Source of the DNA: Bacteroidota bacterium
GTDB taxonomy: Bacteria; Bacteroidota; Ignavibacteria; UBA10030; UBA8401
Assembly (NCBI GenBank): GCA_049317705.1
Contig: JBMOHT010000001.1
Span: 1,267 to 65,266, forward strand
Direction: 5' to 3'
Length of the DNA stretch: 64,000 nt
Every line of letters begins with the position of its first letter. The stretch's first letter is position 1. This document shows, piece after piece, positions 1 through 64,000 of the stretch. The notes beneath the pieces were generated by a model. It made no database searches and was not told the DNA's origin. It saw only the letters and a list, made by a program, of their open reading frames with translations. The position numbers and the translations under genes are program-made.

Positions 1-1495
1 CCGGTTGCGAATCACTTTCGCGAAGGAGTGAATCGAGATCGATCAGATCCTGTTCCCTCTCTTTCATTTCACGCAGCTTGGATTCGAATTCATGTTTCCG
101 AGACGATGATTTGAACATCAACCGCATTTTTGTCGTTCCGCGGGCCGTGGTATCGGAGACCTCATAATGGAATTCACCGCGCGGCAACCGCTTGAACACT
201 CTCATCGTTTGATCACTCGAGGGAAATTCAAATGAAAGGATAGAATCTCCGCTGACGACCAACTGATTGTAATTTTCTCTTCCGGCACCGGGCATCCTCG
301 GGCGGACCATTTCCACGGATTCAAAACCGGTCATTTCAGCCGGCGCGGGGCGTTCAAAATTGATCTGGAATGCACCGCTGGATGATTGAACGCTGACCCT
401 ATTCTGTCCCATCCCGACAAGGTTCTCTTCCACTCTTCGTTGACGTTCTGTAAGCTCAGCGACCATTCTCTCCGTGATAAGCTTGCGGTAATGCATCTCC
501 TGGCGACGTGCTACGTCCCGGATGCTGTCCATATTGATCGTCATCTCTGCGATCTCAATAGCACCGGGTGAGATCACGACATAGTTCTTTCCGTTGGATG
601 TCCTCGGGATCTTATTGAGGATGATGTGCGAAGGAACGGTCGGCGAATTGACTGCAACGACTGCATACGGAGCATTCCTTTTGTCAAGAAATCTTTGGAA
701 CCGCGACCGCTGCGGGGGTTCAAGACAAGAAGCGATCGTTGAGACCATCGCCCGGTTCAGATCAACAAGTCCGGCATGGATCGCTACTTCATCATTCTCA
801 CTGACAAGCACTGCTGATTGGAGTTTCTCTTTGTAGGAACCAAGGATTGAATCAACCACTTCCCGCTGATCAGCGCTGATGCCGATCTGCGCTGCGAATT
901 CATCCACCGTTACATCCGGCTTCGGCAGCTCATCATTACGAACGATCTGGATCTGAGATCCTTTTGCATCCGTATTCTTCACTTGAAGGGAAGTGTTGCG
1001 GGAAGAATCGATGGAAATTGTACCGAACAATGCAAAATTCAGGACATCATCTTTGTTCAAATTGGAAAATAACGGAAGAATATTCCCGGTCATGATATTA
1101 TTACGGTAAATATTCTCTGCCTGAACTTTCTTTTCCATGAAGAACCGCTTGAAGAGGGGCGCTTCTTTCACAAAAATAACTCCGATAACAAAGACCGTCA
1201 AGACCGCCAGGGATGCTATCGCATACGCAGGATTTTTGGAAAGGGAAAATGCAGAAGTACGGGATTGACTCTGTTCAAGTCTGTTCGATAATTTCAGCCA
1301 GAACCAATCGTTTTTCGGCAGGGTAGGTTTTTCGCCGAGCGAATGTTTCGTCATCCGAAGGATCTCGACCTCCCGGGCAACGGCGGGATGAGTTTCGAGA
1401 TATGATTCGAGACGTTTTTTTTCTGTCTGATCAAGTTCGCCGTCAATATAGAGCGAAATGATCTGTTCTAATTCTTTTTGTGATAATTGATTCAT
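1..1495 (-). CDS. Putative anti-sigma factor, single-pass membrane protein; its C-terminal end runs off the window
   Basis: My own minus-strand translation from the ATG at 1495 gives MNQLSQKELEQIISLYIDGELDQTEKKRLESYLETHPAVAREVEILRMTK, an anti-sigma N-terminal helix pattern but without Zn-binding Cys. A TM segment AYAIASLAVLTVFVIGVIFV follows and the frame stays open to base 1. It is absent from the ORF track because no stop codon lies in the window. It starts 1 nt after the sigma gene stop. Confidence 0.6.
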   Translation of the reverse strand, partial: MNQLSQKELEQIISLYIDGELDQTEKKRLESYLETHPAVAREVEILRMTKHSLGEKPTLPKNDWFWLKLSNRLEQSQSRTSAFSLSKNPAYAIASLAVLTVFVIGVIFVKEAPLFKRFFMEKKVQAENIYRNNIMTGNILPLFSNLNKDDVLNFALFGTISIDSSRNTSLQVKNTDAKGSQIQIVRNDELPKPDVTVDEFAAQIGISADQREVVDSILGSYKEKLQSAVLVSENDEVAIHAGLVDLNRAMVSTIASCLEPPQRSRFQRFLDKRNAPYAVVAVNSPTVPSHIILNKIPRTSNGKNYVVISPGAIEIAEMTINMDSIRDVARRQEMHYRKLITERMVAELTERQRRVEENLVGMGQNRVSVQSSSGAFQINFERPAPAEMTGFESVEMVRPRMPGAGRENYNQLVVSGDSILSFEFPSSDQTMRVFKRLPRGEFHYEVSDTTARGTTKMRLMFKSSSRKHEFESKLREMKEREQDLIDLDSLLRESDSQP

Positions 1496-1496
1496 G

Positions 1497-2096
1497 TTAT
1501 ACCAATATCGGCATCAATATTTCCTTCAACATCGTTCGTCCCCGCGACAATCGCGATTTCACTGTGCCGACCTCGCATTCCAGCACTTCGGCGATCTCAT
1601 CATATGACATCCCGTCAATATCCTTAAGGATGATCGGCATACGGAATTTTTCCGGTAGTTTCTTCAGCGATTCTTCGATCACTCCGCGCATATTCTCATC
1701 ATCGAACGTGGTCGTCGCCATATTCTCGATCTTCATGTTCGTTGTTTTCTCAAAACTGTTGAACGAGAAGAAGCGTTTTACTTTTTTCTTGCGCAGTTCA
1801 TCCCTGCATTTATTCACTGTGATTCGATATATCCATGTATAGAATGAGGATTCAAATCGGAAATTCTGGAGGGCCTGGTAAACTTTTATGAAGACTTCCT
1901 GTGCGATATCATCCACATGATCGGCATCATTGAAGATCGAAAAGATGATATTCCGAACCTTCTCCTGGTATCGTTCTACCAGATAACGGAACACTTCCTT
2001 TTCCCCACTCTGAAACAGCATAATGAGCGAATCGTCGCTTTTCTGCGAATGAGGAATATTTGCATCTATGATATTGATAACTGCCGGTTTCGCCAT
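1497..2096 (-). CDS. ECF-subfamily RNA polymerase sigma-70 factor
   Basis: 199 aa. The region 2 motif is DIAQEVFIKVYQALQNFRFESSFYTWIYRITVNKCRDELRK. The region 4 HTH is MSYDEIAEVLECEVGTVKSRLSRGR. Confidence 0.9.
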   Translation of the reverse strand: MAKPAVINIIDANIPHSQKSDDSLIMLFQSGEKEVFRYLVERYQEKVRNIIFSIFNDADHVDDIAQEVFIKVYQALQNFRFESSFYTWIYRITVNKCRDELRKKKVKRFFSFNSFEKTTNMKIENMATTTFDDENMRGVIEESLKKLPEKFRMPIILKDIDGMSYDEIAEVLECEVGTVKSRLSRGRTMLKEILMPILV

Positions 2097-2149
2097 AGTG
2101 GATAATTTTAAGAATAGACGAACTGAACAGGGATATGTTCCATGATCAC

Positions 2150-2180
2150 AAAAAAAAACCGACGCTGCCGTCGGTTTTTG
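2150..2180 (-). terminator. Rho-independent terminator downstream of the Hc1-like gene (bidirectional shape)
   Basis: Stem CCGACG (2159-2164), loop CTGC, stem CGTCGG (2169-2174), flanked by A8 and T5. On the minus strand the hairpin is followed by a T-run of 8. Confidence 0.8.
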
Positions 2181-2199
2181 ATCTTCATATTTTAGCTTT

Positions 2200-2415
2200 T
2201 TATGCTTTTTCAGAGGTCTCTGAAGAGTCTGTCTCTTCTGTGGTTCCTTTTAAGTCCTGCACTTCAACACGAATTTCCTGTGCTTTGCGCTTTAATTCCG
2301 CCATATGTTTGCGGACGCGGGTACCGGCAGATTTATTGCCTTTATCGTAAAATTTGATGAAATCTTTCTCGAAAGTTTGAACCATTTCAACAAGTTCAGT
2401 AAAACGACTCATCAT
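2200..2415 (-). CDS. Histone H1-like (Hc1 family) nucleoid protein with an acidic C-terminal tail
   Basis: 71 aa. The core KFYDKGNKSAGTRVRKHMAELKRKAQEIRVEVQ resembles the Hc1/bacterial histone H1 core (GNKAAAQRVR in chlamydial Hc1). The tail is TTEETDSSETSEKA. Confidence 0.7.
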   Translation of the reverse strand: MMSRFTELVEMVQTFEKDFIKFYDKGNKSAGTRVRKHMAELKRKAQEIRVEVQDLKGTTEETDSSETSEKA

Positions 2416-2494
2416 TACTCCTTTTGTTTGGTAAAAAAATAGTGCTAATTGCGTCTAAATATTGCCCGATTTCGTTAAATAGTCAAGAAAAATT

Positions 2495-3316
2495 TCATTT
2501 TTCAGCGACTTTCGTCAACTTTACTGCTCTTGAATAAAAAAATACCGCCATAATGATTACTATTACAGTGACGGAAATCCCTTCAGCAATAAAATAAAGT
2601 GATTCGGTTGTAAAGGAAGAATCAGATTCATTGATCCGGGAAGTCAAAATGATGGGGGTCAGTGTGATCAAACCGATCCTTAATGAGTAACCAAGCCACA
2701 CATTCCCTTTCCACAGACTCAAGGATGACAGGAGAAAACCACTTGCTAAGAAATATAGAGCTAATACCAAGCTGAGTTCTATAGTAAATGTTTCTGTTCC
2801 AAAAACATCCGTAACCATAAAGATCAACCAAAGAGCGGCCGTGATCATGGATGCCTGAAACAACCCGTGCTGTCGTCCAAAGGATCGGAGCAGAATTCCT
2901 CGGAAAACCAATTCTTCGATCAATATCGAGGTAGCTGAAAACACATAAATGGCGGGAATGTCGAAAATCGTTGCTAGAATCAGTGTCGCCGCATTATCCA
3001 GTTTATTGATCTTCACTTCAGAAACGGCAATTCCAATCCCGATAGTGATCGCATAAATTATCAATGGTACGCTGAACAATAGCACATTCTTTTTCCAGTC
3101 CAATGAAAAGAACGAAAGTTGTGATCGTGAGAAAACGATCTCATTCTTTCGGTACCAAGCATACAAAAGAACGACCATCGCAACGACCTTCAGATCGATC
3201 AGGATCTCCCAAATGTAGAACTGATATTGGATCTTCAAAAAGCTCAGCGCACCGAAGATCAATGATATCAGGACGAGTAGCGATGTAATTCGCAATAACC
3301 TATGTTGTTCGATCAT
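2495..3316 (-). CDS. CPBP-family intramembrane glutamic endopeptidase (CAAX protease-like)
   Basis: 273 aa and polytopic. The EELVFRGILLRSF motif (EExxxR) is typical of the CPBP/Abi family. Confidence 0.7.
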   Translation of the reverse strand: MIEQHRLLRITSLLVLISLIFGALSFLKIQYQFYIWEILIDLKVVAMVVLLYAWYRKNEIVFSRSQLSFFSLDWKKNVLLFSVPLIIYAITIGIGIAVSEVKINKLDNAATLILATIFDIPAIYVFSATSILIEELVFRGILLRSFGRQHGLFQASMITAALWLIFMVTDVFGTETFTIELSLVLALYFLASGFLLSSLSLWKGNVWLGYSLRIGLITLTPIILTSRINESDSSFTTESLYFIAEGISVTVIVIIMAVFFYSRAVKLTKVAEK

Positions 3317-3764
3317 ATTGTTGAAAAAACTCTTTGGTCTTTTTGTGTCTATAGGAAAAAAGCATGCTATGGATCATACGGAAGAAGAGAAGATCGGCGA
3401 TCTTTCCGATGAAACCGAATGGTAACTGATAATGAAGCCGGTCCGTTAAAAAAATTGACCCTTCATTATCAGAAATAATGTGCTCGTGTTTCCAATATCG
3501 GAATGGTCCCCGTCCGGACTGGACATCGACCAATAAAGAATCCGGGACCAGTTTCTCTACGGTCACATCCCACGGCATCCAGCGGATTCCCTGAAAGATC
3601 TCCACCGTCATTCTGCTCCCTTCCATCATCTTCAATGGAACGGCAGCGAACCTCAATCGGATGAACGGCGGAGTGACGATCTTTACATTGGTGAAATCCG
3701 TATGGAATTCGAACAATGCCCTTCGACTTGCGGGAATGGATGAAGTGAATTCTAATACTGTCAC
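3300..3764 (-). CDS. SRPBCC (cyclase/dehydrase-like) ligand-binding protein
   Basis: 154 aa. Contains GPFRYWKHEHIISD, a typical SRPBCC/COG4276 signature. It directly abuts the upstream SDR gene. Confidence 0.65.
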   Translation of the reverse strand: MTVLEFTSSIPASRRALFEFHTDFTNVKIVTPPFIRLRFAAVPLKMMEGSRMTVEIFQGIRWMPWDVTVEKLVPDSLLVDVQSGRGPFRYWKHEHIISDNEGSIFLTDRLHYQLPFGFIGKIADLLFFRMIHSMLFSYRHKKTKEFFQQYDRTT

Positions 3765-4541
3765 TTACCCGACCAGTACGCTTCCGCCGTTCACATTCAT
3801 GATCTCTCCCGTGATATGACGCGAAAGTTCCGAAGCGAGGAATATGATGGGACCAGCTATATCATCAGCAGTCGGTATGCGTTGGATCGGGATCTTCTTC
3901 CGTTCCTGCTCTTTATATTTTTTATCAGTGAAGACAGAATCATTCAGATCAGTATCGACCCAACCTGGTGCAACGGAATTGACATTGATATTGAACGGTC
4001 CTAACTCCGTGGCGATCGCTTTGGTGAATGATATCATCCCTCCTTTTGATGCCGCGTAGTGGGAATGTTCTGCTTCGCCCCGTTGTCCTGCCGTGCTTGA
4101 GATGTTGATGATCTTCCCTGAATGTTGTTTCTTCATGAACGGTACAACGGCGTTCGTCATGTAGAACATTCCGTCGAGATTCACCTGCATCGTTTGCTTC
4201 CACACTTTTTCTGTCATTGATCCGATCTTACCATAGGTCCAAATACCAGCATTATTCACAAGGATATCGACCTTGCCGAATTTTTTTATTGTCTGCTGAA
4301 CAACTTTTTTTGCGTTCTCGGGTTTAGATACATCCGCTTTGATCGCCAAGCCGTCGCGCCATTCATTCTTCACATTATCGATAACAGCATTAGCTGCTTT
4401 TGCATTTTTGGTATAGGTGATAACAACATCTGCCCCGGCTTTGGCGAATTGCACAGCTGCTGCTGCACCGATTCCGCGAGAACCGCCTGTAATAATAACA
4501 ACCTGATTCCAAAGAGAGATCATAATTTCCTTATAAGACAA
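3765..4541 (-). CDS. SDR-family oxidoreductase (FabG-like)
   Basis: 258 aa. Contains TGGSRGIG, NNAG and the YAASK catalytic motif. Confidence 0.85.
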   Translation of the reverse strand: MSYKEIMISLWNQVVIITGGSRGIGAAAAVQFAKAGADVVITYTKNAKAANAVIDNVKNEWRDGLAIKADVSKPENAKKVVQQTIKKFGKVDILVNNAGIWTYGKIGSMTEKVWKQTMQVNLDGMFYMTNAVVPFMKKQHSGKIINISSTAGQRGEAEHSHYAASKGGMISFTKAIATELGPFNINVNSVAPGWVDTDLNDSVFTDKKYKEQERKKIPIQRIPTADDIAGPIIFLASELSRHITGEIMNVNGGSVLVG

Positions 4542-4730
4542 ATTGGTATGATTATTGTTTGATATCGATATAAATATACAAAAAAGTATCTTCGATGGAT
4601 ATTTTTATTGTTTAGACTATATCGGTCATAGTTAGTCCAATTTGCGATTTTTGAATAATTTCACAAGTTTGTCTTGCCCGATAAGGAATAAAAGTTTATA
4701 TTTACTTAGATTAAGTCTAAATAAGAATTA

Positions 4731-5165
4731 ATGGAACTTGAATTAGCAAAAGAAAACTTCACTAAGTATCTCAAATCTGGGAGTTACCGGATCACGCCGG
4801 AACGGTTTGTTATCCTTGAAGCGGTAATGAACTACGACGGTCATTTTGATGCTGATGAACTTTTCTTTCAGATGAAGACCGCAGGACAGAAAGTTTCAAG
4901 AGCGACAGTCTATAATACACTTGATCTTCTTCAGGACTGCGGATTGATCTCAAAATATCGATTCGGTGAGAACCATTCCCGATATGAACTGGCATTTGGA
5001 CGACCTCATCACCACCACTTGATCTGTCTTGAGTGCGGCGACATCATCGAGTTCGTGAATGACAGGATAGAAAAAGTACAAAAAGAAGTGTGTGAAGCGA
5101 ATAAATTCACAGTTCAAACGACCACACTTCAGATCTTTGGAATCTGTTCAAAATGCCAAAAATAA
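4731..5165 (+). CDS. fur: Fur-family transcriptional regulator
   Basis: 144 aa. The winged helix is SRATVYNTLDLL. Also has HHHHLICLECGDIIEF and a C-terminal CSKC (two CxxC pairs). Confidence 0.9.
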   Translation: MELELAKENFTKYLKSGSYRITPERFVILEAVMNYDGHFDADELFFQMKTAGQKVSRATVYNTLDLLQDCGLISKYRFGENHSRYELAFGRPHHHHLICLECGDIIEFVNDRIEKVQKEVCEANKFTVQTTTLQIFGICSKCQK

Positions 5166-5168
5166 ACT

Positions 5169-5396
5169 ATGAAAACATTAGCACAAACACCGGCAGGAAC
5201 TACGGTCACGATCTCCCATCTCGATTCACATCCGGACACATGTAACCGACTTCGCGAAGTCGGATTCTGTGAGAATGCGGAGATACGATTGGTGTCGAGC
5301 GGTTCATCACAATTGATCTGCGAAGTCTGCAATACAAGGATCGGTTTGAACTATACAACAGCAAATGCGATCGTTGTCTTGCCCAGTAAAGCGTAA
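5169..5396 (+). CDS. feoA: FeoA-family ferrous iron transport protein
   Basis: 75 aa. SH3-like FeoA pattern (RLREVGFCENAEIRLVS). Starts 3 nt after fur. Confidence 0.85.
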   Translation: MKTLAQTPAGTTVTISHLDSHPDTCNRLREVGFCENAEIRLVSSGSSQLICEVCNTRIGLNYTTANAIVVLPSKA

Positions 5397-5431
5397 TAAT
5401 TTTAGACCATTGAATTGCTTGTGCAATATTT

Positions 5432-7537
5432 ATGAATTCAGCTCCCCCGAAACCTCCCATCAGAACAATCGCCCTTATTGGAAATCCTAACTGCGGAAAG
5501 ACCACGCTCTTCAATGAACTGACCGGACTGCGTCAAAAAGTTGGGAACTATCCCGGTGTCACTGTTGAAAAAAAAGAAGGAAAGATCCAGATCGGATCTG
5601 AAGAGATCACGGTACTCGATCTTCCCGGGACCTATTCCCTTTCGGCAAATTCGCCAGACGAGAAAGTCGTGACGGATATTCTCTTCGGGAAAATCACGGG
5701 AACACCGCTTCCCGATATCATCGTCTTCGTTGCTGACGCAACAAATCTTGAACGGAATCTTTATCTGCTCAGCCAGGTGATCGACCTGAAGATCCCGACC
5801 GTTGTCGCACTGAATATGATCGACCGCATCCAGAGTTCGGGAATATCTATTGATACAGCTATGCTCCGGAATGATTTCGGGGTACAATTCATTCCGATGA
5901 TCGCTAGTAAAGGTATCGGGACGAAAGAATTGCTCTCGACATTCGATAATATTTCAATCAATACCGGTACGATCAGACAATGGAAATTGCCTGATCCTGT
6001 GAGGGTAGAACACAACGAACTTGTTGCGATCCTCATTGACAGTGAGAAGATGACGGAACCTGCTGCTTTTCATGAAGCGCAATTGCTACTTTCTACACCG
6101 AAAGATGTCACCGCATTTTCAGATGATTATTCCGACACCACCCTTTCCCATCTTCAGCGGGACCATGAACATCTCAGACTCTCCGGTATTGACAGACATT
6201 CTGTGTTCGTAGAATCCCGTTTTCGTTGGACCAACAGTGTCTTTAAAAAGAGTGTCCGGCAAACAAAGCGTCGTGGACAGAATACGATCCATGATTCTAT
6301 TGATGCAGTACTGACGCACCGCATCTGGGGATTTGTGATCTTTTTTGCACTGATGGGGGTGATGTTCCAAACGATCTTTACCTGGGCAAATTATCCCATG
6401 GAATTGATCGGATCCGCTTTCGATATTCTGGCACAGACTGTCTCCGCAATCATTCCTGAAGGGGACTTGCAGAGTCTTATTACCCGCGGTATCATCGGCG
6501 GCGTCGGCGCAGTGGTCACGTTCCTCCCTCAGATATTGTTCCTCTTCCTCTTTCTCGGATTTTTGGAGGACACAGGATATATGGCAAGGGCAGCGTTCAT
6601 AATGGACAGAGTGATGAGTAAAGTTGGCCTGCATGGAAAGTCATTCATCCCATTATTGTCATCGTTTGCCTGTGCAATACCGGGAATCATGGCAACACGA
6701 ACGATCGAGAATCCGCGGGACCGACTTGTAACGATCCTTGTGGCACCGCTGATGAGCTGCAGTGCAAGGCTTCCGGTCTTCTCGCTGCTGATCGCATCAT
6801 TTGTTCCCAATATTCTGATCTTCGGATTTATCAGTCTTCCGGCGGTAGTTTTGATCTCGATGTATCTATTGGGATTGATCACGGCATTATTGACAGCTCG
6901 ACTATTGAAGAGCACTATATTAAAGGGACCTAAACCAGCGTTCATCATGGAACTGCCGCCGTACAGGATACCATCACTGAAGAATACATTCATTCATATG
7001 TGGGAACGGTCCATTCTCTTCTTAAAGAATGCGGGGACGATCATTCTAGGAGTGTCGATCGTATTATGGTTCCTCGCTACTTACCCAAAACTGGACCACG
7101 GGAATTCTTCAGAAAAACTTGCGCACAGTTTTGTCGGACGCGCAGGTCATGCCATTGAACCGGCACTGAAACCACTGGGTTTTGATTGGAAGATCGGGAT
7201 CGGGATCATCAGTTCATTACTTCAGCGTGAGGTTTTCGTCGGAACATTAGGAACGATCTATAATATCGAGCATGCGGACGAGGGTTCTACTACATTAAAG
7301 CAACAGATGTTGAATGATAAAGATCCTGTAACGGGATCTCCGACATTCTCATTGTTGACCGCTCTCTGCATTATGGTGTATTATGTCCTTGCCATGCAGT
7401 GCTTATCTACCGTTGCGGTGGTTCGGCGAGAAACGAACGGTTGGAAATGGCCGACTATTCAATTTGTCTACATGACACTGCTGGCATACAGCGGAACATT
7501 CATCACGTATAGGATAGGGTTATGGATACTCTCTTAA
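5432..7537 (+). CDS. feoB: Ferrous iron transporter FeoB
   Basis: 701 aa. N-terminal G-domain IALIGNPNCGKTTLFNELTG followed by a polytopic gate domain. Confidence 0.95.
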   Translation: MNSAPPKPPIRTIALIGNPNCGKTTLFNELTGLRQKVGNYPGVTVEKKEGKIQIGSEEITVLDLPGTYSLSANSPDEKVVTDILFGKITGTPLPDIIVFVADATNLERNLYLLSQVIDLKIPTVVALNMIDRIQSSGISIDTAMLRNDFGVQFIPMIASKGIGTKELLSTFDNISINTGTIRQWKLPDPVRVEHNELVAILIDSEKMTEPAAFHEAQLLLSTPKDVTAFSDDYSDTTLSHLQRDHEHLRLSGIDRHSVFVESRFRWTNSVFKKSVRQTKRRGQNTIHDSIDAVLTHRIWGFVIFFALMGVMFQTIFTWANYPMELIGSAFDILAQTVSAIIPEGDLQSLITRGIIGGVGAVVTFLPQILFLFLFLGFLEDTGYMARAAFIMDRVMSKVGLHGKSFIPLLSSFACAIPGIMATRTIENPRDRLVTILVAPLMSCSARLPVFSLLIASFVPNILIFGFISLPAVVLISMYLLGLITALLTARLLKSTILKGPKPAFIMELPPYRIPSLKNTFIHMWERSILFLKNAGTIILGVSIVLWFLATYPKLDHGNSSEKLAHSFVGRAGHAIEPALKPLGFDWKIGIGIISSLLQREVFVGTLGTIYNIEHADEGSTTLKQQMLNDKDPVTGSPTFSLLTALCIMVYYVLAMQCLSTVAVVRRETNGWKWPTIQFVYMTLLAYSGTFITYRIGLWILS

Positions 7538-7689
7538 TGGATTGGCAGGAGAGTATATCACTGCTGATCGTTCTCATCAGTACGTTGCTTCTGATACGCT
7601 CAATGCTGAAAAAAAGGAAAACGAATTCGAACTGCGCTTCATGCGCTCTGATGAATTCACAGACGAAGAACAAATCCAACTCTCAATAA
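7537..7689 (+). CDS. FeoB-associated Cys-rich small membrane protein (not in ORF track, 50 aa)
   Basis: My own reading. The ATG at 7537 overlaps the feoB stop (TAATG). The product is MDWQESISLLIVLISTLLLIRSMLKKRKTNSNCASCALMNSQTKNKSNSQ, with stop TAA at 7687-7689. It has one TM helix, a basic stretch and a CxxC. Confidence 0.7.
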   Translation: MDWQESISLLIVLISTLLLIRSMLKKRKTNSNCASCALMNSQTKNKSNSQ

Positions 7690-7783
7690 TCGATAATATT
7701 ACATCGTTCACTTGCTTTGCTATATATCAATTGTCCATTGAACCACTCTCAATGAACTAAATCTTTTTTTCGGTAACGCTAAC

Positions 7784-8605
7784 ATGAGACACTTCACTTC
7801 TCAATCATTGCTCATCCTATTCATGCTCATTCTCCCTGCCGAATTCATTCAAGCGAACGAGCGGCGTTTCGGTTTCACGTATGAATCTTCTGTGCTCCCT
7901 GCCGGAGTACGGGAGATCGAATTATGGACTACCGACAGACGCGGGCGAGGATATTTCTATCATCGATTGGATCAGCGGATCGAATTTGAATTCGGCGTGA
8001 CGGACAACCTGATGTCAGCATTCTATCTTAATTCAACATCGCGGACCAAAGACGATAATGGAGACGCCCTTGGAGGAATGAACGCTTCATCCATAGAAGT
8101 CAGTATCTCCAATGAGTGGAAATATAAATTAATGGACAGAACGGCCGATCAATTCGGGTGCGCAATCTATGGTGAATTTACTCTTGCGACTGATATGTAT
8201 GGGCTCGAATCGAAATTGATCTTTGATAAACAAATTCAGCATATCCTTGTTGCTGCAGATATTACCGGCGAATATGAAGCATCGTCGGACATTAAAAACG
8301 GTATTGAAGAAATTGAGACAGAGGTCTCTCTCAAGCCGGGAATCGCCGCCGCTTATGTCGCAGACAACGGTTTCGGTGCAGGCATGGAATTACGGAGCAA
8401 TAATATCTTCATTTCGGGTTCATTACAACACGCCTCCCTCTTTGCCGGCCCCACTATTTCCTACGCTTCAGAGGCGATGTGGTTCACAATTTCATTCATG
8501 CCGCAGATCCATAGTTTTGCCGGTGGAACGACTGCGAGCAAAGATCTAGATCTGGGTGAATTTGAAAAATTTCAAACACGGCTATTGCTCTCGTTCCGTC
8601 TATAA
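7784..8605 (+). CDS. Putative outer-membrane beta-barrel protein (uncharacterised)
   Basis: 273 aa. Signal peptide MRHFTSQSLLILFMLILPAEFIQA. Alternating hydrophobic strands run throughout and the C-terminus is LLLSFRL. Confidence 0.55.
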   Translation: MRHFTSQSLLILFMLILPAEFIQANERRFGFTYESSVLPAGVREIELWTTDRRGRGYFYHRLDQRIEFEFGVTDNLMSAFYLNSTSRTKDDNGDALGGMNASSIEVSISNEWKYKLMDRTADQFGCAIYGEFTLATDMYGLESKLIFDKQIQHILVAADITGEYEASSDIKNGIEEIETEVSLKPGIAAAYVADNGFGAGMELRSNNIFISGSLQHASLFAGPTISYASEAMWFTISFMPQIHSFAGGTTASKDLDLGEFEKFQTRLLLSFRL

Positions 8606-8971
8606 ATGAAAACATTCGCATTGGCAACTCTTGCCATATTTTTCGGATGTGCGGTCGCATTACCTGAACCAACCGAGGAGGATCTTCGGCGGTTCCGCCA
8701 ATCTGATTCAACGCTGACACTACAATCGATCAGCGACGCGAGAACAATGTATGTCAGAAAATGCTCCGGTTGTCACAGTCTCTATCTTCCGGGTTCGTTC
8801 AAACGTGATCAATGGAAAGAAATTGTCCGTGTCATGGGGCAAAGGGCAAAGATCGGTCCCAGCGATGAGTCGATGATCATGCGTTATTTGACGCTCTATT
8901 CATCCGCTGCAATTGGACCTATATCAGATTCAGTCCATACCAAGACTCATAACAGTAATGCAGAGAAATAG
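8606..8971 (+). CDS. Putative mono-haem c-type cytochrome lipoprotein
   Basis: 121 aa. Lipobox-like LAIFFGC and a single haem motif KCSGCH. The ATG directly abuts the stop of the barrel gene (TAAATG). Confidence 0.6.
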   Translation: MKTFALATLAIFFGCAVALPEPTEEDLRRFRQSDSTLTLQSISDARTMYVRKCSGCHSLYLPGSFKRDQWKEIVRVMGQRAKIGPSDESMIMRYLTLYSSAAIGPISDSVHTKTHNSNAEK

Positions 8972-9078
8972 CCCAAACAATGATGGGTCCGGAACTCCTT
9001 ACAGTTTTATCATGACCCACTTTTCTGAACTCCGGTTACAATCTGTGTGTTCTATTTAGTACATTGCATCATTGATAA

Positions 9079-9420
9079 TTGAAAGAGTATATGGAACCAA
9101 CAAACGAAACACCTCAAGAGATCACCAAAGAACGGATCTATGCTGCATTAAAAGACGTGTATGACCCCGAGATCCCGGTCAGCATCGTTGACCTGGGTCT
9201 TGTATATGATGTAAAGATCATCGATGATTGGGTCGGAGTAAAAATGACGCTGACATCACAGGGATGCGGTCTTTCGACACAGATCGCCAATAATGTGCGG
9301 GAACGAGTTGCCGCCCTACAGGGCGTGGCTGATGCTGATGTCCGGATCGTCTGGCAACCGGCATGGAATCCTTCGATGATGAGTGAAGAAGCGAAGAAGA
9401 AAGTTCAGTTCTTCGGGTAA
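9079..9420 (+). CDS. DUF59/SufT-like Fe-S cluster assembly protein
   Basis: 113 aa. Contains VYDPEIPVSIVDLGLVYDV and TLTSQGCG, typical of the MIP18/DUF59 family. The start may instead be the ATG at 9091. Confidence 0.8.
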   Translation: MKEYMEPTNETPQEITKERIYAALKDVYDPEIPVSIVDLGLVYDVKIIDDWVGVKMTLTSQGCGLSTQIANNVRERVAALQGVADADVRIVWQPAWNPSMMSEEAKKKVQFFG

Positions 9421-9437
9421 GCAAATTGAAAAACCGT

Positions 9438-9476
9438 TGAAGGCATTTCGCTGACCGCGGAGTGCCTTTTGTTTTC
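9438..9476 (+). terminator. Probable rho-independent terminator after the DUF59 gene
   Basis: Stem AAGGCA (9440-9445) pairs with TGCCTT (9463-9468), followed by TTGTTTT. Confidence 0.55.
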
Positions 9477-9501
9477 ATGATCTTTTATTCAGGAACCCCG
9501 C

Positions 9502-9822
9502 ATGAATGAGAAACGTCCTGACACTGTCATTTCGATGAGTTCAGCTGTCGATTATTCCGACCAATCGATCGTCAGCAAGGTGATCCTCAAAAGACCGAAC
9601 GGCCAGATCACACTCTTTTCTTTTGATGCAGGAGAAGAATTAAGCGAACATACAACACCGTATGATGCATTCATCACGGTAACCGATGGAACAGCTGTTG
9701 TTTCGATCGCCGGTGAACCGAACACTGTCAACACCGGGGAATCGATCGTACTTCCGGCGAACATCCCGCATGCTGTAAAAGCGTTGAAGCGATTCAAAAT
9801 GATGCTGGTGATGATAAAATAA
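9502..9822 (+). CDS. Cupin-domain protein
   Basis: 106 aa. Cupin_2-like pattern (GEELSEHTTPYDAFITVTDGTAVV...LPANIPHAV). Confidence 0.75.
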   Translation: MNEKRPDTVISMSSAVDYSDQSIVSKVILKRPNGQITLFSFDAGEELSEHTTPYDAFITVTDGTAVVSIAGEPNTVNTGESIVLPANIPHAVKALKRFKMMLVMIK

Positions 9823-9874
9823 ATTCCATCCTTGTCCGACTATACAAGGGAACACACTATAGAGAAAGATCACT

Positions 9875-10543
9875 ATGAGCATTAAAGCAATTGTTTTTGG
9901 AGCATCGGGTATGGTTGGAGAAGGCGTCCTGCATGTTGCATTGAATGACCCGAATATCGCATCCGTTCTTGTGATCGGAAGAAGGCCGTGCGGCGTTCAG
10001 CATGAGAAACTAAAAGAATTATTGCATAATAACTTCTTCGATCTCTCACCCATTGAGTCCCAGCTCTCAGGATACACAGCATGTTTTTTCTGCCTCGGAA
10101 CTACATCCCTTGGTAAGACCGTAGAAGAGTACACTAAAACGACCTATGATCTTACGATGCATTCGGCACAAACATTGGCTCGATTGAATCCGACGATGAC
10201 ATTCTGTTATATCTCCGGTGAAGGGACGGATAGCACCGAACGCGGTTCGGTGACGTGGGCTCGTATAAAAGGTAAAACGGAGAATGATCTGTTGAGGCTT
10301 CCGTTCAAAGCTGTGTATAATTTCCGTCCCGGATTCATCAGACCGATCAAAGGAATGAAGCATACGTTATCATTCGCCAAGCCGCTTCGCGTGCTCTACC
10401 CTGTATTAAAAGCTCTGCTTCCTGCGCATGGGACCACGCTGGAGAATATCGGTCATTCGATGATCAATGTATCGCTGCATGGGTATCCAAAGCATATCCT
10501 CGAAAATAAAGATATCGATAGCTCAGCAAATTCTACTGCGTGA
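9875..10543 (+). CDS. NAD(P)H-binding (atypical SDR/epimerase-like) protein
   Basis: 222 aa. N-terminal Rossmann motif IVFGASGMVG. Confidence 0.7.
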   Translation: MSIKAIVFGASGMVGEGVLHVALNDPNIASVLVIGRRPCGVQHEKLKELLHNNFFDLSPIESQLSGYTACFFCLGTTSLGKTVEEYTKTTYDLTMHSAQTLARLNPTMTFCYISGEGTDSTERGSVTWARIKGKTENDLLRLPFKAVYNFRPGFIRPIKGMKHTLSFAKPLRVLYPVLKALLPAHGTTLENIGHSMINVSLHGYPKHILENKDIDSSANSTA

Positions 10544-11508
10544 GATCAGACATTCCACATAACGACGCAGTACAAAAAGACGGTCTTCATCCCCGTAACA
10601 AGAACAAAGGACGATACGATTTTCCGTCCTTGATCGCATCACATCCGGAACTTGAACCATTCCTTTTCATCAACAAACACCGAAAAGAAACGATCGATTT
10701 TTCCGATCCTGAAGCGGTCCGCACACTCAACTCTGTGATATTAAAGCATCATTACGGACTCAATTATTGGGAAATACCGAAAGAGTATCTTTGTCCTCCG
10801 ATTCCGGGCCGTGCAGATTATATCCATTACGCCGCCGATCTCCTTTCCTCCGGTAACAACGGAAACATACCGACAGAAAACAGCGTTTCCGTTCTCGACA
10901 TCGGCGTCGGATCAAGCTGTATCTATCCGCTGATCGGATTCAAAGAGTATGGATGGTGTTTTACTGGTGCTGATATCGATCCGGTATCTCTTGATTCTGC
11001 ACGGAAGATCGCAGCGAAGAACAATATCCCTTCATCGACGATCGATATTCGGGCACAGACGGACCCGAACAGGATCTTCGCGGGAATCATTCGCCCAACT
11101 GAATTGTTCGATCTGACCATCTGCAACCCGCCATTCCATAGCACAATGGAACAGGCAGTGTCAGGAACGAAACGGAAGTGGAAAAATCTCGGCATTCCAA
11201 AAGAACGAGCATCAGTCCTCAACTTCGGCGGACAGCAGAATGAGCTTCTCTTCCCCGGCGGCGAAGAACAATTCATCAAAAATATGATCTCGGAAAGCGT
11301 GGCCTTTGCGAAAAATGTCCTCTGGTTTACGACACTCATTTCCAAACAATCTCTTCTTCCATTGATCACATCGGAATTGCGGTCACTTAATGCGCGGGAA
11401 ATTCGGATAATATCCATGGCGCAAGGACAGAAAAAGAGCCGATTCGCCGCCTGGACGTTCCAGTTACCGGAAGAACAGAGACAATGGACCGAACGGCGGT
11501 GGAAATGA
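10540..11508 (+). CDS. rlmF: 23S rRNA (adenine1618-N6)-methyltransferase RlmF
   Basis: 322 aa. Contains LHPRNKNKGRYDF, PPIPGRADYIHY and the catalytic CNPPFH. The GTG start overlaps the upstream stop. Confidence 0.88.
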   Translation: MRSDIPHNDAVQKDGLHPRNKNKGRYDFPSLIASHPELEPFLFINKHRKETIDFSDPEAVRTLNSVILKHHYGLNYWEIPKEYLCPPIPGRADYIHYAADLLSSGNNGNIPTENSVSVLDIGVGSSCIYPLIGFKEYGWCFTGADIDPVSLDSARKIAAKNNIPSSTIDIRAQTDPNRIFAGIIRPTELFDLTICNPPFHSTMEQAVSGTKRKWKNLGIPKERASVLNFGGQQNELLFPGGEEQFIKNMISESVAFAKNVLWFTTLISKQSLLPLITSELRSLNAREIRIISMAQGQKKSRFAAWTFQLPEEQRQWTERRWK

Positions 11509-11539
11509 TACATTCATTTATTTAGTTGACGAGGTTGTA

Positions 11540-11737
11540 GTGGCAACATTCCTTCTTTGGTGCATTTTATTCGTGTTATGCGCACCGTTGGCCATATTTG
11601 CATTGATATTATACCCCATCATTTGGCTCATTCTGCTGCCGTTTCGATTGATCGGAATCGCCGTTGACGGAATCTTCGTTCTGCTGCGATCCATTATCAC
11701 GCTGCCGGTAAGACTATTTTCGAAGAAAAGAAGATAA
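11540..11737 (+). CDS. Small two-TM membrane protein (hypothetical)
   Basis: 65 aa. GTG start preceded by GAGGT 6 nt upstream. Two clear hydrophobic helices and a KKRR tail. It is more protein-like than the overlapping antisense ORF 11518..11865. Confidence 0.5.
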   Translation: MATFLLWCILFVLCAPLAIFALILYPIIWLILLPFRLIGIAVDGIFVLLRSIITLPVRLFSKKRR

Positions 11738-11913
11738 CAGACGTTGCCTACGAACATGACTCTCCAGGGCTTTATAAAGAATACACTTCCACTGCAAGGA
11801 AATACCGTTTTTTTTGAGCATTTTGTATACACATTGATGCTCACAGGAGCATTTTCTCCATTCATTTAAGACCGGATCATCATTTAAATATCCGTTCTGC
11901 ATAATAAATTTTC

Positions 11914-13380
11914 ATGCCATTCAAATCGTTACACATCATCGAACCTATCCTTAAAGCACTCACAGAAGAAGGATATACCACACCAACACCGATCCAGGCG
12001 AAAGCAATTCCTATCGTCATTCAAGGGAAAGATCTACTCGGATGCGCTCAGACCGGAACAGGAAAAACAGCGGCATTCGCCATACCGATCCTGCAACTGC
12101 TCAGCGAGAACAGAACACACGATCATAAACGGACCATCAAGAGTCTGATCGTAACACCGACCCGTGAGTTAGCCATTCAGATCAATGACAGTTTCAAAGC
12201 GTACGGACGACACACAGGTCTGGTCTCTACCGTGATCTTCGGCGGAGTCGGTCAGCAACAGCAGACAAATGCTCTTCAGCGCGGAGTGGATATTTTGATC
12301 GCGACACCCGGACGTCTTCTCGATCTGATGAATCAAAAGTATGTATCATTAAAAGATATCAAGATCTTCGTGCTGGACGAAGCAGACCGGATGCTCGACA
12401 TGGGTTTCATCCATGACGTAAAGAAGATCCTTCATGCACTTCCGGAAAAGAGACAATCACTCTTCTTCTCAGCAACAATGCCGCCGGATATCATCAAACT
12501 CTCGGGTACGATCCTTCACAATCCTGAAAAGGTCACAGTCACACCGGTGTCCTCCACGGTTGACATCATCAATCAGCACATGCTGTTCGTTGATAAAGGG
12601 AATAAGACAGCACTTCTGCTGCACTTATTGAAGGATCCATCCATCAAAACGGCGCTGGTATTCACCAGAACAAAACATGGTGCGGATAAGGTTGTAAAAG
12701 CATTGGTGAAGAATCACGTGAAAGCCGAAGCGATCCACGGGAATAAAGCGCAGAACGCACGTCAGCGTGCGTTGGCTAATTTCAAAGCACAGACGACACG
12801 GGTGCTGGTTGCAACGGATATCGCTTCACGCGGGATCGATGTGGAGGATATGGAAAATGTCATCAATTTTGAGATCCCGAATATCGCTGAAACGTACGTA
12901 CATCGAATCGGGCGGACAGGACGCGCAGGCGCTTCGGGAACAGCCTATTCATTCTGCGATGCAGAAGAGAAAGAATATCTCCGCGATATTGAGAAGCTCA
13001 TTGGAAAGAAGATCCCGGTGATGAATGATCATCCGTTCCCGTTGAACGATCACAATCCCGTCAAGACACCGAAACAACCGGCACAGAGACAGCAGCACCG
13101 CTCTCCCCGTCCTCAGCGGCCGGGACATTCGACTACGAGATCCCATGGTTCCGGTTCCTCATCGTCCAGAACACATGGCTCTTCGACTACGACACCGAGA
13201 GCACACGGTTCCTCTGCTTCGTCGTCGAGATCACACAGTTCCACTTCATCATCACGGACGCACAGTTCTTCCGCTTCATCATCGAAGACACACAGTGCCT
13301 CCACTGCAGTACCGAAAGCACACAGTGCGGAAACTCCTGCTCCGAAAAAGAAGAGCTGGTTCAGCAGATTCAAGAAGTAG
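11914..13380 (+). CDS. DEAD-box ATP-dependent RNA helicase (RhlE-like) with a repetitive Ser/His/Arg tail
   Basis: 488 aa. Q-motif TPTPIQ, then AQTGTGKT, DEAD (VLDEADRM), SAT and HRIGRTGRAG. The C-terminal ~95 aa are low complexity. Confidence 0.95.
   Translation: MPFKSLHIIEPILKALTEEGYTTPTPIQAKAIPIVIQGKDLLGCAQTGTGKTAAFAIPILQLLSENRTHDHKRTIKSLIVTPTRELAIQINDSFKAYGRHTGLVSTVIFGGVGQQQQTNALQRGVDILIATPGRLLDLMNQKYVSLKDIKIFVLDEADRMLDMGFIHDVKKILHALPEKRQSLFFSATMPPDIIKLSGTILHNPEKVTVTPVSSTVDIINQHMLFVDKGNKTALLLHLLKDPSIKTALVFTRTKHGADKVVKALVKNHVKAEAIHGNKAQNARQRALANFKAQTTRVLVATDIASRGIDVEDMENVINFEIPNIAETYVHRIGRTGRAGASGTAYSFCDAEEKEYLRDIEKLIGKKIPVMNDHPFPLNDHNPVKTPKQPAQRQQHRSPRPQRPGHSTTRSHGSGSSSSRTHGSSTTTPRAHGSSASSSRSHSSTSSSRTHSSSASSSKTHSASTAVPKAHSAETPAPKKKSWFSRFKK
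13138..13344 (+). repeat. Seven tandem ~30-nt coding repeats (decapeptide [RK]-x-H-[GS]-S-x-x-x-x-x) inside the helicase tail
   Basis: The protein reads RSHGSGSSSS RTHGSSTTTP RAHGSSASSS RSHSSTSSS RTHSSSASSS KTHSASTAVP KAHSAETPAP. The DNA units start AGA/CGG/AAG-nCn-CAC/CAT. Confidence 0.85.
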
Positions 13381-13438
13381 CCGACATAATGTTATAACAC
13401 AATAGATTTGACTCGTCATCCAATGAAAAGAGGAAACG

Positions 13439-13936
13439 ATGGCAAATATGACATTTGAATCTTCATTGAACAAAGGTCCTCATCACCTTCTTGCTCAGTT
13501 CGCAGGAACTTGGCGCGGTGTGACGAGGACCTTCTTTGAACCGGGAATCCTTGCCGATGAATCCCCATGGGAAGGAACGATCAGACCCGTTTTGAACGGC
13601 ATGTTCATGATCCATGAATATAGCGGCAGCATCACCGGGACTCCCCTCATCGGAACAGCCATCCTTGGATACAATATCGCTTCAGGACAGTTCGAATGCA
13701 GCTGGGTCGATAGTTTTCATACCGGCACATCGATGATGATCTCGAAAGGACCTTCGTCCGAAAATACCTTTTCAGTGCTTGGCAGTTATCCCGCCCCCGA
13801 TGGTTCCCCGCCATGGGGATGGAGAACGGTGTTCGAGTTGAGCGGCCAAGACACAGTTATTATTCGCATGAACAATATCACGCCGACCGGCGAGGAATCG
13901 TTAGCCGTTGAGACCATCTACAGCCGAATTCCATAA
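13439..13936 (+). CDS. DUF1579-family protein
   Basis: 165 aa. Contains LAQFAGTWRG...FECSWVDSFHTG, which resembles DUF1579. Confidence 0.6.
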   Translation: MANMTFESSLNKGPHHLLAQFAGTWRGVTRTFFEPGILADESPWEGTIRPVLNGMFMIHEYSGSITGTPLIGTAILGYNIASGQFECSWVDSFHTGTSMMISKGPSSENTFSVLGSYPAPDGSPPWGWRTVFELSGQDTVIIRMNNITPTGEESLAVETIYSRIP

Positions 13937-14006
13937 TCCAACTTGACTTCGATCGACCGCTTTTCTACATTAGCGCTGAAAAACCCACCATCAACAGGAG
14001 GATCGT

Positions 14007-14441
14007 ATGAAGGTCAAAGATATACTGAATTCCAAAGGACGTACGTTATTCACTGTGCATGAGGATTCGACCGTGGAGCATATCGTTGCAGAATTAGCGG
14101 CGAATAAGATCGGATACCTGATCGTGAAAGGAAAAGATAACACGGTCACGGGTGTGATCTCCGAACGGGATATTGTCCACCGCTGTATGAGTGCAAAGAA
14201 GGATCCGGCCAATGTAACGGCAAAAGAGATCATGACCGAGCGGGAGAAACTTGTAACAGCAAATGAGGATCAGGAGATCGATGAAGTGATGACGATGATG
14301 ACCCAAAAGAAGGTGCGTCATCTGCCGGTATTCCAGGGGAACGAACTGACGGGATTGATCTCGATCGGGGATGTGATCAAGATAATTCTGGATGACAAGG
14401 ACGAAGCGATCAAAACGTTGATGGATTACGTGTCGAAATAA
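14007..14441 (+). CDS. CBS-domain pair protein
   Basis: 144 aa with two CBS repeats (GVISERDIV, HLPVFQGNELTGLISIGDVIK). AGGAGG lies 5 nt upstream of the ATG. Confidence 0.85.
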   Translation: MKVKDILNSKGRTLFTVHEDSTVEHIVAELAANKIGYLIVKGKDNTVTGVISERDIVHRCMSAKKDPANVTAKEIMTEREKLVTANEDQEIDEVMTMMTQKKVRHLPVFQGNELTGLISIGDVIKIILDDKDEAIKTLMDYVSK

Positions 14442-14447
14442 CGTTCG

Positions 14448-15167
14448 TTATTCCTTACAACAATCCATCGTTTTCTCTGTTTTTTCATGTGTGACAGTTT
14501 GTACGACTTTCGGACTGACCATGGGTATTCCAAGGTTGAGTCCGCGCAGAATAAGGATCAAGGCCAACGCGATACTGAAGACTGGGACCGCTCTCGTAAA
14601 CAGGGAGCGGTATTTTACCGAAATAAGTTTTCCGCTCATTGCAACAATGATCAACGCTGGCATAGTACCGACGCCAAATACCATCATAAAAACCGCGCTG
14701 TGCCAAGCATCGGCGACAACCGTGGCTCCGATCAATGCCGTATAGACGAGTCCGCACGGCAGCAAACCATTCAACATACCCATCAACGCCAACGCTGAAT
14801 AACCTCTCCGCTTCATCAATGATGAGAATTTTATCTTTACAAATGTGTAGAGATGGCGAAGCGGTGAGATCTTATCCAGTTTTGACTGCAGTCCAAGAGG
14901 TATTGCTACAGTGATAAGAAGTGATATCCCGATGATAATGGAAAGGTTCTGCTGAATACTCATCAGCATACTTCGACCGGCAAGTCCCAGCACTGCTCCT
15001 AATATCCCGTATGTGACCGCCTTCCCGCCGTTATACACGATCCGCTCCAAGAGAAATTTTCCGCGGTTCTGAGAATTGGTCGGGACCGCCAGCATCAGCG
15101 GACCGCACATTCCTATGCAGTGAAGACTTCCGAACAGACCCAATGTGAGAGCGGCAAGTAGTTCCAT
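14448..15167 (-). CDS. TauE/SafE-type membrane protein of the cbb3 maturation cluster
   Basis: 239 aa and polytopic. N-terminal GSLHCIGMCGP metal-type motif and C-terminal MDCCKE. It is the last gene of the cco operon, as in Flavobacteria-style clusters. Confidence 0.7.
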   Translation of the reverse strand: MELLAALTLGLFGSLHCIGMCGPLMLAVPTNSQNRGKFLLERIVYNGGKAVTYGILGAVLGLAGRSMLMSIQQNLSIIIGISLLITVAIPLGLQSKLDKISPLRHLYTFVKIKFSSLMKRRGYSALALMGMLNGLLPCGLVYTALIGATVVADAWHSAVFMMVFGVGTMPALIIVAMSGKLISVKYRSLFTRAVPVFSIALALILILRGLNLGIPMVSPKVVQTVTHEKTEKTMDCCKE

Positions 15168-15170
15168 CGA

Positions 15171-15620
15171 TCAGCGAATAATGATTGGCATCTCTGAATA
15201 GAATTGTTGGTTTCCGGTACTCCAAGAGATCTTCGCACGCCACAAGCCAGGAGTGAATTCGGATATCGGGAACAATTGAGAACAGGCAGAATCCAGCACA
15301 ACCGCTCGGACAAAATCACCTTTGCGATTCGATGGTCTGAAAAAATAGACCGACCCGGTATATTTCTCCGGCACAGCGATAACAGGATATGTGAATTTTA
15401 CCGATGTCTCAGTCAATTCCATCGCTACCTGTTTCTCGAGAGCATTCGTGCTCTTCACGATCTGGATATGGTCCTGATACCGCAATTCCTTCTCATAGTA
15501 ATCGTCGGTTACAAGATCGACATTCGTATTCATAGAGATAAAGACCATGACGAAAACACCGATCCCGAAGATGATGAACGTAACGATGATCCCAAAGCCC
15601 CAATTGAATTTAATCTTCAT
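15171..15620 (-). CDS. FixH/CcoH-family protein
   Basis: 149 aa with an N-terminal TM helix followed by VTDDYYEKELRYQ, typical of FixH. Confidence 0.8.
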   Translation of the reverse strand: MKIKFNWGFGIIVTFIIFGIGVFVMVFISMNTNVDLVTDDYYEKELRYQDHIQIVKSTNALEKQVAMELTETSVKFTYPVIAVPEKYTGSVYFFRPSNRKGDFVRAVVLDSACSQLFPISEFTPGLWRAKISWSTGNQQFYSEMPIIIR

Positions 15621-17079
15621 GTTTCTTTTCCTCTTTCACTTCATTGTGCTCTTCGTGTTTCTCTTTTTTCTCCACCGGACCAAGGAAGGACGTACTGATC
15701 CGCTGTACTTCATTCCCGTCCACATACACTGCAAATTGGAGCGGTGTATTCATTTGTGTGATGGAGTGTTTGTCGAGCAGAACGAACATCTTGGTCAGCA
15801 TCGCTTCCTGAGCCGGAACTGCTTTATTCTCGCCGAGGATCCTGATCTCCCCTTCGGTATTCAGGAGCTTTACCGTGACATTCTTTTGCTCGAACGTCTT
15901 ATTGAGCACTTTCATATCATACAGATTGCTCACTTTATCGTTCTGCTGTTCCTGATAGAACATACCGGGAGAACGAAGGATGGTCACGTCATACTCCGAT
16001 CGGGTCGACAGGAAAAAAGTCAGCAATGATAGGAGCAGCACCTGCACAACGGAATAACCGATGACCCGGGGAGTGAAGATCTTCCGTATCTGAGTTTTAA
16101 TTCCGTTCAACGAATCGTACCGGATCAGTCCCCGCGGTTTTTTGATCTTGTCCATCACTGTATCGCAAGCATCGATGCATGCTGTGCAATTGACACATTC
16201 CAATTGCGTACCGTTACGGATATCGATACCGGTCGGACAGACAACAACGCATTCATTGCAGTCGATGCAATCCCCCGCTGTTCGCACTTCAGATCGTTTT
16301 ACCTTCTGTCGAGGTTCACCCCGGAGATAATCATACGCAATAACGATGGAATTGGTATCGAGAAGGACACCCTGCAGCCGTCCATACGGACAGACAAGAA
16401 TACATGCCTGTTCGCGGAACCAAATGAATATCCAGTAGAATAATCCTGTGAACAGCATCATCGCCGTAAAACCGGAGATATGGTCCGCAACTGGTTCAAC
16501 CACGATCTTCTGTAACGCATCGATGCCGATGATCCATGCCAGCAGCATATTGGCCGTAAGGAAGGATATGACGAAATAAATGAGATACTTCGTCCCTTTT
16601 CGGAGGAATTTCTCTCCAGTCATTTCCGACTCATTCAGTCTACGCTGGTTCCGGTGATCCCCTTCTACCCAGTAATCGATCTTTCGGAAGACGGATTCCA
16701 TGAACACCGTTTGAGGACAGACCCAGCCGCAGAACAACCGACCGAACACTGCCGTGAAGAGAAAGATGAAGACGATCGTGGTGATCATCGACAATCCCAG
16801 CAGATAAAAATCATGCGGACCGAACGCAAAACCGAACAGGATGAACTTCCGTCCGATGATATCGAACAGCATATACGGATGTCCGTTCACTTTCAGGAAC
16901 GGCGTCCCAAACAGGATCAGCAGCAGGATACCGCTAAACACATTACGGGCATTCGTGAATCTCCCCCTCGGCTCTTTCGGATAGACCCATTTCCGTGCGC
17001 CGCTTTTCTCTACGATCCCCAGTGAATCACGATATTCCTCACCGGGAGTTCCATTCACCATCTCTTCGTTCATTTTCAC
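15610..17079 (-). CDS. ccoG: Cytochrome c oxidase accessory protein CcoG/FixG (4Fe-4S, cupric reductase family)
   Basis: 489 aa. Contains CGWVCPQT and CIDCNECVVVCPTGIDIR...CVNCTACIDACD. Has a C-terminal Glu/Lys/His-rich tail. Confidence 0.9.
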   Translation of the reverse strand: MKMNEEMVNGTPGEEYRDSLGIVEKSGARKWVYPKEPRGRFTNARNVFSGILLLILFGTPFLKVNGHPYMLFDIIGRKFILFGFAFGPHDFYLLGLSMITTIVFIFLFTAVFGRLFCGWVCPQTVFMESVFRKIDYWVEGDHRNQRRLNESEMTGEKFLRKGTKYLIYFVISFLTANMLLAWIIGIDALQKIVVEPVADHISGFTAMMLFTGLFYWIFIWFREQACILVCPYGRLQGVLLDTNSIVIAYDYLRGEPRQKVKRSEVRTAGDCIDCNECVVVCPTGIDIRNGTQLECVNCTACIDACDTVMDKIKKPRGLIRYDSLNGIKTQIRKIFTPRVIGYSVVQVLLLSLLTFFLSTRSEYDVTILRSPGMFYQEQQNDKVSNLYDMKVLNKTFEQKNVTVKLLNTEGEIRILGENKAVPAQEAMLTKMFVLLDKHSITQMNTPLQFAVYVDGNEVQRISTSFLGPVEKKEKHEEHNEVKEEKKHED

Positions 17080-17086
17080 ATCTCAA

Positions 17087-17935
17087 TTACATCTTTTTTT
17101 GCTGGAGAGTGTCCGGTGCTGATGCGACAGGTTCCACATACTTTTGTCCTTCGGGCGCTTTGCCTCCGGGAGGATTCGTTCCTTTCAGCGACAGCACATA
17201 GCTGGCGATGTTCTGGATCTGCTTTTGCGAGAAGACCAATTCCCAGCTGATCATCCCTTTTGCCGGGACGCCTTTTTTGATGGTCGTGTAGACGTTCTTG
17301 ATGCCACCGCCATGGATCCAGTATTCATCGGTCAGATTCGGACCGACGAGTCCTCCGGCCTGCGGGCCGTGGCATGAGAAGCAGAATTTGTGGAAGATCT
17401 CATCCCCTTCTTTCAATGATTCAGCATCCTTCAGCGCAACAAGTGCATTCTCATTGATCGTTCCGCCGGAAGCGAGCATGATCTTCTTCTGAAGATTCGC
17501 TGCTACCACTTCTTCCATATATTCATCGGCAGAGAGTTTCGATATCCCGGCAACATGATAGTCGATCATATAAATGAACGCAAAGACGATCGTCCCGGCG
17601 AACAGGTAATTGAACCACGGCGGGATACGGTTATCGAGTTCTTTAATGTCATCATATACGTGACCGACATCTGCGGCCGCTTCGCTCGGGGGCGGAATGA
17701 CGTAATTCTTGATCTTGAAGTAGAGATCGGCGATCGGATCGACATTGGCATTCATAACACCGATGATATACATCAGTGTAGCGACCACGAAGATCATGAA
17801 TGACACGGTGAAGATCAACGCCAATTCGGCAACCGGATCAGCCACAGGAGCCGCCGGAAGCGTCTGGGCGGTGAGCGGAATTGAACCGGCGATCAGCAGA
17901 GAGAGCAAACGAGGGACCATGTTCGTCTTTTTCAT
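17087..17935 (-). CDS. ccoP: cbb3 oxidase subunit III (CcoP-like, single CxxCH)
   Basis: 282 aa. FixP_N-type segment PPWFNYLFAGTIVFAFIYM. One haem site, CFSCHGPQAGG. Confidence 0.85.
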   Translation of the reverse strand: MKKTNMVPRLLSLLIAGSIPLTAQTLPAAPVADPVAELALIFTVSFMIFVVATLMYIIGVMNANVDPIADLYFKIKNYVIPPPSEAAADVGHVYDDIKELDNRIPPWFNYLFAGTIVFAFIYMIDYHVAGISKLSADEYMEEVVAANLQKKIMLASGGTINENALVALKDAESLKEGDEIFHKFCFSCHGPQAGGLVGPNLTDEYWIHGGGIKNVYTTIKKGVPAKGMISWELVFSQKQIQNIASYVLSLKGTNPPGGKAPEGQKYVEPVASAPDTLQQKKM

Positions 17936-18126
17936 AATGTTGTTTTCCTATCCTCAACGGACTCCGTTGAATCGTTGAGAGGCATTTCGCCCATATAGTT
18001 CAGAAATTTTTTATCTAATTTGAATACCCACACTGTCACCGCGATGAAGAACGGAATGAAGATGAACAGTGAAAAGAGCGGGTATGCTGATATTCCATCA
18101 ATTGAACTGAGATAATTTGATAGCAT
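17932..18126 (-). CDS. ccoQ: CcoQ/FixQ-like small membrane subunit
   Basis: 64 aa with one TM helix. It lies between ccoNO and ccoP and overlaps ccoP by 4 nt. Confidence 0.7.
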   Translation of the reverse strand: MLSNYLSSIDGISAYPLFSLFIFIPFFIAVTVWVFKLDKKFLNYMGEMPLNDSTESVEDRKTTL

Positions 18127-18133
18127 GCGTTTC

Positions 18134-20248
18134 TCACTTTCCTGTCGCTTTAATATCCGTACCCAATCTCTGAAGGTATGCGATCAATGCAATGATCTCT
18201 TTGTTCGGTTCCGCAGGAACTTTGTTCCTCTGCAGGTCCGCGGAGATCGAATCAGCCTGTTGGATCAGGATATTGTTTGCGATCAGATCATATCCTTTCG
18301 GATACGGGACACCAAGAGTCTGCATTGCGCGGATCTTCGGGGCAGTCGATGATGTATCGAGGTCCTGTGTCAACAGCCATGAATAATTCGGCATGATGGA
18401 ACCGGGAGACATCGTCCTCGGATTATCCATATGGAGATAGTGCCAGAGATTCGGATATTTGCCGCCAACCCTGTGAAGATCCGGTCCGGTACGGCGTGAG
18501 CCCCACAGGAACGGATGATCATACACGAATTCACCGGCTTTGGAGTATTCGCCGTATCGTTCTGTTTCGGAACGGAATGGACGGACCATCTGCGAATGAC
18601 ATGCATTGCAGCCTTCGCGGATATAGAGGTCCCTTCCCTGCAGTTCCAACGGAGTATATGGTTTTACACTCGCGATGGTCGGGATATTCGATTTTACCAG
18701 GAAGGTCGGGATCATTTCCACCATACCGCCGATGAGGATGGCCACTGCGGCGAGAAGAGCAAATTGCACGGGACGTTTTTCGAGGATACGGTGTTTGGTA
18801 TCGGTCGGGTTTGCGACATCCTTTGCCAGAGCCGGTGCCTCTGCCTCTTCATTCGCGAGGAACGAACCTTGTTTGATGGTCTTGACTAGATTGTAGATCA
18901 TCACCAATGTGCCGGTGAGGAACAATGTTCCGCCGACGGCGCGGATCATGTGCAGCGGAATGATCTGCAGTGTGGTTTCAAGGAAGTTCGGATATTGGAG
19001 AACACCCATTCCATTGAACTGTTTCCACATCAGGGACTGTGTAAGACCGGCAACATACATCGAGGCCGCATAGAACACGATTCCCAGTGTGCCGATCCAG
19101 AAATGGAAGCTTGCCAGTTTTTTTGAATACAGGTCCGTGCGATAGAGTTTCGGAACAAGCCAATATAAAATTCCGAATGTCATAAAGCCGTTCCAGCCGA
19201 GTGCACCGATATGAACGTGTGCAACGATCCAGTCCGTATAGTGAGCAAGTGCGTTCACATTCTTCAGTGACAACATCGGTCCTTCGAATGTTGCCATACC
19301 GTATGCTGTTACGCCAACCACCATGAACTTCAAGACGGGCTCTTCACGCACTTTATCCCATGCACCGCGAAGTGTCAGCAGTCCGTTGATCATACCGCCC
19401 CATGACGGTGCGATCAGCATAATGGAGAAGACCGTTCCGAGTGACTGCGCCCAATCCGGCAGAGCGGTATAGAGCAAATGATGCGGTCCCGCCCAAATGT
19501 ATAAAAAGATCAACGACCAAAAGTGCACGATCGAAAGTCGATAGGAATATACCGGTCGATTCGCTGCTTTCGGCAGGAAGTAGTACATCAGTCCGAGATA
19601 CGGTGTTGTCAGGAAGAATGCTACAGCATTATGACCATACCACCATTGCACCAATGCATCCTGCACACCGGCGTAGAGTGAATAACTTTTCAATAGAGAG
19701 ACGGGAACTTCAAGTGAGTTCACAATATGAAGGACAGCGATCGTCACCAGTGTTGCAATATAGAACCAGATGGCAACATACATGTGACGTTCGCGACGTT
19801 TGATGATGGTCCCGAAGAAGTTGATGGCGAACACCACCCAAATGAGTGTGATGGCGATATCGATGGGCCATTCGAGTTCCGCATATTCCTTACTGGTAGT
19901 GATACCGAGCGGCAATGACACAGCGGCCGCCAGAATGATCAGCTGCCAACCCCAGAAATGGATACGGCTCAGGACATCGCTGAACATGCGTGCTTTGCAA
20001 AGACGCTGAAGCGAGTAATACACGCCCATGAAGATCGCATTGCCGACGAACGCAAAGATGATCGCGTTGGTATGCAGAGGACGGATTCGGCCATAGGTGA
20101 TATACTGCAGATTGGCATTCAATGCGGGAGAGAACAATTGCGTTGCAATGATCACTCCAACAAGCATACCGACAACTGCAAAGATGACCGATGCGATACC
20201 GAAATCGCGCACGATCCTGTTGTCATATTGGAACTTTTGAACTTCCAT
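18134..20248 (-). CDS. ccoNO: Fused cbb3-type cytochrome c oxidase subunits I and II (CcoN-CcoO)
   Basis: 704 aa. Haem-copper oxidase core (HFWSLIFLYIWAGPHH, HVHIGALGW) plus a C-terminal CcoO module with CNACHSQMVRPF. Confidence 0.95.
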   Translation of the reverse strand: MEVQKFQYDNRIVRDFGIASVIFAVVGMLVGVIIATQLFSPALNANLQYITYGRIRPLHTNAIIFAFVGNAIFMGVYYSLQRLCKARMFSDVLSRIHFWGWQLIILAAAVSLPLGITTSKEYAELEWPIDIAITLIWVVFAINFFGTIIKRRERHMYVAIWFYIATLVTIAVLHIVNSLEVPVSLLKSYSLYAGVQDALVQWWYGHNAVAFFLTTPYLGLMYYFLPKAANRPVYSYRLSIVHFWSLIFLYIWAGPHHLLYTALPDWAQSLGTVFSIMLIAPSWGGMINGLLTLRGAWDKVREEPVLKFMVVGVTAYGMATFEGPMLSLKNVNALAHYTDWIVAHVHIGALGWNGFMTFGILYWLVPKLYRTDLYSKKLASFHFWIGTLGIVFYAASMYVAGLTQSLMWKQFNGMGVLQYPNFLETTLQIIPLHMIRAVGGTLFLTGTLVMIYNLVKTIKQGSFLANEEAEAPALAKDVANPTDTKHRILEKRPVQFALLAAVAILIGGMVEMIPTFLVKSNIPTIASVKPYTPLELQGRDLYIREGCNACHSQMVRPFRSETERYGEYSKAGEFVYDHPFLWGSRRTGPDLHRVGGKYPNLWHYLHMDNPRTMSPGSIMPNYSWLLTQDLDTSSTAPKIRAMQTLGVPYPKGYDLIANNILIQQADSISADLQRNKVPAEPNKEIIALIAYLQRLGTDIKATGK

Positions 20249-20275
20249 TGAAACCTCGTGAATTAATGGTGGGTT

Positions 20276-20434
20276 TTAGATTGTAGTATTTTTGTTATTG
20301 TCTTCGAACAGTATCCGTACTGAAGGAGTATATTTGTCATCATACTGCCCGGAACGGACCATCCAGATGAATGCCGCGAGAAAACCGACGGCAATAATGA
20401 AACTGAAACCGATCAGAACTGCGATCACTGCCAT
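20276..20434 (-). CDS. ccoS: cbb3 oxidase maturation protein CcoS/FixS (not in ORF track, 52 aa)
   Basis: My own reading gives MAVIAVLIGFSFIIAVGFLAAFIWMVRSGQYDDKYTPSVRILFEDNNKNTTI. The ATG at 20434 overlaps the ccoI stop by 10 nt and the stop codon is at 20276-20278. The WxxxSGQYDD motif is typical of CcoS. Confidence 0.8.
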   Translation of the reverse strand: MAVIAVLIGFSFIIAVGFLAAFIWMVRSGQYDDKYTPSVRILFEDNNKNTTI

Positions 20435-22863
20435 GAGTAGAGCCCCTTCTTCTTCGCGAACAACTGTGTTGCGATCGTTGTGAACAGCACGATCGTTATG
20501 GAGCTTGCCGGCATCAGGATCGCCGCTTTGATGGGGGTCAATATTCCCTGCAGAGCGAAATAGATACCGACGGAATTATACATGAATGCCAAAATGAAAC
20601 TTGCGATGACAATGTTCATACTCGTCCTGGCAAACGAGAAGAACCGGGGCAGCATTTTAAATGCAGCGCCGTTCAATATTGCATCCGATGAGGGGGAGAA
20701 TTGAGAGACATTCTCCGTCACCGCTATTCCAAGATCGCTCATCATCAATGCGCCTGCATCATTGAGTCCGTCACCGATCATCATCACACGTTTTCCTTCC
20801 GCCTTCAGTGACTTCACATATTCCAGCTTATCGGACGGCGATTGATTGAACCGCAACTCCGTCCCTTGCGGGAACATACTCTGCAGCCGGATCCGTTCGG
20901 ATTCGTTATCACCGGACACGACTGCGAACGAGACCTTCTTTTTCATGGTTGACAGTATTTCAGCCAAGCCATCACGATAGATATTTTTAATGGAAAAATA
21001 CCCCTTCACTTCCCCGTTGACCGATACATAGGACCGGGTCTCATTCACTGTCCCTTTCGGAAGATGACCGCCGCCGACAAATTCCCGTCCGCCGATCATA
21101 TACTGAATCCCATTGACCTTTCCCGAAACTCCTTTACTTACCAGTTCGCTGAATCCGTCGATCGGCAACTTCTCTGATGAAAGATGCTCAGCGATCATCA
21201 CACTCACGGGATGGATTGAACTGGAAACGACAGAGAATACACCCGCACATTCTTCTTGAGACAATTCCGGACCAACAAATTCGACCGTTGAACGCTGAGC
21301 ATACGTGATCGTCCCGGTCTTATCGAAGACGACCGTATCGATCCGTGACAGCAGTTCGATGACCGCAGTATTCTTCAGAAAGAAATCATTCTTCCCGAAG
21401 ATGCGCATCGTTGTGCCGAGAGCGAACGGGATCGAGATCGCCAGCGCACAGGGACACGCAATGATCAGGATTCCGGTGAATGCATTGATCGCAGTCGTTG
21501 TATCTTTCGGCAGCCAATACATAAGTACGACAACCGACACGGCAAGAACAACGATCGTAAAATATTTGCTGACCGAATTGGAAAGTTCGGAGAGCTGTCC
21601 CTGCTCGCGTGACGCATGGTTAAAATTGTTCCAAAGCTGTGTAAGATAACTTTGCGAGACCTCTTTCATCACTTCCAGTTCGATCACTCCGCCTGCTTGT
21701 TTCCCGCCGGCGTAGATCATTTCACCGAGAACTTTTTCGACCGGTGTGGATTCTCCCGTCACGAAAGAATAGTCGATCGCCGCATTTCCCTGCAGAAGAA
21801 TTGCATCCGCCGGAATGATCTCTCCGTGACGGATCACGATCCGGTTTCCGCGTTTCAACGAAGCGATCGGTATCGTTGTCTCAACACCGTTCTTTTTGGT
21901 CATCACGGAGATCGGGAAATATGATTTGTAATTCCGCTCGAAATTCAGACGGTCATATGTTTTGCTCTGGAATACTTTCCCAAGCAGCAGGAAGAACAAC
22001 AGACCGCAGAGTGAATCGATAAATCCGGGTCCCGTCGCTGAAATGATCTCATAGGCACTCCGGACGAACAACAGGAATATGCCGAGTGCGATCGGTACAT
22101 CGATGTTGACGATCTTCTTTTTGAGTCCATTGTACGCCGATGTGAAGAATCCTTCACTGCAATACAGGAAGACCGGTATACCGAGAAGAAGATTCAAATA
22201 GGAAAATATCGGACGGAGGAACTGTTCACTGGCATCAACACCAAGGTAATCCGGAAAACTGAAGAGCATGGAATTCCCGAAACAAAATCCTGCAACTCCG
22301 ATCTTGTAATACAATGATCTGGTGATATTACTTACAGGATTATGGTCAATGGAGTCAAGCCGCAGATCCGGTTCGTAGCCGATGGAAGTAAGGAGGATAA
22401 CGATATTCTTGAGTGAAGTCTTTTGCTGCCGGAATGTAACAGAGACCTGTTTCTTCAGATAATCGACCCGCGAGCTGGCGATACCTTGATCCAGTTTATA
22501 CAGCTGTTCTAGAAGCCAGATGCATGAACTGCAGTGAACTGCGGGAAGTGAGAAGGTAACTGTGGCAGTTGTTCCGTCGGAAAAATTGAGAAGCTGTTTT
22601 TGGATGTTCTCGTCATCAAGATAAGCGAACCGTGATACTTCGATCTGAGACGGTGAGATGCCGGGAGCGTTTTGAATGGAGTAATAATTGCAGAGGTCAT
22701 TCTGCTGTAAGATCTCGAATACGATCTTACAGCCTGAACAACAAAAAAGCTTTCCTTCATGCTCAACTCGTTCGCCGCGGATCGCGTCTCCACAATGATA
22801 GCACGAGGTCGTTATGTCGGAAGCAGCAGGGGTTTTCTCCATAATCCGAACAATAATTGACAA
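20425..22863 (-). CDS. ccoI: Copper-translocating P1B-type ATPase CcoI/FixI
   Basis: 812 aa. N-terminal Cys cluster CYHCGD...CCSGCK, a CPC transport motif (IIACPCALAIS), DKTGT and GDGLNDAG. Confidence 0.9.
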   Translation of the reverse strand: MSIIVRIMEKTPAASDITTSCYHCGDAIRGERVEHEGKLFCCSGCKIVFEILQQNDLCNYYSIQNAPGISPSQIEVSRFAYLDDENIQKQLLNFSDGTTATVTFSLPAVHCSSCIWLLEQLYKLDQGIASSRVDYLKKQVSVTFRQQKTSLKNIVILLTSIGYEPDLRLDSIDHNPVSNITRSLYYKIGVAGFCFGNSMLFSFPDYLGVDASEQFLRPIFSYLNLLLGIPVFLYCSEGFFTSAYNGLKKKIVNIDVPIALGIFLLFVRSAYEIISATGPGFIDSLCGLLFFLLLGKVFQSKTYDRLNFERNYKSYFPISVMTKKNGVETTIPIASLKRGNRIVIRHGEIIPADAILLQGNAAIDYSFVTGESTPVEKVLGEMIYAGGKQAGGVIELEVMKEVSQSYLTQLWNNFNHASREQGQLSELSNSVSKYFTIVVLAVSVVVLMYWLPKDTTTAINAFTGILIIACPCALAISIPFALGTTMRIFGKNDFFLKNTAVIELLSRIDTVVFDKTGTITYAQRSTVEFVGPELSQEECAGVFSVVSSSIHPVSVMIAEHLSSEKLPIDGFSELVSKGVSGKVNGIQYMIGGREFVGGGHLPKGTVNETRSYVSVNGEVKGYFSIKNIYRDGLAEILSTMKKKVSFAVVSGDNESERIRLQSMFPQGTELRFNQSPSDKLEYVKSLKAEGKRVMMIGDGLNDAGALMMSDLGIAVTENVSQFSPSSDAILNGAAFKMLPRFFSFARTSMNIVIASFILAFMYNSVGIYFALQGILTPIKAAILMPASSITIVLFTTIATQLFAKKKGLYSWQ

Positions 22864-22983
22864 CTATAGTGCCAAAAACCCCAAATATTTATGGGTTATT
22901 TAGGCAATTTGGCGTTGCTGTACCGCGATTTTTTGCAAATATGAAATCAGATTTGAAAGTCTTCTTATTATTAGGAAAGCAGA

Positions 22984-23820
22984 TCAATACAAATCAATTG
23001 CAGGAACATTTGGAATAATTCCTTTTTCATTTCCCAATTTGAAGAGAAGCTCGAGCGCTTCTTTACCCTTCGGACCCATATCGATCGTCAATTCACTCAC
23101 ATACATTTTCACGAATTTCTCGCCGAGTGCGTAATCAATTCCACGTCCCCACTTCATCGCATACGGAACAGATTCCGCCTGATGGGTGTATCCGTAATGG
23201 ATGCTCTCTTTCAATCCTTTCGATAATTTACGCGCCATCTCTTCACCCAGGTCCTTGCGTACAACATCAAGACCTAACGGAAGCGGCAAACCTTTCGCAT
23301 ATTCATTCCAGAACTCACCGAAATCAAGAATCTTATTGAATCCTTCTGCTTGATAGGTCAACTGTCCTTCATGGATCAACAGACCGGCATCGAACTCTCC
23401 GCTGTTCACACGGTCCATGATCTGATCGAACGGAACATCAACATTCGTGATCCCTTCAGTGAAGATCTTGAAGAGCAGTGTTGCCGTTGTCAGTTTTCCC
23501 GGTGTCGCGACGGTCTTCCCTTTTAATTCTTCGAGGGATTTGTATTTCTTTGACACGATCACAGGACCGTATCCTTCCCCCATACTTGCACCGGTCACCA
23601 TGATCCAATACTTGTCCGCAACATACGGGAATGTATGTGCAGAGATCGCCGTCACTTCGAGCTCACCATTCATGGCACGGACATTCAGGGACTGGATATC
23701 CTCGAGCATATGCTCGATCTTGATCCCTTCCAGTTTCACTTTTTCACTGGCAAGTCCATAGAACATAAAAGCATCATCAGGATCTGGGCTGTGTCCAACT
23801 TTCACTACGCGTTCTGTCAT
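22984..23820 (-). CDS. MqnA/MqnD-family menaquinone (futalosine-route) biosynthesis protein, MqnD-like
   Basis: 278 aa. The N-terminus VGHSPDPDDAFMFYGL resembles the MqnD HSPCPND motif. Overlaps ubiE by 4 nt. Confidence 0.6.
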   Translation of the reverse strand: MTERVVKVGHSPDPDDAFMFYGLASEKVKLEGIKIEHMLEDIQSLNVRAMNGELEVTAISAHTFPYVADKYWIMVTGASMGEGYGPVIVSKKYKSLEELKGKTVATPGKLTTATLLFKIFTEGITNVDVPFDQIMDRVNSGEFDAGLLIHEGQLTYQAEGFNKILDFGEFWNEYAKGLPLPLGLDVVRKDLGEEMARKLSKGLKESIHYGYTHQAESVPYAMKWGRGIDYALGEKFVKMYVSELTIDMGPKGKEALELLFKLGNEKGIIPNVPAIDLY

Positions 23821-24512
23821 GTGTTCTTTACTCCGGTATAAATGGTGGCAATGCCGAATGTGAGGCGCTGTTCTTCCAGTGAAGAGAATCCTGCCGTACG
23901 AAGACGGTCAAGAAAATCATTCCCTTCAGGGAATTTCATCACTGTATCGGGAAGATACTGATATGCTTCCCGATCCTTTGAGATCATGCTGCCGACAAAC
24001 GGCAGGATGTGTTTAAAATATAGGAAATAGAGCTGTTTCAATGGGAAAACCCGAGGCCGTGAGAACTCGAGCACAACGATCTTTCCGCCTGTCCGCAGGA
24101 CTCGGTTCATTTCTGAAAGACCTTTATCGAGAAATTCAAAATTACGCGCACCGAAGGCAACGATCGCTGCATCGAATTGACCGTCTGAGAACCTCAACGC
24201 TTCAGCTTCTCCCGATTCCAGACGGATCTTGTTCGTAAGATTTTTTTGGACGATCTTCTTCCTGCCGACCTCAAGCATGGATTCCGAGATATCGACACCG
24301 ATCACTTCATCGGGCGCAAGGCGAAGGGTCGCAAGGGCGAAATCCGCTGTCCCCGTAGCAACATCGAGGATCCTTTTCGGACGCAGTTCAGTAAGTTTTT
24401 GAACAGCGGCACGGCGCCAATAGAGGTCCACCCCGCCGCTCAGCAAATGATTCAGCAGGTCATATCTATAGGCGATCTTATCGAACAAGGAGCGGACGTA
24501 TTCTTTTTCCAT
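23817..24512 (-). CDS. ubiE: Demethylmenaquinone methyltransferase UbiE/MenG
   Basis: 231 aa. Contains FDKIAYRYDLLNHLLSGGVDLYWRR and the SAM motif ILDVATGTADF. Confidence 0.9.
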   Translation of the reverse strand: MEKEYVRSLFDKIAYRYDLLNHLLSGGVDLYWRRAAVQKLTELRPKRILDVATGTADFALATLRLAPDEVIGVDISESMLEVGRKKIVQKNLTNKIRLESGEAEALRFSDGQFDAAIVAFGARNFEFLDKGLSEMNRVLRTGGKIVVLEFSRPRVFPLKQLYFLYFKHILPFVGSMISKDREAYQYLPDTVMKFPEGNDFLDRLRTAGFSSLEEQRLTFGIATIYTGVKNT

Positions 24513-24585
24513 AGCGGGATAATATACGAAATCTTTGCTATTTGCGGAACGATAAATTGGTCCCGGATGAAACTACTATGCCGGT

Positions 24586-24616
24586 ATGAAAACGAAGTGA
24601 AACCTTTTTTCACTTA
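24586..24616 (-). terminator. Possible weak terminator overlapping the arfB stop
   Basis: On the minus strand AGTGAAA-aaagg-TTTCACT is followed by TCGTTTTC. The stem is AT-rich. Confidence 0.35.
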
Positions 24617-25048
24617 TTGATCATGGCTTTGGTCGAATCGTTTTCTGCGCAGTTGCTTCTTTACTCCGGCTTTCTTCTTCGATTCAACACGAACGATCTT
24701 TGATGAGCGGGACGGCTTTGTCGCAACGCGGTATGGATCCTGTTTTGAAGCAGCTTCGATCAATACAGTCAGTTTTTCGACCGCACTCTGCTTGTTCTGC
24801 CATTGACTCCTTGATTCCTGTGAGACAATGCGGAGTAATCCCTCTGAATCCAGTTTGTTCTGCATCCGCGACATGATCAGCAGCAGCAGCCGTTCGCTTG
24901 CACGGATCTTTGACGCATCGAGGAGCAATTCAACTCTCGTTGAGACCTTATTTACATTCTGCCCCCCTTTCCCCCCGCTGCGTGTGTACCGGAAACTCAC
25001 TGCTGAAGAAGGAATGGTGATACGGCCGTTGATGATAATGTCATCCAT
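24614..25048 (-). CDS. arfB: Alternative ribosome-rescue factor ArfB (peptidyl-tRNA hydrolase, GGQ)
   Basis: Contains RSGGKGGQNVNKVSTRVEL and a basic C-terminal tail. I chose the start at Met52 of the tracked ORF (MDDIIINGR) because the longer ORF overlaps the upstream SDR gene. Confidence 0.85.
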   Translation of the reverse strand: MDDIIINGRITIPSSAVSFRYTRSGGKGGQNVNKVSTRVELLLDASKIRASERLLLLIMSRMQNKLDSEGLLRIVSQESRSQWQNKQSAVEKLTVLIEAASKQDPYRVATKPSRSSKIVRVESKKKAGVKKQLRRKRFDQSHDQ

Positions 25049-25106
25049 AAATAACAATACCGCCGGTGACCGGCGGTATTCGTTGTGATAAATTATTTTG
25101 CATCCG

Positions 25107-25940
25107 TTACTTTGACATTGTCTGATTGCCAACGAATTCAACGATATCTTCGCCGCCGTCCACACCAATGGTGTTTCCGGAGATGAAGAACGCATCATCA
25201 TGCGACAGCAATGCGATCGCTTTTGCGACAGCTTCGGGGGTGGTCAGTTTCATTGCAGGATTCTTTGACAGAGCAAGATCGATCATCTTTTTTGCACCGG
25301 GAATCTTCGCCAGAGCAGCTGTTTCAGTGACACCGGCCATGATCGCATTTGCCGTGATGCCGAGCGGTCCGAGTTCAAGCGATAATTGACGGATGTACGA
25401 TTCGGACGCTGCCTTTGCGGCAGAGACAGCACCGTAATCCGGAAACTGTGTGTGACCGCCGGAACTTGTCATGGTATAGATCCTGCTGCCTTCTTTCAAT
25501 AAGCCGGCATTGAATGCACTTTGTGTCCAATATACAAGCGCATTTGCCATCACATCCATCGTCATTTCGATCTGAGCCTGGGTCAACTGATTTTTGGGAT
25601 CGCGTGAAACGAACGGTTTCAACGAACCGAATGCGAGTGAATGCATGAGGACCTTAACACGTCCGTCCGCAGGGACATTTTGCGTCAATGAATCGATCAC
25701 TTCTTTACGTTTTTCGGCATCCGAAGCATTCACATTGAAGAACAGCGTCTTTACACCGAGAGCTTCACAGTCTGCCTTAACTTTTTCCGCGTTCGGAATG
25801 GTTGCAGCGCGGTCGAAATGGACGCCGCAGATGTTCATTCCATGACGGGCCAGTTCAACAGCAGTAGCACCGCCGAAACCGCTCGATGCTCCGAGAATCA
25901 ATGCCCAATCAGTATTTTTGAAGCGATAATCAGTTGCCAC
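25107..25940 (-). CDS. SDR-family oxidoreductase (possibly an enoyl-ACP-reductase-like member)
   Basis: 277 aa. Contains ILGASSGFGGA and the catalytic YGAVSAAK. GTG start. Confidence 0.65.
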   Translation of the reverse strand: MATDYRFKNTDWALILGASSGFGGATAVELARHGMNICGVHFDRAATIPNAEKVKADCEALGVKTLFFNVNASDAEKRKEVIDSLTQNVPADGRVKVLMHSLAFGSLKPFVSRDPKNQLTQAQIEMTMDVMANALVYWTQSAFNAGLLKEGSRIYTMTSSGGHTQFPDYGAVSAAKAASESYIRQLSLELGPLGITANAIMAGVTETAALAKIPGAKKMIDLALSKNPAMKLTTPEAVAKAIALLSHDDAFFISGNTIGVDGGEDIVEFVGNQTMSK

Positions 25941-26017
25941 GATGGATTTTTCCTTCAGTATTGTTGTATAATCGGTCTAAAAATACAAAGTTTTAACGCT
26001 TGAAACAACATATTCTG

Positions 26018-27853
26018 TTATTCCACGGTAACACTTTTTGCAAGATTCCTCGGCTGATCCACATTACATCCCCGTTTCACGGCGATAAAATAAGCCAATA
26101 ATTGCAGCGGAATCACATTGACGATCGGCGAAAGCAGGTCTATCGTCTGCGGTACTTTGATGATATGGTCTGCCAGGGAGACAAGTTGAGGATCATCATC
26201 ATTCGCGATGGCGATCACTTTCCCTTTCCGGGCCTTCACTTCCTGGATGTTCGAAAGGATCTTATCATACGTACTGTCCTTTGGTGCGATCACCACAACA
26301 GGCATATTCTCATCGATCAGAGCGATTGGACCATGTTTCATTTCGGCGGCAGGATATCCTTCTGCGTGGATATAGGATATCTCCTTCAATTTCAGGGCCC
26401 CTTCGAGAGCCACCGGGAAGTTCAGTCCGCGGCCGAGATACAGGAAATTATTCGCTCCTTTGAACTCTTCAGCGATCGCTTCGATATTCTCGGTCGACTT
26501 CAGTATCTGCTGGATCTTGTTCGGAAGGTCCAACATCTCTTTGCACATGATCGCTGCCGTCTCATCCGAAATGGAATGACGCTGACGCGAGATCAGCAGA
26601 GTAATGAGCGAAAGCACCACGAGCTGAGATGTAAACGCTTTCGTCGATGCGACACCGATCTCCGGTCCGGCATGGATATACACACCACCCTGACTCTCTC
26701 GTGCGATCGTACTGCCGACCACATTACAAACCCCGAGGACCGATGCTCCCTTCTTTTTTGCTTCTCGCAGCGCTGCAAGAGTGTCCGCGGTCTCACCGCT
26801 CTGACTCACTAGGAACAGAAGATCATTCGGCTTGATGATAGGGTTGCGATACCGGAATTCGGATGCATACTCAACTTCCACCGGGACTTTTGCATACTGC
26901 TCCAGCATATATTCGCCGACGAGTCCGGCATGCCACGACGTTCCGCAGGCGGTGATGATGATGCGCTGTGCATTCTCCAGAAGAAGCATCACATCGCTCA
27001 ATCCGCTCAGTTTCGCATTCCCTTCATCCAGCAGTACGCGTCCCCGCATAGAATTCCGTATGGTCTCGGGCTGCTCCATGATCTCTTTCAGCATGAAATG
27101 ATCATAGCCGCCTTTTTCGATCTCTTCAATGTCGAACGTAACCTCGTGTACCTGTTTCACTTTTTCGATATTATCGATCGTCTTTGTTTCAAAACTTTCG
27201 GATGTGAGGACAGCGATCTCGCCGTCCTCAAGATATACGACCTGACGGGTGTAGGGAATGATAGCGGCGGCATCCGAAGCGATGAAGTGTTCGTGGTCAC
27301 CCACACCGATGATGAGCGGACTCCCTTTGCGGGCAGCGATCACTTTATCCGGTTCCTGCATGGAGATAACGGCGATACCGTACGTTCCTTCAACTTGGCG
27401 AAGGGCAAGTCGAACGGCAGTTTCAAGATCACCGCTGACCTTTTTCATTTCCTGTATTAGATGGACCAACGCTTCAGTATCCGTTGCGGATTTGAACACA
27501 TAGCCGAGTTTTTCCAATTTGGTCTTGATGGAAAGATAGTTCTCGATGATACCGTTGTGGATCATCGCGATCGTTCCGTCGTGACTCACATGAGGATGGG
27601 AATTGATATCGCTTGGCTCTCCATGCGTTGCCCAGCGCGTATGACCGATTCCGATCGTCCCCTGATAGTCACCTGCCGGTGCATATTTCTCAAGTTCCGA
27701 GACCTTCCCGACCTTTTTCCGGACAAGCAGTTTTTTATCGCGCAGTATCGCTACACCGGCGGAATCATATCCACGGTATTCCAAACGTTTTAGTCCGTCG
27801 ATGAGCATTGGCAATGCATTTTTACCGCCGATATATCCTACAATTCCGCACAT
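26018..27853 (-). CDS. glmS: Glutamine--fructose-6-phosphate aminotransferase GlmS
   Basis: 611 aa. N-terminal nucleophile MCGIVGY, two SIS domains, and a C-terminal KSVTVE. Confidence 0.97.
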   Translation of the reverse strand: MCGIVGYIGGKNALPMLIDGLKRLEYRGYDSAGVAILRDKKLLVRKKVGKVSELEKYAPAGDYQGTIGIGHTRWATHGEPSDINSHPHVSHDGTIAMIHNGIIENYLSIKTKLEKLGYVFKSATDTEALVHLIQEMKKVSGDLETAVRLALRQVEGTYGIAVISMQEPDKVIAARKGSPLIIGVGDHEHFIASDAAAIIPYTRQVVYLEDGEIAVLTSESFETKTIDNIEKVKQVHEVTFDIEEIEKGGYDHFMLKEIMEQPETIRNSMRGRVLLDEGNAKLSGLSDVMLLLENAQRIIITACGTSWHAGLVGEYMLEQYAKVPVEVEYASEFRYRNPIIKPNDLLFLVSQSGETADTLAALREAKKKGASVLGVCNVVGSTIARESQGGVYIHAGPEIGVASTKAFTSQLVVLSLITLLISRQRHSISDETAAIMCKEMLDLPNKIQQILKSTENIEAIAEEFKGANNFLYLGRGLNFPVALEGALKLKEISYIHAEGYPAAEMKHGPIALIDENMPVVVIAPKDSTYDKILSNIQEVKARKGKVIAIANDDDPQLVSLADHIIKVPQTIDLLSPIVNVIPLQLLAYFIAVKRGCNVDQPRNLAKSVTVE

Positions 27854-27861
27854 AAATTTCC

Positions 27862-28599
27862 TTAATGGTTAATTCCTATGACAGCATACATTCTACCGGA
27901 CTGTTTTCCATCCCTTCGATATGAATGATACAATCGATCATGAATTGAACAGTCCGAATGCACTTCAATATTGGAATTTGGGACTCCACTATCAAGGAGC
28001 TGGAGCACATTTGCATGTTTGACATCAAGCAGATATTTCCCATCCGCTCGGAGTGAATACGAACCGGGATCGAATTGTGATGCAACTTCCCATCCTACTT
28101 CGTAGCAGCATTTTCCTGCGGAAGGACCAATGAATGCGATAAGATCTTCTGCATTTGTTCCGTATTCCGCAGATAATCGTTCGACCATTCGGGGAACGAT
28201 CCTTCCTGCCGTACCCCGCCAGCCGGCATGGATCCCGGCAGCAACCTTCAAGACAGGATCATACAGAATAACCGGGGTACAATCTGCGATACTGATGGCA
28301 AGAAATACATTCTTCACATTGGTGCACAGAGCATCACATGTTTCATTGTTCCCCGGACCGGAGACCTTGAGGATATCCACTGTATGCTGCTGGCGTGTGA
28401 ATGCAACATCCTGTTCGGAAATTCCGAGTGCAGAAAAGAACAATGTCCTGTTGGCTTTGACATTCTCCGGAGTATCCTCAACATGAAAGCTGAGATTCAA
28501 TCCCATGGTCCCGGGACTGACACCGCCGCTGTTCGTGCTCATTCCGAACAAAACCTCAGGATAAGCAGAAAGTAATTTTGAACGGACGATCTCCATCAA
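27862..28599 (-). CDS. pgeF: Peptidoglycan editing factor PgeF (YfiH/DUF152 family)
   Basis: 245 aa. Contains IADCTPVILYD, HAGWRGT and CCYEVG. Confidence 0.88.
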   Translation of the reverse strand: MMEIVRSKLLSAYPEVLFGMSTNSGGVSPGTMGLNLSFHVEDTPENVKANRTLFFSALGISEQDVAFTRQQHTVDILKVSGPGNNETCDALCTNVKNVFLAISIADCTPVILYDPVLKVAAGIHAGWRGTAGRIVPRMVERLSAEYGTNAEDLIAFIGPSAGKCCYEVGWEVASQFDPGSYSLRADGKYLLDVKHANVLQLLDSGVPNSNIEVHSDCSIHDRLYHSYRRDGKQSGRMYAVIGINH

Positions 28600-29888
28600 T
28601 ACATCATCAACTTTCCATGATTGTAGATGCCCACTGCTTTTCCTTTTAGAACGCGGCCGTTGAACGGAGAATTCTTCGATTTTGATCTGAATTTACTGAT
28701 ATCGACGGTCCACTGAATTGATGGATCAATGAATGTGAGATTGGCCATTTCCCCACTCTTTACACTGATCTGCTGTCCGACGATCGCGCGCGGATTGGAA
28801 GAGAATTTTTCCACCATTTGATTCATTGTAAGAATATTCTTTTCCACCAATTCTGAGATCGTTAATCCGATGGCAGTTTCGAGGCCAACGATACCGAACG
28901 GCGCCTGAATATAATCCACTTCCTTTTCGTCCAACGAATGAGGGGCATGGTCCGTTGCGATCACATCGATCGTGCCGTCCTTCAGTCCCTCTTTGATCGC
29001 ATCAACATCCTTTTGTGTGCGGAGCGGCGGATTCATCTTCGTGTTTGTATCGTACGACCTGACGAGATCATCGGTAACGGTAAAATGGTGCGGGGTCACT
29101 TCACAGGTCACTTTGACCCCTTTTTTCTTTCCTTGACGGACGAGATCAACAGCAACTGCCGTACTCATGTGACAAACATGGTAACGGGAATCAGTGTATT
29201 CCGCAAGCAAAAGATCCCGCGCGATCATGATCTCCTCCGCGACACCGGGAATGCCCGGGAGTCCCAACTCTGTTGAGACCTGTCCTTCATTCATCACACC
29301 TCCGTGTGCGAGTTCGGGAATTTCGCAGTGCTGCATCACCGGCACATTGTACATGTTCGCATATTCCAATGCACGGCGCATGATCTTCGCATCGAAGACC
29401 GGGGCACCGTCATCGCTCAGACCGACGGCGCCGGCATGGACGAGTTCAGCGATCGGTGCAAGTGTCTTTCCCTGGCGCGCTTTGCTGACGGATGCGATCG
29501 GAAAGACATCAACGATACCGCCGTGCACTTTTTTTCCCTGAGTTTTGATGAATGTTACGATGGATTCATCATCGATAGCCGGGTTCGTATTCGGCATGCA
29601 GCACACTGCGGTGAATCCGCCATACGCAGCGGACAACGTGCCGGTCTCGATCGTTTCTTTGTGCTCATATCCGGGTTCTCTGAGATGGACATGGATATCA
29701 ATGAAACCCGGTGCAATGATCTTTCCTTTCAGATCGATCACGGTCTGTTCTTTCGACGGAGCAATGGACGATTCGATCTTTTCTATCACTCCATCTACAA
29801 TGGAAATATCAACGATCTCATCACGGTTCACGGAAGGATCGATGAGTCTTCCGCCTTTCAATAGAATTCTTTCAGTCATAGTATTCAT
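28596..29888 (-). CDS. pyrC: Dihydroorotase PyrC
   Basis: 430 aa. Contains FIDIHVHLREPG and ATDHAPH. Confidence 0.9.
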   Translation of the reverse strand: MNTMTERILLKGGRLIDPSVNRDEIVDISIVDGVIEKIESSIAPSKEQTVIDLKGKIIAPGFIDIHVHLREPGYEHKETIETGTLSAAYGGFTAVCCMPNTNPAIDDESIVTFIKTQGKKVHGGIVDVFPIASVSKARQGKTLAPIAELVHAGAVGLSDDGAPVFDAKIMRRALEYANMYNVPVMQHCEIPELAHGGVMNEGQVSTELGLPGIPGVAEEIMIARDLLLAEYTDSRYHVCHMSTAVAVDLVRQGKKKGVKVTCEVTPHHFTVTDDLVRSYDTNTKMNPPLRTQKDVDAIKEGLKDGTIDVIATDHAPHSLDEKEVDYIQAPFGIVGLETAIGLTISELVEKNILTMNQMVEKFSSNPRAIVGQQISVKSGEMANLTFIDPSIQWTVDISKFRSKSKNSPFNGRVLKGKAVGIYNHGKLMMY

Positions 29889-29894
29889 TCCTCA

Positions 29895-30815
29895 TTATTC
29901 GGATGCACCGAGTAAGTACAGCACCGCCATACGGATGGCAACACCGTTCAATACCTGTTCAAGGATGACGGAATGCGGACCATCCGCAACGTCGGCTGAG
30001 AGTTCAACATCGCGGTTGATAGGACCGGGATGCAGAATGGTGATCGGTCTTCCGGCTCTGTCCAACCGCTCTTTCGTCACACCAAAATATCGGTGGAATT
30101 CACGAAGTGACGGAAAATAGCCGCCGGCTTCGCGCTCCATTTGGATCCTGAGGACATTCAACGCATCGACCTTTGGAAGGATATCATCGATGTGATGATA
30201 CACATCCACGCCGAGTTTTTCGATCTCGCGCGGGATGAGTGTTGCAGGACCGCAGACTGATACTTTTGCGCCCATCGTCTGGAGTCCGAAAATGTTGGAA
30301 CGCGCTACCCGGCTGTGAAGCACATCGCCGACGATACAGATATGGAGTCCGTCGAGTTTTCCGAACTTCTCACGGAGAGTGAACATATCGAGCAATCCCT
30401 GCGTGGGATGTTCATGCTGTCCGTCCCCTGCATTGATGATGTTCGCATTGATCACTTTCGAGAGGAAATCCGCTGTTCCGGCAGCATTGTGCCGGATGAC
30501 CACCATATCGATCTTCATTGCCTCGATGTTACGTGCGGTATCTTTCAGCGTTTCTCCTTTTGTCACGCTTGATGATGCGGCAGCGAAGCTCAGAACATCG
30601 GCTGAGAGGCGGCGTTCGGCAAGTTCGAAGGATGTGCGTGTTCTGGTGGAATTCTCGAAGAACAGATTAACGATCGTTTTTCCCTGAAGTGTCGGGACCT
30701 TCTTGATGGGACGATTGAGGATCTCCTTGAACGAGATCGCTGCATCCAGGATCTGTGTAATGTCGTTTTGCGGCATTCCCTGAAGCCGCAAGAGGTGTCT
30801 GCTGGAAAGTGCCAT
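29895..30815 (-). CDS. pyrB: Aspartate carbamoyltransferase catalytic subunit PyrB
   Basis: 306 aa. Contains FFENSTRTRTSFE, HPTQGLLD and HPGP. Confidence 0.95.
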   Translation of the reverse strand: MALSSRHLLRLQGMPQNDITQILDAAISFKEILNRPIKKVPTLQGKTIVNLFFENSTRTRTSFELAERRLSADVLSFAAASSSVTKGETLKDTARNIEAMKIDMVVIRHNAAGTADFLSKVINANIINAGDGQHEHPTQGLLDMFTLREKFGKLDGLHICIVGDVLHSRVARSNIFGLQTMGAKVSVCGPATLIPREIEKLGVDVYHHIDDILPKVDALNVLRIQMEREAGGYFPSLREFHRYFGVTKERLDRAGRPITILHPGPINRDVELSADVADGPHSVILEQVLNGVAIRMAVLYLLGASE

Positions 30816-31363
30816 TATTCTTTCCCTCCTTCCGTTTCATACAGATATACGGCATCTTCACTGTCGATCTCCGCCATCATCACCTGGATCTGCTGAGTAT
30901 AGGATGTGGGGATATTCTTACCGACAAAATCCGCTTTGATCGGTATCTGGCGGTGACCGCGGTCCACCATTACGGCAAGCTGCACGCTGGCAGGACGGCC
31001 GATGTCCATCAGAGCATTCAGCGCCGAACGGACGGTCCTGCCGGTGAACAGGACATCATCCACGAGGATGATATTCTTATTGGTAATATCATACAGGATA
31101 TCGGTGGTTTTCAATTGCGGTTGGTTGAGCTTGCCGCGCAGGTCATCGCGGTATAGAGTGATATCCAAGCTTCCGATGGGGATCTGGACATTCTCCATTT
31201 GTGAGATCTTTTGAGCGATACGGTGAGCGAGATAGTCGCCGCGTGTGCGGATACCGACAATGCCGATGGTCTCGGCACCTTTGTTGCGTTCAATGATCTC
31301 GTGGGAAAGACGGTTAACAGTGCGGACAAAACCTTTTGGATCGATAACGTTCTGTTTTACCAT
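30815..31363 (-). CDS. pyrR: Bifunctional pyr operon regulator/uracil phosphoribosyltransferase PyrR
   Basis: 182 aa. PRPP loop ILVDDVLFTGRTVRSAL. Confidence 0.9.
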   Translation of the reverse strand: MVKQNVIDPKGFVRTVNRLSHEIIERNKGAETIGIVGIRTRGDYLAHRIAQKISQMENVQIPIGSLDITLYRDDLRGKLNQPQLKTTDILYDITNKNIILVDDVLFTGRTVRSALNALMDIGRPASVQLAVMVDRGHRQIPIKADFVGKNIPTSYTQQIQVMMAEIDSEDAVYLYETEGGKE

Positions 31364-31428
31364 ACAAAAAAACCTCCGGTTCTCTTGGATAATGCGAGAA
31401 GGAGGTCGATGTGTGCAGAGTACTTCAT
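31357..31428 (-). CDS. Possible 23-codon pyr leader ORF
   Basis: My own reading. AAGGAG lies 5 nt upstream of an AUG that opens MKYSAHIDLLLALSKRTGGFFVW. The ORF spans the terminator, and its UAA stop overlaps the pyrR start (AUGGUAA). There is no homology evidence. Confidence 0.3.
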   Translation of the reverse strand: MKYSAHIDLLLALSKRTGGFFVW

Positions 31429-31468
31429 ACGTGCTCCTTTCCTACCTCTCAGGATAGAATTAAAGGAA
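31364..31468 (-). promoter_or_regulatory. PyrR-binding attenuator: binding stem-loop, antiterminator and intrinsic terminator
   Basis: The minus-strand RNA reads CCUUUAAUUCUAUCCUGAGAGGUAGGAAAGG; the Bacillus PyrR loop is UCCAGAGAGGCU. The terminator is CCUCCUUCUC-loop-GAGAA-CC-GGAGG plus U7, ending 2 nt before the pyrR AUG. AAGGAG can alternatively pair with CUCCUU. Confidence 0.7.
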
Positions 31469-31518
31469 ATAGTGGATTAATACTTATTGAAAATAAGGAT
31501 ATTACGAATGTGAATCAA

Positions 31519-32898
31519 CTAATTTGCCTGAAGCTGACGAGCCCAATTCTCGTCATGAAGCTCACTGCGGTGCGTAGAATGCAATAAGATGTAATCCGAG
31601 AATCCGGTCCTGTCACCAAAAATGAACACGACTCCGCCCTGGATAGAATTATAGGTCCAAATCTCATACGGTTTTTTATCCAGTTCATTGGCATGCCGTT
31701 CGACATCATCCGGTGCACCATAGAGGATATACACACGGCCGCGGTCGGTCTTCCATCCTTCACGGAACCCTGTCTTATACTGCTGATTCGCATATGCTAC
31801 ACGTTTGAAATAATCGGTCTTCTGTTCATTCTCCGGTGTGGAGAGATCCTCATCGCGGCTCTTCCAGAACTCAAAGAGTGCTTTTCTCTTCGCTTCAACT
31901 GTGCTGTATTTTTTATACTGATCGATCTCACTCTTCGATGCAAAATACCGTGATTGTTCGAATTCTTTATCGAGCTCCTGCTCACCCATGGTGGCATATT
32001 CCGTCGCATCGACCGCATTATGCGCCGAAGTGAATGTGGTATCATTCGGCAGCGAAGGATTGTACACAAAGAATTTCTTCCCGGTAAAATATTGTTTCTT
32101 ATCGACAGAATCCGTGATGAAATAATTGAATGTATAGACACCGGTACGCAGAGTATTCACTTTGATCATACCGACCTCAACATTCGAATCATTCACTCTC
32201 CGTTTCGCCTTCTCGTGGTTGATCACTTCCTTGCCTACAGCATTGGTGATGATGGCTTTGGTATAATAATAATCCGATTGATTCTTTTTGAGATTATAGG
32301 CTTCAAGATAGTAGAACAGAACCGGCTGCTGGAGTCCGAACATTCTTGAAGGATTCGGTTTCACCTCGAACGTGTTCTTATAGAAACGGTTCGTTGTATC
32401 ACGTTCTATCTGACTGATGGACGACGCAAGTTCAACATCGCTCATTGCGATGGCCGATGAGTTCACCAATTTCACATCCAGGAGCACCGAAACACTGTCC
32501 TTTATTGCATCGTTGTTGACATCCTTGACAACGATGTACGCACGGTAGACATCCGGCTTTAAATAGAATCCGAAGAGATCATTATAGGAGCGGGAATTCT
32601 GCAGCATCGTCGTATCGGTAACACTGAATGGAATACGCCATGCCTGACGGGCGACGATCGAATCATCCGCTGAGCGCTTGAATGTGACACTGGCGACCAC
32701 TTCACTCTGCAGTTCGTTGCTCTTACTGACGAATTTCAGGAGTGATACATCGAAACCGTAATAGATCTCGATATACACATGTTCCTCATCTCCGCGGAAG
32801 CGGGCAATATCATACTGCACTTTGAAATCATTGCGCTGCTGAGCGAACAGGATGCCAACAGTAACAAGCAGGAGGAATGTCTTAAGGGCCATTTTCAT
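31519..32898 (-). CDS. GWxTD-domain secreted protein
   Basis: 459 aa with a signal peptide. The C-terminal motif is REGWKTDRGRVYILYGAPDDVERH...PYEIWTY. Confidence 0.85.
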   Translation of the reverse strand: MKMALKTFLLLVTVGILFAQQRNDFKVQYDIARFRGDEEHVYIEIYYGFDVSLLKFVSKSNELQSEVVASVTFKRSADDSIVARQAWRIPFSVTDTTMLQNSRSYNDLFGFYLKPDVYRAYIVVKDVNNDAIKDSVSVLLDVKLVNSSAIAMSDVELASSISQIERDTTNRFYKNTFEVKPNPSRMFGLQQPVLFYYLEAYNLKKNQSDYYYTKAIITNAVGKEVINHEKAKRRVNDSNVEVGMIKVNTLRTGVYTFNYFITDSVDKKQYFTGKKFFVYNPSLPNDTTFTSAHNAVDATEYATMGEQELDKEFEQSRYFASKSEIDQYKKYSTVEAKRKALFEFWKSRDEDLSTPENEQKTDYFKRVAYANQQYKTGFREGWKTDRGRVYILYGAPDDVERHANELDKKPYEIWTYNSIQGGVVFIFGDRTGFSDYILLHSTHRSELHDENWARQLQAN

Positions 32899-32968
32899 AG
32901 GAACTCACAGTGAGATCAGAATAATCGGATAATTCGCTTACCAAATATACGGATTGTCGCAGAGATTG

Positions 32969-34270
32969 TCATTCATCTTTATCATCGACAAACATTGCAA
33001 GCACACCGGACAGGATCATTGAACCTCCGCCGAGCAGCAGCGCATTGATCGCTTCATTATTCAGGAAAGTATGCATGATAAATCCGAGCAGACCGGCAGC
33101 GGCGATCTGCGGTATAACGATAAAAAAGTTGAATATCCCCATATACACACCCATTTTTTTCGGAGGAAGAGCACCGGCAAGGATCGCGTACGGCATGGAA
33201 AGGATACTCGCCCAGGCAAGCCCGACACCGACCATTGAACCAAGCAGCATGGTCGGATCCTTGATGAAATAGAATGATGCAAGACTCAATCCACCGATCA
33301 CCAACGAGATCATATGCACAGCCCTTCTGCTGGTCTTCCGTGCGATCACCGGAAGAAGGAACGCGGCAAGAGCTGCGAAACCATTGTAGGCAGAGAATAA
33401 CACTCCTACCCAATCAGCTCCCTGATTATACAACGGTGACGTCGGATCGCTTGTTCCGTAGATATGTGATGTAACAGCACTCGTGGTATAGATCCACATA
33501 CAGAAAAGGGCGAACCACGAGAAGAACTGTACCACTGCAAGCTGACGCATGGTCTTCGGCATCTCTTTGAAACTGACCATGATATCTTTGACACCAGCGA
33601 AAAATCCGGCACTCTCTTTTTTCTCTTTCTCAAATAATTCCATATCGGCCGGAGGATATTCCTTCGTGCGGAACACTGTCCAACTGACCGCACCGAGGAA
33701 TGCTACGCCGCCTGCGTAGAATGAATAGACGACAGATGTCGGGATTTCCCCTGCCGCAGCACTATTACTGATACCGAACCAATTCGTAAAAATATACGGA
33801 AGGGATGAAGCAACGATGGCACCGATACCGATGAAGAAACTTTGGACGGCGAATCCTGTAGTGCGTTGTTCGGACGGAAGGATATCCGCTACCAGTGCGC
33901 GGAACGGTTCCATGGAGATATTGATCGAAGCATCCATCACCCAGAGCATGAACGCAGCGAACCAGAGATACGGTGAGTTCGGCATTACAAGAAGTGCGGC
34001 AGTTGCCAGAATCGCACCAACAAGAAAGAACGGACGTCGTCTTCCCAGTCTTCCCCACGTTCTGTCACTCATATACCCGATGATCGGCTGCACGATCAGA
34101 CCGGTCGTCGGTGCAGCGATCCAAAGGATGGGAATGTCATCAATGCTCGCACCGAGTGTTTCAAAGATCCTGCTGACATTGGCATTCTGCAATGCAAAGC
34201 CGAATTGGATCCCGAGGAAACCAAAACTCATGTTCCAGATCTGCCAGAAATTTAAACGGGGTTTTTCCAT
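32969..34270 (-). CDS. MFS sugar:cation symporter (SLC45/GPH-like, probable maltose/maltodextrin)
   Basis: 433 aa. Contains IQPIIGYMSDRTWGRLGRRRPFFLVG, typical of the sucrose/maltose-type GPH/SLC45 branch. Confidence 0.8.
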   Translation of the reverse strand: MEKPRLNFWQIWNMSFGFLGIQFGFALQNANVSRIFETLGASIDDIPILWIAAPTTGLIVQPIIGYMSDRTWGRLGRRRPFFLVGAILATAALLVMPNSPYLWFAAFMLWVMDASINISMEPFRALVADILPSEQRTTGFAVQSFFIGIGAIVASSLPYIFTNWFGISNSAAAGEIPTSVVYSFYAGGVAFLGAVSWTVFRTKEYPPADMELFEKEKKESAGFFAGVKDIMVSFKEMPKTMRQLAVVQFFSWFALFCMWIYTTSAVTSHIYGTSDPTSPLYNQGADWVGVLFSAYNGFAALAAFLLPVIARKTSRRAVHMISLVIGGLSLASFYFIKDPTMLLGSMVGVGLAWASILSMPYAILAGALPPKKMGVYMGIFNFFIVIPQIAAAGLLGFIMHTFLNNEAINALLLGGGSMILSGVLAMFVDDKDE

Positions 34271-34309
34271 GATGGTAAAAGGTATGGTATTGCAGTGGAC
34301 GGAATCGGA

Positions 34310-35152
34310 TCAGCCTTTGACACTGCCAAGGGTCAATCCAGATACAAGATATTTACTTAAAACGAGGAACAGAACAACGACCGGAACAGTGACCAGCATC
34401 GATGCCGCACCGTACAATCCCCACTCAGTACTCATATTCGATTCGAATGATTTCAATCCGATGGGAAGTGTCCACAATGCTGTATCTTGAAGTATCTGAG
34501 CAGCGACAACATATTCCGTCCAAGACGACATGAATGAGAAGAGCGCAGTGATCACGAGCGCCGGTGCAGCAAGCGGCAGAACGATCATATAGAAGGTCTG
34601 CATTTGACTGCAGCCGTCGATGCGGCCCGCTTCTTCAAGACTGGACGGGATCGTATCGTAGAATCCTTTCATCTGCCAGACACAGAACGGCAATGCCGTA
34701 GCGGAATACATGATCATGATTCCGAGATAACTGTTGATCAATCCGAGATTGACGAGCATGATGTACATCGGCAGCAGCAGCATCGTTGCAGGGAACATCT
34801 GAGTGACCAGCATGCTCTGCATCGCCGCTTTTTTCCCGACGAATTTATACCGGGAAAAGCCGTAGCCTGCGGTTGCAGCAAAGAAGACACCGGTCAGCGT
34901 TACCGAACAGGTGATGATAAGACTATTCAGCATCCAGTTCAGGAAATCGGTCTTTTTGAACAGGTTGATGTAGTTATTGATCGTCGCATTGTCCGGGATG
35001 ATCTCCAAAGATGTTGACAGCAATCTGTCTGCCGGACGTAATGAAACGGTCAGGACCTGAGATACTGGATAAATAGAAATAATGCAGAAGATGATCAGCA
35101 CGGCATACGATGCTGAGACCCTTATCAGTCTTTTAGTTTTGTTCCTGTTCAT
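34310..35152 (-). CDS. Carbohydrate ABC transporter permease (MalG-like)
   Basis: 280 aa. EAA loop LEEAGRIDGCSQMQTFYMIVLPLAAP. Confidence 0.85.
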   Translation of the reverse strand: MNRNKTKRLIRVSASYAVLIIFCIISIYPVSQVLTVSLRPADRLLSTSLEIIPDNATINNYINLFKKTDFLNWMLNSLIITCSVTLTGVFFAATAGYGFSRYKFVGKKAAMQSMLVTQMFPATMLLLPMYIMLVNLGLINSYLGIMIMYSATALPFCVWQMKGFYDTIPSSLEEAGRIDGCSQMQTFYMIVLPLAAPALVITALFSFMSSWTEYVVAAQILQDTALWTLPIGLKSFESNMSTEWGLYGAASMLVTVPVVVLFLVLSKYLVSGLTLGSVKG

Positions 35153-35173
35153 AATTTTCTTCTGATGGAATGA

Positions 35174-36070
35174 TTAATACACTGCTTCCGTTACTTTGGT
35201 CTTCCGCATGAATACAACACTGAAGACCAGCAGGATGAAGAAAATGATCATTGATAATGCGGCGCCATACCCATACCGATAGAAATTGAATGCCGCTTTG
35301 TAGACGAATGAAACGAGAATGTGCGTGCTGTCGGACGGTTCACCCGCGTTACTGACAAGCCAGATGATATTCAGATTGTTGAATGTCCAAATGGTTCCAA
35401 GAGTGATCGCCGGGACCATGACCGGTTTGATCAATGGGATAGTGATCGTCCGCAATTTGTGATACCACGTAGCTCCGTCGATCTCAGCGGCCTCATACAG
35501 ATCCTGCGGAATACTTTGTAGCGCACCGAGTGCGATCACCATCATGAACGGAAAACCAAGCCATACATTCGTGATGATCGCTGCAATGAACGCTTCCGTC
35601 GGTCCACGAAGCCATTCGACTGCCGGGAGACCTACTTTGCCGAGGATCTGATTGATGCTGCCGTATTCATAATTGAACATTCCGCGCCATGTCAGTGCAA
35701 CGATCAATTGCGGCACGGCCCAGGGAAGGACGAGGATCGTGCGGAAGATCCCTTTTCCGCGTATCTCTTTTTGATTCAAGATCAGAGCGAGAAATACACC
35801 AAGGACAACATGGAAGAACAGATTGACGACCGTCCAAATGACCGTCTTGATGAAGATGACATAGAAATCGGGCTGGGACGGTTCGGTGAATACTTTCACA
35901 TAGTTGCGGAATCCGACGATCTCCCAGTCCTTGATATGACGAAGATTCATATTCGATAAGGAGATGATCACATTGTAAACGAATGGATAGACCACAACAC
36001 CCAGCAGGATGATCATTGCCGGTGTGACCAGGAAGAAGATGAAAAGCTTTTGACGGAGTGACTGACTCAT
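35174..36070 (-). CDS. Carbohydrate ABC transporter permease (MalF-like)
   Basis: 298 aa. EAA loop YEAAEIDGATWYHKLRTITIPLIKP. Confidence 0.85.
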   Translation of the reverse strand: MSQSLRQKLFIFFLVTPAMIILLGVVVYPFVYNVIISLSNMNLRHIKDWEIVGFRNYVKVFTEPSQPDFYVIFIKTVIWTVVNLFFHVVLGVFLALILNQKEIRGKGIFRTILVLPWAVPQLIVALTWRGMFNYEYGSINQILGKVGLPAVEWLRGPTEAFIAAIITNVWLGFPFMMVIALGALQSIPQDLYEAAEIDGATWYHKLRTITIPLIKPVMVPAITLGTIWTFNNLNIIWLVSNAGEPSDSTHILVSFVYKAAFNFYRYGYGAALSMIIFFILLVFSVVFMRKTKVTEAVY

Positions 36071-36113
36071 AATTTTTTACTACTTATCTTGATACATCAC
36101 TATGGTTCGGCGC

Positions 36114-36158
36114 GTCCCGATTGTACAGCATCGGGACTTCCGCCAAAAAGATGGCGGA
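36114..36158 (-). promoter_or_regulatory. Two tandem GC-rich hairpins in the intercistronic region between the binding-protein gene and the permease genes
   Basis: Plus-strand coordinates: GTCCCGAT (36114-36121) pairs with ATCGGGAC (36130-36137), and TCCGCCA (36139-36145) pairs with TGGCGGA (36152-36158). No long T-run follows. Confidence 0.6.
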
Positions 36159-36199
36159 CAAGTGCTCACCATGACTATCTATTTATTTCGTAACTTGAG

Positions 36200-37441
36200 T
36201 TACTCATTCATTTCTTTGATACGCTGCATTGCCTGCATCTGCATATCGGTCGCCGCCTGTTCGGGAGTCTTTGAACCGGCAAGCACTGCTTGATAACTCG
36301 GACGCATTGCATCCCAGATGGCGCGAAGTTCAGGTACGACCGGCATGGGATTCCCATGATCGATCTGGATCTGTGAATTACGGAGGATCTCGTTCGACTG
36401 AACGAACTCACTCAGGATCACTTTTTTATTGGTCGGCATGGTGAAGAGAGTTTTTGTCGCTTCGATCTGATTCTCCTCTGAAGTGAGATATCTGATCAGT
36501 TCGATCACCCACTTCTTCTTCTCGTCCGTGATGTTCGCATTGATGGAGAATCCTTTCGGAGATACCATTGTTCCGCACCACCTGCCGGTCGAAGTAATCA
36601 TCGGCAGAGGAGCTACGCCGATATCGAGTCCTGCCTTCTGATATCCGGACCAGGACCAATCGCCGTTGATGATCATCGCGGAATGCCCGTCCTTGAACAG
36701 CGCATCGGCGATATTGTAGTCCGCTTCATTGGGGATCATCTTGTGAACATCGCGCAGCTGCTGGACGAATTTCAAACCATTCACCGTCCCGACGGTATTC
36801 AATGTCGGCTGGTCATTCTCATCCATGATCCATCCGCCGAAACCGGTCATGAACGGGATGAAGAAGAACGGCTCGGTGTAATTCCATGCCAGTCCATACT
36901 GATCGATCTTGCCGTCACCATTGGTATCCTTTGTCAGCGCTTTTCCCATCGCCACCATTTCCAGATCGGTCTTTGGAGGATTCGGCAAAAGTTTTTTATT
37001 GTACACGAGCGTAAGATGATTCCCGAGCTTATCGGAGATCTTGTAGAGATGTCCCTTATAATATGTCAGTGCTTTAGGATCGAATTGGTCGAGGAATGTC
37101 CTGTCGAAGAGCGTATCAAGCGGTAGAATGATATTCATCACCTGGAACGGTCCAACCTGATCGGAAGGACCGTAAACAATCTCCGGGCCTTGTCCTGCGA
37201 TCGCTGCAATGATGAATCCGGAACGGAGCTCCTCGGTCTCTTTGAACAGCTGTTCCACTTTCACTTCGGGATGCAGGACCATAAAACGGTCCAGCTGCTT
37301 TTGAAGCACATCGCGTACGTCGGGACGGTCCTGATGCCAGATAGTGATTCGGATCTTATCGTCATTTTTCCGTCCGCATCCCGTGATGATGAGTGCGGAA
37401 ATGATGAAAATGAACAATGATTTTTTAGAAAGTGTGATCAT
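36200..37441 (-). CDS. Maltose/maltodextrin-type ABC substrate-binding lipoprotein (MalE-like)
   Basis: I chose the start at MITLSKKSLFIFIISALIITGC (lipobox), 1 nt after the upstream stop. The family-1 SBP pattern is ITIWHQ...GQGPEIVYGPSDQVGPF. Confidence 0.85.
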   Translation of the reverse strand: MITLSKKSLFIFIISALIITGCGRKNDDKIRITIWHQDRPDVRDVLQKQLDRFMVLHPEVKVEQLFKETEELRSGFIIAAIAGQGPEIVYGPSDQVGPFQVMNIILPLDTLFDRTFLDQFDPKALTYYKGHLYKISDKLGNHLTLVYNKKLLPNPPKTDLEMVAMGKALTKDTNGDGKIDQYGLAWNYTEPFFFIPFMTGFGGWIMDENDQPTLNTVGTVNGLKFVQQLRDVHKMIPNEADYNIADALFKDGHSAMIINGDWSWSGYQKAGLDIGVAPLPMITSTGRWCGTMVSPKGFSINANITDEKKKWVIELIRYLTSEENQIEATKTLFTMPTNKKVILSEFVQSNEILRNSQIQIDHGNPMPVVPELRAIWDAMRPSYQAVLAGSKTPEQAATDMQMQAMQRIKEMNE

Positions 37442-37442
37442 A

Positions 37443-38726
37443 TCAATGGGATGCCGAAAACGTTTTCGCTGTAGCACCCTCTCCCCGTTTTTCTTTCACG
37501 AGGAACCAGCAGACAGATGATAATGCAAGTGAGACACCGCAGATGATGAAAATGATATTCTTATCCGCTGTATCCAGAATGAATTTCCCGATGAACAGAC
37601 TCACCAGCAACTGAGGCAGGACCACGGAAAGATTGAAGATGCCCATGAAGAATCCCATACGGCTCTTATCAACTTTTTCCGTCATAATAGCGAATGGAAG
37701 ACTGACGATGGATGCCCAGCCGATACCGCATACCGCCATCATCAGATAGAGCATCATCGCTTCACGCGCGAAGAGAACGATACCGAAATATCCCGCCGCC
37801 ATGACGGCAACGGCGATGAGGTGAACACGAACACGGCCGATCTTCTTTGCGATCGGTTCAAGGACGAACGCGGGAAGGATGAAACCGACGGTATTCAGCA
37901 CGGCAAATGAGATGGCGATGATCTGTCCCGCTTTCGCTGACGCCTCACCTGGATCGACACCGTTCATCATCTTCTGCTGAATGAAAGCGATGATGAACAC
38001 GAACATCGTCTGCACACCGATCCATGAGAAACCGTGCGCGATATAGATCCTCCACAACTGTCCCCACTCCGTTGCGGTCTTTTGCACTTGTTCAGCTGCT
38101 GATTCACCGGCCAGCTCTTTCGGTTCGGTGACAAAGAACATCGGAATAACGGAGAAAAGGAATACGATCACCACACCGATATTGATCAACACATAATTTC
38201 CCATCGTTGCACCGACAACATACGCAAACACGCCGAAGAAACCGGAAATGGTCTGCATCCACGTGTATCCTTTTGTGCGCGGCTCTCCTTCGGGAGTGAC
38301 ATCGGCAATGATGGAACGGGTGGGATTGAAACTGATATTGATGGAAAGATCGAGGGTCAACGCGATGATCACTGCAACGACCAGCAAATTCGTCATACCG
38401 AAGGCGGAACTGATAACATCGATATTCGGAAGTGCGAGCAGACTCAAAGCAGCAAGCGTCCCTCCGATCAGAACGAACGGTCTCCGCCTTCCTCCCCAGA
38501 ACCAAACTTTATCACTGATGAGTCCCACGATCACCTGACCGAAGATCCCTGCGAGAGGACCTGCCGCCCAGACGATGCCGACCTCATGGATATCAAGGTT
38601 ATATTTTGTGGTGAGAAGCCAGCTTAATGCCGAGATCTGGATGGATAAAGCGAATCCCATCGCGGTCGACGGCAGACTGATCAGTGCATAGAATGTGTTG
38701 GAGATCTTTTTCTGAATGTCCAGCAT
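37443..38726 (-). CDS. Second MFS sugar symporter (SLC45/GPH-like)
   Basis: 427 aa. Contains GQVIVGLISDKVWFWGGRRRPFVLIGG, the same signature loop as 32969..34270. Confidence 0.8.
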   Translation of the reverse strand: MLDIQKKISNTFYALISLPSTAMGFALSIQISALSWLLTTKYNLDIHEVGIVWAAGPLAGIFGQVIVGLISDKVWFWGGRRRPFVLIGGTLAALSLLALPNIDVISSAFGMTNLLVVAVIIALTLDLSINISFNPTRSIIADVTPEGEPRTKGYTWMQTISGFFGVFAYVVGATMGNYVLINIGVVIVFLFSVIPMFFVTEPKELAGESAAEQVQKTATEWGQLWRIYIAHGFSWIGVQTMFVFIIAFIQQKMMNGVDPGEASAKAGQIIAISFAVLNTVGFILPAFVLEPIAKKIGRVRVHLIAVAVMAAGYFGIVLFAREAMMLYLMMAVCGIGWASIVSLPFAIMTEKVDKSRMGFFMGIFNLSVVLPQLLVSLFIGKFILDTADKNIIFIICGVSLALSSVCWFLVKEKRGEGATAKTFSASH

Positions 38727-38728
38727 GG

Positions 38729-41314
38729 TCAGTTCTTTCGTTGTCCAAACACATCGTTGATGACCACACGGCTCTGTGTCCCGTCGATCACAACCTTCCT
38801 GTTCGCCTGAGGGAATTCCTCGCCTTCCCAGCTGCCGTGCGGGCCGCTGTTCGTATATTTATACTCAAGAGTGGTGCCGGCAGGAATACGCATGATGAGC
38901 GTATAGACAGAATCGTTCGGCACTTCATCCCCCTGCGTCATATCGTCATACATTCGGACAGTATTCGGTTTCCAGCTGCCGATCAGTTCATGATTCCCGA
39001 CAATGTAGATCCCTTTGCGGACGAAGATACTCTTTGCATCACATTTGAAGATGACCGTCACTGTGTCGGCATCTTTCTTGCTTTGCGCCATTGTTCCGCC
39101 GGTCACTTTCGTCACCATCGATTCATGTCCGGAGATGATCGGATTGAACTCCCGTTTCGGGAATGTGCCGCCCGCTTTCTCTCCGAATGCATACAGATTG
39201 CGCAGGTGTGTGATGAATGCGATATCGAACGGTTTGTCGCCGGCCGGTGCGTTCTGATCCGTTCCGTACCACCAGAACCAATCGGAACCTTCCGCTGCAT
39301 ACATCGCTTCCCAGGTCTTATATGCGAACCATTTTTTCGTATTCACTTTCGGTTCCGGATCGGTCGGTTTCGGCTGTTTGAGTCCCGAAACTTCCAGATC
39401 CTGCCGGGCGGTAAGTAAATAATTCCAGGCACGATTCTCTTCATCCTCACCGATCCATGTATCATAATTCGCATTGATCCATGACCCGGGATAGAGCCAG
39501 TCCAATTTGCGCATCGCCTCGACGGGATGAGCAGCGACTGCACGTTTCGGATTTCCGTGGATATATTCGGACATCGTCACAGTAACGACCTGTTTGGATT
39601 TATGCAGCTTGGATAATTTTCGGTATAATCCGTGGAGAAAATCTTTCGCATCGTTGTCGCGACGATACCATTCCCACGCATTCTCACCGTCCAGGATCAC
39701 TGTCAGCAGTCTGTCCGGCTCGCCTGCTGCAGGCGCATACCGCAGAATGGATTTGATGAAATCATCCGCAGCATCCTCACCGACAAAATTCTGATAGGTG
39801 AATCCGATCTTATCGGAAAGTTCCGTCTCACGAAAAACGACAGCGACATCGGTCGAGTTCACTTCATACGGAAAATATTTCGGCTGATCATGCGGTTTGG
39901 AACGGGCAAGGATCTTCTCATCCGTTGCGATCCATTGAATACCGTTCTTCTTGAAGATCGGCACCACTTCATGCGCAACAGAGCCTTCGCCGGGCCACAT
40001 TCCGAGCGGCGGTTGTCCAAAGGTCTTAGTGTAATAATCGACAGCCATTCCCACCTGTGCATCGGCATCCTGCGGATACGCAAAACGGTTCGGCATTGCG
40101 TCACTCGGCTGACAGGTTCGGGCAAGTTCGGAATCATAGATCAGCGGAAGGATCGGATGGAAAAACGGTGTTGTTGCCACTTCGATCTGTCCCTGATGAC
40201 TCTTGTGATTGTACATCAGTTTCTTGTGGATCGGGATGACATTCGCGCAGACCTTATATGTCTCTGCAATGATGCGATTACAATCATCTTCCGTCACCTG
40301 CTTTGCGAGATGATATGTGCCGTCCGAGTGTTTTGAAATGAGGTCGGTCAGGTCGATCACGGTGCCGTCCGCCAACCACACTTTCTTTTCCAGAAAATCC
40401 GGATCAAAATGTGCGATGTAGAACCAGAACTTGATCTCGCGGAGTTCCTGTTCCGTGAACGCTTCCTTCCGTGAATTCTTCTCCTTCAATGCCGCATAGG
40501 CAGGGAAACGGGTGATCTGAACTTCGCTGATACCGAACGCATTCCACGTATTGTAGAGAAGATATTTCAGATCATCATTCGAGAAATCCTTCGTCGGCTG
40601 GAGTGCAAGATCGATCCACGGATCGGTCTTCCCTTTCCAGGCGGCGAGGAACTTTGCCGCATCCACCCTATTCTTCTTTACATTCACGAACGGTCTCAGT
40701 CTGTCCACATAGTATTTCTGAAGCTGGAACAGCATGGACGACGTGAGATTCACATTGTAATGGACGTCCGGATATTGCTCTAGGATCGACGCCATATCGT
40801 AATAGTCCTTAGTGGCGTGCGTACGGACCCAGGGTCCTTGTAATTGATCGGTTGCGGGATCGAGGTAGAGCGGCTGGTGCTGATGCCAGATAAGATTGAC
40901 ATACAGCGTTCCCCCGCTTTTCGGATATGTATCGTTCATAACTCCTTGGGGTGTAGGTTGATAACCGTGGTAAGCAATTTCGTTATTTTCTTTCAGAGTA
41001 AAAACAGAATTCTTGCTGGAATTGTCATAGTTCTCGATCTGTCCGGGATTCATCGGATCAAGCTCCCATTTCCCGTCCACAAAGAATTTGTATTGATAGA
41101 TGCCGGGTTTCATTTTCACCACCGCAGTAAAGAGACCGTTCGATTCCTTTTTCATCGGTGATGCTTCACGGGTCCAGCTATTGAAATCTCCGCAGACGGA
41201 GACCTTCGCAGCGTTCGATGCTAAGCTGAACCGGATCCCATCCTTAGTAACGGTCGGCTGTGAGAACAGAACAGCAGTGAGAACAACGAACAGCAGAACA
41301 ATTCTTTTCATCAT
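38729..41314 (-). CDS. Secreted GH57 alpha-glucan hydrolase with an N-terminal CBM48-like and a C-terminal CBM20-like module
   Basis: 861 aa. Signal peptide MMKRIVLLFVVLTAVLFSQ. GH57 motifs are NLIWHQHQPLY and ILDGENAWEWY. The N-terminus has CGDFNSWT...YQYKFFVDGKWELDP. The C-terminus has IYIVGNHELIGSWKPN...LEYKY. Confidence 0.8.
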   Translation of the reverse strand: MMKRIVLLFVVLTAVLFSQPTVTKDGIRFSLASNAAKVSVCGDFNSWTREASPMKKESNGLFTAVVKMKPGIYQYKFFVDGKWELDPMNPGQIENYDNSSKNSVFTLKENNEIAYHGYQPTPQGVMNDTYPKSGGTLYVNLIWHQHQPLYLDPATDQLQGPWVRTHATKDYYDMASILEQYPDVHYNVNLTSSMLFQLQKYYVDRLRPFVNVKKNRVDAAKFLAAWKGKTDPWIDLALQPTKDFSNDDLKYLLYNTWNAFGISEVQITRFPAYAALKEKNSRKEAFTEQELREIKFWFYIAHFDPDFLEKKVWLADGTVIDLTDLISKHSDGTYHLAKQVTEDDCNRIIAETYKVCANVIPIHKKLMYNHKSHQGQIEVATTPFFHPILPLIYDSELARTCQPSDAMPNRFAYPQDADAQVGMAVDYYTKTFGQPPLGMWPGEGSVAHEVVPIFKKNGIQWIATDEKILARSKPHDQPKYFPYEVNSTDVAVVFRETELSDKIGFTYQNFVGEDAADDFIKSILRYAPAAGEPDRLLTVILDGENAWEWYRRDNDAKDFLHGLYRKLSKLHKSKQVVTVTMSEYIHGNPKRAVAAHPVEAMRKLDWLYPGSWINANYDTWIGEDEENRAWNYLLTARQDLEVSGLKQPKPTDPEPKVNTKKWFAYKTWEAMYAAEGSDWFWWYGTDQNAPAGDKPFDIAFITHLRNLYAFGEKAGGTFPKREFNPIISGHESMVTKVTGGTMAQSKKDADTVTVIFKCDAKSIFVRKGIYIVGNHELIGSWKPNTVRMYDDMTQGDEVPNDSVYTLIMRIPAGTTLEYKYTNSGPHGSWEGEEFPQANRKVVIDGTQSRVVINDVFGQRKN

Positions 41315-41369
41315 CGGGTTACTTTCACAACAAAATGCATGATTTCAATTTAGTTCACGATGAAAATGC

Positions 41370-41414
41370 AGGACGGAATTTTACCTCCAGTTCCTTTACA
41401 GGTTCTTCCGTCCT
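41370..41414 (-). terminator. Possible terminator/attenuator hairpin between the GH13-CTD and GH57 genes
   Basis: A 9-bp stem, AGGACGGAA with TTCCGTCCT, encloses a 27-nt loop. Only T4 follows on the minus strand. Confidence 0.3.
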
Positions 41415-41453
41415 TTGAGCATGGTCTTATCACAATCCGACCGGCAATACGTG

Positions 41454-44186
41454 CTATTTAATGAGCATCATTCTTCTCGTTTCGACATTCGATCCTGCAC
41501 GGAGCGTATAGAGATACATTCCTGATGCAAGCGAGGCACCGTCGAATCGTACCGAATAAGTTCCAGCACTTTGTTCTTCATTGACGAGTGAAGAGACTTC
41601 CCTTCCGATCATATCATATACTTTCAAGGAGACCATACCGCTCACCGGCAGCTGATAGGAAATTGATGTGGAAGGATTGAACGGATTCGGATAATTCTGC
41701 GACAATGCAAACTCGGACGGAACTTCAATGTTCACCGGTTTCACCGAGGTAATACCAAGCTGTGCGTTGGTCTTATTGGAATATACTTTTGCCGTGAACG
41801 CCTTGATCGGGAATGATGTGACCGTATTTCCCGAAGTGATCAACTGAGTCTGGTCGAATACGTCATACCATGTTGCGGCACCCAGCCACGGAACATTCGA
41901 CAAGGTCTGGTCAGCACCGCTCAGGTTGGCGACCACCATCACTTTTGAGCCGGTTGCTGCATCCTCAAATCCGTAGGCGAGCGATTTTTCTGTCTCGAAC
42001 CGATAGGACAGCATCAATGCACCATCATACAATGCCGGATTCTGAATACGCTGACGGATGAGCGTCTGGTAATACTTGAACTGTTCCTTTCCACGCGCCT
42101 CACCCATCAGACTCCATTCCAATGGACGGTAGGACAACTTTTGATTATCGCTTGTCCATCCGCGTGACGCGGTCATTTCCTGTCCCTGCCAGATCATCGG
42201 AACACCAAGCGATGTGAACGTGAACGTTGAATAGAGTTTATCTCGAAGCAGCGCTTCATTCAACGGAACCGATTGAAAATTCGTCATCTCATAGATGAGA
42301 GACTGTTCGTCGTGCGTGACCGTAGCATTGATCGGTTCGACCCGGCTCGTATAATTTGCGGGAGAAGCAGGTGTGTCATTTCCGCCGAACTCATACAGAC
42401 TGACGACATACTTCTCAATATCCGTGAGTGAGACATTCTTGAATCGCGCTTCATCGAACACCTTATCACGGAATGCATCATGCCAGCCGCTCGTCATACC
42501 GGAATAGTAGATCATGGCAGGACTCCCCGGCAGGTGCTCTGCGATCTGGTAGATCTTTCCTTTGTAGAGCGTATCAATACGGTTCGACCAGCCGAGAATG
42601 CCTTTGGTCGGCTCGTCCTTGTTCCAGCCCACCCCCTGCGTATAGTCATAACGGAAACCGTCCACTTTATATTCATCGATCCACATCTTCAGATTCTCAA
42701 AGATCAGTTCCTGCGTCTCACTGGTCCAGTGGTCCATATCCTTGAAGAACGCCAGATTGTCCTCGTTGTAGCGCATGTCGGAGTTCAGTTTGAAATACGG
42801 ATTCGCCGCTTCATCCGGCAGCATCTGCCATAATGGTCCGGTGTCGTTCTGATGATTGTAAACAACATCGAGGATGACGGCAATGCCGACCTTGTGTGCT
42901 TCATCGATCAGTTTCTTCAGATCAAGCGGTGTTCCATAGGCGGGCTCAATGGCGAAATAACTGTTCAGATCATAACCCCACGAGAAACCGGATTTCCCGA
43001 CGGAACCGTAATCGTTCACCGGCATCAGTTCGATCGCATTCACACCAAGAGATTTGAAATGCGAGAGCAGCAGAGCAACATTTGCAAAACCGGACTGACC
43101 TGCACCAAGTCCATAATATCCCCCGCCGAACTCGCCGACATTCAATTCATAGATGACCGTTTTGTTCAATGGCGGACGTTGATAGCCGGACGCCGTCCAC
43201 ACATAATTATCAGCCGAGATACCGGATGCTCCTGTAGAGAATCGTGTGCCGTACGTTCCGACATAGCGGCCGAACGGATCGGTGACCATCTTCCCGCCGT
43301 CAAGTTCATAGAGGTATTCATATTCCGTGTTCGCATCGAGTTTCACATTGAGCCACCAATTATCGGAGGAAGGATCTTTCTTCATCACACGCGGAGTCGC
43401 CGTTGCGACTGCTTGTCCGGCAGGAGCGATGCGGAGCACGACATAGCTTTTTCCGGGAACTCGCAGACGGAACGTAGTGGAATCACCCGAAGTTCCGGAT
43501 GCAGGAGTCACACCGTGTTTAGCATAGACGGGCATCGGAGCGGACTGCACTTCAAAGACGGAATTCTGATAGACGATGGAATCGCCTTTGTCCGTCTTTG
43601 CGACGATCTTGAAATAATTCGTTTTCGGAAGGGCCGTCGGCAGTGTATAATTCAGCGTCTGTTTCTCGCTGATGTAGGACGAGGTAATATCCGTCATCGT
43701 CGTAGAAAGCGCATTCACTCCGGTATACAACTTAACGGAGGAGATCACATCGGCATTCGTATGGACGATACCGACCGCGATCCGTGTGATATCGGATCCG
43801 GAAGTTTCCGTGAACAGCTCGAAGAAGAAGAGTTTCGTCAACCGGAGAACGGAATTGCTGTTATCATTCGGATTCTGTTCCGGATTGAGAGGATCAGGGT
43901 ACCATGAGCCGTCATTGAATTTGTATTGGTAGACAGAATCTCCGAGGGGAGTACGGGACGCATCATGGATCTTGAACACATATGTCTTCGTCCATGCAAG
44001 GATCACTGCATCATACGCCATGGTATTTGCCGTGGACCAGCCGCTGAAGACACCGGGGAGCGAGACCGGGGTCCCTGCACTTTTATGTGCACGGAATGTG
44101 ATCGTGACCGAATCACTTGAGCTCTGAGCAAAAAGATTGATCGTTAAGAATATTACCGCCGCCGCGCCCCGCATGATTGTTTTCAT
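41454..44186 (-). CDS. Extracellular GH13 pullulanase/isoamylase-type enzyme with a T9SS C-terminal sorting domain
   Basis: 910 aa with a signal peptide. E-set/CBM48-like modules are present. GH13 regions are ILDVVYNH, GFRYDYTQG and IAEH. The CTD is NYPNPFNPSTSISYQLPVSGMVSLKVYD...LYTLRAGSNVETRRMMLIK. Confidence 0.85.
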   Translation of the reverse strand: MKTIMRGAAAVIFLTINLFAQSSSDSVTITFRAHKSAGTPVSLPGVFSGWSTANTMAYDAVILAWTKTYVFKIHDASRTPLGDSVYQYKFNDGSWYPDPLNPEQNPNDNSNSVLRLTKLFFFELFTETSGSDITRIAVGIVHTNADVISSVKLYTGVNALSTTMTDITSSYISEKQTLNYTLPTALPKTNYFKIVAKTDKGDSIVYQNSVFEVQSAPMPVYAKHGVTPASGTSGDSTTFRLRVPGKSYVVLRIAPAGQAVATATPRVMKKDPSSDNWWLNVKLDANTEYEYLYELDGGKMVTDPFGRYVGTYGTRFSTGASGISADNYVWTASGYQRPPLNKTVIYELNVGEFGGGYYGLGAGQSGFANVALLLSHFKSLGVNAIELMPVNDYGSVGKSGFSWGYDLNSYFAIEPAYGTPLDLKKLIDEAHKVGIAVILDVVYNHQNDTGPLWQMLPDEAANPYFKLNSDMRYNEDNLAFFKDMDHWTSETQELIFENLKMWIDEYKVDGFRYDYTQGVGWNKDEPTKGILGWSNRIDTLYKGKIYQIAEHLPGSPAMIYYSGMTSGWHDAFRDKVFDEARFKNVSLTDIEKYVVSLYEFGGNDTPASPANYTSRVEPINATVTHDEQSLIYEMTNFQSVPLNEALLRDKLYSTFTFTSLGVPMIWQGQEMTASRGWTSDNQKLSYRPLEWSLMGEARGKEQFKYYQTLIRQRIQNPALYDGALMLSYRFETEKSLAYGFEDAATGSKVMVVANLSGADQTLSNVPWLGAATWYDVFDQTQLITSGNTVTSFPIKAFTAKVYSNKTNAQLGITSVKPVNIEVPSEFALSQNYPNPFNPSTSISYQLPVSGMVSLKVYDMIGREVSSLVNEEQSAGTYSVRFDGASLASGMYLYTLRAGSNVETRRMMLIK

Positions 44187-44188
44187 TG

Positions 44189-45592
44189 TTATTCCTCTTC
44201 CAGTGAAGTGATAAAGATCCTCGCAGTGCGCGGCGGTATATCGACCGTAACTGTGCCGCTGCGCGGTTTGAAGACCTTATTGGTGAATTCATCCCGCAGT
44301 TCCTTGATGCCGGGATTGACCGGCATGGTGATGCTCATGATCTTATCCCTGCGGTTGATCGCAACGTAGGCAAAATGCGAATTGAGCTGCCGTTCGAATG
44401 CGAATACTTTTGTTTGATCGTCCGCCGCCAGCGTCTTGAAATATCCGCGGCGCAGTGCGGGTGATTTTTTCCGGATCTGGATCAGTGACTGATACAATGT
44501 GAACAATTCCATATCCCATTTCTTCTCGTCCCACACCATCGTCTTCCGGCAGTCAGGGTCTTTCCCGCCTTCCATTCCGATCTCATCACCGTAATAGACC
44601 ATCGGAGCGCCCATGTATGTCATTTGAAATATCACGGACAGTTTCATCCGCCAGAATTCACCCTGGCAGAGCGTCAAATATCGTTCGGTATCGTGGCTTC
44701 CCAGCAGGTTCATCATCACCAATGAGTGGTAGCGGTGATGTGCATTCCGTAACGTCTCGAGTTGTTTGTCGAATTCACTCGTGTGGATCTTATCCTCGGC
44801 GAAATACTTCAGACACGCATCACGGAACCGGTAATTCATCACCGCGTCGAATTCATCCCCCTGCAGCCACGGTGTGGCGTCATCCCAGATCTCGCCGACG
44901 ATATAGCAGGCGGGATTGCGGGATTTCATGATAGTGCGGAATTCCTTCCAGAAATCATGCGGAATCTCGTTGGGGACATCCAGTCTCCAGCCATTCACAC
45001 GCTCAGACCAGTATTTCGTTACATCGAAGATATATTTTTTCACTTCCGGATTCTGAACCATCAGTTTCGGCAGCGAACCATATCCCCACCAGCATTCATA
45101 ATTCGGTTTATCCGGCGGAGCAACAGGATAGGAATAGATATTGAACCACGACGCATACGGAGAATCTTTTCCTTTTTCCTTCACATCCTTGAACGCAAAA
45201 TGGTCCGTTCCGACATGATTGAATACACCGTCGATCACGACCATGATATCGTGTACTTTGCATTGCATCATAAAACGGTCGAACAGCTGATTGGTCCCGA
45301 ATGCGGGATCGATCACGGAATAGTCCGACGTATTATATTTGTGATTGGAATTTGCCGCGAAGATGGGATTCAGATAGATGGCATTCACACCGAGCCGCTT
45401 CAGATGTCCGAGCCGGTTGATGATCCCTTGAAGGTCACCGCCGAAATAATTGTTCCCTTTCGGTTTGGCACCCCACTGTTCGGTATTCGGCGGATCGTTC
45501 GATGTATCGCCGTTCTCGAACCGTTCAGGAAATATCTGGTAGAACACGGCATCTTTCACCCAGTCAGGCACGATCACGGGAATATTCTGCAT
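44189..45592 (-). CDS. Cytoplasmic GH13 alpha-glucosidase/neopullulanase-cyclomaltodextrinase-type enzyme
   Basis: Contains VFYQIFPERF, GGDLQGI, IDGVFNHVG, GWRLDVPNE, VGEIWD and LLGSHDTER, and has no signal peptide. I moved the start to Met18 (45592) because codons 1-17 of the tracked ORF are the upstream terminator hairpin. Confidence 0.88.
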   Translation of the reverse strand: MQNIPVIVPDWVKDAVFYQIFPERFENGDTSNDPPNTEQWGAKPKGNNYFGGDLQGIINRLGHLKRLGVNAIYLNPIFAANSNHKYNTSDYSVIDPAFGTNQLFDRFMMQCKVHDIMVVIDGVFNHVGTDHFAFKDVKEKGKDSPYASWFNIYSYPVAPPDKPNYECWWGYGSLPKLMVQNPEVKKYIFDVTKYWSERVNGWRLDVPNEIPHDFWKEFRTIMKSRNPACYIVGEIWDDATPWLQGDEFDAVMNYRFRDACLKYFAEDKIHTSEFDKQLETLRNAHHRYHSLVMMNLLGSHDTERYLTLCQGEFWRMKLSVIFQMTYMGAPMVYYGDEIGMEGGKDPDCRKTMVWDEKKWDMELFTLYQSLIQIRKKSPALRRGYFKTLAADDQTKVFAFERQLNSHFAYVAINRRDKIMSITMPVNPGIKELRDEFTNKVFKPRSGTVTVDIPPRTARIFITSLEEE

Positions 45593-45621
45593 AGAGGTCA
45601 CTTCTTGTCTGGTGGATATAG

Positions 45622-45653
45622 AAAAGGCAGGGCAATTACTCACCCTGCCTTTT
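45622..45653 (-). terminator. Rho-independent terminator of the 1058-aa gene
   Basis: On the minus strand AAAAGGCAGGG-tgagtaattg-CCCTGCCTTTTC forms an 8-bp GC-rich stem followed by T4. Confidence 0.65.
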
Positions 45654-45715
45654 GAATTACGATCAACTGCGGTCCGAGCACAGATTATTCATCCATGCAT
45701 CCTGTCCGCGGATGA

Positions 45716-48700
45716 TTACTTCAGGAACATCATCTTCTTTACGGAAGTGAAGTTACCTGCTTCGATCTTGTAGAAGTACACGCCGCTGGACAATGAGTTT
45801 GCATTGAACGTTGCTTTGTAGTTGCCAACGGTCTGCATTTCATTGACGAGTGTTGCGACTTCCTGTCCAAGAACGTTGAACACCTTCAGGGAGACCATAC
45901 CATTCACAGGGATCGAATAGTTGATGACCGTTGAGGGGTTGAACGGGTTCGGATAGTTCTGTGTCAGTTCGAACTGTGTCGGTGCTGCACCGTCAACCTG
46001 TTTCACGCTCTTTGTTTCCAAAGCATAGTTCCACTGGTTGTAGTACAACGGATTGATGCTTCCGAACTGGCTTGCAATGGTTGCGGTAGCTGCAGCGTCA
46101 TTGATGTTTTCGATATGGTTGTTACCGAATCCGCCTTTGCCGCCTTCGTTATCGCCGCCCTTGATACCGAACTTGAATTCCTGACCAACAACGTTGTTCA
46201 GGGAGTCTTTGTAGAACTTGATCTGACGAGTGTAGATACGGTCTCCGGCAACAGCATCACCGTGTGTTCCGTTATCATACATGAAGCGCGTGGTATCGTC
46301 GATCAAGGACTGTCCCCAAGCATTCCATCCGCCTGCTGCCGGACCGTTGATTGCAACGCCCCATTTGTAGACAGAATCTTTGCTGGTAACATTGACTGTG
46401 TTCTGGATACCGAACAGCGTATCGCCCTTAGCAACCTGCCAGAATGCCGGTGCGAGGTTCACTGTGAACTTCACATCAACGTTCTGTGTCAGTTTGCGTG
46501 TATTGCGGAAGAACGGCCAGCGGTTCGCTTTGGTCTGATCTTTTGTGGTATCGACTGCTGAATTGGATTTTGCCGTCAACGGGAGCAAGCGGCGTTCTGC
46601 CAGCGTTACATCCGATCCGGTAAATCCGAAGTTGTAATATGATTCACGGAAATCCACACCATTCTTGACGATATAATACTGATACACCAGCGGTTTGCCG
46701 GTGCCGTCAGCTTTGATGTTGACGCCTCTGATCGATGAATCTGTTGCTGAATATACGTTGGAGAATGCCGATTTTACGAGATTCTTTGTTCCAACAAGTG
46801 AAGCGGACGATGCAAAACCATAACGAACCTGCACTGTATCTCCGATGGTATAGCCGTTGGTGGAGATAGCGCGGGACATATCAACCTGGAATTTCACGAT
46901 CGCTGTATCTGTTCCTGCCGGCGGTTTCACGCCAATATCATCCCACCATTTCCAGTAGAGTGTCGTATCGGCACTTCCGCGTTTGATGGTGAACGGACGA
47001 TCGGAAACACCTTCCCATTTCACAACATCGTTCGGTGTAGCATTGTTGATCTGGACGAATTTGAATGCATGTCCGATCGGAACGGTGATGGTGTCGGTAT
47101 TTGCTTTTTTCAACGGCAATTTGAATGTACCTGACCAGAAGTTCGGTCCGGTATAAGCAACGGATCCGCCGTTACCATGGTTTGCTTCACGTTTCAGTGT
47201 GAAGCCGGGGCCCCAACCGTTGAAGCTACCGCGGACGCCAACGCTCTGCGTTACCGGGTTGAAATCTTCCTGATTCTGCATGTTCACACGGAATGTCACT
47301 TCAAGTGAATCCGATTCAACATACGGGCGCCAGAAATGTGCCTGCTGTGCCGTTGAACCGTTCACGAATTGAAGTGCAATGGTCGTATCATTCTGTCCGA
47401 CAACCATTTTGCGGTTACCGTTGCCGTAGGAATTGATGTCATTTTCCCAGCCATTGTGTTCACCGGGATGACCGGCACCAACATTCGCCTGAGCATGTGT
47501 ATAGAGTTTGTACGGGAAATCAGCACCGGGAGCAAAGCGTGCTTTTGCCTGCCAGTAGTCACCGCCGATATTGGTGAACCGTACTGTCGAAGCGCCGTTC
47601 CAATCGAGCAGTCCGCCCGAAGCACCGCCGTCGCCGCGCATCTGAACGGTGGAGGTTGATTTCAATGTATCCGGAACCGATGAAGTATTCACAATGAATG
47701 TCACTTCAACGGAGCCCTGTTTCTTGAACATACCGGTGGAACCTGTGCCGCCGACGAGGATATGCGTAAGATCATAACCGCCTGCACCTCTGAATTCGGA
47801 CGTTGTTGACGGTGTCACCAATGCTGAGAATGATGTTCCGCCGTCTGTGGAGAGCCATGTACCTGCTTTTGCACCGCTGGTACCGACTGCCATCAGGTTC
47901 GTGGAGCCGCCGATCAGGTTCACTGTACGGACCTTTGTTGTTGCAAGGATAGCACCGGGAACGATCGCGATGGAATCGCTCCATGTTGCGCCGCCGTCAG
48001 TTGTTTTGTGGAACGGGTTGCCCTGTGTACCGGATTGACGACCGACACCCCAGCCGTTGTTTGCATCTTTGAAGGTGATCGAACGGAAATAGTAGTTCAC
48101 ATTTCCAACTGCATCTGCCACTTTGCTGACATGATGTGTCCATGTAACACCGCCGTCAGTCGATTTGATCAACGGAAGACCAACTCTGTTCGCAGCAGTC
48201 GCCTGGTAGTATGTTGCCCAGATCGTGTTGCCGATAGCATCGATGGATTTACCATATGCGGAAGAGGAGAATGTCTTTACGACGCCCTTCACTTCAGCAG
48301 GAATGGTAGTGATACGCGACCATGTTTTGCCTGCATCGGTGGTCTTCACCAAATGCATACCGAACCAGTCAGCATCACCAATAGCATATGCTGTTGTACC
48401 ATCAACAGCTTTTACGCCGTCGAAATACGCCGTGTCAACGTTGGAATATTTGTAAACAGTATCCCATTTTGCACCGCGATTCTCTGTTCTGAAGATGATA
48501 CCATCGTAGTTAGCAATAACTGCAGTGGAATCATTGAATGCGGCAATGTTCACATAACCGGCATTCGACGTCGGGGGCATTGCTGTTTTTGACCACGATG
48601 CACCGCCGTCTTTGGAATAGAACGTGTAATCCTGTGAACCGACCCAGCCGTTGGCCCAAACAACGCCGTTGGCTTTATAGTCGATCGCTAACACCGTGAG

Positions 48701-48892
48701 ACCGCTCAGACCTGCGACGTTTACCGGGGTCCAATCAGAACTCGGTGCCATGGCAGACGCCGGAGCGTTGGTGCTCATAACTTTTCTTGCTTCGCGTTCT
48801 TCTCTTAACTTTTCCTGACGTGCGGGATTAGCCGCGGCCAGAATGCCAAGAGCAACGCACGAAAGCAATACAACTTTTAGTGCATATTTCAT
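45716..48892 (-). CDS. Secreted BNR/Ycf48-like beta-propeller protein with repeated CBM-like beta-sandwich modules and a T9SS CTD
   Basis: 1058 aa. Six SxDxGxTW-type repeats (SKDGGASWS, TENRGAKWD, TTDAGKTWS, STDGGVTWT, TTDGGATWS, STDGGTSFS). Modules such as EVTFRVNM...VRGSFNGWG are present. The CTD is QNYPNPFNPSTVINYSIPVNGMVSLKVFN...KKMMFLK. Confidence 0.7.
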   Translation of the reverse strand: MKYALKVVLLSCVALGILAAANPARQEKLREEREARKVMSTNAPASAMAPSSDWTPVNVAGLSGLTVLAIDYKANGVVWANGWVGSQDYTFYSKDGGASWSKTAMPPTSNAGYVNIAAFNDSTAVIANYDGIIFRTENRGAKWDTVYKYSNVDTAYFDGVKAVDGTTAYAIGDADWFGMHLVKTTDAGKTWSRITTIPAEVKGVVKTFSSSAYGKSIDAIGNTIWATYYQATAANRVGLPLIKSTDGGVTWTHHVSKVADAVGNVNYYFRSITFKDANNGWGVGRQSGTQGNPFHKTTDGGATWSDSIAIVPGAILATTKVRTVNLIGGSTNLMAVGTSGAKAGTWLSTDGGTSFSALVTPSTTSEFRGAGGYDLTHILVGGTGSTGMFKKQGSVEVTFIVNTSSVPDTLKSTSTVQMRGDGGASGGLLDWNGASTVRFTNIGGDYWQAKARFAPGADFPYKLYTHAQANVGAGHPGEHNGWENDINSYGNGNRKMVVGQNDTTIALQFVNGSTAQQAHFWRPYVESDSLEVTFRVNMQNQEDFNPVTQSVGVRGSFNGWGPGFTLKREANHGNGGSVAYTGPNFWSGTFKLPLKKANTDTITVPIGHAFKFVQINNATPNDVVKWEGVSDRPFTIKRGSADTTLYWKWWDDIGVKPPAGTDTAIVKFQVDMSRAISTNGYTIGDTVQVRYGFASSASLVGTKNLVKSAFSNVYSATDSSIRGVNIKADGTGKPLVYQYYIVKNGVDFRESYYNFGFTGSDVTLAERRLLPLTAKSNSAVDTTKDQTKANRWPFFRNTRKLTQNVDVKFTVNLAPAFWQVAKGDTLFGIQNTVNVTSKDSVYKWGVAINGPAAGGWNAWGQSLIDDTTRFMYDNGTHGDAVAGDRIYTRQIKFYKDSLNNVVGQEFKFGIKGGDNEGGKGGFGNNHIENINDAAATATIASQFGSINPLYYNQWNYALETKSVKQVDGAAPTQFELTQNYPNPFNPSTVINYSIPVNGMVSLKVFNVLGQEVATLVNEMQTVGNYKATFNANSLSSGVYFYKIEAGNFTSVKKMMFLK

Positions 48893-48915
48893 AGAATACT
48901 CCTATGGTTGATTAA

Positions 48916-48960
48916 TACGGTGGATTATGGAACGCTTACAGCAGTTACGATGGACTATGG
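48916..48960 (-). repeat. 15-bp direct repeat (13/15 identical) spaced exactly 30 bp apart, upstream of the 1058-aa gene
   Basis: On the plus strand tacggtggattatgg (48916-48930) matches tacgatggactatgg (48946-48960). The repeats lie 24-68 nt upstream of the ATG at 48892. Confidence 0.6.
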
Positions 48961-49069
48961 TACTATACTTCTTCCGTTGCACCTCCTTTATCAAGAACGA
49001 TACATAGATGTTGGAATTAGTGTTCAGTGAATTGATTTTACCACATTTAATACCAAAAAACAACATTCC

Positions 49070-50077
49070 TTAGAAAGTGATTCCGATCGCCAACGTCTGA
49101 ATTCCGCCGAATTTGCCGAATTCCTGGTATGCAAAATCAAAGGAAACGACATTTGCCCCGGTGATCTCATATTTTGCACCCGCACCGGCAGTGAACGTCT
49201 CTTCTTTTTCGGGCAAAAAGAGAGATTTCATACCCCCGCGGAGGAATATCGCATCGCGCCATGATAATTCTCCGCCGACATTGAGCATTTCAGCGCTGTC
49301 GCTCGGACGAAGAGCATCAGCAGCGATGATCAGTCTCATATCATCTGTTTTGAATGCATCGATGGAAACACCGGCACGGAAAAAGAGCGGCAGAGGACGG
49401 TCTTCAGTCTTGTATTGTGCAACGATCGTTGCATTGTTGCCGGATTCATTTGGGCGGGAATCGAAGTTATTATAGAGATCCTTACCGTCCAAACGCATAT
49501 CGGCTCCGAAGTTGGAGATGCTCATTCCGATGGTCAGTCCGTTGAAATCGGTCTTATATTTCAGTCCGACATCAAGGGCCATTGAACTGGCTGATTCATT
49601 CCAGATCTTCATCTGAATCAATTTTGCCGTCGCACCGATAGCGAATTTATCCGTCAGATTGCGTGCATAGGAAATACCGACTGCCAGATCGGAAGCGGTC
49701 CATGTCTCTTCCCCGCCGTTCTGACTGAATTCGGTCGTGAGCATCTCTTCACCGTAATTCAGCTGCGTCACATTCACACCGATCGCGCCGCCGTCTCCAA
49801 GATCAACTGTCACACCGACCCAGTCGAATTTAGTGTCGACCAGCCACGCAGTGTGCGAGACCAGCACTTGAGAATATCCCAGCTGAGAGATCGCACCGGG
49901 ATTATAATAGAGTGCCGATGCATCGTTCGCAACGGCGACATATGCTCCGCCGAGTCCGATACCTCGGGGACCGACTGCAATGCCGAGGAACGGCGCCGCA
50001 GAAGTTCCGACCTTGGACTGCGAGAATGCAGGAAGAGCGATGAACAACATGAGAACGATTGATAATACTTTTTTCAT
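49070..50077 (-). CDS. PorV/PorQ-family outer-membrane beta-barrel protein (locus-embedded paralogue)
   Basis: Signal peptide MKKVLSIVLMLFIALPAFSQ. Contains GTSAAPFLGIAVGPRGIGLGGAYVAVANDASALYYNPGAISQL, the PorV/PorQ N-terminal signature. Ends in F (LAIGITF). Confidence 0.75.
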   Translation of the reverse strand: MKKVLSIVLMLFIALPAFSQSKVGTSAAPFLGIAVGPRGIGLGGAYVAVANDASALYYNPGAISQLGYSQVLVSHTAWLVDTKFDWVGVTVDLGDGGAIGVNVTQLNYGEEMLTTEFSQNGGEETWTASDLAVGISYARNLTDKFAIGATAKLIQMKIWNESASSMALDVGLKYKTDFNGLTIGMSISNFGADMRLDGKDLYNNFDSRPNESGNNATIVAQYKTEDRPLPLFFRAGVSIDAFKTDDMRLIIAADALRPSDSAEMLNVGGELSWRDAIFLRGGMKSLFLPEKEETFTAGAGAKYEITGANVVSFDFAYQEFGKFGGIQTLAIGITF

Positions 50078-50114
50078 GATAAGCTCCGAAGATTCTTTTT
50101 TCACGTGAATCACC

Positions 50115-53100
50115 TTATTTGATCACCGCGATCTTACCGGATTTTGTTCCGGAAGATGACTCAATGACATAGAAGTAAACGCCGAACGCAACATCGAGAT
50201 TCTCTTTCGTCTTCACATCCCATTTGATGGTGCCATTCTGAATTGAACCATCCTGATGCAGTGTACGGATATGCTCACCGCGTGCGGTATAGATGGAGAC
50301 CTTCGCATCCTGAGGCACATTCTGGAACTCGATCTTCCGTTCTCCTCTGCCGAATGTTCCGGCGGCCGGCGGTGTTTCGCCGTATGCCTGAACAACGTAA
50401 GGATTCGGAACGACTCTGACTGATGAGAGTGACGGTGAGACATTCCCCACAACCACTTTCGGTTTCTCGGTCGTGAAATAGAACTTATCCTCTTTACGGA
50501 ATGATTTGCGTGTCCGTAATTTCAGCGTGTCTCCTGTTCCGAATGTGTAGACGGTATCAGGACCGAATGATGGTTTTAAGAAATAGACCGTCCATGTATA
50601 GATCAATGAATCTTTTTTATTTTTTTCAAAGAATAGCAATTGATCATCGGATGACATTTTGCCGGGATTGATATTGTCCAACCAAAGGAATGATACCTTC
50701 TTATTTTCCGTGATATTCTTCACGGTAAAGTTCGTCGGTGTCGGCGGAAGCCCATAAAGATCAGCAGTTGTATCGATTATCGAATTAGAAAAGACAATAT
50801 TGTAATCGGCTGCATTTTCTGAAGCATAAGTGTCATAGACGCCGTTGCCGTCAATATCAAGATCCACCGTGGAGAAGGTAAATGCATATGCTTTGTTCAG
50901 ATTGGAGAATTTGGAGAGCGAATCGATCAGCGAGATCTTCCAATCGTTGGTAAAAGCCAGCTGAACACCGTCGAAGATGTCCGTGTCATACGTTTCACGG
51001 ACGTATGGACTGTTATTGATATAGGGACTCTTCGCCACGGGATAATACTGATACCGGATCGAATACTTCCGCAGATTATTGGTATCCGGCTGCAGATCGT
51101 ACCGAGCTTTTGCACGGATAGATCCGCGTTCAAGATTCAGGATATATTTTGACGTATCGACCGGTGTCCCGTCCTGTTTCGTTATAGTGATGCTTCCCTT
51201 CACCAGATTCGTCTTCGGCAGAAGAGCCGTTATCGTATCTATCTTTGAAGGAGCAAACGTGCCGTTATAATAAGTCGTATCGCGAACATAATAATAGGTC
51301 GTTACGGGTGAGAATTTTCCGCTGTCCCTCGTATCGAGGAACGATACTTCATATGTACTCCCGCTGATCTTTGATTCGTCGACCACTTTATAGTAGACAT
51401 TACCTGTTGCAACGACCGAAGCTGCTTTGGGAACTTTTACTGACGACGGCGGAGGCGTGTAACCGGAGACCTTCTTTCCCGGCACTACGATGGCGACGTT
51501 CTGTGAAGCCCCGCGGATACGGCCTGCCTGATCGATATCGATCTTCCAGCCGTTCTCTGACGGGAAGATACCGGTCACTTCATCGCCGTTATCATACGCA
51601 ACGATCACATAGTAATATGTCTTTCCGTTCACCACGTCATAATCCGCTGTATCATGGACCAGACCGGTGTTGGAACCGAGCTTATATGTGAATCCTGCCG
51701 CATCGTCGAAGATCGCAGCCGGTGCGCGGTAATATCCGCTGATGCTGTCCTTCAAGTCCACCTGGAATTTTGCATCATACCCTTTTCTGTTTCCGTCGGC
51801 ATCCGTTACAGAGAATGCATCGTTGAATTCATAATCCGTTGCTTTATAGATCTTGTATCCCTGAAAATCTTTGATCTTCAGAACGGGATCGATCGCATTC
51901 TCTGCTCTCCGGTCCCAATACAATTTTACTTTTCCGTCGCCGGCGACCGCAGTCAATGTCGGCACGGGTTCCGGTGCGATCGGGAACTGATAGTTTGCAT
52001 CATAGATCTTCTGCACGGTCTGTTTGTGTTTCAGCAGATCGGTGATATCATCCTCACGTGAACCGCCGTTGCCGCCGCCGTAGACGAGTGCAAGCGAGAA
52101 CCGTTCCGTCTTTTTGGAAAGCAGCGGGAAGTATCCGGATGAGTACGTGAAGTCGCCGTCCTGACCGTATTCGGGTTTGTTGGCAACGATCGATTTCGGC
52201 ACGGAGAACACGCCGGGTTTCATATCGCCCCAGAGGATCTCATCATCGCCGAGATAGATACCGTTGGCCGGAGTGAAATACTTGAAACTCGTCAGACCGA
52301 TCTGATCGGATTCATCAACATCCGTCTTATCGATATTCGGTTCACCGGGAAGACCGGTATCCGTTCCGTTCACCGAGTACCCTGATGAAGGAAGACCGTC
52401 CGCTTCACCGGCATCCTTCGTCCCTGATACACCGTCCATACCGACGTCATCGAATCCGATATTCCAATCCTTGTCGTTGTCCACCAGGTCATCCCTGCGT
52501 TCATCGATCATCGCGAACGGACCGCCGTTGAATGCGGGATTATAGGTAAGGTAACGGACAGGACGAAGGATATCGATCAAGGTCTTCGGCGGGATATCGT
52601 CGGATGTCTTCACCTGTCTGAAATGCAGGTAGTAGTTCTCATCGATGATTCCGTCAAGGTCATTATCAATACCGTCGAATGCATTCGGGTTGACGGTCGG
52701 TACGCCGGAAACGATGATCACATTTCCTTCCGCCAGTTTCGTTGTTCCCGCCGTAACAGATACTGTTCCGCCGCGCGTGTTGAAAACGGTCGTGCCCGCA
52801 GCGACTGTAACGATCTGTCTGCTGAAGTCATTGTTGATCAGTACGACTTTGGCGCCGGCATTGATCTTTGTGGAATCAAAATCTGTTGCGACGAATAACG
52901 ATGTCGGAGATCCGACAACTTTCTTGTCGACATCACCGTCGTTGTCGATCGCATCGTACGGATTTCCCGGACTTTCGAGGAATGCATATCCGACCATTCC
53001 GACACTTCCCTGCCAGAACGGATTGCGGGCGCAATTCCTGTCGAAATCGCCGGTGTAGGTGATATTCTCGTTCACATCGTAGAAGGACCAGTCATCATCA

Positions 53101-53900
53101 TATTCATTGAAATTCTGTGTTCCGGTCACACCGACCAATGTTCCCACAAGCATACCGAATGTTGCGCGGTCATAGTTGGATGTGCTCGTATTGGTGATCT
53201 CATACAGCCAGAAAATATTGTCCTGAGCAAGGAACTGGCTCCACTGCATACCGCGGACCTTCACGTTCAATCCAAGTCCGTTCCGCGATGTATTGTTGGA
53301 ATCCGGTTTGAATGCAATGCCCAGACTGTTATTGTTCGCAAAGCTGTAACGGATGTCATTATTATCATCCATCACTACGTAACTCTCCTGATTCGCGCTG
53401 GAACGTTTTCCGAAATATCCGTTCCACGATCCCTGCCATCCCGGATCCTGTCCGTCGTTCAATTTATCGGGCCATGATGTCGGCCAGGTGGTTGGGTCAT
53501 CACTCATCGCGATGCTCTGTTTTGCGGGATTGAAGTATCCGTTCACCGGCATGAATGTCCACGGTTTGCCGCCGCCGGATTTGTCATCCGTATCGAACGA
53601 TGATGCGGGACGCGAGACAGGACTCGTCACGACCGAATGGAATGTCTGTCCTGCGGTCTTCACTTCCGCACCGACGATGAGCGAAACGTCGCCGACATAT
53701 CCGTTCGTGGAATAGATCCATGCGCCGCGAGGCCGTGTATCACCCGGCTGACCGATCACACCCCAGTTACCAAAGACCGATTTCACTCGGTTGGCGTTGT
53801 GAACGGCTGAGCGGTAATACTGCGAACCGGATTGGGAGAACGCTCTCTCGGATCCGATCACGAGAACTAACGCAAGAATTGATGAGAGTATTTTTTTCAT
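50115..53900 (-). CDS. 1261-aa secreted protein of unknown function with Ca-binding-type Asp repeats and a T9SS-like CTD
   Basis: Signal peptide MKKILSSILALVLVIGSERAFSQ. DxDxDG-type loops are present (IDNDGDVDK, DGIDNDLDGIIDEN, DDLVDNDKDWN, DDVGMDG). The C-terminus is VVPNPYVV...GVYFYVIESSSGTKSGKIAVIK. It lies 14 nt downstream of the TonB receptor gene. Confidence 0.6.
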   Translation of the reverse strand: MKKILSSILALVLVIGSERAFSQSGSQYYRSAVHNANRVKSVFGNWGVIGQPGDTRPRGAWIYSTNGYVGDVSLIVGAEVKTAGQTFHSVVTSPVSRPASSFDTDDKSGGGKPWTFMPVNGYFNPAKQSIAMSDDPTTWPTSWPDKLNDGQDPGWQGSWNGYFGKRSSANQESYVVMDDNNDIRYSFANNNSLGIAFKPDSNNTSRNGLGLNVKVRGMQWSQFLAQDNIFWLYEITNTSTSNYDRATFGMLVGTLVGVTGTQNFNEYDDDWSFYDVNENITYTGDFDRNCARNPFWQGSVGMVGYAFLESPGNPYDAIDNDGDVDKKVVGSPTSLFVATDFDSTKINAGAKVVLINNDFSRQIVTVAAGTTVFNTRGGTVSVTAGTTKLAEGNVIIVSGVPTVNPNAFDGIDNDLDGIIDENYYLHFRQVKTSDDIPPKTLIDILRPVRYLTYNPAFNGGPFAMIDERRDDLVDNDKDWNIGFDDVGMDGVSGTKDAGEADGLPSSGYSVNGTDTGLPGEPNIDKTDVDESDQIGLTSFKYFTPANGIYLGDDEILWGDMKPGVFSVPKSIVANKPEYGQDGDFTYSSGYFPLLSKKTERFSLALVYGGGNGGSREDDITDLLKHKQTVQKIYDANYQFPIAPEPVPTLTAVAGDGKVKLYWDRRAENAIDPVLKIKDFQGYKIYKATDYEFNDAFSVTDADGNRKGYDAKFQVDLKDSISGYYRAPAAIFDDAAGFTYKLGSNTGLVHDTADYDVVNGKTYYYVIVAYDNGDEVTGIFPSENGWKIDIDQAGRIRGASQNVAIVVPGKKVSGYTPPPSSVKVPKAASVVATGNVYYKVVDESKISGSTYEVSFLDTRDSGKFSPVTTYYYVRDTTYYNGTFAPSKIDTITALLPKTNLVKGSITITKQDGTPVDTSKYILNLERGSIRAKARYDLQPDTNNLRKYSIRYQYYPVAKSPYINNSPYVRETYDTDIFDGVQLAFTNDWKISLIDSLSKFSNLNKAYAFTFSTVDLDIDGNGVYDTYASENAADYNIVFSNSIIDTTADLYGLPPTPTNFTVKNITENKKVSFLWLDNINPGKMSSDDQLLFFEKNKKDSLIYTWTVYFLKPSFGPDTVYTFGTGDTLKLRTRKSFRKEDKFYFTTEKPKVVVGNVSPSLSSVRVVPNPYVVQAYGETPPAAGTFGRGERKIEFQNVPQDAKVSIYTARGEHIRTLHQDGSIQNGTIKWDVKTKENLDVAFGVYFYVIESSSGTKSGKIAVIK

Positions 53901-53914
53901 AGAGAGTGCCCTGA

Positions 53915-56857
53915 TTAAAATTCGATCGTCGCGCCGACTTCGATCCTGCGCGGTTCGGAATAATTCTGCGGATTCGTGTAATAATCTGAAATGGTGTTGA
54001 TATACGGTTTCTGTCCGGAGAGCAATGCTTCGCGCTCGTATTTCGTTTCACCAGCTCTGCCGGTATCGCCGTAGACGCCGGTCTCATTCTTTGTATCGAA
54101 GATATTATTCACTCTCATGAAGAGTGTCACTTTCAACGCATCGAGCGAGATATTCTTGTATACGCGGACGTCGGTATTGAAATAGGAAGGTTTGATCTCA
54201 GAGTTGGTCAGGAACACGGTCACATCACTCGTCACATCAGGTGTATACGGTGTGCCGCTGCCGTATTGACTGATGATGCTTCCTCCCCACGTCTCCTCTG
54301 AATATGAGAAGATACCATTGATGGTGTGCCGCTGGTCCCATCCGAGCGGTGTCAGCTGCACTTCGGGAAGCTGTCCGCCTGCCACCTGATTACGGGCCTG
54401 GTTCGGATCCGATGCGCTTCCGCGTGCGATCTGGAACGTATAATCCACTGCAAGGGACATGCCCTGTGCGAACCGTTTGTCCAGCGAAAGGATGAAACCG
54501 CGGACAAAGCCGAAATCGCTGTTCACATATTTTGTATAGGTGCGTGATGCGAATCCGCCGCCGATCGGGATCTGATCCGCGCGTGAACCGGTGAGGTTAC
54601 GGATATCGCGGAGATACGCTGTGACATCGATGCTCATGTCGTCGGTCAGCTGCTGCTGAAGCCCGATCTCACCGTTGATCGTCTGTTCCGGTTTCAGATC
54701 GGCATTCCCGGTCGGTGCTCCGCTATGGTCAACATTACCGGTCCCTTCGCCGACCTTGAATCCTGGATTCGCATACAAACGTTCAAAATTCGGGGTCTGG
54801 AAGAAATGACCGTATGAGAAATGGATCACACCGCGGTCGGTGATCGGGAAGGATGCGCCGAAGCGGGGACTGATCTTGAATTTCGATGAAGCTTTTTTAT
54901 ACCAATACGTTCTGCGGTCTGCGACTGTTTTTGCTTTTTCGATTCCGTCCTGAATTCCGTTCCCGTTCGTATCAAAGAATGTGTTGATGACCTTTGCGGG
55001 AGAATAGATATTCGGATCCTCATCATCGGCAAGGACATTGGCATCGGGTTCAAAATAGTCCACCCGAACACCGATGTTGATGATAAGGTCCTTGAATTCC
55101 ATCTTATCCTGAAGATAACCGGAAAGTTCGATCGGTTTGTGTGTATACGTATCGTGATAATTTGAAGAATCGCTCTCGATGTACGTGGAGATATACGGAC
55201 TTGACTGGCCGTTCTTATAGGAAAGCTGACCCGGAACAGGGCGCAGCGTCAGGTCATCCATAAATACTTTATGCTGACGCACTTCAACGCCGGCCTTCAC
55301 GAAATGCTCGTTGCTCACCTGACTGCTCAGATCGAACTTCAGCAGACCAGTGGTCGTTGCACGCTGATACCGTCCAAGATCTGAACCGCCCGTGCTGTAT
55401 GAATACGTGCTTTGAGCGCGGCCGAGATTCGCAAGATCGGGATGGGTGTATCGGGTGTCGTAAGGATTTTCGTAGAGGTAATGTTTGAAGGTCTTTTCGA
55501 AATATGATCCGCCGAGAGTATAGAACGTTGTCGTGCTCAGTGTGTGGGTCAATTGGAAGATACCGGTATAACTCTTTGTATAATTCTTTCCCTGACCGTC
55601 CGGATTATACTGGAAGTCACGGTTGTAATCCTGCGATTCAACATTGTCATAGATACCGGTGATATTCAATTTCAGTTCGGGAGTGATCTTCATGGCAAGT
55701 TTTGCCTGCAGATATACTTTATCATTCCATCCCATCGGAACTGTCTTTCCGTCCCCTTTTCCGTTCGTGTAGAGATTCGTGAATGCTCTATAAGCGGAAT
55801 CGGCCTTTGCTTTGTTGATGGAATCCGCCTGCGCAAATGTCAGCGAACCGCCGGGGGTCACAAATTTAACATTGGCGAGTGAATAGATCCTATCGTTCAA
55901 AGTGTCCGTACCGAGGATGTACACTTCGTCTTTATCGAACCGTTTGGCTATAGCTGTGCTCGGAGTATACCGGCGGATCCCGTTCAAATAGCCGCCGTAA
56001 TGGATATTCCGACCGTTAAGATAGAGTGAGACATCCTTTCCGACGAGCGGACCGCTGATACTTCCTTCAATATTGCGGATGTTGAGCGGTTCAAATTTTT
56101 CGATCCCTTTGAAGATATTTCCGTGATTACTGAGGAAGTCACCAGCATATGCGGTAACGCTCCCTGAATACTTTTCCGCACCTTCACGAGTGACGATATT
56201 CACGATACCGGACATTGCCTGGCCGTATTCCGCATTGAATGCGCCGGAAAGGACCTGAAGTTCCTGCACCATACTCGGATTGACATCAACAACAGCGCTG
56301 CCGTTGAACACGTCCGTCACCGGCACACCGTCGATCCAATATGCAGTCTCACCGGAACGTCCGCCCCGGATACTCCCTGCGACGTTACCGGCCTGCAGAT
56401 TGATCACCTGGCTGATCTCTGTTACAGGAAGCTGCTTGATATCATCGCCGCCGACGACTGCGGTCGTCGAGGTAAGGTCCTTCTGCACCAGCGGACGTTC
56501 AGCAGTGATCACGACCTCATCACCGACGACGGTCTCTTCGCTGATCTTAAAATCCTGACGGGTGGTAAGGTCCGATGCAACACGAATGTTGGAGTAACTG
56601 ACTGGTGAATAACCGATGGACGATGCGCGGATGGTATACGTACCCGGCTGAAGATTCAGGATGAGATAATTTCCCTCAAAATCCGTCACCGCACCGTATG
56701 AAGTTCCGACAAGGATGATATTCACACCCGGAAGGTCTTCACCGGTCTTTGCATCGGTGATCTTTCCGACGATCTTACCGGTTGTGCCGGCAAATGAAAC
56801 GGAAGTAAGTGAAAGGAATGTGATGAATATTGCGAGAACGGTAACAATTTTTTTCAT
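53915..56857 (-). CDS. TonB-dependent receptor with an N-terminal carboxypeptidase-regulatory-like domain (SusC-type architecture)
   Basis: 980 aa with a signal peptide. The CarboxypepD_reg domain is GKIVGKITDAKTGEDLPGVNIILVGTSYGAVTDFEGNY. A plug domain follows, then a long barrel ending in RRIEVGATIEF. Confidence 0.9.
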   Translation of the reverse strand: MKKIVTVLAIFITFLSLTSVSFAGTTGKIVGKITDAKTGEDLPGVNIILVGTSYGAVTDFEGNYLILNLQPGTYTIRASSIGYSPVSYSNIRVASDLTTRQDFKISEETVVGDEVVITAERPLVQKDLTSTTAVVGGDDIKQLPVTEISQVINLQAGNVAGSIRGGRSGETAYWIDGVPVTDVFNGSAVVDVNPSMVQELQVLSGAFNAEYGQAMSGIVNIVTREGAEKYSGSVTAYAGDFLSNHGNIFKGIEKFEPLNIRNIEGSISGPLVGKDVSLYLNGRNIHYGGYLNGIRRYTPSTAIAKRFDKDEVYILGTDTLNDRIYSLANVKFVTPGGSLTFAQADSINKAKADSAYRAFTNLYTNGKGDGKTVPMGWNDKVYLQAKLAMKITPELKLNITGIYDNVESQDYNRDFQYNPDGQGKNYTKSYTGIFQLTHTLSTTTFYTLGGSYFEKTFKHYLYENPYDTRYTHPDLANLGRAQSTYSYSTGGSDLGRYQRATTTGLLKFDLSSQVSNEHFVKAGVEVRQHKVFMDDLTLRPVPGQLSYKNGQSSPYISTYIESDSSNYHDTYTHKPIELSGYLQDKMEFKDLIINIGVRVDYFEPDANVLADDEDPNIYSPAKVINTFFDTNGNGIQDGIEKAKTVADRRTYWYKKASSKFKISPRFGASFPITDRGVIHFSYGHFFQTPNFERLYANPGFKVGEGTGNVDHSGAPTGNADLKPEQTINGEIGLQQQLTDDMSIDVTAYLRDIRNLTGSRADQIPIGGGFASRTYTKYVNSDFGFVRGFILSLDKRFAQGMSLAVDYTFQIARGSASDPNQARNQVAGGQLPEVQLTPLGWDQRHTINGIFSYSEETWGGSIISQYGSGTPYTPDVTSDVTVFLTNSEIKPSYFNTDVRVYKNISLDALKVTLFMRVNNIFDTKNETGVYGDTGRAGETKYEREALLSGQKPYINTISDYYTNPQNYSEPRRIEVGATIEF

Positions 56858-56899
56858 TCCAGCGACTCCGAAATGATAGTATGAACAGCGTTGTTTCGT

Positions 56900-57934
56900 T
56901 TATTGTTGATGGAACACATATTTTTTGTTAGCACCGCAGCTTGCACGGACCACGAGCGACGGTTTGAAGTCCACCGATGTGACCGGTGCATTCGGATTCT
57001 CGATCCGTTCCAGCATCTTCTTGACGGCCAGTTCACCCATCTTGAACATCGGCTGGCTCATGGTCGTCAGATCGAAATTCTTTGCGAGTTCCACATCATC
57101 AAAACTGACGATCGCGACATCACCGGGGACGCTGAAACCGCTTTCACGCAGAGCAGCAAGAACGCCGATGGCCTGGATATCGCTGGATACGAAGAATGCG
57201 TTCGGCATCTTCGTCCCGCGTGCAATGAACTCTTTCATGCTGTGGTATCCGGATTCCCTGCTGAATCCGTCATTCTTTGCGTCCGGACTGATCATAATGA
57301 GGTCATCACTGACCTTGATACCGCGGTCGGACAAGGTAGATCGAAAACTGGAAAGACGTTCGCGTGCCGGAGAACTTTTCAGATTTGCATTGATCATTCC
57401 GATGGAGGTGTGTCCTAGTGACAACAGATGCTCCGTAGCGATCCTCGCCCCCATGGCATTATCAACACGGATTGAATCGAATAACGGATGGAATGTATCG
57501 ACCAACACGAGCGGGATCTTTCGGTCAAGGATCTCCTGAGCATACTGTTCAGGCAGTTCCAATGAAAAAAGCAATGTTCCGTCCACTCTCCCTTTTCGCA
57601 TTGACCGCTGAAGGTATTCTTCCACCTGATCCTGATTGTTGGCGCCGTGAATGATCAGATCATATCCCAATGTTGTCAGTGTTTCCTGGACCCCTTGAAG
57701 GACCTCAATGAAGAAATAATTCGTGAAGAAAGGAATGATGGCGCTGAGTGTATTGGATCGTTTGCGGGCCAATGCCTGAGCAAATGCATGCGGCTGATAG
57801 TTCAGCCGGCGGGCAATAGTAATAACGCGTTCGCGGGTCTCTGAAGTAACATTTGCGCTGTTATTCAAGACCCGAGAAACTGTACCAATCCCTACATTCG
57901 CTTCTCTGGCAATGTCGTATATCGTAACGGACAA
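56900..57934 (-). CDS. LacI-family transcriptional regulator
   Basis: 344 aa. The HTH is VTIYDIAREANVGIGTVSRVLNNS, followed by a periplasmic-binding-fold sugar sensor domain. Confidence 0.95.
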   Translation of the reverse strand: MSVTIYDIAREANVGIGTVSRVLNNSANVTSETRERVITIARRLNYQPHAFAQALARKRSNTLSAIIPFFTNYFFIEVLQGVQETLTTLGYDLIIHGANNQDQVEEYLQRSMRKGRVDGTLLFSLELPEQYAQEILDRKIPLVLVDTFHPLFDSIRVDNAMGARIATEHLLSLGHTSIGMINANLKSSPARERLSSFRSTLSDRGIKVSDDLIMISPDAKNDGFSRESGYHSMKEFIARGTKMPNAFFVSSDIQAIGVLAALRESGFSVPGDVAIVSFDDVELAKNFDLTTMSQPMFKMGELAVKKMLERIENPNAPVTSVDFKPSLVVRASCGANKKYVFHQQ

Positions 57935-58018
57935 TTGAATCCTTAATATTGAGTTTCTATGGAAGGGCTTTCAAAAGTAGGGTATTAAAACAAAATTGTC
58001 AAGTATATATTACGTTAA

Positions 58019-60010
58019 TCATTTGCTGTTGACTTTAACGCTAACTTTTTCCGTTACCGCCTGAAGCACTTCTTTGGTAGTATCATCCTGGACGAATGCT
58101 ACGATCGCCAACCGTGCGGGATCGATCTTGGTCTTATTCTCCTTAATAGCAGTCCCCATTTCGGCAAATTGAGTGTTGGCTTTTGTATAGTACGCTTCCA
58201 ATTCTTTCTGAACGGCCTTCAGATCGACCTTCTGGTTCACTGTTACTTTCCCATTCTTTGCGAATGCGAATCCATCGGTCGATTTCAGCATCTTCCGGAC
58301 GACAAATTTGTGCCGGTCGATCCCATTAGCTCCTTTATAGAAGACCTCATCCTCAACCAATGCGATCCTGAGCTTCAGGGATTTCCCCGGAGTTCCGGAC
58401 ACCGCGTCGGCGTAAACAGAAATGATATTCTTCTTCATCGCCGCTTTTACCGAGATCGTCACAGTCGTCGGTCTCTTCATCTGCCGCTCAATGATATCCG
58501 AATACAAAAGGAATTTGTTCCTCGCTGCAACCCTGCTGCCGCCCGATGAGTTCACTGTTGTTCCGCCGAAGACCGCTGTTGGCGTGCTGTTCACACCGTA
58601 GTAGTTCCCTCTGTTCTCGGAATCCATATTGACGAACGGATCGGGAGCCGGAATGTGGAGATGATATTCCAGGATCGCCAGCGAGGAGGTGCGGTACCGT
58701 TCGATCAGATAATCGAAGGCAACATCCGCGGCCTGACACGGACGGCATTCCGAGCCGGTGAAGAGTTCGGCGAGCACGACACGTTCGGTTTCATTCTTCT
58801 TCAGCTCCGTCGGCGTGCGGTGGAATTCTTCAGGAGTGAATTTGAGTGATGCTGCCTGATACGCAACGATCAGCGAATCCAAACTGATGGTCGGATACAG
58901 TTCATTCTTCAATGCGATCAATTTATCGTACACCGACGATGCTCGGGAACCCATCGCGCCGGCGAGATACACATCGAACGCTTCCTTCTTTTTCCCGAGT
59001 TTCTCCTTCACATCACCGAGCGAAAGGAATAATTCGGTCTCATTTGGTGACGCGAATGATGCTGCATCAACAAGATATTGTTCTGCATCAGAGTATCGGC
59101 CGAAATGGTAATATGTGAGTCCAAGAGCGGCCGCAGAACCGGAACGCTCTTCGATCGTCCGTTCCCGCGTTGCTATATACGAATCCAGAGAATATGCGAC
59201 AGCGGATTCGGGGAACATCTTCATCCGCGCAAGCGCTACACCGAGCACACTCTTTGCCATGACACTGTCCGCCGAATTACGAAGGAATAATGAGACAGCA
59301 TTCCTGTACAGACTGTCCCGCACGCGAGATGCAGAAGATGCTGCGACATTTTTAGCGATGAGCATGGAGTCGATCATCACATTGGCGAGACTCTGTTTCG
59401 GAAGCACGATGTTCCCAAGCACGATCTTCTGCATCCCGTTCAAAGCATCTCCCCCTTCGAACTGGATGAATCCGAGCTGAACGAAGAACGATACATACCG
59501 CGGATCGGTCGAGGAGTTCGGCGGAAGCAGTGACACGGTATGCTGCTGCACATTCAGTGCTTCGGTGTTCTTCTTTTGACGGAACAGGATCAACGCTTTG
59601 GTGTTCAGAAGGACAGGTTCTTCTTTCCCGTACAATGCAATGGCACTGTCGATCAGCACAGCGGCGGAATCGATGAAGACCTTCCGTTGAGCGAATTCGA
59701 ATGCGACGGCATTCATCGCGGGAACTCGCTGCGACGGATCGAGCAGGGAAAGATATTTCTTCACCGAAAAATATGCTCCGCTGTCGTTCTTCATATTCGA
59801 ATAGATCTGGAATTTTATCGCATAGGCATTCGGGATCATCTGACTGGTCGGATTCTCCGTGATGAACGCATTGATCTGTTCGATCTTCGCGGAATCGGTC
59901 GGGGCCTGAAGTGCCTTCTGCAGAGCGATCTGGTCTCCGTTGGACTGGCTGAGTGCGATCGAAGCAATGATTGAGATGGTGAGAACGAATGTAACGAACA
60001 GCTTCCGCAT
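58019..60010 (-). CDS. Secreted TPR-like helical protein with a C-terminal thioredoxin-fold (Omp28-like, CxxC) domain
   Basis: 663 aa. Signal peptide MRKLFVTFVLTISIIASIALSQS. Contains LAELFTGSECRPCQAADVAF...LEYHLH...TPTAVFGG. Confidence 0.5.
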   Translation of the reverse strand: MRKLFVTFVLTISIIASIALSQSNGDQIALQKALQAPTDSAKIEQINAFITENPTSQMIPNAYAIKFQIYSNMKNDSGAYFSVKKYLSLLDPSQRVPAMNAVAFEFAQRKVFIDSAAVLIDSAIALYGKEEPVLLNTKALILFRQKKNTEALNVQQHTVSLLPPNSSTDPRYVSFFVQLGFIQFEGGDALNGMQKIVLGNIVLPKQSLANVMIDSMLIAKNVAASSASRVRDSLYRNAVSLFLRNSADSVMAKSVLGVALARMKMFPESAVAYSLDSYIATRERTIEERSGSAAALGLTYYHFGRYSDAEQYLVDAASFASPNETELFLSLGDVKEKLGKKKEAFDVYLAGAMGSRASSVYDKLIALKNELYPTISLDSLIVAYQAASLKFTPEEFHRTPTELKKNETERVVLAELFTGSECRPCQAADVAFDYLIERYRTSSLAILEYHLHIPAPDPFVNMDSENRGNYYGVNSTPTAVFGGTTVNSSGGSRVAARNKFLLYSDIIERQMKRPTTVTISVKAAMKKNIISVYADAVSGTPGKSLKLRIALVEDEVFYKGANGIDRHKFVVRKMLKSTDGFAFAKNGKVTVNQKVDLKAVQKELEAYYTKANTQFAEMGTAIKENKTKIDPARLAIVAFVQDDTTKEVLQAVTEKVSVKVNSK

Positions 60011-60022
60011 AATTTCCCTTTG

Positions 60023-61267
60023 TTATTTTTCCCGTTGTGAATTCATATACAACCGCATTGCAATCCCGCTGACTGCGCAGATAGAGGCGCCGCAAAGGAT
60101 GGCCGGTCTCGGACCGATCTCGTTCGCGACCCATCCCATACCGAAATGTCCGAACGGTGCCAATCCTTGAAAGATCAGCAGATACAATCCCATCACTCTT
60201 CCCCGCATCGCATCCGGTGCACGCCGCTGGAACGTTGCATTTGCAGTAGAGATGAACATGATCAGTCCCATGCCGACAACGACAAGACTGTACAATGATA
60301 CGGCAACATTGGTGGATAAAGCAAATACAGACACTCCGACGATAAAAAGCGCCATTCCGGAATAGATGAATCTGCTCGGCCGGACCTTGCTTTCCGAACT
60401 TGCGACGATCATGGCACTGATGAACGCCCCGATGCCGAAGGACATCATCAGATTTCCCAATCCCACCGCACCGATATTCAGGACCGTGTCGGCAAAGATG
60501 GGAAGCAGGACGGTGTAGGACCATCCGAACACGGTAATGACGGCGACCAGTACGAGTACGGCGGTCATGGAACGGTCCGCCAGGACGTACCGGACACTTT
60601 CTTTTAAACCTCGAAGAACGCTGATCCGTTCCTTTGGGGCAGAAGAGCGTTGTTCGGTCTTCATCCTGAGCAGCACGATGATCACGGCAAGGAATGACAA
60701 TGCATTGAGGAAAAAACACCAGAAGACACCGGCGGCACCGATGATCACTCCGCCGATCGCAGGACCGATGATCCTGGCAGCATTGAATGATGCAGAGTTC
60801 AACGCGATGGCATTTGCAAGATTCTCTTTTCCCACAAGATCGACGACAAATGCCTGGCGTGCGGGAACATCGAATGCATTGATCGTCCCAAGCGTGAACG
60901 CCAGCACACAGACCATCTGCACTGTGGCCACATTATAATAGACAAGGGTTGTAAGGATCACCGCCTGGAATAACGAGAGAAGCTGCGTAATGAGGATGAT
61001 CCTGTGTTTAGGGAACCGGTCCGCAATGGAACCGCCGTAGAATGCGAACAGCAGCATCGGGAAGGTATTCAGGAATCCGATCGTGCCGAGCCAGACAGAT
61101 GAATGCGTCAGTTGGTAGACAAGCCACGCCTGCGCCATCGTCTGCATCCACGTTCCGACGAGCGAGAGGATCTGTCCGGAGAAGAATAACCGGTAGGCGG
61201 GCTGCCGAAGAGAACGGAAAGTCGGGATCGCTGTAATCCTGGTGAGGACATTATTCACTCTGTTCAT
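60023..61267 (-). CDS. MFS transporter (DUF894/EntS-like efflux type)
   Basis: 414 aa with 12 predicted TM helices. The N-terminus FRSLRQPAYRLFFSGQILSLVGTWMQ is typical of MFS_3. Confidence 0.8.
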   Translation of the reverse strand: MNRVNNVLTRITAIPTFRSLRQPAYRLFFSGQILSLVGTWMQTMAQAWLVYQLTHSSVWLGTIGFLNTFPMLLFAFYGGSIADRFPKHRIILITQLLSLFQAVILTTLVYYNVATVQMVCVLAFTLGTINAFDVPARQAFVVDLVGKENLANAIALNSASFNAARIIGPAIGGVIIGAAGVFWCFFLNALSFLAVIIVLLRMKTEQRSSAPKERISVLRGLKESVRYVLADRSMTAVLVLVAVITVFGWSYTVLLPIFADTVLNIGAVGLGNLMMSFGIGAFISAMIVASSESKVRPSRFIYSGMALFIVGVSVFALSTNVAVSLYSLVVVGMGLIMFISTANATFQRRAPDAMRGRVMGLYLLIFQGLAPFGHFGMGWVANEIGPRPAILCGASICAVSGIAMRLYMNSQREK

Positions 61268-61649
61268 TCCGATAGAACTTGAAGCTCAGATTCACCGCCA
61301 CATACATCAGTCCGCCGAATGTATCCGCCATGACATCGTACGGATCCGTGGAACGTCCCGGCGTGAACAATTGATGGAACTCATCCGAAATACCGTACAG
61401 AACAACGAACAGCACGGTGATGAGAAGAGAATATCGGCGGAGGAATTGATTTCCCTGATGGAAGAGCGCAACGTGTATCAGCCACGCCAGGATCGAGAAT
61501 ACACCGGCATGGACGAACTTATCGGAATAATTCTCCAATGCCGGAAGTTTCGCCATTGGGATGGAAGAAGCGACAAAAATGAAGAAACACCAAGCGATCG
61601 CCGGGAGTTGGAATTGGATGAATGAGATCGTCCGATCTTGAGAGTTCAT
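61251..61649 (-). CDS. VanZ-family membrane protein
   Basis: 132 aa. Contains DKFVHAGVF...YGISDEFHQLFTPGRSTDPYDVMAD. Confidence 0.85.
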   Translation of the reverse strand: MNSQDRTISFIQFQLPAIAWCFFIFVASSIPMAKLPALENYSDKFVHAGVFSILAWLIHVALFHQGNQFLRRYSLLITVLFVVLYGISDEFHQLFTPGRSTDPYDVMADTFGGLMYVAVNLSFKFYRNEQSE

Positions 61650-63214
61650 TACAGAAGAACCTTTCGTATCACCGTTGGTATAAATTCGATCATATCGCTT
61701 GCGATCATTCCCTGCATTCCGATCTTCTCCGCCGCTCTATCCCCTGCTGCGCCGTGGATGAAGACACCGTTGACCGCTGCATCAGCAGGATCGTTCCCTT
61801 GTCCCATCAGTGAAGCTACGATCCCCGTCAGAACATCCCCGCTGCCGGCGGTGGACATTCCGGGATTCCCGGTTGAATTCACCGTGATGTTCCCTTGTGT
61901 ATCCGCAACGATGCTCGGTGCACCTTTCAGCACCAGTGTCACTCCATATTTTTTGGAAAATTGTGCAGCGATAGTAAATCTGTTCTTGTCGATCTCTGAG
62001 GACGGGATTCCGGTCAACCTGGAGAATTCACCGAGATGCGGTGTAAGGATGATATTCTTATGCCTGCGGCCCTTGATGATATCAAGATGTCCGGATAGTG
62101 CATTCAATGCATCAGCATCGATCACCATCGGTTTGCGGCATGATTGGATCACTCTTCTGATCAGTTCCTGCGTCTCTGCATTTCGTGAGAGTCCACAGCC
62201 GATCATCAACACATCGCACCACGCGATCCTTTTTTCGATCTCCGCAAACGCATCGTAAGCAAGACTTCCTTCGAAAGTGGACGGCAGCGGCAGAGGCATC
62301 ACTTCGAGCGTCCGTTTTGCGGCGACCAAATACTCTGATTCGGGAATACCGAGGATCACTTGTCCTGCACCCGAACGCATTGCGGAACTGCTGCAGAGCA
62401 GTGCCGCTCCCATCATGCTTTTCGAACCGGCAAGTGCGAAGATCTTCCCAACTGAATGCTTATGACTGTTCACAGCACGTTTGGGAAGTGACCTTCGGAT
62501 ATCGTTTGTTTCTGCCAGAACGACATTCGTTTTCGGAACAGCTTTTTGCGGGATCCCGATATCAGCGACAGTAACTATTCCCGTGAATTCCTTTGCCTGT
62601 CCGCAATAGAATCCGATCTTCGGATTCGACATCGTTACCGTATAATCCGCCCGGAATGCATCGGTCTCAACATCACCTGTCAAACCGTTCAATCCTGTTG
62701 GGATGTCCACCGCGATCTTCAGTGCAGAACGTTTATTGCACCATTCCACAGCACGGAGATATTTTCCCTTTAGAGCTCCGCGAAACGATGTTCCCAGCAT
62801 TGCATCGACGATCACATCAAAATGCTTCTTTCGTGATGAAGTGAATGATCGGCCAAATCGGAGTATGTTCGTCTTCGGCAACAATTCGGCCAAGCATCCA
62901 TATTGAACGGCAGCATCCGGTCCTAGAGTCCTCTGATGTTCCATCAATACAGTCGACACATCATATCCGCGCTCTTTCAGTATCCTGCTGATGACGAAAC
63001 CGTCACCGCCGTTATTCCCTTTGCCGCAGAGAATTAACACGTTCACATTGAGGGATCTGTTTCCGGAAGGATCCATCGGTGTAATGATATTTCCGATGAG
63101 ATCAGCAACAGCAGTCCCTGCTTGTTCCATCAAAATTGCTGACGGTATGCGGAGCCGCTTGATAGCGGTCCCGTCTGCATGGTTCATCTGTTGCGGTGTG
63201 AGGATTGGTTTCAT
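61649..63214 (-). CDS. nnr: Bifunctional NAD(P)H-hydrate repair enzyme Nnr (epimerase plus ADP-dependent dehydratase)
   Basis: 521 aa. The YjeF_N module has LCGKGNNGGDGFV. The C-terminal carbohydrate-kinase module has GNPGMSTAGSGDVLTG. Confidence 0.9.
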   Translation of the reverse strand: MKPILTPQQMNHADGTAIKRLRIPSAILMEQAGTAVADLIGNIITPMDPSGNRSLNVNVLILCGKGNNGGDGFVISRILKERGYDVSTVLMEHQRTLGPDAAVQYGCLAELLPKTNILRFGRSFTSSRKKHFDVIVDAMLGTSFRGALKGKYLRAVEWCNKRSALKIAVDIPTGLNGLTGDVETDAFRADYTVTMSNPKIGFYCGQAKEFTGIVTVADIGIPQKAVPKTNVVLAETNDIRRSLPKRAVNSHKHSVGKIFALAGSKSMMGAALLCSSSAMRSGAGQVILGIPESEYLVAAKRTLEVMPLPLPSTFEGSLAYDAFAEIEKRIAWCDVLMIGCGLSRNAETQELIRRVIQSCRKPMVIDADALNALSGHLDIIKGRRHKNIILTPHLGEFSRLTGIPSSEIDKNRFTIAAQFSKKYGVTLVLKGAPSIVADTQGNITVNSTGNPGMSTAGSGDVLTGIVASLMGQGNDPADAAVNGVFIHGAAGDRAAEKIGMQGMIASDMIEFIPTVIRKVLL

Positions 63215-63218
63215 AAAA

Positions 63219-63256
63219 CAAAAAACCGTCCAACCTCAATAAGAAGCGGACGGCTT
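63219..63256 (-). terminator. Probable terminator after nuoN
   Basis: On the minus strand CCGTCC, a 16-nt loop and GGACGG are followed by TTTTTTGTTTT. Confidence 0.5.
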
Positions 63257-63275
63257 TCAAAGGTCAGGATCGGAA

Positions 63276-64000
63276 TTAGAATACTGATTTCATCACATCC
63301 AGGATCAGTGCGGGGAATACACCGAGAATGAGCACGCCGGCTGCACAAAGTATCACGGTCACATAGGTCAATTTCGGAAGAACGATCTCTTCGGTATTCA
63401 CGCCTTCCCGGAAATACATATAAACGATCACGCGGAGATAATAGTATGTTGAGAACAGACTCGTCATAACGCCGAAGATCGCCACCCAGGTCATTTTTGA
63501 CTGAACGGCGCTTGCGAACAGATAATACTTTCCGACGAACCCGGCGAACGGCGGCAGTCCGGTCAACGAGAACATGAACATTGCCATCAGAGCCGCGAGC
63601 GTCGGATTGCGTTTTCCGAGTCCCGCATAGTCCTCATAGTTCACATTAGCGCCGTTCGATTTCTCCAGCATCGTAATGATGCCGAATGCACCGAGATTCG
63701 TCAATGCATACGAGACCAAATAGAACGCAATCCCCTGTTGTCCCATCGATGTTGCCGAAGCGATACCGACCAGCATATATCCCGCATGTGCGATACTGGA
63801 GTATGCGAGCATCCGCTTCAGATTCGTCTGCGAAAGACCAAACCAATTTCCGAGAAGCATCGATGCAGCTGCCAAAAGCGCGACGATGAGCATCAAACGT
63901 TCGTCCTTCATGGACATGGGAACAGAGAACGCGATAACGAATGCGGAGAACGCAGCCGCTTTACCGCCGGTGGACATGAATGCGGTGACGGGAGTCGGTG
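63276..64000 (-). CDS. nuoN: NADH-quinone oxidoreductase subunit N (3-prime part; the gene continues beyond the window)
   Basis: Contains KRMLAYSSIAHAGYMLVGIA. The frame stays open upstream of the tracked Met (PTPVTAFMSTGGKAAAF), so the true start lies outside the window. Confidence 0.9.
   Translation of the reverse strand, partial: PTPVTAFMSTGGKAAAFSAFVIAFSVPMSMKDERLMLIVALLAAASMLLGNWFGLSQTNLKRMLAYSSIAHAGYMLVGIASATSMGQQGIAFYLVSYALTNLGAFGIITMLEKSNGANVNYEDYAGLGKRNPTLAALMAMFMFSLTGLPPFAGFVGKYYLFASAVQSKMTWVAIFGVMTSLFSTYYYLRVIVYMYFREGVNTEEIVLPKLTYVTVILCAAGVLILGVFPALILDVMKSVF

What the first reader, a model, noticed from the sequence alone, without database searches (positions are those of the whole stretch)
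4731..8971. Feo iron-uptake operon extended by a translationally coupled beta-barrel plus CxxCH lipoprotein pair
Seen in the sequence: fur, feoA, feoB and the small Cys-rich protein are packed with 3-nt, 35-nt and overlapping junctions. After 94 nt come a 273-aa signal-peptide beta-barrel and, abutting its stop codon (TAAATG), a 121-aa lipoprotein with a single CSGCH haem motif. The 94-nt spacer begins with GATAAT-type hexamers (AATAAT-c-GATAAT-ATTACA, 7685-7703) that resemble a Fur box at about 10 of 19 positions against the E. coli consensus, so the match is weak.

Established knowledge: porin-cytochrome modules (Cyc2, MtrAB/PioAB) move electrons across outer membranes to or from iron.

Inference: this may be a minimal two-gene porin-cytochrome that reduces extracellular Fe(III) to feed FeoB, or that handles Fe(II) at the surface. 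I am not aware of a described Feo-linked module of this type.
Basis: partly seen in the sequence, partly recalled or inferred. Interest (0 to 1): 0.6.

Follow-up and report, generated by a model that had tools for sequence, protein, structure and literature searches.

The report
Outer-membrane barrel with tethered monohaem cytochrome
Behind the iron-uptake genes fur-feoAB lies a real, unstudied gene pair: a small 12-stranded outer-membrane barrel and a one-haem cytochrome anchored beside it. The pair occurs in several bacterial phyla but sits next to iron-uptake genes only in this lineage, where it most likely handles iron redox at the outer membrane.

Summary
The "Fur box" at 7685 is a chance-level match.

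The barrel is a 12-stranded outer-membrane protein and a weak member of Pfam DUF6662. Its conserved residues face the lumen and are mostly charged. The partner is a lipoprotein cytochrome with one haem. Its Cys-x-x-Cys-His motif, a Trp and a Met are invariant, and its fold matches the N-terminal half of dihaem cytochrome DHC.

The pair is kept together in 79 of 80 loci from Bacteroidota, Myxococcota, Fibrobacterota and Elusimicrobiota. One natural protein fuses the cytochrome to the barrel's C-terminus, which places the haem domain at the periplasmic mouth. feoB is adjacent only in the Ignavibacteria-type clade: 23 of 24 relatives' loci. In 54 of the 80 surveyed loci it is not nearby. In relatives that lack the pair, the same slot behind feoB holds ApbE/FMN, CbiX/PepSY or TonB-receptor modules.

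My reading is a channel-plus-cytochrome device that works on iron at the periplasmic face and was recruited here to serve Feo. It is not an Mtr-type conduit across the membrane. It resembles Cyc2 in layout but fails the Cyc2 membership tests. I found no literature on it.

The parts
4674..4702 (+). sigma-70-like promoter of fur (TTGCCC-17-TATATT)
   Evidence: The TTGAC...TATATT arrangement is conserved in the SDR-fur spacer of 13 relatives.
4705..4723 (.). conserved near-palindrome TTAGATTAAGTCTAAATA just downstream of the -10 box; operator-like, binding protein unknown
   Evidence: Nearly invariant in 13 relatives. Unique in the window at up to 3 mismatches. Unique in the genome beyond the control rate.
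4731..5165 (+). Fur-family regulator
   Evidence: Pfam FUR, E 3e-35.
5169..5396 (+). FeoA
   Evidence: Pfam FeoA, E 1.6e-11.
5432..7537 (+). FeoB ferrous-iron transporter
   Evidence: TIGR00437, E 2.5e-163.
7522..7689 (+). FeoB-associated Cys-rich small membrane protein; true start may be 7537
   Evidence: Pfam PF12669, 27.3 bits, at the cut-off. Conserved after feoB in relatives.
7690..7783 (+). 94-nt spacer with no + strand terminator-like site in the scan and a chance-level Fur-like match at 7685-7703
   Evidence: It lacks the covarying hairpin that fills this spacer in many relatives.
7784..8605 (+). 12-stranded outer-membrane beta-barrel, DUF6662-like, with a conserved charged lumen
   Evidence: Pfam PF20367, 44.5 bits. 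AF2 model has blockwise pLDDT 90-98 over mature residues 31-270 and 12 strands. Foldseek hits FapF, COG4313 channel, NanC and PcoB. 42 residues are at least 90% conserved, 14 acidic and 8 basic, mostly on the lumen-facing side of the strands.
8606..8971 (+). monohaem c-type cytochrome lipoprotein ('half-DHC'), translationally abutted to the barrel (TAAATG)
   Evidence: C53, C56, H57, W70 and M77 are invariant and lipobox C15 is at least 90% conserved in 57 homologues. Profile hit to DHC N-domains 3u99 (6e-7) and 2fwt (4e-6). Foldseek prob 0.98, rmsd 2.0 A over 60 residues.
9079..9420 (+). SufT/DUF59-type Fe-S assembly protein, often kept downstream of the pair
   Evidence: Pfam FeS_assembly_P, E 2.5e-19. 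Within a few hundred bases downstream in at least 8 of the 24 relatives' loci and further downstream in several more.
9439..9469 (+). terminator-like hairpin; no + strand terminator-like site lies in any intergenic gap between fur and here
   Evidence: 13-pair stem followed by a T run.

Best explanation
The two genes encode one physical unit at the outer membrane.

The first part is a 12-stranded barrel whose lumen is lined by a strongly conserved, net-acidic set of Glu, Asp, Lys and Arg residues. It is a candidate cation channel. The second part is a small His/Met-type monohaem cytochrome c held at the barrel's periplasmic mouth. It is tethered by a lipid anchor here, and by a covalent fusion to the barrel's C-terminus in one relative.

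In the Ignavibacteria-type lineage the unit has been recruited into the fur-feoAB-(Cys-rich)-...-sufT iron locus. There it most likely acts as the outer-membrane and periplasmic front end of ferrous-iron uptake. Iron passes the barrel, and the haem, fed from the periplasmic electron pool, keeps or makes it Fe(II) for FeoB.

Shown: the gene structure, the folds, the haem motif, pair conservation, the natural fusion and the Feo synteny.

Inferred: physical docking, periplasmic orientation, cation selectivity, iron as the substrate, and the direction of electron flow.
For: - Pair kept in 79 of 80 loci across phyla.
- A natural barrel-linker-cytochrome fusion, P0292, 371 aa, is present in two assemblies.
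- The barrel has 12 strands, and its conserved residues lie on the lumen-facing side, 14 acidic against 8 basic.
- CxxCH, W and M are invariant in the cytochrome and it has a DHC N-domain fold.
- The folded domain begins about 5 residues after the lipid Cys, so the tether is very short.
- feoB-barrel-cytochrome order holds in 23 of 24 relatives. The Feo-linked rows form one well-supported clade down to about 43-46% barrel identity.
- In relatives without the pair, the slot behind feoB holds ApbE plus FMN_bind plus a membrane protein plus a 420-aa signal-peptide protein, or CbiX plus PepSY_TM-like, or a TonB receptor. These are other envelope redox or iron modules.
- A second recurrent context is an Fe-S-repair RIC-like hemerythrin plus a LuxR regulator, in about 9 of the 54 loci without feoB.
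- The genome encodes cytochrome c maturation proteins.
Against: - Outside one clade the pair is not near any iron gene. 54 of 80 loci lack feoB, and their immediate neighbours are very mixed (102 Pfam families among the matches of 92 proteins).
- No iron-responsive operator was found before the barrel. In many relatives a terminator-like hairpin separates it from feo.
- Ion selectivity, haem potential, orientation and docking are untested. The AF2 tool returned no coordinates or error map, so the interface is unknown.
- A His/Met cytochrome may have too high a potential to reduce many Fe(III) species.
- Fe(II) can cross general porins without any help.
Confidence: 0.4

Rival explanations
1. 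General outer-membrane-anchored electron-transfer module whose substrate is not iron. It might serve a periplasmic peroxidase, NO or ROS handling, or another small redox-active solute that enters through the barrel. On this view the Feo adjacency in Ignavibacteria is a lineage-specific accident of gene order.
For: - Most loci have no iron transporter nearby.
- Scattered neighbours include di-haem cytochrome c peroxidase (2), YceI (3-4), universal stress proteins (5 loci) and RIC-like hemerythrin plus LuxR (about 9).
- The nearest solved relatives, DHC proteins, are soluble electron donors (established knowledge, not tested here).
Against: - Feo linkage is maintained across a deep clade and is not a one-off.
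- The alternative occupants of the same slot are iron or redox uptake modules.
- The barrel's conserved acidic lumen argues for a specific charged substrate.
Confidence: 0.28
2. Split, non-homologous analogue of Cyc2. Dissolved Fe(II) enters the barrel and is oxidised by the haem at the periplasmic mouth, either for energy or to limit Fe(II) influx, and the electrons go to periplasmic carriers.
For: - The layout matches the published Cyc2 model: one haem, a small barrel, and the cytochrome at the periplasmic opening so that Fe2+ must enter the pore (PMC8406198).
- A fused form exists.
- The invariant Met suggests His/Met ligation and hence a fairly high potential (inference).
- The record titles of several carrier MAGs name groundwater samples.
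Against: - The Cyc2 signature AxPxFAR[Q/K][T/Y] before CxxCH is absent. The local consensus is GR.LY..KCSGCH.
- The barrel has 12 strands, not 16, and the cytochrome lies C-terminal or in a separate gene, not N-terminal.
- Oxidising Fe(II) at the periplasmic side risks Fe(III) precipitation.
- Placement behind an Fe(II) importer and a Fur gene fits acquisition better than removal.
Confidence: 0.15
3. Trans-outer-membrane porin-cytochrome conduit that reduces extracellular Fe(III).
For: A barrel plus cytochrome pair sits next to feoB.
Against: - The barrel has 12 strands and the system has a single haem.
- The fusion topology and the absence of an acidic surface-export motif point to a periplasmic cytochrome.
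- There is no MtrB/PioB or multihaem homology.
- No extracellular cytochrome partner is present in the locus.
Confidence: 0.05
4. The barrel is a dedicated translocon that exports its cognate lipoprotein to the cell surface, in the manner of Slam/T11SS or FapF.
For: - The best structural match is the FapF polypeptide transporter.
- Cargo-next-to-barrel gene order is typical of T11SS (established knowledge; bioRxiv 10.1101/2024.09.26.615229 appeared).
Against: - Holo-cytochrome c is folded, with its haem covalently attached, in the periplasm. It could not pass a 12-strand pore.
- The natural fusion makes the cytochrome a permanent appendage of the barrel, not a cargo.
- There is no sequence homology to FapF or DUF560.
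Confidence: 0.04

Closest known systems
Cyc2 fused cytochrome-porin of iron-oxidising bacteria (Keffer et al. 2021, PMC8406198)
   Same: One c-type haem is combined with a small outer-membrane barrel. The cytochrome is placed at the periplasmic opening, so the substrate must enter the pore. A fused version of the present pair exists (P0292).
   Different: - Barrel of 12 strands rather than 16.
- Cytochrome encoded downstream as a lipoprotein, or fused at the C-terminus, not at the N-terminus.
- The Cyc2 signature motif is absent.
- The cytochrome fold is DHC-like.
- The context here is iron uptake (fur-feoAB), not iron respiration.
- Barrel homology to Cyc2 was not tested because no Cyc2 sequence was in hand.
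MtrCAB / PioAB / MtoAB and Geobacter Pcc porin-cytochrome complexes
   Same: An outer-membrane barrel encoded next to a c-type cytochrome, with a link to iron.
   Different: Those systems use barrels of 20-26 strands that sheath deca- or octahaem wires spanning the membrane. Here the barrel has 12 strands, there is one haem, there is no homology, and the cytochrome is probably only periplasmic.
DHC dihaem cytochrome c (PF09626; PDB 2FWT, 2FW5, 3U99)
   Same: Best sequence-profile and fold match for the cytochrome, covering the N-terminal domain. The CxxCH, the following Pro and the Trp all align.
   Different: - Only one domain and one haem.
- Lipid-anchored.
- The invariant Met77 aligns to a non-ligand position in DHC.
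- Always paired with a barrel rather than with SHP or cytochrome b.
12-stranded outer-membrane channels FapF, COG4313 (Pput2725), NanC and PcoB
   Same: Same strand number and overall barrel fold (TM-score normalised to the target 0.52-0.67). PcoB is a metal (copper) channel with an electronegative funnel.
   Different: Sequence identity is 8-12% and no family-level homology was detected. None of these has a cytochrome partner.
MnoP, the Mn2+-selective outer-membrane channel co-regulated with MntH in Bradyrhizobium (Hohle et al. 2011; from my own knowledge, not checked here)
   Same: The concept of a dedicated outer-membrane channel that feeds an inner-membrane divalent-metal importer.
   Different: It has no redox partner. 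Homology was not tested.
DUF5777 barrel plus lipoprotein monohaem cytochrome of Bacteroidota
   Same: Same architecture. In 3 of the 8 plus-strand loci examined, a lipoprotein ORF of 112-151 aa with one CxxCH lies directly downstream of the barrel. The cytochromes are distantly alike (hhalign prob 95%).
   Different: The barrels show no detectable homology (hhalign prob 1.6%). The window's genome has no DUF5777.

Membership tests
Pfam DUF6662 (PF20367) | Score above the gathering threshold (27 bits) | tested here: met
   44.5 bits, E 1.9e-11, but only the C-terminal third aligns well (residues 161-270 to profile positions 196-305 of 308). 36 of 38 homologues also hit. A divergent subfamily.
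c-type cytochrome | CxxCH haem-attachment motif conserved, plus a candidate sixth ligand | tested here: met
   C53, C56, H57 and M77 are invariant in 57 sequences. Maturation genes are present in the genome. Haem binding itself is not testable here.
DHC dihaem cytochrome c (PF09626) | Two haem-binding motifs in two domains | tested here: not met
   There is a single CxxCH. The match covers only profile positions 1-58 of 116. The fold matches the N-domain only.
Bacterial lipoprotein | Signal peptide ending in a lipobox with an invariant Cys | tested here: met
   FFGC at residues 12-15. Cys15 is at least 90% conserved and is preceded by G, A or S in nearly all homologues printed.
Surface-exposed Bacteroidota lipoprotein (LES-type) | Acidic export motif at about +2 to +5 after the lipid Cys (rule from my own knowledge of Lauber et al. 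2016) | tested here: not met
   Residues after the Cys are [AS][SAG][SA][LI]P.P or .[SP]ALY.P. No Asp/Glu run occurs at +2 to +5.
Cyc2 fused cytochrome-porin | AxPxFAR[Q/K][T/Y] motif 5 residues upstream of CxxCH | tested here: not met
   The consensus here is GR.LY..KCSGCH. The motif definition comes from PMC8406198.
Cyc2 fused cytochrome-porin | 16-stranded porin with an N-terminal fused cytochrome domain | tested here: not met
   12 strands. The cytochrome is a separate downstream gene, and the natural fusion is C-terminal.
MtrAB/PioAB/Pcc porin-cytochrome | Barrel of at least 20 strands enclosing a multihaem cytochrome | tested here: not met
   12 strands and one haem. No MtrB_PioB or multihaem Pfam hit.
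Feo operon component | Conserved gene order with feoB | tested here: inconclusive
   Met in the window's order (23 of 24 loci). Not met in 54 of the 80 loci surveyed across phyla.
Fur regulon member | Fur operator in its own promoter region | tested here: not met
   The best match in the spacer is 11/19, which is the chance level. Regulation by read-through from the fur promoter is not testable here.
FapF / COG4313-type 12-strand channels | Sequence-family membership | tested here: not met
   Fold similarity only: E 6.5e-10, 8-12% identity. No Pfam hit to those families.

The most novel reading that the evidence does not exclude
The DUF6662-like barrel with its tethered or fused half-DHC cytochrome is a distinct, convergent class of outer-membrane cytochrome-barrel device. 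It would stand alongside Cyc2 and the Mtr/Pcc conduits. It performs metal (iron) redox at the periplasmic mouth of an acid-lined 12-strand channel. In Ignavibacteria it would be the long-missing outer-membrane partner of the Feo ferrous-iron system.
Probability: 0.25. Interest if true: 0.8.

Novelty: new variant of a known kind. Interest (0 to 1): 0.6.

Why it matters
How ferrous iron crosses the outer membrane and is kept reduced on its way to FeoB is largely unknown. Feo has no established outer-membrane component.

A conserved barrel-cytochrome unit that is hard-wired to fur-feoAB in one lineage gives a concrete, testable candidate. So does the finding that ApbE/FMN or PepSY modules take its place in sister genomes.

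More broadly, the family has 1,687 representative clusters at E ≤ 0.001 across several phyla. It is never mentioned in the searched literature, and it shows that small 12-strand barrels with a dedicated monohaem cytochrome are a recurrent envelope design.

If the substrate is not iron, the module is still an unexplored redox function of the outer membrane.

Tried and rejected
- A block alignment of the fusion with unpaired barrel and cytochrome rows misaligned the cytochromes. Adding 12 in-frame read-through pairs from related loci to the window's own fusion row fixed this.
- The AF2 tool returns no coordinates or error map. The barrel-cytochrome interface could therefore not be read from the fusion model. 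A pTM of 0.70 is ambiguous.
- Rfam found nothing at gathering thresholds for the conserved spacer element of relatives. At the E-value threshold there were only weak terminator-like hits on the opposite strand.
- E. coli Fur-box scan: chance level.
- The conserved palindrome before fur has no other copies in the genome, so it defines no regulon.
- Homology between DUF6662-like and DUF5777 barrels was rejected (hhalign prob 1.6%).
- I looked for a consistent partner gene outside Ignavibacteria and found none. Matches among the 92 immediate neighbours span 102 Pfam families, and among the 78 next neighbours 111.
- Literature searches for DUF6662, PF20367, PF09626, DUF5777, and Feo plus outer-membrane cytochrome returned nothing relevant.
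Co-transcription and iron response could not be checked.
- The translocon idea, prompted by the FapF hit, was considered and given low weight.

Full report
OBSERVATION

- fur is 4731-5165.
- feoA is 5169-5396.
- feoB is 5432-7537.
- A small Cys-rich ORF overlaps the end of feoB (7522 or 7537 to 7689).
- A 94-nt spacer follows.
- A 273-aa ORF runs 7784-8605.
- After TAAATG, a 121-aa ORF runs 8606-8971 and has one CSGCH.

Pfam and NCBIfam confirm FUR, FeoA, FeoB and the FeoB-associated Cys-rich protein. The next gene, 9079-9420, is a SufT/DUF59 Fe-S assembly protein. The scan finds no + strand terminator-like site in any intergenic gap between fur and the hairpin at 9439-9469. One long transcript is therefore possible but is not shown.

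The Fur-like hexamers at 7685-7703 score 11/19 against the E. coli consensus. In the window, 417 of 63,982 positions do at least as well. That match carries no weight.

A much better operator candidate lies upstream of fur. The near-palindrome TTAGATTAAGTCTAAATA (4705-4723) follows a TTGCCC-17-TATATT promoter. It is almost invariant in 13 relatives, but it is unique in the genome.

THE TWO PROTEINS

Barrel. It matches Pfam DUF6662 weakly (44.5 bits, C-terminal third). Because the barrel and cytochrome are in the same frame, I translated 7784-8968 with the stop codon read through. I predicted this pseudo-fusion with an alignment that contained, besides the window's own fusion row, 12 true in-frame pairs from related loci plus unpaired homologues. 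The model has mean pLDDT 89.7 and pTM 0.70. It shows 12 strands for the barrel and a four-helix cytochrome domain.

Foldseek places the barrel with 12-stranded channels:
- FapF (E 6.5e-10)
- COG4313 channel 4RL8
- NanC
- PcoB

Sequence identity to these is 8-12%.

In an alignment of 38 homologues down to 31% identity, 42 residues are at least 90% conserved. Fourteen are Asp or Glu and eight are Lys or Arg. Most of those within strands fall on the less hydrophobic, lumen-facing side. That pattern is expected for a specific charged pathway or an internal salt-bridge network. It is not expected for a general porin.

Cytochrome. It has a lipobox (FFGC, Cys15). Across 57 homologues C53, C56, H57, W70 and M77 are invariant. 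A profile search of the PDB finds only the N-terminal domains of the dihaem cytochromes DHC well below E = 1e-4 (3U99 at 6e-7, 2FWT at 4e-6). A separate AF2 model (pLDDT 84.9) matches the same domains (probability 0.98, rmsd 2.0 A over 60 residues). It is therefore a single-domain "half-DHC".

In that model, residues 21-30 already have pLDDT 95. The folded domain thus starts about five residues after the lipid Cys, so the tether is very short. The genome encodes cytochrome c maturation proteins.

THE PAIR IS A UNIT

In the window's order, the barrel is followed by the cytochrome in all 23 relatives' loci that extend beyond the barrel. In a scan of one genome per species, 198 loci encode a relative of the barrel. 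Of the best 80, 79 have the cytochrome immediately downstream, and the remaining contig ends 95 bp after the barrel. The carriers are Ignavibacteria-type MAGs, Bacteroidales, Flavobacteriales, Sphingobacteriales, Myxococcota, Fibrobacterota and Elusimicrobiota.

A search of 1.84 billion representative proteins finds 1,687 family representatives at E ≤ 0.001 and 369 at E ≤ 1e-30. One of them, P0292 (371 aa), is a natural fusion. It consists of the barrel, a linker of about 25 residues that keeps the conserved LPIPDEE segment, and then the cytochrome domain with CIRCH, the Trp and the Met. It has no signal peptide or lipobox in between. It is encoded identically in two assemblies.

Barrels of this type have both termini in the periplasm. 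This is established knowledge and is also stated for porins in PMC8406198. The fusion therefore argues that the cytochrome sits at the periplasmic face, and that the lipid anchor of the two-gene form simply keeps it there. The residues after the lipid Cys lack the acidic motif that marks surface-exposed lipoproteins in Bacteroidota (the rule is from my own knowledge).

LINK TO IRON

feoB lies directly upstream in 23 of 24 loci from the window's order. It lies upstream in 26 of the 80 surveyed loci. On a maximum-likelihood tree of the barrels, 21 of the 22 Feo-linked rows that could be placed on the tree fall in one well-supported clade of 27. Inside that clade, one sub-clade has lost the link. 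The Myxococcota/Fibrobacterota/Elusimicrobiota clade and the Bacteroidia clade have no feoB within 6 kb, apart from one long-branch Feo-linked row placed beside the Bacteroidia clade. The association is therefore old and maintained, but lineage-specific.

Outside this clade the flanks are heterogeneous. Pfam matches among the 92 immediate neighbours span 102 families, and among the 78 next neighbours 111. The only recurrent neighbours are:
- a RIC-like Fe-S-repair hemerythrin (TIGR03652, E 2.6e-20, below the cut-off) with a LuxR-type regulator, in about 9 loci from two different barrel clades and in two different arrangements
- universal stress proteins
- YceI
- two cytochrome c peroxidases

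Relatives of the same genus and family that lack the pair still have fur-feoA-feoB-(Cys-rich). Behind it, in the same slot, they carry other envelope modules:
- a 420-aa signal-peptide protein plus FMN_bind plus a small membrane protein plus ApbE (three genomes)
- CbiX plus a PepSY_TM-like protein (one genome; also present together with the pair in L060)
- a TonB-dependent receptor (two genomes)

This positional equivalence is the best argument that, in this lineage, the pair serves iron acquisition by envelope redox chemistry.

REGULATION IN RELATIVES

Many relatives have a spacer of 180-200 nt before the barrel. It contains a hairpin with five covarying pairs, flanked by an A run and a short T run. 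A conserved AAGATAnnGAA box follows. Rfam has no match for it. It looks like a terminator plus promoter. In those genomes the pair may therefore be expressed separately from feo. The window's 94-nt spacer lacks this element.

MECHANISM

I commit to the following model. The barrel is a narrow, acid-lined channel. The cytochrome is docked at its periplasmic opening. In this locus the unit supplies FeoB with Fe(II), with iron passing through the barrel and the haem keeping or making it ferrous.

The gene structure, folds, motifs, pairing, fusion and synteny are shown. The docking geometry, orientation, ion selectivity, substrate and direction of electron flow are inferred. I put this model at about 0.4.

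The main rival, at about 0.28, is a general periplasmic-face redox module with a non-iron substrate.

A Cyc2-like Fe(II) oxidase comes next at about 0.15. The published Cyc2 model has the same logic: one haem at the periplasmic mouth of a small barrel that Fe2+ must enter (PMC8406198). The Cyc2 signature motif, strand number and domain order are all not met here.

COMPARISON WITH EARLIER NOTES OF THIS SCAN

Earlier notes describe DUF5777 barrels paired with lipoprotein cytochromes in Bacteroidota. I confirmed that architecture in 3 of the 8 plus-strand loci examined. The barrels are not detectably homologous to this one (hhalign probability 1.6%). The cytochromes are only distantly alike (probability 95%, partly owing to the signal peptide and haem motif).

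LIMITS

- No interface information came from AF2.
- The 80 loci surveyed are the best-scoring of 198, so the proportions are not unbiased.
- Several record titles of the related MAG contigs carry implausible species names, so taxonomy rests on the tree and on the anonymous GTDB ranks.

Noticed in passing
window 4674-4723: A sigma-70-like promoter (TTGCCC-17-TATATT) is followed by the near-palindrome TTAGATTAAGTCTAAATA just before fur. Both are almost invariant in 13 relatives. The palindrome is unique in the genome, so it looks like an autoregulatory operator that differs from the E. coli Fur box.
   Followed up: partly
L053:5808-6000 and the equivalent spacers of L054, L059-L061, L064, L065, L071-L073, L075, L076, L086: A conserved element of 180-200 nt lies between feoB/Cys-rich and the barrel. 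It has a hairpin with 5 covarying pairs flanked by A and T runs, a second hairpin, and an AAGATAnnGAA box. It is absent from the window and has no Rfam match. It is probably a terminator plus promoter, but a regulatory RNA is not excluded.
   Followed up: partly
L132, L133, L135 (downstream of feoB): Sister genomes without the pair carry, in the same slot, a 420-aa signal-peptide protein with no Pfam match, a weak FMN_bind protein, a 173-aa membrane protein and ApbE. This is a flavin-based envelope module linked to fur-feoAB.
   Followed up: partly
L134:3296-4821 and L060 (between feoB and the barrel): A secreted CbiX-like protein plus a PepSY_TM-like membrane protein sit behind feoB. In L060 they coexist with the barrel-cytochrome pair.
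   Followed up: partly
L157:3931-5046 / L158:3930-5045 (protein P0292): A natural single-polypeptide fusion of the barrel and the cytochrome domain, downstream of a GGDEF protein, with no iron genes nearby.
   Followed up: partly
L103:1149-3633; L067:1310-4085: A RIC-like Fe-S-repair hemerythrin and a LuxR-type regulator lie next to the pair in about 9 loci of two barrel clades. They are on the same strand in Bacteroidales and divergent in an Ignavibacteria-type sub-clade.
   Followed up: partly
L150:1381-2563, L151:1384-2619, L156:1375-2748: DUF5777 barrels of Bacteroidota are followed directly by a lipoprotein monohaem cytochrome. The architecture is the same as here, but the barrel is not homologous.
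   Followed up: partly
window 7522-7689: The start of the FeoB-associated Cys-rich ORF is ambiguous. It is either the ATG at 7522, a 16-nt overlap with feoB, or the ATG in TAATG at 7537.
   Followed up: no
L051, L052, L067, L068, L070 (record titles): Contigs that are clearly Ignavibacteria-like by gene content and by the tree carry titles such as Chitinophaga pinensis, Synechococcus sp., Syntrophomonadaceae, Acidobacteriota and Bacillota. These are probably mislabelled or mis-binned MAGs.
   Followed up: no

Follow-up and report, generated by a model that had tools for sequence, protein, structure and literature searches.

How does a bacterium of the phylum Bacteroidota import starch oligosaccharides across its outer membrane when its starch locus encodes a TonB-dependent receptor but no recognizable SusD? 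This question is raised by a cluster of minus-strand genes within a 64-kb window (64,000 nucleotides of contig JBMOHT010000001.1, assembly GCA_049317705.1). An earlier note, based on sequence alone, proposed that surface proteins delivered by the T9SS and held by a dedicated PorV paralogue may replace the SusD/E/F lipoproteins as the glycan-capture partner of the receptor. We re-examined the locus with profile searches, structure prediction and a gene-neighborhood census.

Architecture of the starch locus

The open reading frames, their spacing and their domains are as the note described, and the features are as follows, with the domains of the 1261-aa protein listed separately.

56900..57934 (-), LacI-family repressor (344 aa), the likely maltodextrin-responsive regulator of the cluster
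53915..56857 (-), TonB-dependent transporter (980 aa) with a CarbopepD_reg_2 N-terminal extension, plug and barrel, not a SusC/RagA family member
50115..53900 (-), 1261-aa secreted protein of an unannotated family, with a type-I signal peptide
51966..53831 (-), its N-terminal domain (aa 24-645), a predicted new all-beta domain
50316..51965 (-), its predicted Fn3/Ig-like beta-sandwich domains (aa 646-1195)
50118..50315 (-), its divergent T9SS C-terminal sorting domain (CTD; 'giant-type', core aa 1196-1261)
49070..50080 (-), PorV/PorQ-family outer-membrane barrel, the proposed cognate anchor of the 1261-aa protein
45716..48892 (-), BNR/Asp-box propeller protein (1058 aa) with a weak CBM20-like stretch and a canonical type-A CTD
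44189..45643 (-), GH13 alpha-amylase family enzyme without a signal peptide (cytoplasmic)
41454..44186 (-), extracellular GH13 (pullulanase/amylase-like) with a type-A CTD
38729..41314 (-), GH57 with CBM48 and CBM20, with a signal peptide and no CTD
32969..38726 (-), inner-membrane import genes: MFS, lipoprotein SBP (with a lipobox), two ABC permeases and a second MFS

The first five genes are separated by gaps of 42, 14, 1 and 177 nt; the third gap applies if the barrel (347 aa) starts at the GTG at 50113, and becomes 34 nt if it starts at the ATG at 50080, which gives a normal signal peptide. The repressor matches LacI (PF00356) and Peripla_BP_3 (PF13377); the receptor matches CarbopepD_reg_2 (aa 29-117), Plug (aa 125-217) and TonB_dep_Rec_b-barrel; and the 1058-aa protein matches BNR/PSII_BNR and Por_Secre_tail (41 bits). 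Among downstream genes, the cytoplasmic GH13 matches PF00128 at 242 bits, and the extracellular GH13 matches PF00128, PF18962 and TIGR04183. The barrel belongs to the PorV/PorQ family (NF033709, 188 bits against a cutoff of 90), but scores below the equivalog cutoffs for PorV (67/250) and PorQ (100/220), and its only PDB hit is Flavobacterium johnsoniae PorV (6h3i_F, E 1.3e-7).

Two of the note's statements require qualification. Firstly, the sorting domain attributed to the 1261-aa protein is not detected by Pfam or NCBIfam at E <= 0.01; it is a divergent relative of type A, hit by a custom type-A HMM over aa 1196-1261 at E = 4e-6, while a few homologues carry weak PF18962 or PF13585 hits. 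Secondly, the 'SusC-type' architecture is true only of the domain order, as the SusC/RagA model TIGR04056 matches aa 28-229 only, at 76.5 bits against a cutoff of 368, and the only SusC match in the PDB covers aa 19-242.

No SusD family (PF07980, PF12771, PF14322) hit any locus protein, or any other open reading frame of 400 aa or more in the window, and none appears in the precomputed Pfam lists of the related loci retrieved. The locus might nonetheless be an ordinary SusC/SusD system, with a SusD partner that was missed or is encoded elsewhere, and the large protein and the PorV-like gene as incidental neighbors. Only 64 kb of this genome was seen, true susCD tandems are reported in Ignavibacteriae (PMC5753385), and a Sus-like operon is reported in Melioribacter roseus (PMC3534657). 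However, given the poor fit of the receptor to the SusC/RagA model, its resemblance to SusC only in the N-terminal extension and plug, the absence of SusD families from the window and the Pfam-labeled related loci, and the conservation of neighbors across phyla described below, we consider this explanation very unlikely.

Predicted structure of the 1261-aa protein

The 1261-aa protein has no Pfam or NCBIfam family, and has more than 1320 homologues. The AlphaFold model of aa 24-1165 (pLDDT 81, pTM 0.72) is almost all-beta, and Foldseek finds no TPR or SusD match. The N-domain, which matches 699 clusters at 50% identity, was modeled with greater confidence (pLDDT 87.7, pTM 0.88) as a beta-supersandwich core with Asp-rich loops that look like calcium-binding sites. 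Its best Foldseek matches are weak (E 3e-3, TM 0.26), and fall on N-terminal sandwich domains of dextran dextrinase and GH94 phosphorylases. The Fn3/Ig-like region (aa 646-1195) gives tandem Fn3 matches, and the stretch at about aa 850-1150 is the most variable part of the protein and a candidate specificity region.

Given such weak matches, glycan binding is not demonstrated, and an enzymatic role cannot be excluded. The protein may represent a new carbohydrate-active enzyme family, for example an endo-acting or transglycosylating enzyme, which produces the oligosaccharides that the receptor imports. Conservation is very high for a binding protein (about 45% identity across phyla over 1260 aa), many Asp, Glu and Trp residues in the N-domain are invariant and could be catalytic, and the weak fold matches are all to domains of glycoside hydrolases, phosphorylases and lyases. 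Against this, the matched parts of those enzymes are probably non-catalytic N-terminal sandwich domains, no catalytic barrel or (alpha/alpha)6 domain is predicted, and the Asp-rich motifs (DxDxDG-like) resemble calcium sites. Further, the same N-domain is kept beside alpha-glucan, arabinan/rhamnose-type, alpha-mannan-type and xylan-type enzyme sets, which is hard to reconcile with one catalytic specificity. We regard a catalytic function as unlikely.

Conserved linkage of receptor, secreted protein and barrel

Linkage was examined in 81 independent loci from genomes labeled Ignavibacteria, KSB1, Marinimicrobia, Calditrichia, Fidelibacterota and Cloacimonetes. The CarboxypepD_reg receptor lies directly upstream of the 1261-aa homologue in 63 of 63 testable loci, and the PorV/Q-like barrel directly downstream in 72 of 72, with median gaps of about 20 and 31 nt, respectively. 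A LacI gene lies directly upstream of the receptor in 33 of 50 related loci, and the BNR protein follows the barrel in 58 of 61 starch loci. A paralogue subfamily, in which the N-domain is 36-42% identical, forms the same triad in 7 of 7 cases, beside GH43 with rhamnose genes, GH97 with GH99/71, GH39 with GH5, a GH115-like gene, and CE2, under AraC, hybrid two-component, GntR or LacI regulators. The BNR protein is absent from these paralogue triads, and belongs to the starch version only. In a third variant, an unrelated 713-aa protein with a similar C-terminus sits between a related receptor and a PorV-like gene.

The class of sorting domain tracks with the dedicated barrel. The CTD of the 1261-aa protein scores 146 bits on an HMM of giant-type CTDs against 27 bits on the type-A HMM, and held-out triad proteins score a median of 154 against 22. 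In contrast, relatives of ~950 aa with a canonical type-A CTD score 28 against 109, and lack the adjacent triad arrangement (0 of 3 loci). The neighboring BNR protein also carries an ordinary type-A CTD (126 bits on the type-A HMM); only the 1261-aa protein carries the special class. The CTD of the latter is, however, only moderately more conserved than that of its neighbor (63% against 51% mean pairwise identity). Receptors co-diverge with the module: those of other triads are 33-37% identical to the window receptor, over the full length in most (one over aa 368-980 only), whereas non-triad CarboxypepD_reg receptors match only the N-terminal ~230 aa or fewer.

A proposed model for glycan capture

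Together these findings support the interpretation in the earlier note, and suggest that the locus is a complete alpha-glucan (starch) utilization system, the outer-membrane core of which is a conserved three-gene module and not a SusC/SusD pair. We propose, with somewhat better than even confidence, that the sorting domain of the 1261-aa protein is not cleaved, but stays bound to the PorV/PorQ-like barrel encoded directly downstream, as PorZ stays on PorQ and type-B cargo on PorP/SprF (PMC10202324). This would tether the protein on the cell surface beside the TonB-dependent transporter encoded directly upstream, where its conserved N-domain and variable Ig-like domains may capture oligosaccharides released by the T9SS-secreted GH13, with help from the BNR/CBM20-like surface protein. 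The transporter would then import these oligosaccharides using TonB, GH57 and GH13 enzymes would finish breakdown, MFS and ABC systems would carry the products into the cytoplasm, and the LacI repressor would control the cluster. Retention of the CTD, binding of cargo to barrel, contact with the receptor, glycan binding and co-regulation are inferred, in the absence of experimental or structural evidence for any protein-protein contact. Moreover, conservation of the N-domain between subfamilies with different predicted substrates fits a structural or docking role better than substrate recognition, and leaves the recognition site unassigned.

A less likely, though possible, alternative is that the 1261-aa protein and the barrel form only a cargo-anchor pair, displaying a glycan-binding or scaffold protein that does not physically partner the transporter, with the three genes simply co-regulated parts of a polysaccharide locus. 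The transporter would in this case work alone, like carbohydrate transporters of Xanthomonas or Caulobacter that have no lid. Consistent with this, TonB-dependent carbohydrate transporters without SusD work in Proteobacteria (PMC1790865), and the distinct CTD class tracks the barrel, not the receptor as such. However, the receptor is invariably the immediately preceding gene in the testable loci and in the paralogues, with short gaps; triad receptors form their own full-length-related group that diversifies together with the other two genes; and tandem duplications copy all three genes as a unit.

Relation to known systems

We found no prior description of this arrangement, although its elements have precedents. 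Like the Bacteroides starch utilization system (SusC/SusD with SusE, SusF and SusG) and SusCD-defined polysaccharide utilization loci, the cluster combines a regulator, an outer-membrane TonB-dependent transporter with a CarboxypepD_reg-like extension, surface accessory proteins, an extracellular GH13, later-acting glucosidases and inner-membrane importers, and its core transporter module is reused beside many different CAZyme sets and regulators, including hybrid two-component systems. It differs in having no SusD-fold protein, a receptor that fails the SusC/RagA model, accessory proteins that carry T9SS sorting domains instead of being surface lipoproteins, and an obligatory PorV-like barrel gene in the core.

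As in the cognate pairs PorQ-PorZ, PorV-PorU, and PorP/SprF with type-B CTD proteins such as SprB (PMC10202324), a dedicated PorV-family barrel is encoded next to one particular protein with a CTD class of its own, and the expected outcome is an uncleaved CTD that anchors the protein at the surface. Here, however, the barrel is neither PorV, PorQ nor PorV2 by the NCBIfam equivalog models (the PorP/SprF model was not specifically tested), the CTD is a divergent relative of type A and not type B, and the pair is fixed to a TonB-dependent transporter gene in nutrient-uptake loci, not in secretion-apparatus or gliding-adhesin contexts. Non-SusD surface lids in Bacteroides, such as BtuG of BtuB-BtuG (PMC10404256; bioRxiv 10.1101/2023.03.17.533168), similarly pair a transporter outside the SusC family with an adjacent surface protein thought to capture the ligand, but are lipoproteins of modest size, whereas the partner here is a 1261-aa T9SS substrate with a separate barrel anchor. 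Loci in Xanthomonas and aquatic Proteobacteria (PMC1790865) also cluster SusD-less TonB-dependent glycan import with CAZymes, a LacI-type regulator and an inner-membrane transporter, but have no T9SS, obligatory large surface partner or PorV-like barrel.

The note had stated its inference for 'this lineage', yet the module is not a property of one lineage that lacks SusD, given the true susCD tandems reported in Ignavibacteriae. Rather, the triad is a general PUL-like core, which recurs across several FCB phyla next to many different sugar-degrading enzymes, and probably does the job that SusC/SusD do in Bacteroides.

Gene content of the starch locus

The five open reading frames that head the locus all lie on the minus strand, and confirm the arrangement described in the earlier note:

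56900-57934 (-), LacI repressor of 344 aa (LacI and Peripla_BP_3)
53915-56857 (-), TonB-dependent receptor of 980 aa (CarbopepD_reg_2, Plug and barrel)
50115-53900 (-), large secreted protein of 1261 aa, with no Pfam or NCBIfam family
49070-50113 (-), PorV/PorQ-family barrel of 347 aa
45716-48892 (-), BNR protein of 1058 aa (BNR/PSII_BNR and Por_Secre_tail)

The intergenic gaps are 42, 14, 1 and 177 nt. The longest reading frame of the PorV-like gene starts at a GTG one base after the stop codon of the large protein; however, the ATG 33 nt downstream (50080), which extends the third gap to 34 nt, gives a typical signal peptide (MKKVLSIVLMLFIALPAFSQ) and is the more likely start. Downstream, in the same direction, lie a cytoplasmic GH13, a GH13 with a type-A C-terminal sorting domain (CTD), a GH57 with CBM48 and CBM20, and an inner-membrane import set at 32969-38726 (-) comprising an MFS transporter, a lipoprotein SBP, two ABC permeases and a second MFS transporter. 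No ATPase gene was seen within the cluster, and the presence of two MFS transporters as well as an ABC system looks like redundant inner-membrane import. The last transporter gene is followed by a GWxTD-domain protein of 459 aa (31519-32898, -), a homologue of which is also present near the module in one related locus (L033). Just upstream of the LacI gene lies a 663-aa protein with TPR repeats and an Omp28-like domain (58019-60010, -), homologues of which (40-56% identity) occupy a similar upstream position in four related loci (L017, L018, L029 and L081). Elsewhere in the window is a cbb3-type oxidase cluster (15610-22863, -), consisting of a fused CcoN-CcoO gene (704 aa, COX1 plus FixO), a FixG-like ferredoxin and a P-type ATPase with a cation-ATPase metal-binding domain. 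Promoter and terminator scanning of 41000-58500 returned no more sites than in shuffled sequence, and we therefore claim no operon boundaries; tRNA and Rfam scans of the window were empty.

Although the earlier note described the receptor as having SusC-type architecture, this holds only for its domain order, with a CarboxypepD_reg-like N-terminal extension (PF13715, aa 29-117) followed by plug (PF07715, aa 125-217) and barrel (PF00593, aa 408-919). The SusC/RagA family model (TIGR04056) gives 76.5 bits against a curated cutoff of 368, and covers aa 28-229 only, while the PDB SusC homologue 8aa4_A matches aa 19-242 only; hence the receptor is not a SusC/RagA member. Nor is there an adjacent susD-like gene, as in the susCD tandem that defines a polysaccharide utilisation locus (PUL) in PULDB. 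No match to the SusD families PF07980, PF12771 or PF14322 was found in any locus protein, in any other open reading frame of 400 aa or more in the window, or in those related loci for which Pfam labels were recorded. On these grounds an ordinary SusC/SusD system with its SusD partner encoded elsewhere in the genome is very unlikely, albeit not excluded.

The barrel meets the PorV/PorQ family model (NF033709) with 188 bits over aa 37-345, against a cutoff of 90, and its only PDB hit is Flavobacterium johnsoniae PorV (6h3i_F, E 1.3e-7). It nonetheless scores below the equivalog cutoffs for PorV (NF033710, 67 against 250 bits), PorQ (NF033711, 100 against 220) and PorV2 (NF052325, 66.5 against 325), and constitutes a separate paralogue group within the family.

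The 1261-aa secreted protein

The large protein has a type-I signal peptide (MKKILSSILALVLVIGSERAFSQ) with no Cys, and thus no lipobox of the kind expected in a SusD-like surface lipoprotein. More than 1320 full-length homologues exist, all of them 'hypothetical' and about 1230-1320 aa long, and the N-domain (aa 24-645) alone finds 699 clusters at 50% identity (220 at E <= 1e-30) among 1.84 billion representatives. Sequence searching of the family against the PDB returned nothing meaningful, the best hits being ribosomal protein S17 and one Fn3 domain at E > 0.1. AlphaFold2 modelling of aa 24-1165 (pLDDT 81, pTM 0.72) predicts an almost entirely beta structure, and the N-domain alone is modelled with pLDDT 87.7 and pTM 0.88. 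Foldseek comparison of the whole model with the PDB yielded only generic tandem Fn3/Ig matches, for the C-terminal half, whereas the N-domain alone gave only weak matches (best E 3e-3, TM 0.26), which fall on beta-supersandwich N-domains of a dextran dextrinase, GH94/GH149 phosphorylases, PL26, GH116 and the YidC periplasmic domain. We therefore claim no enzyme family and no relationship to SusD, SusE or SusF; neither a catalytic domain nor a helical SusD-like fold is predicted. The Asp-rich motifs (DNDGD, DGIDNDLDG and DKTDVDESD) are invariant, and may represent calcium sites.

Conservation of the three-gene module

To establish whether the receptor, large protein and barrel are linked irrespective of the carbohydrate-active enzymes (CAZymes) present, as the earlier note had asked, we scanned one genome per GTDB species and found at least 558 relatives. 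The 80 best loci carry labels of Ignavibacteria/Ignavibacteriota, 'Bacteroidota', KSB1, Neomarinimicrobiota, Calditrichia, Fidelibacterota and Cloacimonetes, and share 44-91% identity over the whole protein. Several metagenome-assembled genomes that carry close orthologues of the whole module (L007, L010, L017, L018, L025 and others) are titled 'uncultured Chitinophagaceae', 'Cytophagia' or even 'Chromatiales' and 'Acidobacteriota', but their high identity to Ignavibacteria-type loci suggests that these automatic taxon labels are unreliable. BLASTP of all locus reading frames against the window proteins revealed strict adjacency of the three genes, with median gaps of about 20 nt (receptor to large protein) and 31 nt (large protein to barrel). 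GH13 or GH57 genes are nearby wherever enough flank is present.

Table. Neighbours of the large protein in starch orthologue loci (found / testable loci)
Receptor directly upstream: 63 / 63
PorV-like barrel directly downstream: 72 / 72
BNR-CTD protein next: 58 / 61
LacI upstream: 33 / 50

A paralogue subfamily, about 1120-1150 aa long and 36-42% identical in the N-domain, shows the same triad in all seven cases, in the following settings:

L084, GH43 with rhamnose-type catabolism genes and an AraC regulator
L085, GH97, CBM4_9 and GH99/71-CTD with a hybrid two-component regulator
L086, one triad, followed by a LacI-led variant
L087, two triads in tandem under a GntR regulator, with a GH115-like gene
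L088, malectin-CTD, GH39-CTD and GH5 with an AraC regulator
L089, CE2 and a beta-helix CTD protein with a LacI regulator

In L087 (6997-21845) the two complete triads lie behind one regulator, and the module is duplicated as a unit. In the variant in L086 (16490-23420), a LacI gene and a related receptor are followed by a 713-aa protein and a PorV-like gene. The 713-aa protein has no detectable similarity to the large-protein family, although its C-terminus resembles that of the large triad proteins. The middle protein of the triad may be exchangeable. Receptors of paralogue triads are 33-37% identical to the window receptor, over the full length in most (one over aa 368-980 only), whereas three non-triad CarboxypepD_reg receptors match only the first ~230 aa or fewer. 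The three genes therefore diversify and duplicate as a unit, whatever the CAZyme content. The invariable adjacency and the co-diverging receptor clade weaken the alternative that the large protein and barrel are a cargo-anchor pair that is merely co-regulated with the receptor, which we consider unlikely, though it is the strongest of the alternatives. It is also possible that the large protein is a new surface enzyme. Its unusually high conservation favours this view, yet the lack of a predicted catalytic domain, and the reuse of the N-domain beside unrelated CAZyme sets, render it improbable.

The sorting domain and the barrel

Canonical type-A sorting domains (PF18962 / TIGR04183) were matched in the 1058-aa BNR protein (41 and 46 bits) and in the 910-aa GH13 (34 and 40 bits). 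The earlier note also ascribed a T9SS sorting domain to the 1261-aa protein, in which no Pfam or NCBIfam hit was obtained at E <= 0.01; here the domain is visible only with a purpose-built model. An HMM built from 76 neighbouring type-A CTDs hits the extreme C-terminus of 112 of 121 starch-type proteins (for the window protein, aa 1196-1261 at E = 4e-6) and of 101 of 102 paralogues, and some homologues have weak PF18962 or PF13585 hits. In a reciprocal test the two CTD classes separate cleanly, with the domain of the window protein scoring 146 bits on the HMM of its own subclass (the giant CTD) against 27 on the type-A HMM.

Table. Scores of C-terminal sorting domains (bits on giant-CTD HMM; bits on type-A HMM)
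Held-out triad proteins (median): 154; 22
Window BNR protein: 36; 126
Window GH13-CTD: 27; 117
713-aa variant in L086: 38; 6
~950-aa relatives (median): 28; 109

The ~950-aa relatives are a subfamily that shares the first ~300 aa of the N-domain but carries a curated PF18962 CTD, and serves as a natural control. Around the three copies inspected (L090 8001-10865, L091 8001-10871 and L092 8001-10841), one of which sits in a GH31 and GH13-CTD alpha-glucan cluster, there is no PorV-like gene and no adjacent receptor (0 of 3), although L091 has a receptor about 2 kb downstream, separated by another gene. The special CTD class therefore goes with the dedicated barrel. This matches the established idea of cognate PorV-like barrels that keep an uncleaved CTD, exemplified by PorZ on PorQ, PorU on PorV, and type-B cargo with an adjacent PorP/SprF gene (PMC10202324). 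Conservation of the CTD itself offers little further support for retention, as the giant CTD is only modestly more conserved than the type-A CTD (63% against 51%).

Proposed mechanism

Together these findings suggest that the large protein is exported by Sec and then by the T9SS, and that its giant-type CTD may remain uncleaved and be retained on the cognate PorV-like barrel. It may then capture maltooligosaccharides produced by the secreted GH13, with help from the BNR/CBM20-like surface protein. Retention and capture are inferred, and the proposal, while supported by comparative genomics and fold prediction, has yet to be tested at the level of physical assembly. TonB would drive import, after which GH57 and GH13 would process the products, and MFS and ABC systems would take them up, under LacI control. 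The most variable region of the large protein, at about aa 850-1150 (20-29% identity between subfamilies, with an indel), is the best candidate for substrate specificity, whereas parts of the N-domain, the first Fn3 domain and the CTD are conserved between subfamilies, and are candidates for docking.

Relationship to known systems

The module appears to work like a Sus-type PUL core, yet it satisfies neither the SusC model nor the susCD tandem by which such loci are defined. Its barrel-cargo pair likewise appears to work like PorQ-PorZ or SprF-SprB, but is a separate paralogue group with a separate CTD class. True susCD tandems are reported in Ignavibacteriae (PMC5753385; PMC3534657), while a rice-paddy study noted that susCD is scarce in Ignavibacteriales CAZyme clusters (PMC10576277). 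The triad is therefore an alternative design, and not a consequence of the whole lineage lacking SusD. Incidentally, the Melioribacter roseus genome paper labels three genes between GH13 and GH31 genes (Mros0759-0761) as SusC, SusD and SusE (PMC3534657). The surrounding gene set resembles the starch module seen here, the labels may have been assigned by position, and these genes could be this triad. Full-text literature searches found no description of the triad. What appears to be new is the combination of TonB-dependent glycan import with T9SS cognate anchoring, each of which is known in its own right.

A bolder interpretation, which is tentative but compatible with the evidence, is that a previously unrecognised three-component outer-membrane glycan-import machine is the general PUL core of the non-Bacteroidia FCB phyla (Ignavibacteria-type, KSB1, Marinimicrobia, Calditrichota, Fidelibacterota and Cloacimonadota). 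Its parts would be a distinct clade of TonB-dependent transporter, a ~1100-1300-aa T9SS-delivered cap protein of a new fold family, and a dedicated PorV-like barrel that holds the cap by a new class of uncleaved sorting domain. Such a machine would use type IX secretion instead of surface-lipoprotein export to build the equivalent of SusCD, and would reveal a third kind of cognate CTD-barrel recognition.

More broadly, PUL prediction (PULDB, dbCAN-PUL) relies on the susCD tandem, and glycan-uptake loci in Ignavibacteria-type, KSB1, Marinimicrobia, Calditrichota and related phyla therefore go largely unrecognised, although these groups are abundant in sediments, soils, bioreactors and the dark ocean. 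A conserved receptor, cap protein and barrel triad would give a simple genomic marker for finding and counting such loci. It would also link type IX secretion mechanistically to TonB-dependent nutrient uptake, add a new class of sorting domain with its own PorV-family receptor, and offer a test of whether lid-assisted import evolved more than once.

Follow-up and report, generated by a model that had tools for sequence, protein, structure and literature searches.

Among T9SS proteins, two are known to retain their CTD: PorZ and PorU, which stay bound to PorQ and PorV. To our knowledge, current T9SS models hold a single PorV for all type-A CTDs and private barrels for type-B cargo only. The SusC/SusD (RagA/RagB) sugar-capture pair belongs to the polysaccharide utilisation loci of Bacteroidia. 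In the attachment complex of the Porphyromonas gingivalis T9SS, PorZ-PorQ and PorU-PorV are both cases in which a barrel permanently holds a T9SS-exported protein by its uncleaved CTD (PMC10202324). Proteins with type-B CTDs have cognate PorP/SprF-like barrels, as seen with SprB-SprF and Fjoh_3952-3951 of Flavobacterium johnsoniae and PG1035-PorP of P. gingivalis; in these pairs the barrel gene adjoins the cargo gene, specificity is cognate, and the pair sets the final surface location (PMC12618676, PMC9143113). One of these studies states that PorV recognises all type-A CTDs (PMC12618676). The Bacteroidota BAM complex includes the BamG-BamH pair, in which the extracellular loops of a 14-strand FadL-type barrel hold a surface protein and the barrel itself packs on a larger one (PMC12578637). 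Our literature search turned up no study of PorV/PorQ paralogues linked to TonB.

In the 64,000-nucleotide stretch of DNA analysed here (the window), a starch locus carries genes for a TonB-dependent receptor, a 1261-aa protein with a variant CTD, and a PorV/PorQ-family barrel, and this trio recurs as a module. As with the type-B pairs, a dedicated barrel gene adjoins the partner gene in the modules. However, the module barrel is of the PorV/PorQ family instead of the PorP/SprF type, the module CTD is a type-A derivative, and the pair is associated with a TonB receptor, not with gliding or PorE. The window barrel shares its family with PorQ and PorV, and the tails of PorZ and PorU are the closest matches to the CTD of the 1261-aa protein. 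In contrast to the single PorZ-PorQ and PorU-PorV pairs of P. gingivalis, about 16 pairs were found in this genome, the module partners are large and belong to an unannotated family, and each pair is encoded in a catabolic locus alongside a TonB-dependent receptor. The module barrels also fall in a clade of their own, and their binding and retention of the CTD, as well as the contact with the receptor, are what we infer by analogy.

The barrel gene and its family

The barrel's open reading frame was listed at 49070..50113 on the minus strand with a GTG start. The start is likely the ATG at 50077 (MKKVLSIVLMLFIALPAFS, then QSKVG...), and it agrees with the orthologue starts in our alignment. 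This choice gives a gene at 49070..50077 (minus strand) and a 335-aa PorV/PorQ-family protein of the 14-strand outer-membrane barrel type, with a signal peptide cut between AFS and QSK. The preliminary description of this DNA had pointed to the N-terminal signature GTSAAPFLGIAVG...GLGGAYVAVANDASALYYNPGA and a C-terminal Phe, and both were present in the translation (the latter as ...LAIGITF before the stop).

Against NF033709, the NCBIfam model of the PorV/PorQ family, the barrel scored 188.3 bits (cut-off 90) in a full-length alignment spanning residues 25-333 and profile positions 1-324 of 326. The Pfam PorV model, PF19572, gave 28.8 bits (cut-off 27). The equivalog models all stayed below their cut-offs: PorV (NF033710) gave 67.3 bits against 250 and matched the N-terminal half only, PorQ (NF033711) gave 100.2 bits against 220 over profile positions 1-191 only, and PorV2 (NF052325) gave 66.6 bits against 325. 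TIGR03519 (PorP/SprF) was absent among the barrel's profile matches, and BamG models gave no match to it. An AF2 model of the barrel (pLDDT 87.3, pTM 0.79) was compared with the PDB by Foldseek, and its best matches were PorV structures (8gl6_F, TMq 0.74; 6h3i_F, TMq 0.70). FadL structures reached a TMq of at most 0.57. A FadL-like identity was ruled out, since the score with FadL/Toluene_X (PF03349) was 19.0 bits, below the gathering cut-off of 29.7, and PorV structures were the better fold match. BamG-BamH (9hjm_F) offers a likeness in that its barrel holds a surface protein, as we propose for the module barrel, but it belongs to another family, is a weaker structural match (TMq 0.52), and the module has no BamA link. 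The barrel is, as the preliminary description had proposed, a genuine extra PorV/PorQ-family copy, and it is closest in fold to PorV. It has the fold and N-terminal signature in common with housekeeping PorV (F. johnsoniae, PDB 6H3I/8GL6); in contrast, it has 335 aa compared to 370-400 aa, scores 67 bits with the PorV equivalog against the cut-off of 250, and lies in another clade.

The host genome is T9SS-bearing, with SprA, PorU, PorV, PorZ, PorQ and about 230 CTD proteins. A PorU-PorV operon was found on contig C5, where PorV (270.9 bits with NF033710, cut-off 250) sits after PorU (825 bits). A partial PorQ is encoded on contig C96 (185 bits), PorZ on contig C300 (359 bits) and SprA on contig C2 (1060 bits). 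Since all of these are encoded elsewhere in the genome, the possibility that the barrel is the housekeeping PorV was ruled out. The barrel is also far from the sole PorV homologue, as 20 PorV/PorQ-family members above the cut-off were counted in the genome, 16 of which form one clade. In the tree, PorV sequences formed a clade with support of 99/97, and PorQ sequences, including the genome's own copy on C96, formed another with support of 100/99. The 16 paralogues, the window barrel among them, made up a third clade (94/86; core 98/97), and the window barrel therefore lies outside both the PorV and the PorQ clades. Its position in the tree is nearer to PorQ than to PorV, and the PorQ model scores it higher than the PorV model does (100 and 67 bits). 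The window barrel is neither a PorV nor a PorQ but a member of a clade specific to the receptor modules.

The starch locus and the variant CTD

The barrel had been described as embedded in a catabolic operon, and the gene content of the locus bears this out: a LacI-type regulator, the TonB-dependent receptor, the 1261-aa protein, the barrel, a BNR/CBM20-like CTD protein, a GH13 enzyme, a GH13-CTD enzyme and a GH57 enzyme are all encoded on the minus strand. The LacI-family transcriptional regulator (56900..57934) stands at the head of the locus and scored 164 bits with NF007075; it also matches RbsR/PurR/CcpA-like models. A 340-370-aa gene occupies the regulator position of most of the related loci described below, and its family was tested for the window copy only. 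The receptor (53915..56857, 980 aa) consists of a CarboxypepD_reg N-terminal extension, a plug and a barrel (PF13715, 67 bits; PF07715, 33 bits; PF00593, 92 bits). It scored 76.5 bits with the SusC/RagA model TIGR04056, for which the cut-off is 368, over its N-terminal part only, and by this curated cut-off it is not of the SusC family. No match to SusD (PF07980) was found anywhere in the genome.

Downstream of the barrel gene, after a gap of 177 nt, begins the gene for a 1058-aa BNR/Asp-box propeller protein (45716..48892) with CBM20-like segments and a canonical type-A CTD. Its matches (PF18962, 41 bits; TIGR04183, 46 bits; and BNR models) predict an ordinary T9SS cargo. A scan of the 177-nt gap found no terminator-like site, and in the promoter and terminator scan the counts did not exceed the shuffled expectation. 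The enzymes follow. A 484-aa GH13 protein without a CTD (44189..45643) is cyclomaltodextrinase/maltodextrin glucosidase-like, with 242 bits for PF00128 and 363 bits for NF041090 (cut-off 540). Another GH13 enzyme, of the pullulanase/amylase type (41454..44186, 910 aa), ends in a canonical type-A CTD (PF00128, 77 bits; PF18962, 34 bits; TIGR04183, 39.8 bits). The 861-aa GH57 enzyme (38729..41314) carries CBM48-like and CBM20 modules and scored 195 bits for PF03065, 54.5 bits for PF16561 and 39 bits for PF00686.

Between the receptor and barrel genes lies the gene for the 1261-aa protein (50115..53900, minus strand), whose start is 14 nt beyond the end of the receptor gene. This is a secreted, multidomain, beta-rich protein without a Pfam or NCBIfam family, and seven middle proteins of modules likewise gave no family in Pfam and NCBIfam scans. 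Its signal peptide (...ERAFS, then QSGSQ) has no lipobox Cys and is of the signal-peptidase-I type, not that of a lipoprotein. Conserved motifs in the alignment include Ca-binding-like DGIDNDGD repeats and an FN3-like segment, and no recognisable carbohydrate-binding module was found in the family scans. The AF2 model of the protein (pLDDT 80.7, pTM 0.73) was searched with Foldseek as a 1200-residue model and gave no global PDB analogue (TMq at most 0.10), only generic Ig/FN3 arrays.

The last ~100 aa of this protein form the variant CTD (50118..50420, minus strand), which is type-A-like, has extra residues inserted behind the PNP motif and reads VVPNPYV...GRGERKIEFQNVP..KVSIYT.RGEHIRTL..GTIKWD..ENLDVAFGVYFYVIES..GKIAVIK. 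It retains the type-A core motifs, and hhalign aligned it with the genome's canonical CTDs at a probability of 96.7% (E 3.4e-10). The scores of the protein with the curated type-A models fell below the cut-offs, with 20.7 bits for TIGR04183 (cut-off 23) and 13.1 bits for PF18962 (cut-off 27). By these comparisons, its CTD is a divergent relative of type-A CTDs and is not a member by curated models. The barrel had been said to be sandwiched between two CTD-bearing giant proteins; this held for the canonical type-A CTD of the downstream 1058-aa protein, but on the upstream side the CTD is homologous and passes no curated cut-off.

The best NCBIfam matches of the variant CTD were the C-termini of PorZ (E 6.5e-6) and PorU (E 1.7e-4), a weak similarity, as the generic type-A model was only slightly worse (E 3e-4). 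An HMM built from the variant CTD set about 17-19 proteins of the genome apart from 234 canonical CTD matches. The roughly 17 variant-CTD proteins scored 57-138 bits with the variant HMM and 0-19 bits with the canonical one, and the genome's own PorZ and the PorU tail also scored higher with the variant HMM than with the canonical HMM. Variant-CTD proteins on contigs C79, C127 and C124 have no adjoining barrel gene. A natural control was provided by contig C146, which encodes a 968-aa paralogue of the body of the 1261-aa protein; it bears a canonical CTD, and no barrel gene lies beside it.

Conservation of the trio

In the window's own genome, the full order of TonB-dependent receptor, variant-CTD protein and barrel was found for 14 of the 16 clade barrels. 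The middle proteins of the modules range from 640 to 1260 aa and have no Pfam family. For the modules on C118 and C306, the contig ends fall inside the receptor or the middle gene. The barrel comes directly after the receptor in two modules: the one on C10, where a variant-CTD gene lies 7 kb upstream on the same strand, and the one on C120, which stops at a contig edge. A near-complete genome of the same genus has 11 module barrels, 10 of them in the order receptor, variant-CTD protein, barrel; the remaining one is arranged as variant-CTD protein, canonical-CTD protein, an intervening stretch, receptor and barrel.

A search for related loci, seeded with a four-sequence alignment of the paralogues, returned 80 loci from Ignavibacteriota, Kryptoniota, Calditrichota and KSB1 MAGs. 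Among these 80, the trio order was kept wherever upstream DNA was present. The neighbour immediately upstream of the barrel carried the variant CTD in 71 of 72 cases and a canonical CTD in none, and the second gene upstream was a TonB-dependent receptor in 53 of 54. Apparent absences of the receptor and middle genes, or of the barrel itself, in six loci (L043, L046, L073, L075, L079 and L100) were ORF-calling artefacts or contig-edge truncations, and tblastn recovered the genes, or the C-terminus of the large middle protein at the contig edge, in all six. A canonical-CTD gene lay just downstream of the barrel in 52 of 60 related loci. The trio is thus a multi-copy module across several phyla. 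The preliminary description had treated the extra barrel as specific to this locus, and this part of it fails in view of the 16 clade paralogues in the genome and the trios in several phyla.

The three components co-diverge across 11 modules (Mantel r 0.55-0.74, p < 0.001). Barrel and receptor were the strongest pair (r 0.74), and barrel and CTD gave r 0.55. Because the barrel-receptor value is no lower than the barrel-CTD value, these correlations show that the trio duplicates as a unit and do not tell which pair touches.

Possible roles of the barrel

The genomic pairing is strong evidence that the barrel has a dedicated partner, and this partner is most likely the immediately upstream 1261-aa protein, which bears a distinct PorZ/PorU-like CTD variant. 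We consider it fairly probable that the barrel is a cognate, PorQ-like anchor of this protein's CTD, holding the protein beside the starch-locus receptor. Speaking against this are the weakness of the similarity between the variant CTD and the PorZ and PorU tails, the variant-CTD proteins that lack an adjoining barrel gene, and the canonical-CTD genes that usually lie just downstream of the barrel. The 1261-aa protein would leave the cytoplasm by Sec, via its signal-peptidase-I type signal, and the single T9SS of the genome would move it across the outer membrane with the CTD as the signal. By analogy with the PorZ and PorU tails, the variant CTD would be uncleaved and would stay docked on the extracellular face of its private barrel. 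Docked in this way, the large beta-rich protein would be fixed on the cell surface next to the TonB-dependent receptor. Alpha-glucan fragments released by the GH13-CTD enzyme and the BNR/CBM protein would be captured and imported by receptor, 1261-aa protein and anchor together. We propose the 1261-aa protein as the surface partner of the receptor and infer its role in glycan capture from genomic context alone. The earlier idea of a cargo-specific T9SS adaptor was right in kind, as a dedicated partner is backed by the genomic pairing, but the cargo is likely the 1261-aa protein and not the GH13-CTD enzyme, whose canonical CTD is like those of about 230 other proteins.

The trio would do the job that SusC and the SusD lipoprotein do in Bacteroidia. 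In both systems, a TonB-dependent receptor gene followed directly by a surface-protein gene heads a glycan-degrading locus with a local regulator, and many paralogous copies occur per genome. In contrast to SusC/SusD loci, this genome has no SusD, the module receptor falls under the SusC cut-off (76.5 compared to 368 bits), the module partner is a 640-1260-aa CTD protein that is not a lipoprotein and has no detectable SusD similarity, and the barrel is an obligatory third gene. The trio is probably an undescribed alternative to the SusC/SusD pair. A broader claim, to which we give about equal chances of being right or wrong, is that the trio is a widespread outer-membrane machine for nutrient capture in FCB lineages outside Bacteroidia (Ignavibacteriota, Kryptoniota, Calditrichota and KSB1), with a T9SS-secreted non-lipoprotein that keeps its CTD in a dedicated PorQ-like barrel as the lid or binding subunit. 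This would make it a third cognate CTD-barrel class, next to type A with PorV and type B with PorP/SprF, and a SusD-independent route of glycan import.

The data point to a large multi-phylum family of PorV/PorQ-type private barrels, each with a PorZ/PorU-like CTD variant, and they suggest how SusD-less T9SS polysaccharide degraders give their TonB-dependent receptors a surface partner. If true, this would be a mechanistic link between secretion and nutrient import. It would also allow hundreds of genes from environmental genomes to be annotated by rule, namely those for "hypothetical" 640-1300-aa proteins and those labelled "PorV/PorQ family", and the combination of receptor, variant CTD and barrel could serve as a marker for polysaccharide utilisation loci outside Bacteroidia.

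Another possible explanation is that the barrel acts as a transient private shuttle, which would pull the 1261-aa protein off the SprA translocon and then hand it on. The PorV-type fold of the barrel and the type-A core motifs of the variant CTD are consistent with this, and cognate shuttles have been documented for type-B CTDs (PMC12618676). However, we regard a shuttle as unlikely. The barrel is PorQ-sized and is nearer to PorQ than to PorV by HMM score and tree position, and therefore a static anchor fits better. The variant CTD resembles tails that are retained, and one barrel gene per cargo gene would be costly for a purely catalytic shuttle.

The strength of the barrel-receptor co-divergence, along with the two modules in which the barrel directly follows the receptor, could also suit a receptor accessory. 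In this case, the barrel would pack on the barrel of the TonB-dependent receptor, much as BamG does on BamA, and would stabilise or regulate the receptor, while the 1261-aa protein would bind the receptor unaided. A FadL-type barrel that is docked on BamA and holds a surface protein by its loops is a precedent (PMC12578637). This explanation seems quite improbable to us, since it accounts neither for the special CTD on every module protein nor for the body paralogue that has a canonical CTD and no barrel. An accessory of the receptor is compatible with the anchor model, and the two do not exclude each other.

The preliminary description had favoured an adaptor that would sort or tether all of the local CTD cargo, meaning the GH13-CTD enzyme, the BNR/CBM protein and the 1261-aa protein, near the receptor. 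The canonical-CTD genes that follow the barrel in the window and in most related loci would be expected of such an adaptor. We find it very doubtful, however, because the local enzymes carry canonical CTDs of a type shared with about 230 other proteins, all of which lack a private barrel. In addition, the number of module barrels tracks that of variant-CTD proteins and not that of canonical cargo, and several modules of this genome (for example on C35, C84 and C173) have no adjoining canonical-CTD gene.

Finally, the idea that the barrel is a FadL-like channel, lying in sugar loci by chance and letting a small hydrophobic or amphiphilic substrate diffuse through, can be dismissed as extremely unlikely: the PorV family is derived from FadL, the barrel has a weak Toluene_X match and FadL structures are its second-tier fold matches, but its FadL score is below the cut-off, the PorV/PorQ model gives ten times as many bits, PorV structures match the fold clearly better, the strict linkage with a CTD protein would be unexplained, and the true FadL of this genome is encoded elsewhere, on contig C52.

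The barrel gene and the PorV/PorQ family in its genome

The ORF listing placed the window's barrel, a PorV/PorQ-family outer-membrane protein, at 49070..50113 on the minus strand with a GTG start. An ATG at 50077 yields a normal signal peptide, MKKVLSIVLMLFIALPAFS followed by QSKVGTSAAPFLGI after the cleavage site, and the same start is found in 51 orthologues; therefore, the gene was taken as 49070-50077 (335 aa). The N-terminal motifs and the terminal Phe quoted in the preliminary description were both recovered in the translated ORF. In the barrel and in the 1261-aa protein encoded directly upstream (the giant), Gln is the first residue past the predicted signal peptidase I site (50017-50019 and 53832-53834, minus strand), and the Gln of the barrel is invariant in 52 orthologues. 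Bacteroidota follow a 'Q-rule' that leads to N-terminal pyroglutamate, and the two Gln residues fit it.

The same description had called the gene a PorV/PorQ paralogue, and this was borne out by an end-to-end match to NCBIfam NF033709 (188 bits, cut-off 90) and by a fold closest to PorV. The AF2 model, built with 52 orthologues in the alignment (pLDDT 87.3, pTM 0.79), best matched PorV in SprA translocon complexes (8gl6_F, TMq 0.74; 6h3i_F, 0.70), with FadL (TMq ≤0.57) and BamG (0.52) lower. Pfam PorV was passed narrowly (28.8 against 27), and the equivalog models were not reached for PorQ (100 bits, cut-off 220), PorV (67, cut-off 250) or PorV2 (67, cut-off 325). A FadL-like identity was ruled out, as the barrel fell below the FadL/Toluene_X Pfam cut-off (19 against 29.7) and matched PorV structures better; with the paralogue profile, E was 5e-33 for PorV 6h3i_F but no better than about 1e-5 for TodX/TbuX.

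The window corresponds to C1:1267-65266 in an assembly of 4.44 Mb and 432 contigs (96% complete), and counts from this genome are minimum values because the assembly is fragmented. Twenty NF033709 matches exceeded the cut-off. The best, at C5:24124-25299 (313 bits), passed the PorV equivalog model (270.9 bits, cut-off 250), and upstream of it lies the gene of the PorU sortase (C5:25327-29391, 825 bits), which is broken up into ORFs of 1189 and 136 aa that cover NF033707 positions 1-949 and 958-1094, the latter ORF holding the C-terminal domain (CTD). The split reflects an assembly error or else a frameshift or stop within the MAG. A contig-truncated PorQ (C96, 184.7 bits over profile positions 71-334), PorZ (C300, 358.7 bits), SprA (C2, 1060 bits) and a true FadL (C52) were also found. 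With PorV, PorU, PorQ, PorZ and SprA encoded elsewhere, the possibility that the barrel is the genome's only PorV homologue, and so the housekeeping gene, was rejected.

A maximum-likelihood tree of 39 sequences combined the genome's family members with FadL and with reference proteins from Bacteroidia-type genomes, six for PorV and five for PorQ. The C5 copy grouped with the PorV references (support 99/97) and the C96 copy with those of PorQ (100/99). The window barrel lay outside both of these bona fide clades, in a third clade of 16 paralogues from its own genome (94/86, core 98/97), which sits on the PorQ side under midpoint rooting. A tandem pair of divergent family genes at C53:9763-11876 (NF033709, 165 and 74 bits), preceded by a 519-aa protein whose tail is weakly CTD-like, fell outside all three clades. 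The same pair also occurs in tandem at C1:1681904-1683639 of the same-genus genome G108.

Receptor, middle protein and barrel as a module

The window's neighbours served as phmmer queries against a six-frame ORF set of the genome. Fourteen of the 16 third-clade barrels stand in the same-strand order of TonB-dependent receptor (TBDR, 820-1050 aa), middle protein (640-1261 aa) and barrel, separated by gaps of a few bases. In the window, the receptor (53915-56857), the giant as middle protein (50115-53900, minus strand) and the barrel (49070-50077, minus strand) are separated by 14 and 37 nt. Contig ends cut inside the receptor or middle gene of the C118 and C306 modules, and no family model scanned matched the C118 fragment. 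The C120 module terminates at a contig edge, and in the C10 module the middle-type gene lies 7 kb upstream, within the same run of genes. No SusD was detected in the genome, and the window receptor did not pass the SusC model. Divergence is correlated among the three parts (Mantel r 0.55 between barrel and CTD, 0.74 between barrel and receptor), which proves duplication as a unit and does not identify the partner in contact. Between the barrel gene and the following 1058-aa CTD gene (48893-49069, 177 nt), no terminator-like hairpin was found, and only a T-run lies directly past the stop. Transcription may run on from the trio into the downstream gene; alternatively, an internal promoter or operator may lie in this gap.

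A scan of species-representative genomes turned up 564 relatives, and the best 80 loci were compared. The MAGs of origin bear the labels Ignavibacteriae/Ignavibacteriota, Candidatus Kryptonium/Kryptoniota, Calditrichota and KSB1, and others are "Bacteroidetes" bins with a generic or probably wrong label; the nearest of the 80 was 95% identical. In this set, the barrel's upstream neighbour on the same strand carried a variant, divergent type-A-like CTD in 71 of 72 cases and the canonical type-A CTD (TIGR04183/PF18962) in none; the second gene upstream was a TBDR in 53/54, and the downstream gene had a canonical CTD in 52/60. Apparent absences of the upstream genes or of the barrel at L043, L046, L073, L075, L079 and L100 were ORF-cleaning artefacts or contig-edge truncations. 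At the orthologous locus L068 (Ignavibacteriota MAG MFD02979.bin.3.125, ~3190-9863), the receptor and giant are fragmented into numerous short ORFs, through either pseudogenisation or poor long-read consensus. A near-complete same-genus genome (7 contigs) has 11 module barrels, 10 in the order receptor, variant-CTD protein, barrel, including the window-locus orthologue; the eleventh follows a variant-CTD protein, a canonical-CTD protein, an intervening stretch and a receptor. Across 151 genomes of the phylum, most in the window's class had at least 13 scored family members. Families with a Bacteroidia-PorV-like best match (E ≤ ~1e-104) had 1-7, and one family had none.

The giant and its variant C-terminal domain

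Pfam and NCBIfam scans assigned no family to the giant or to six other middle proteins. Its signal peptide ends in ERAFS before QSGSQ and has no lipobox Cys. Acidic repeats of the DGIDNDGD type and an FN3-like block ahead of the CTD are conserved in an alignment of 55 sequences. Modelled with AF2 over residues 62-1261, the giant is mainly beta (pLDDT 80.7, pTM 0.73), and Foldseek returned only generic Ig/FN3 arrays (TMq ≤0.10) and PorZ 5m11 at E 1e-3. Several conserved acidic loops at residues ~300-530 (DGIDNDGD, DGxDNDLNGLIDEN, RDDGIDNNGDW, GEGDGxPTxGEP) resemble thrombospondin-type-3 or dockerin-like calcium sites and coincide with the lowest-confidence regions of the model. The locus context suggests that the giant may capture glycans.

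The last ~100 residues of the middle proteins align well (VVPNPY...K.EF.N.P....I.IYT..G..V.T......G...W......N...A.GVY.Y.V.....G.K.GK.A.IK). A profile-profile match to the genome's canonical type-A CTDs (probability 96.7%, E 3.4e-10) indicates that the variant derives from the type-A domain, with an insertion that follows the PNP motif. In a scan by themselves, the giant's last 121 residues best matched the C-terminus of PorZ (NF052228 positions 670-757, E 6.5e-6), then that of PorU (E 1.7e-4), then TIGR04183 (20.7 bits, under the cut-off of 23). Two T9SS proteins are known to retain their CTDs, namely PorZ and PorU, which remain bound to PorQ and PorV (PMC10202324).

HMMs of the variant and canonical CTDs, run on the genome, split it cleanly: about 17 proteins reached 57-138 bits with the variant model, against 0-19 with the canonical one, which matched 234 ORFs. 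The genome's own PorZ and PorU tail scored higher on the variant HMM. In 15 of the ~17, a PorV-family gene comes directly next. A 968-aa protein paralogous to the body of the giant (C146:1834-4740, E 7e-108) ends in a canonical type-A CTD and lacks an adjoining PorV-like gene; it is a natural control, a CTD swap, for the pairing hypothesis. Two variant-CTD proteins, at C79:1-3182 and C127:7268-11618, have no barrel gene directly next; a SurA-like 493-aa protein follows one of them, and after the other comes a putative lipoprotein of 230 aa where the contig ends. Both may be orphan cargo sharing a barrel encoded elsewhere.

Models for the role of the barrel

The simplest model fitting these data would be a PorQ-PorZ-like cognate pair that in these modules has been multiplied and attached to TonB receptors. 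The middle protein would be exported by the T9SS, and its PorZ/PorU-like CTD would be spared cleavage and remain docked on a private barrel, fixing the protein beside the receptor in the role of SusD. The principle is supported by published precedents: cognate "PorV-like" barrels have been proposed to shield CTDs against cleavage (PMC10202324), type-B CTDs require their own PorP/SprF barrel, which also fixes final location (PMC12618676), and BamH is held by BamG through loops (PMC12578637). Another possible, though improbable, explanation is that the barrel acts as a transient private shuttle. That it is an accessory of the receptor's barrel is less likely still. The broader proposal of the preliminary description, an adaptor for all local cargo, ranked low and is very doubtful, since ~230 other proteins that lack a private barrel share the common CTD type of the local enzymes, and in several modules the surroundings hold no canonical-CTD gene.

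The latest experimental paper states that PorV recognises all type-A CTDs (PMC12618676). Full-text literature searches found nothing on TonB-linked PorV/PorQ paralogues. As classes, cognate CTD-barrel pairs and TBDTs with a surface partner are already known, and the trio would be a variation on both. Three genes in the Melioribacter roseus genome paper (PMC3534657) may in fact be a receptor, a variant-CTD protein and a barrel, a reading suggested because SusD is absent from the present relative.
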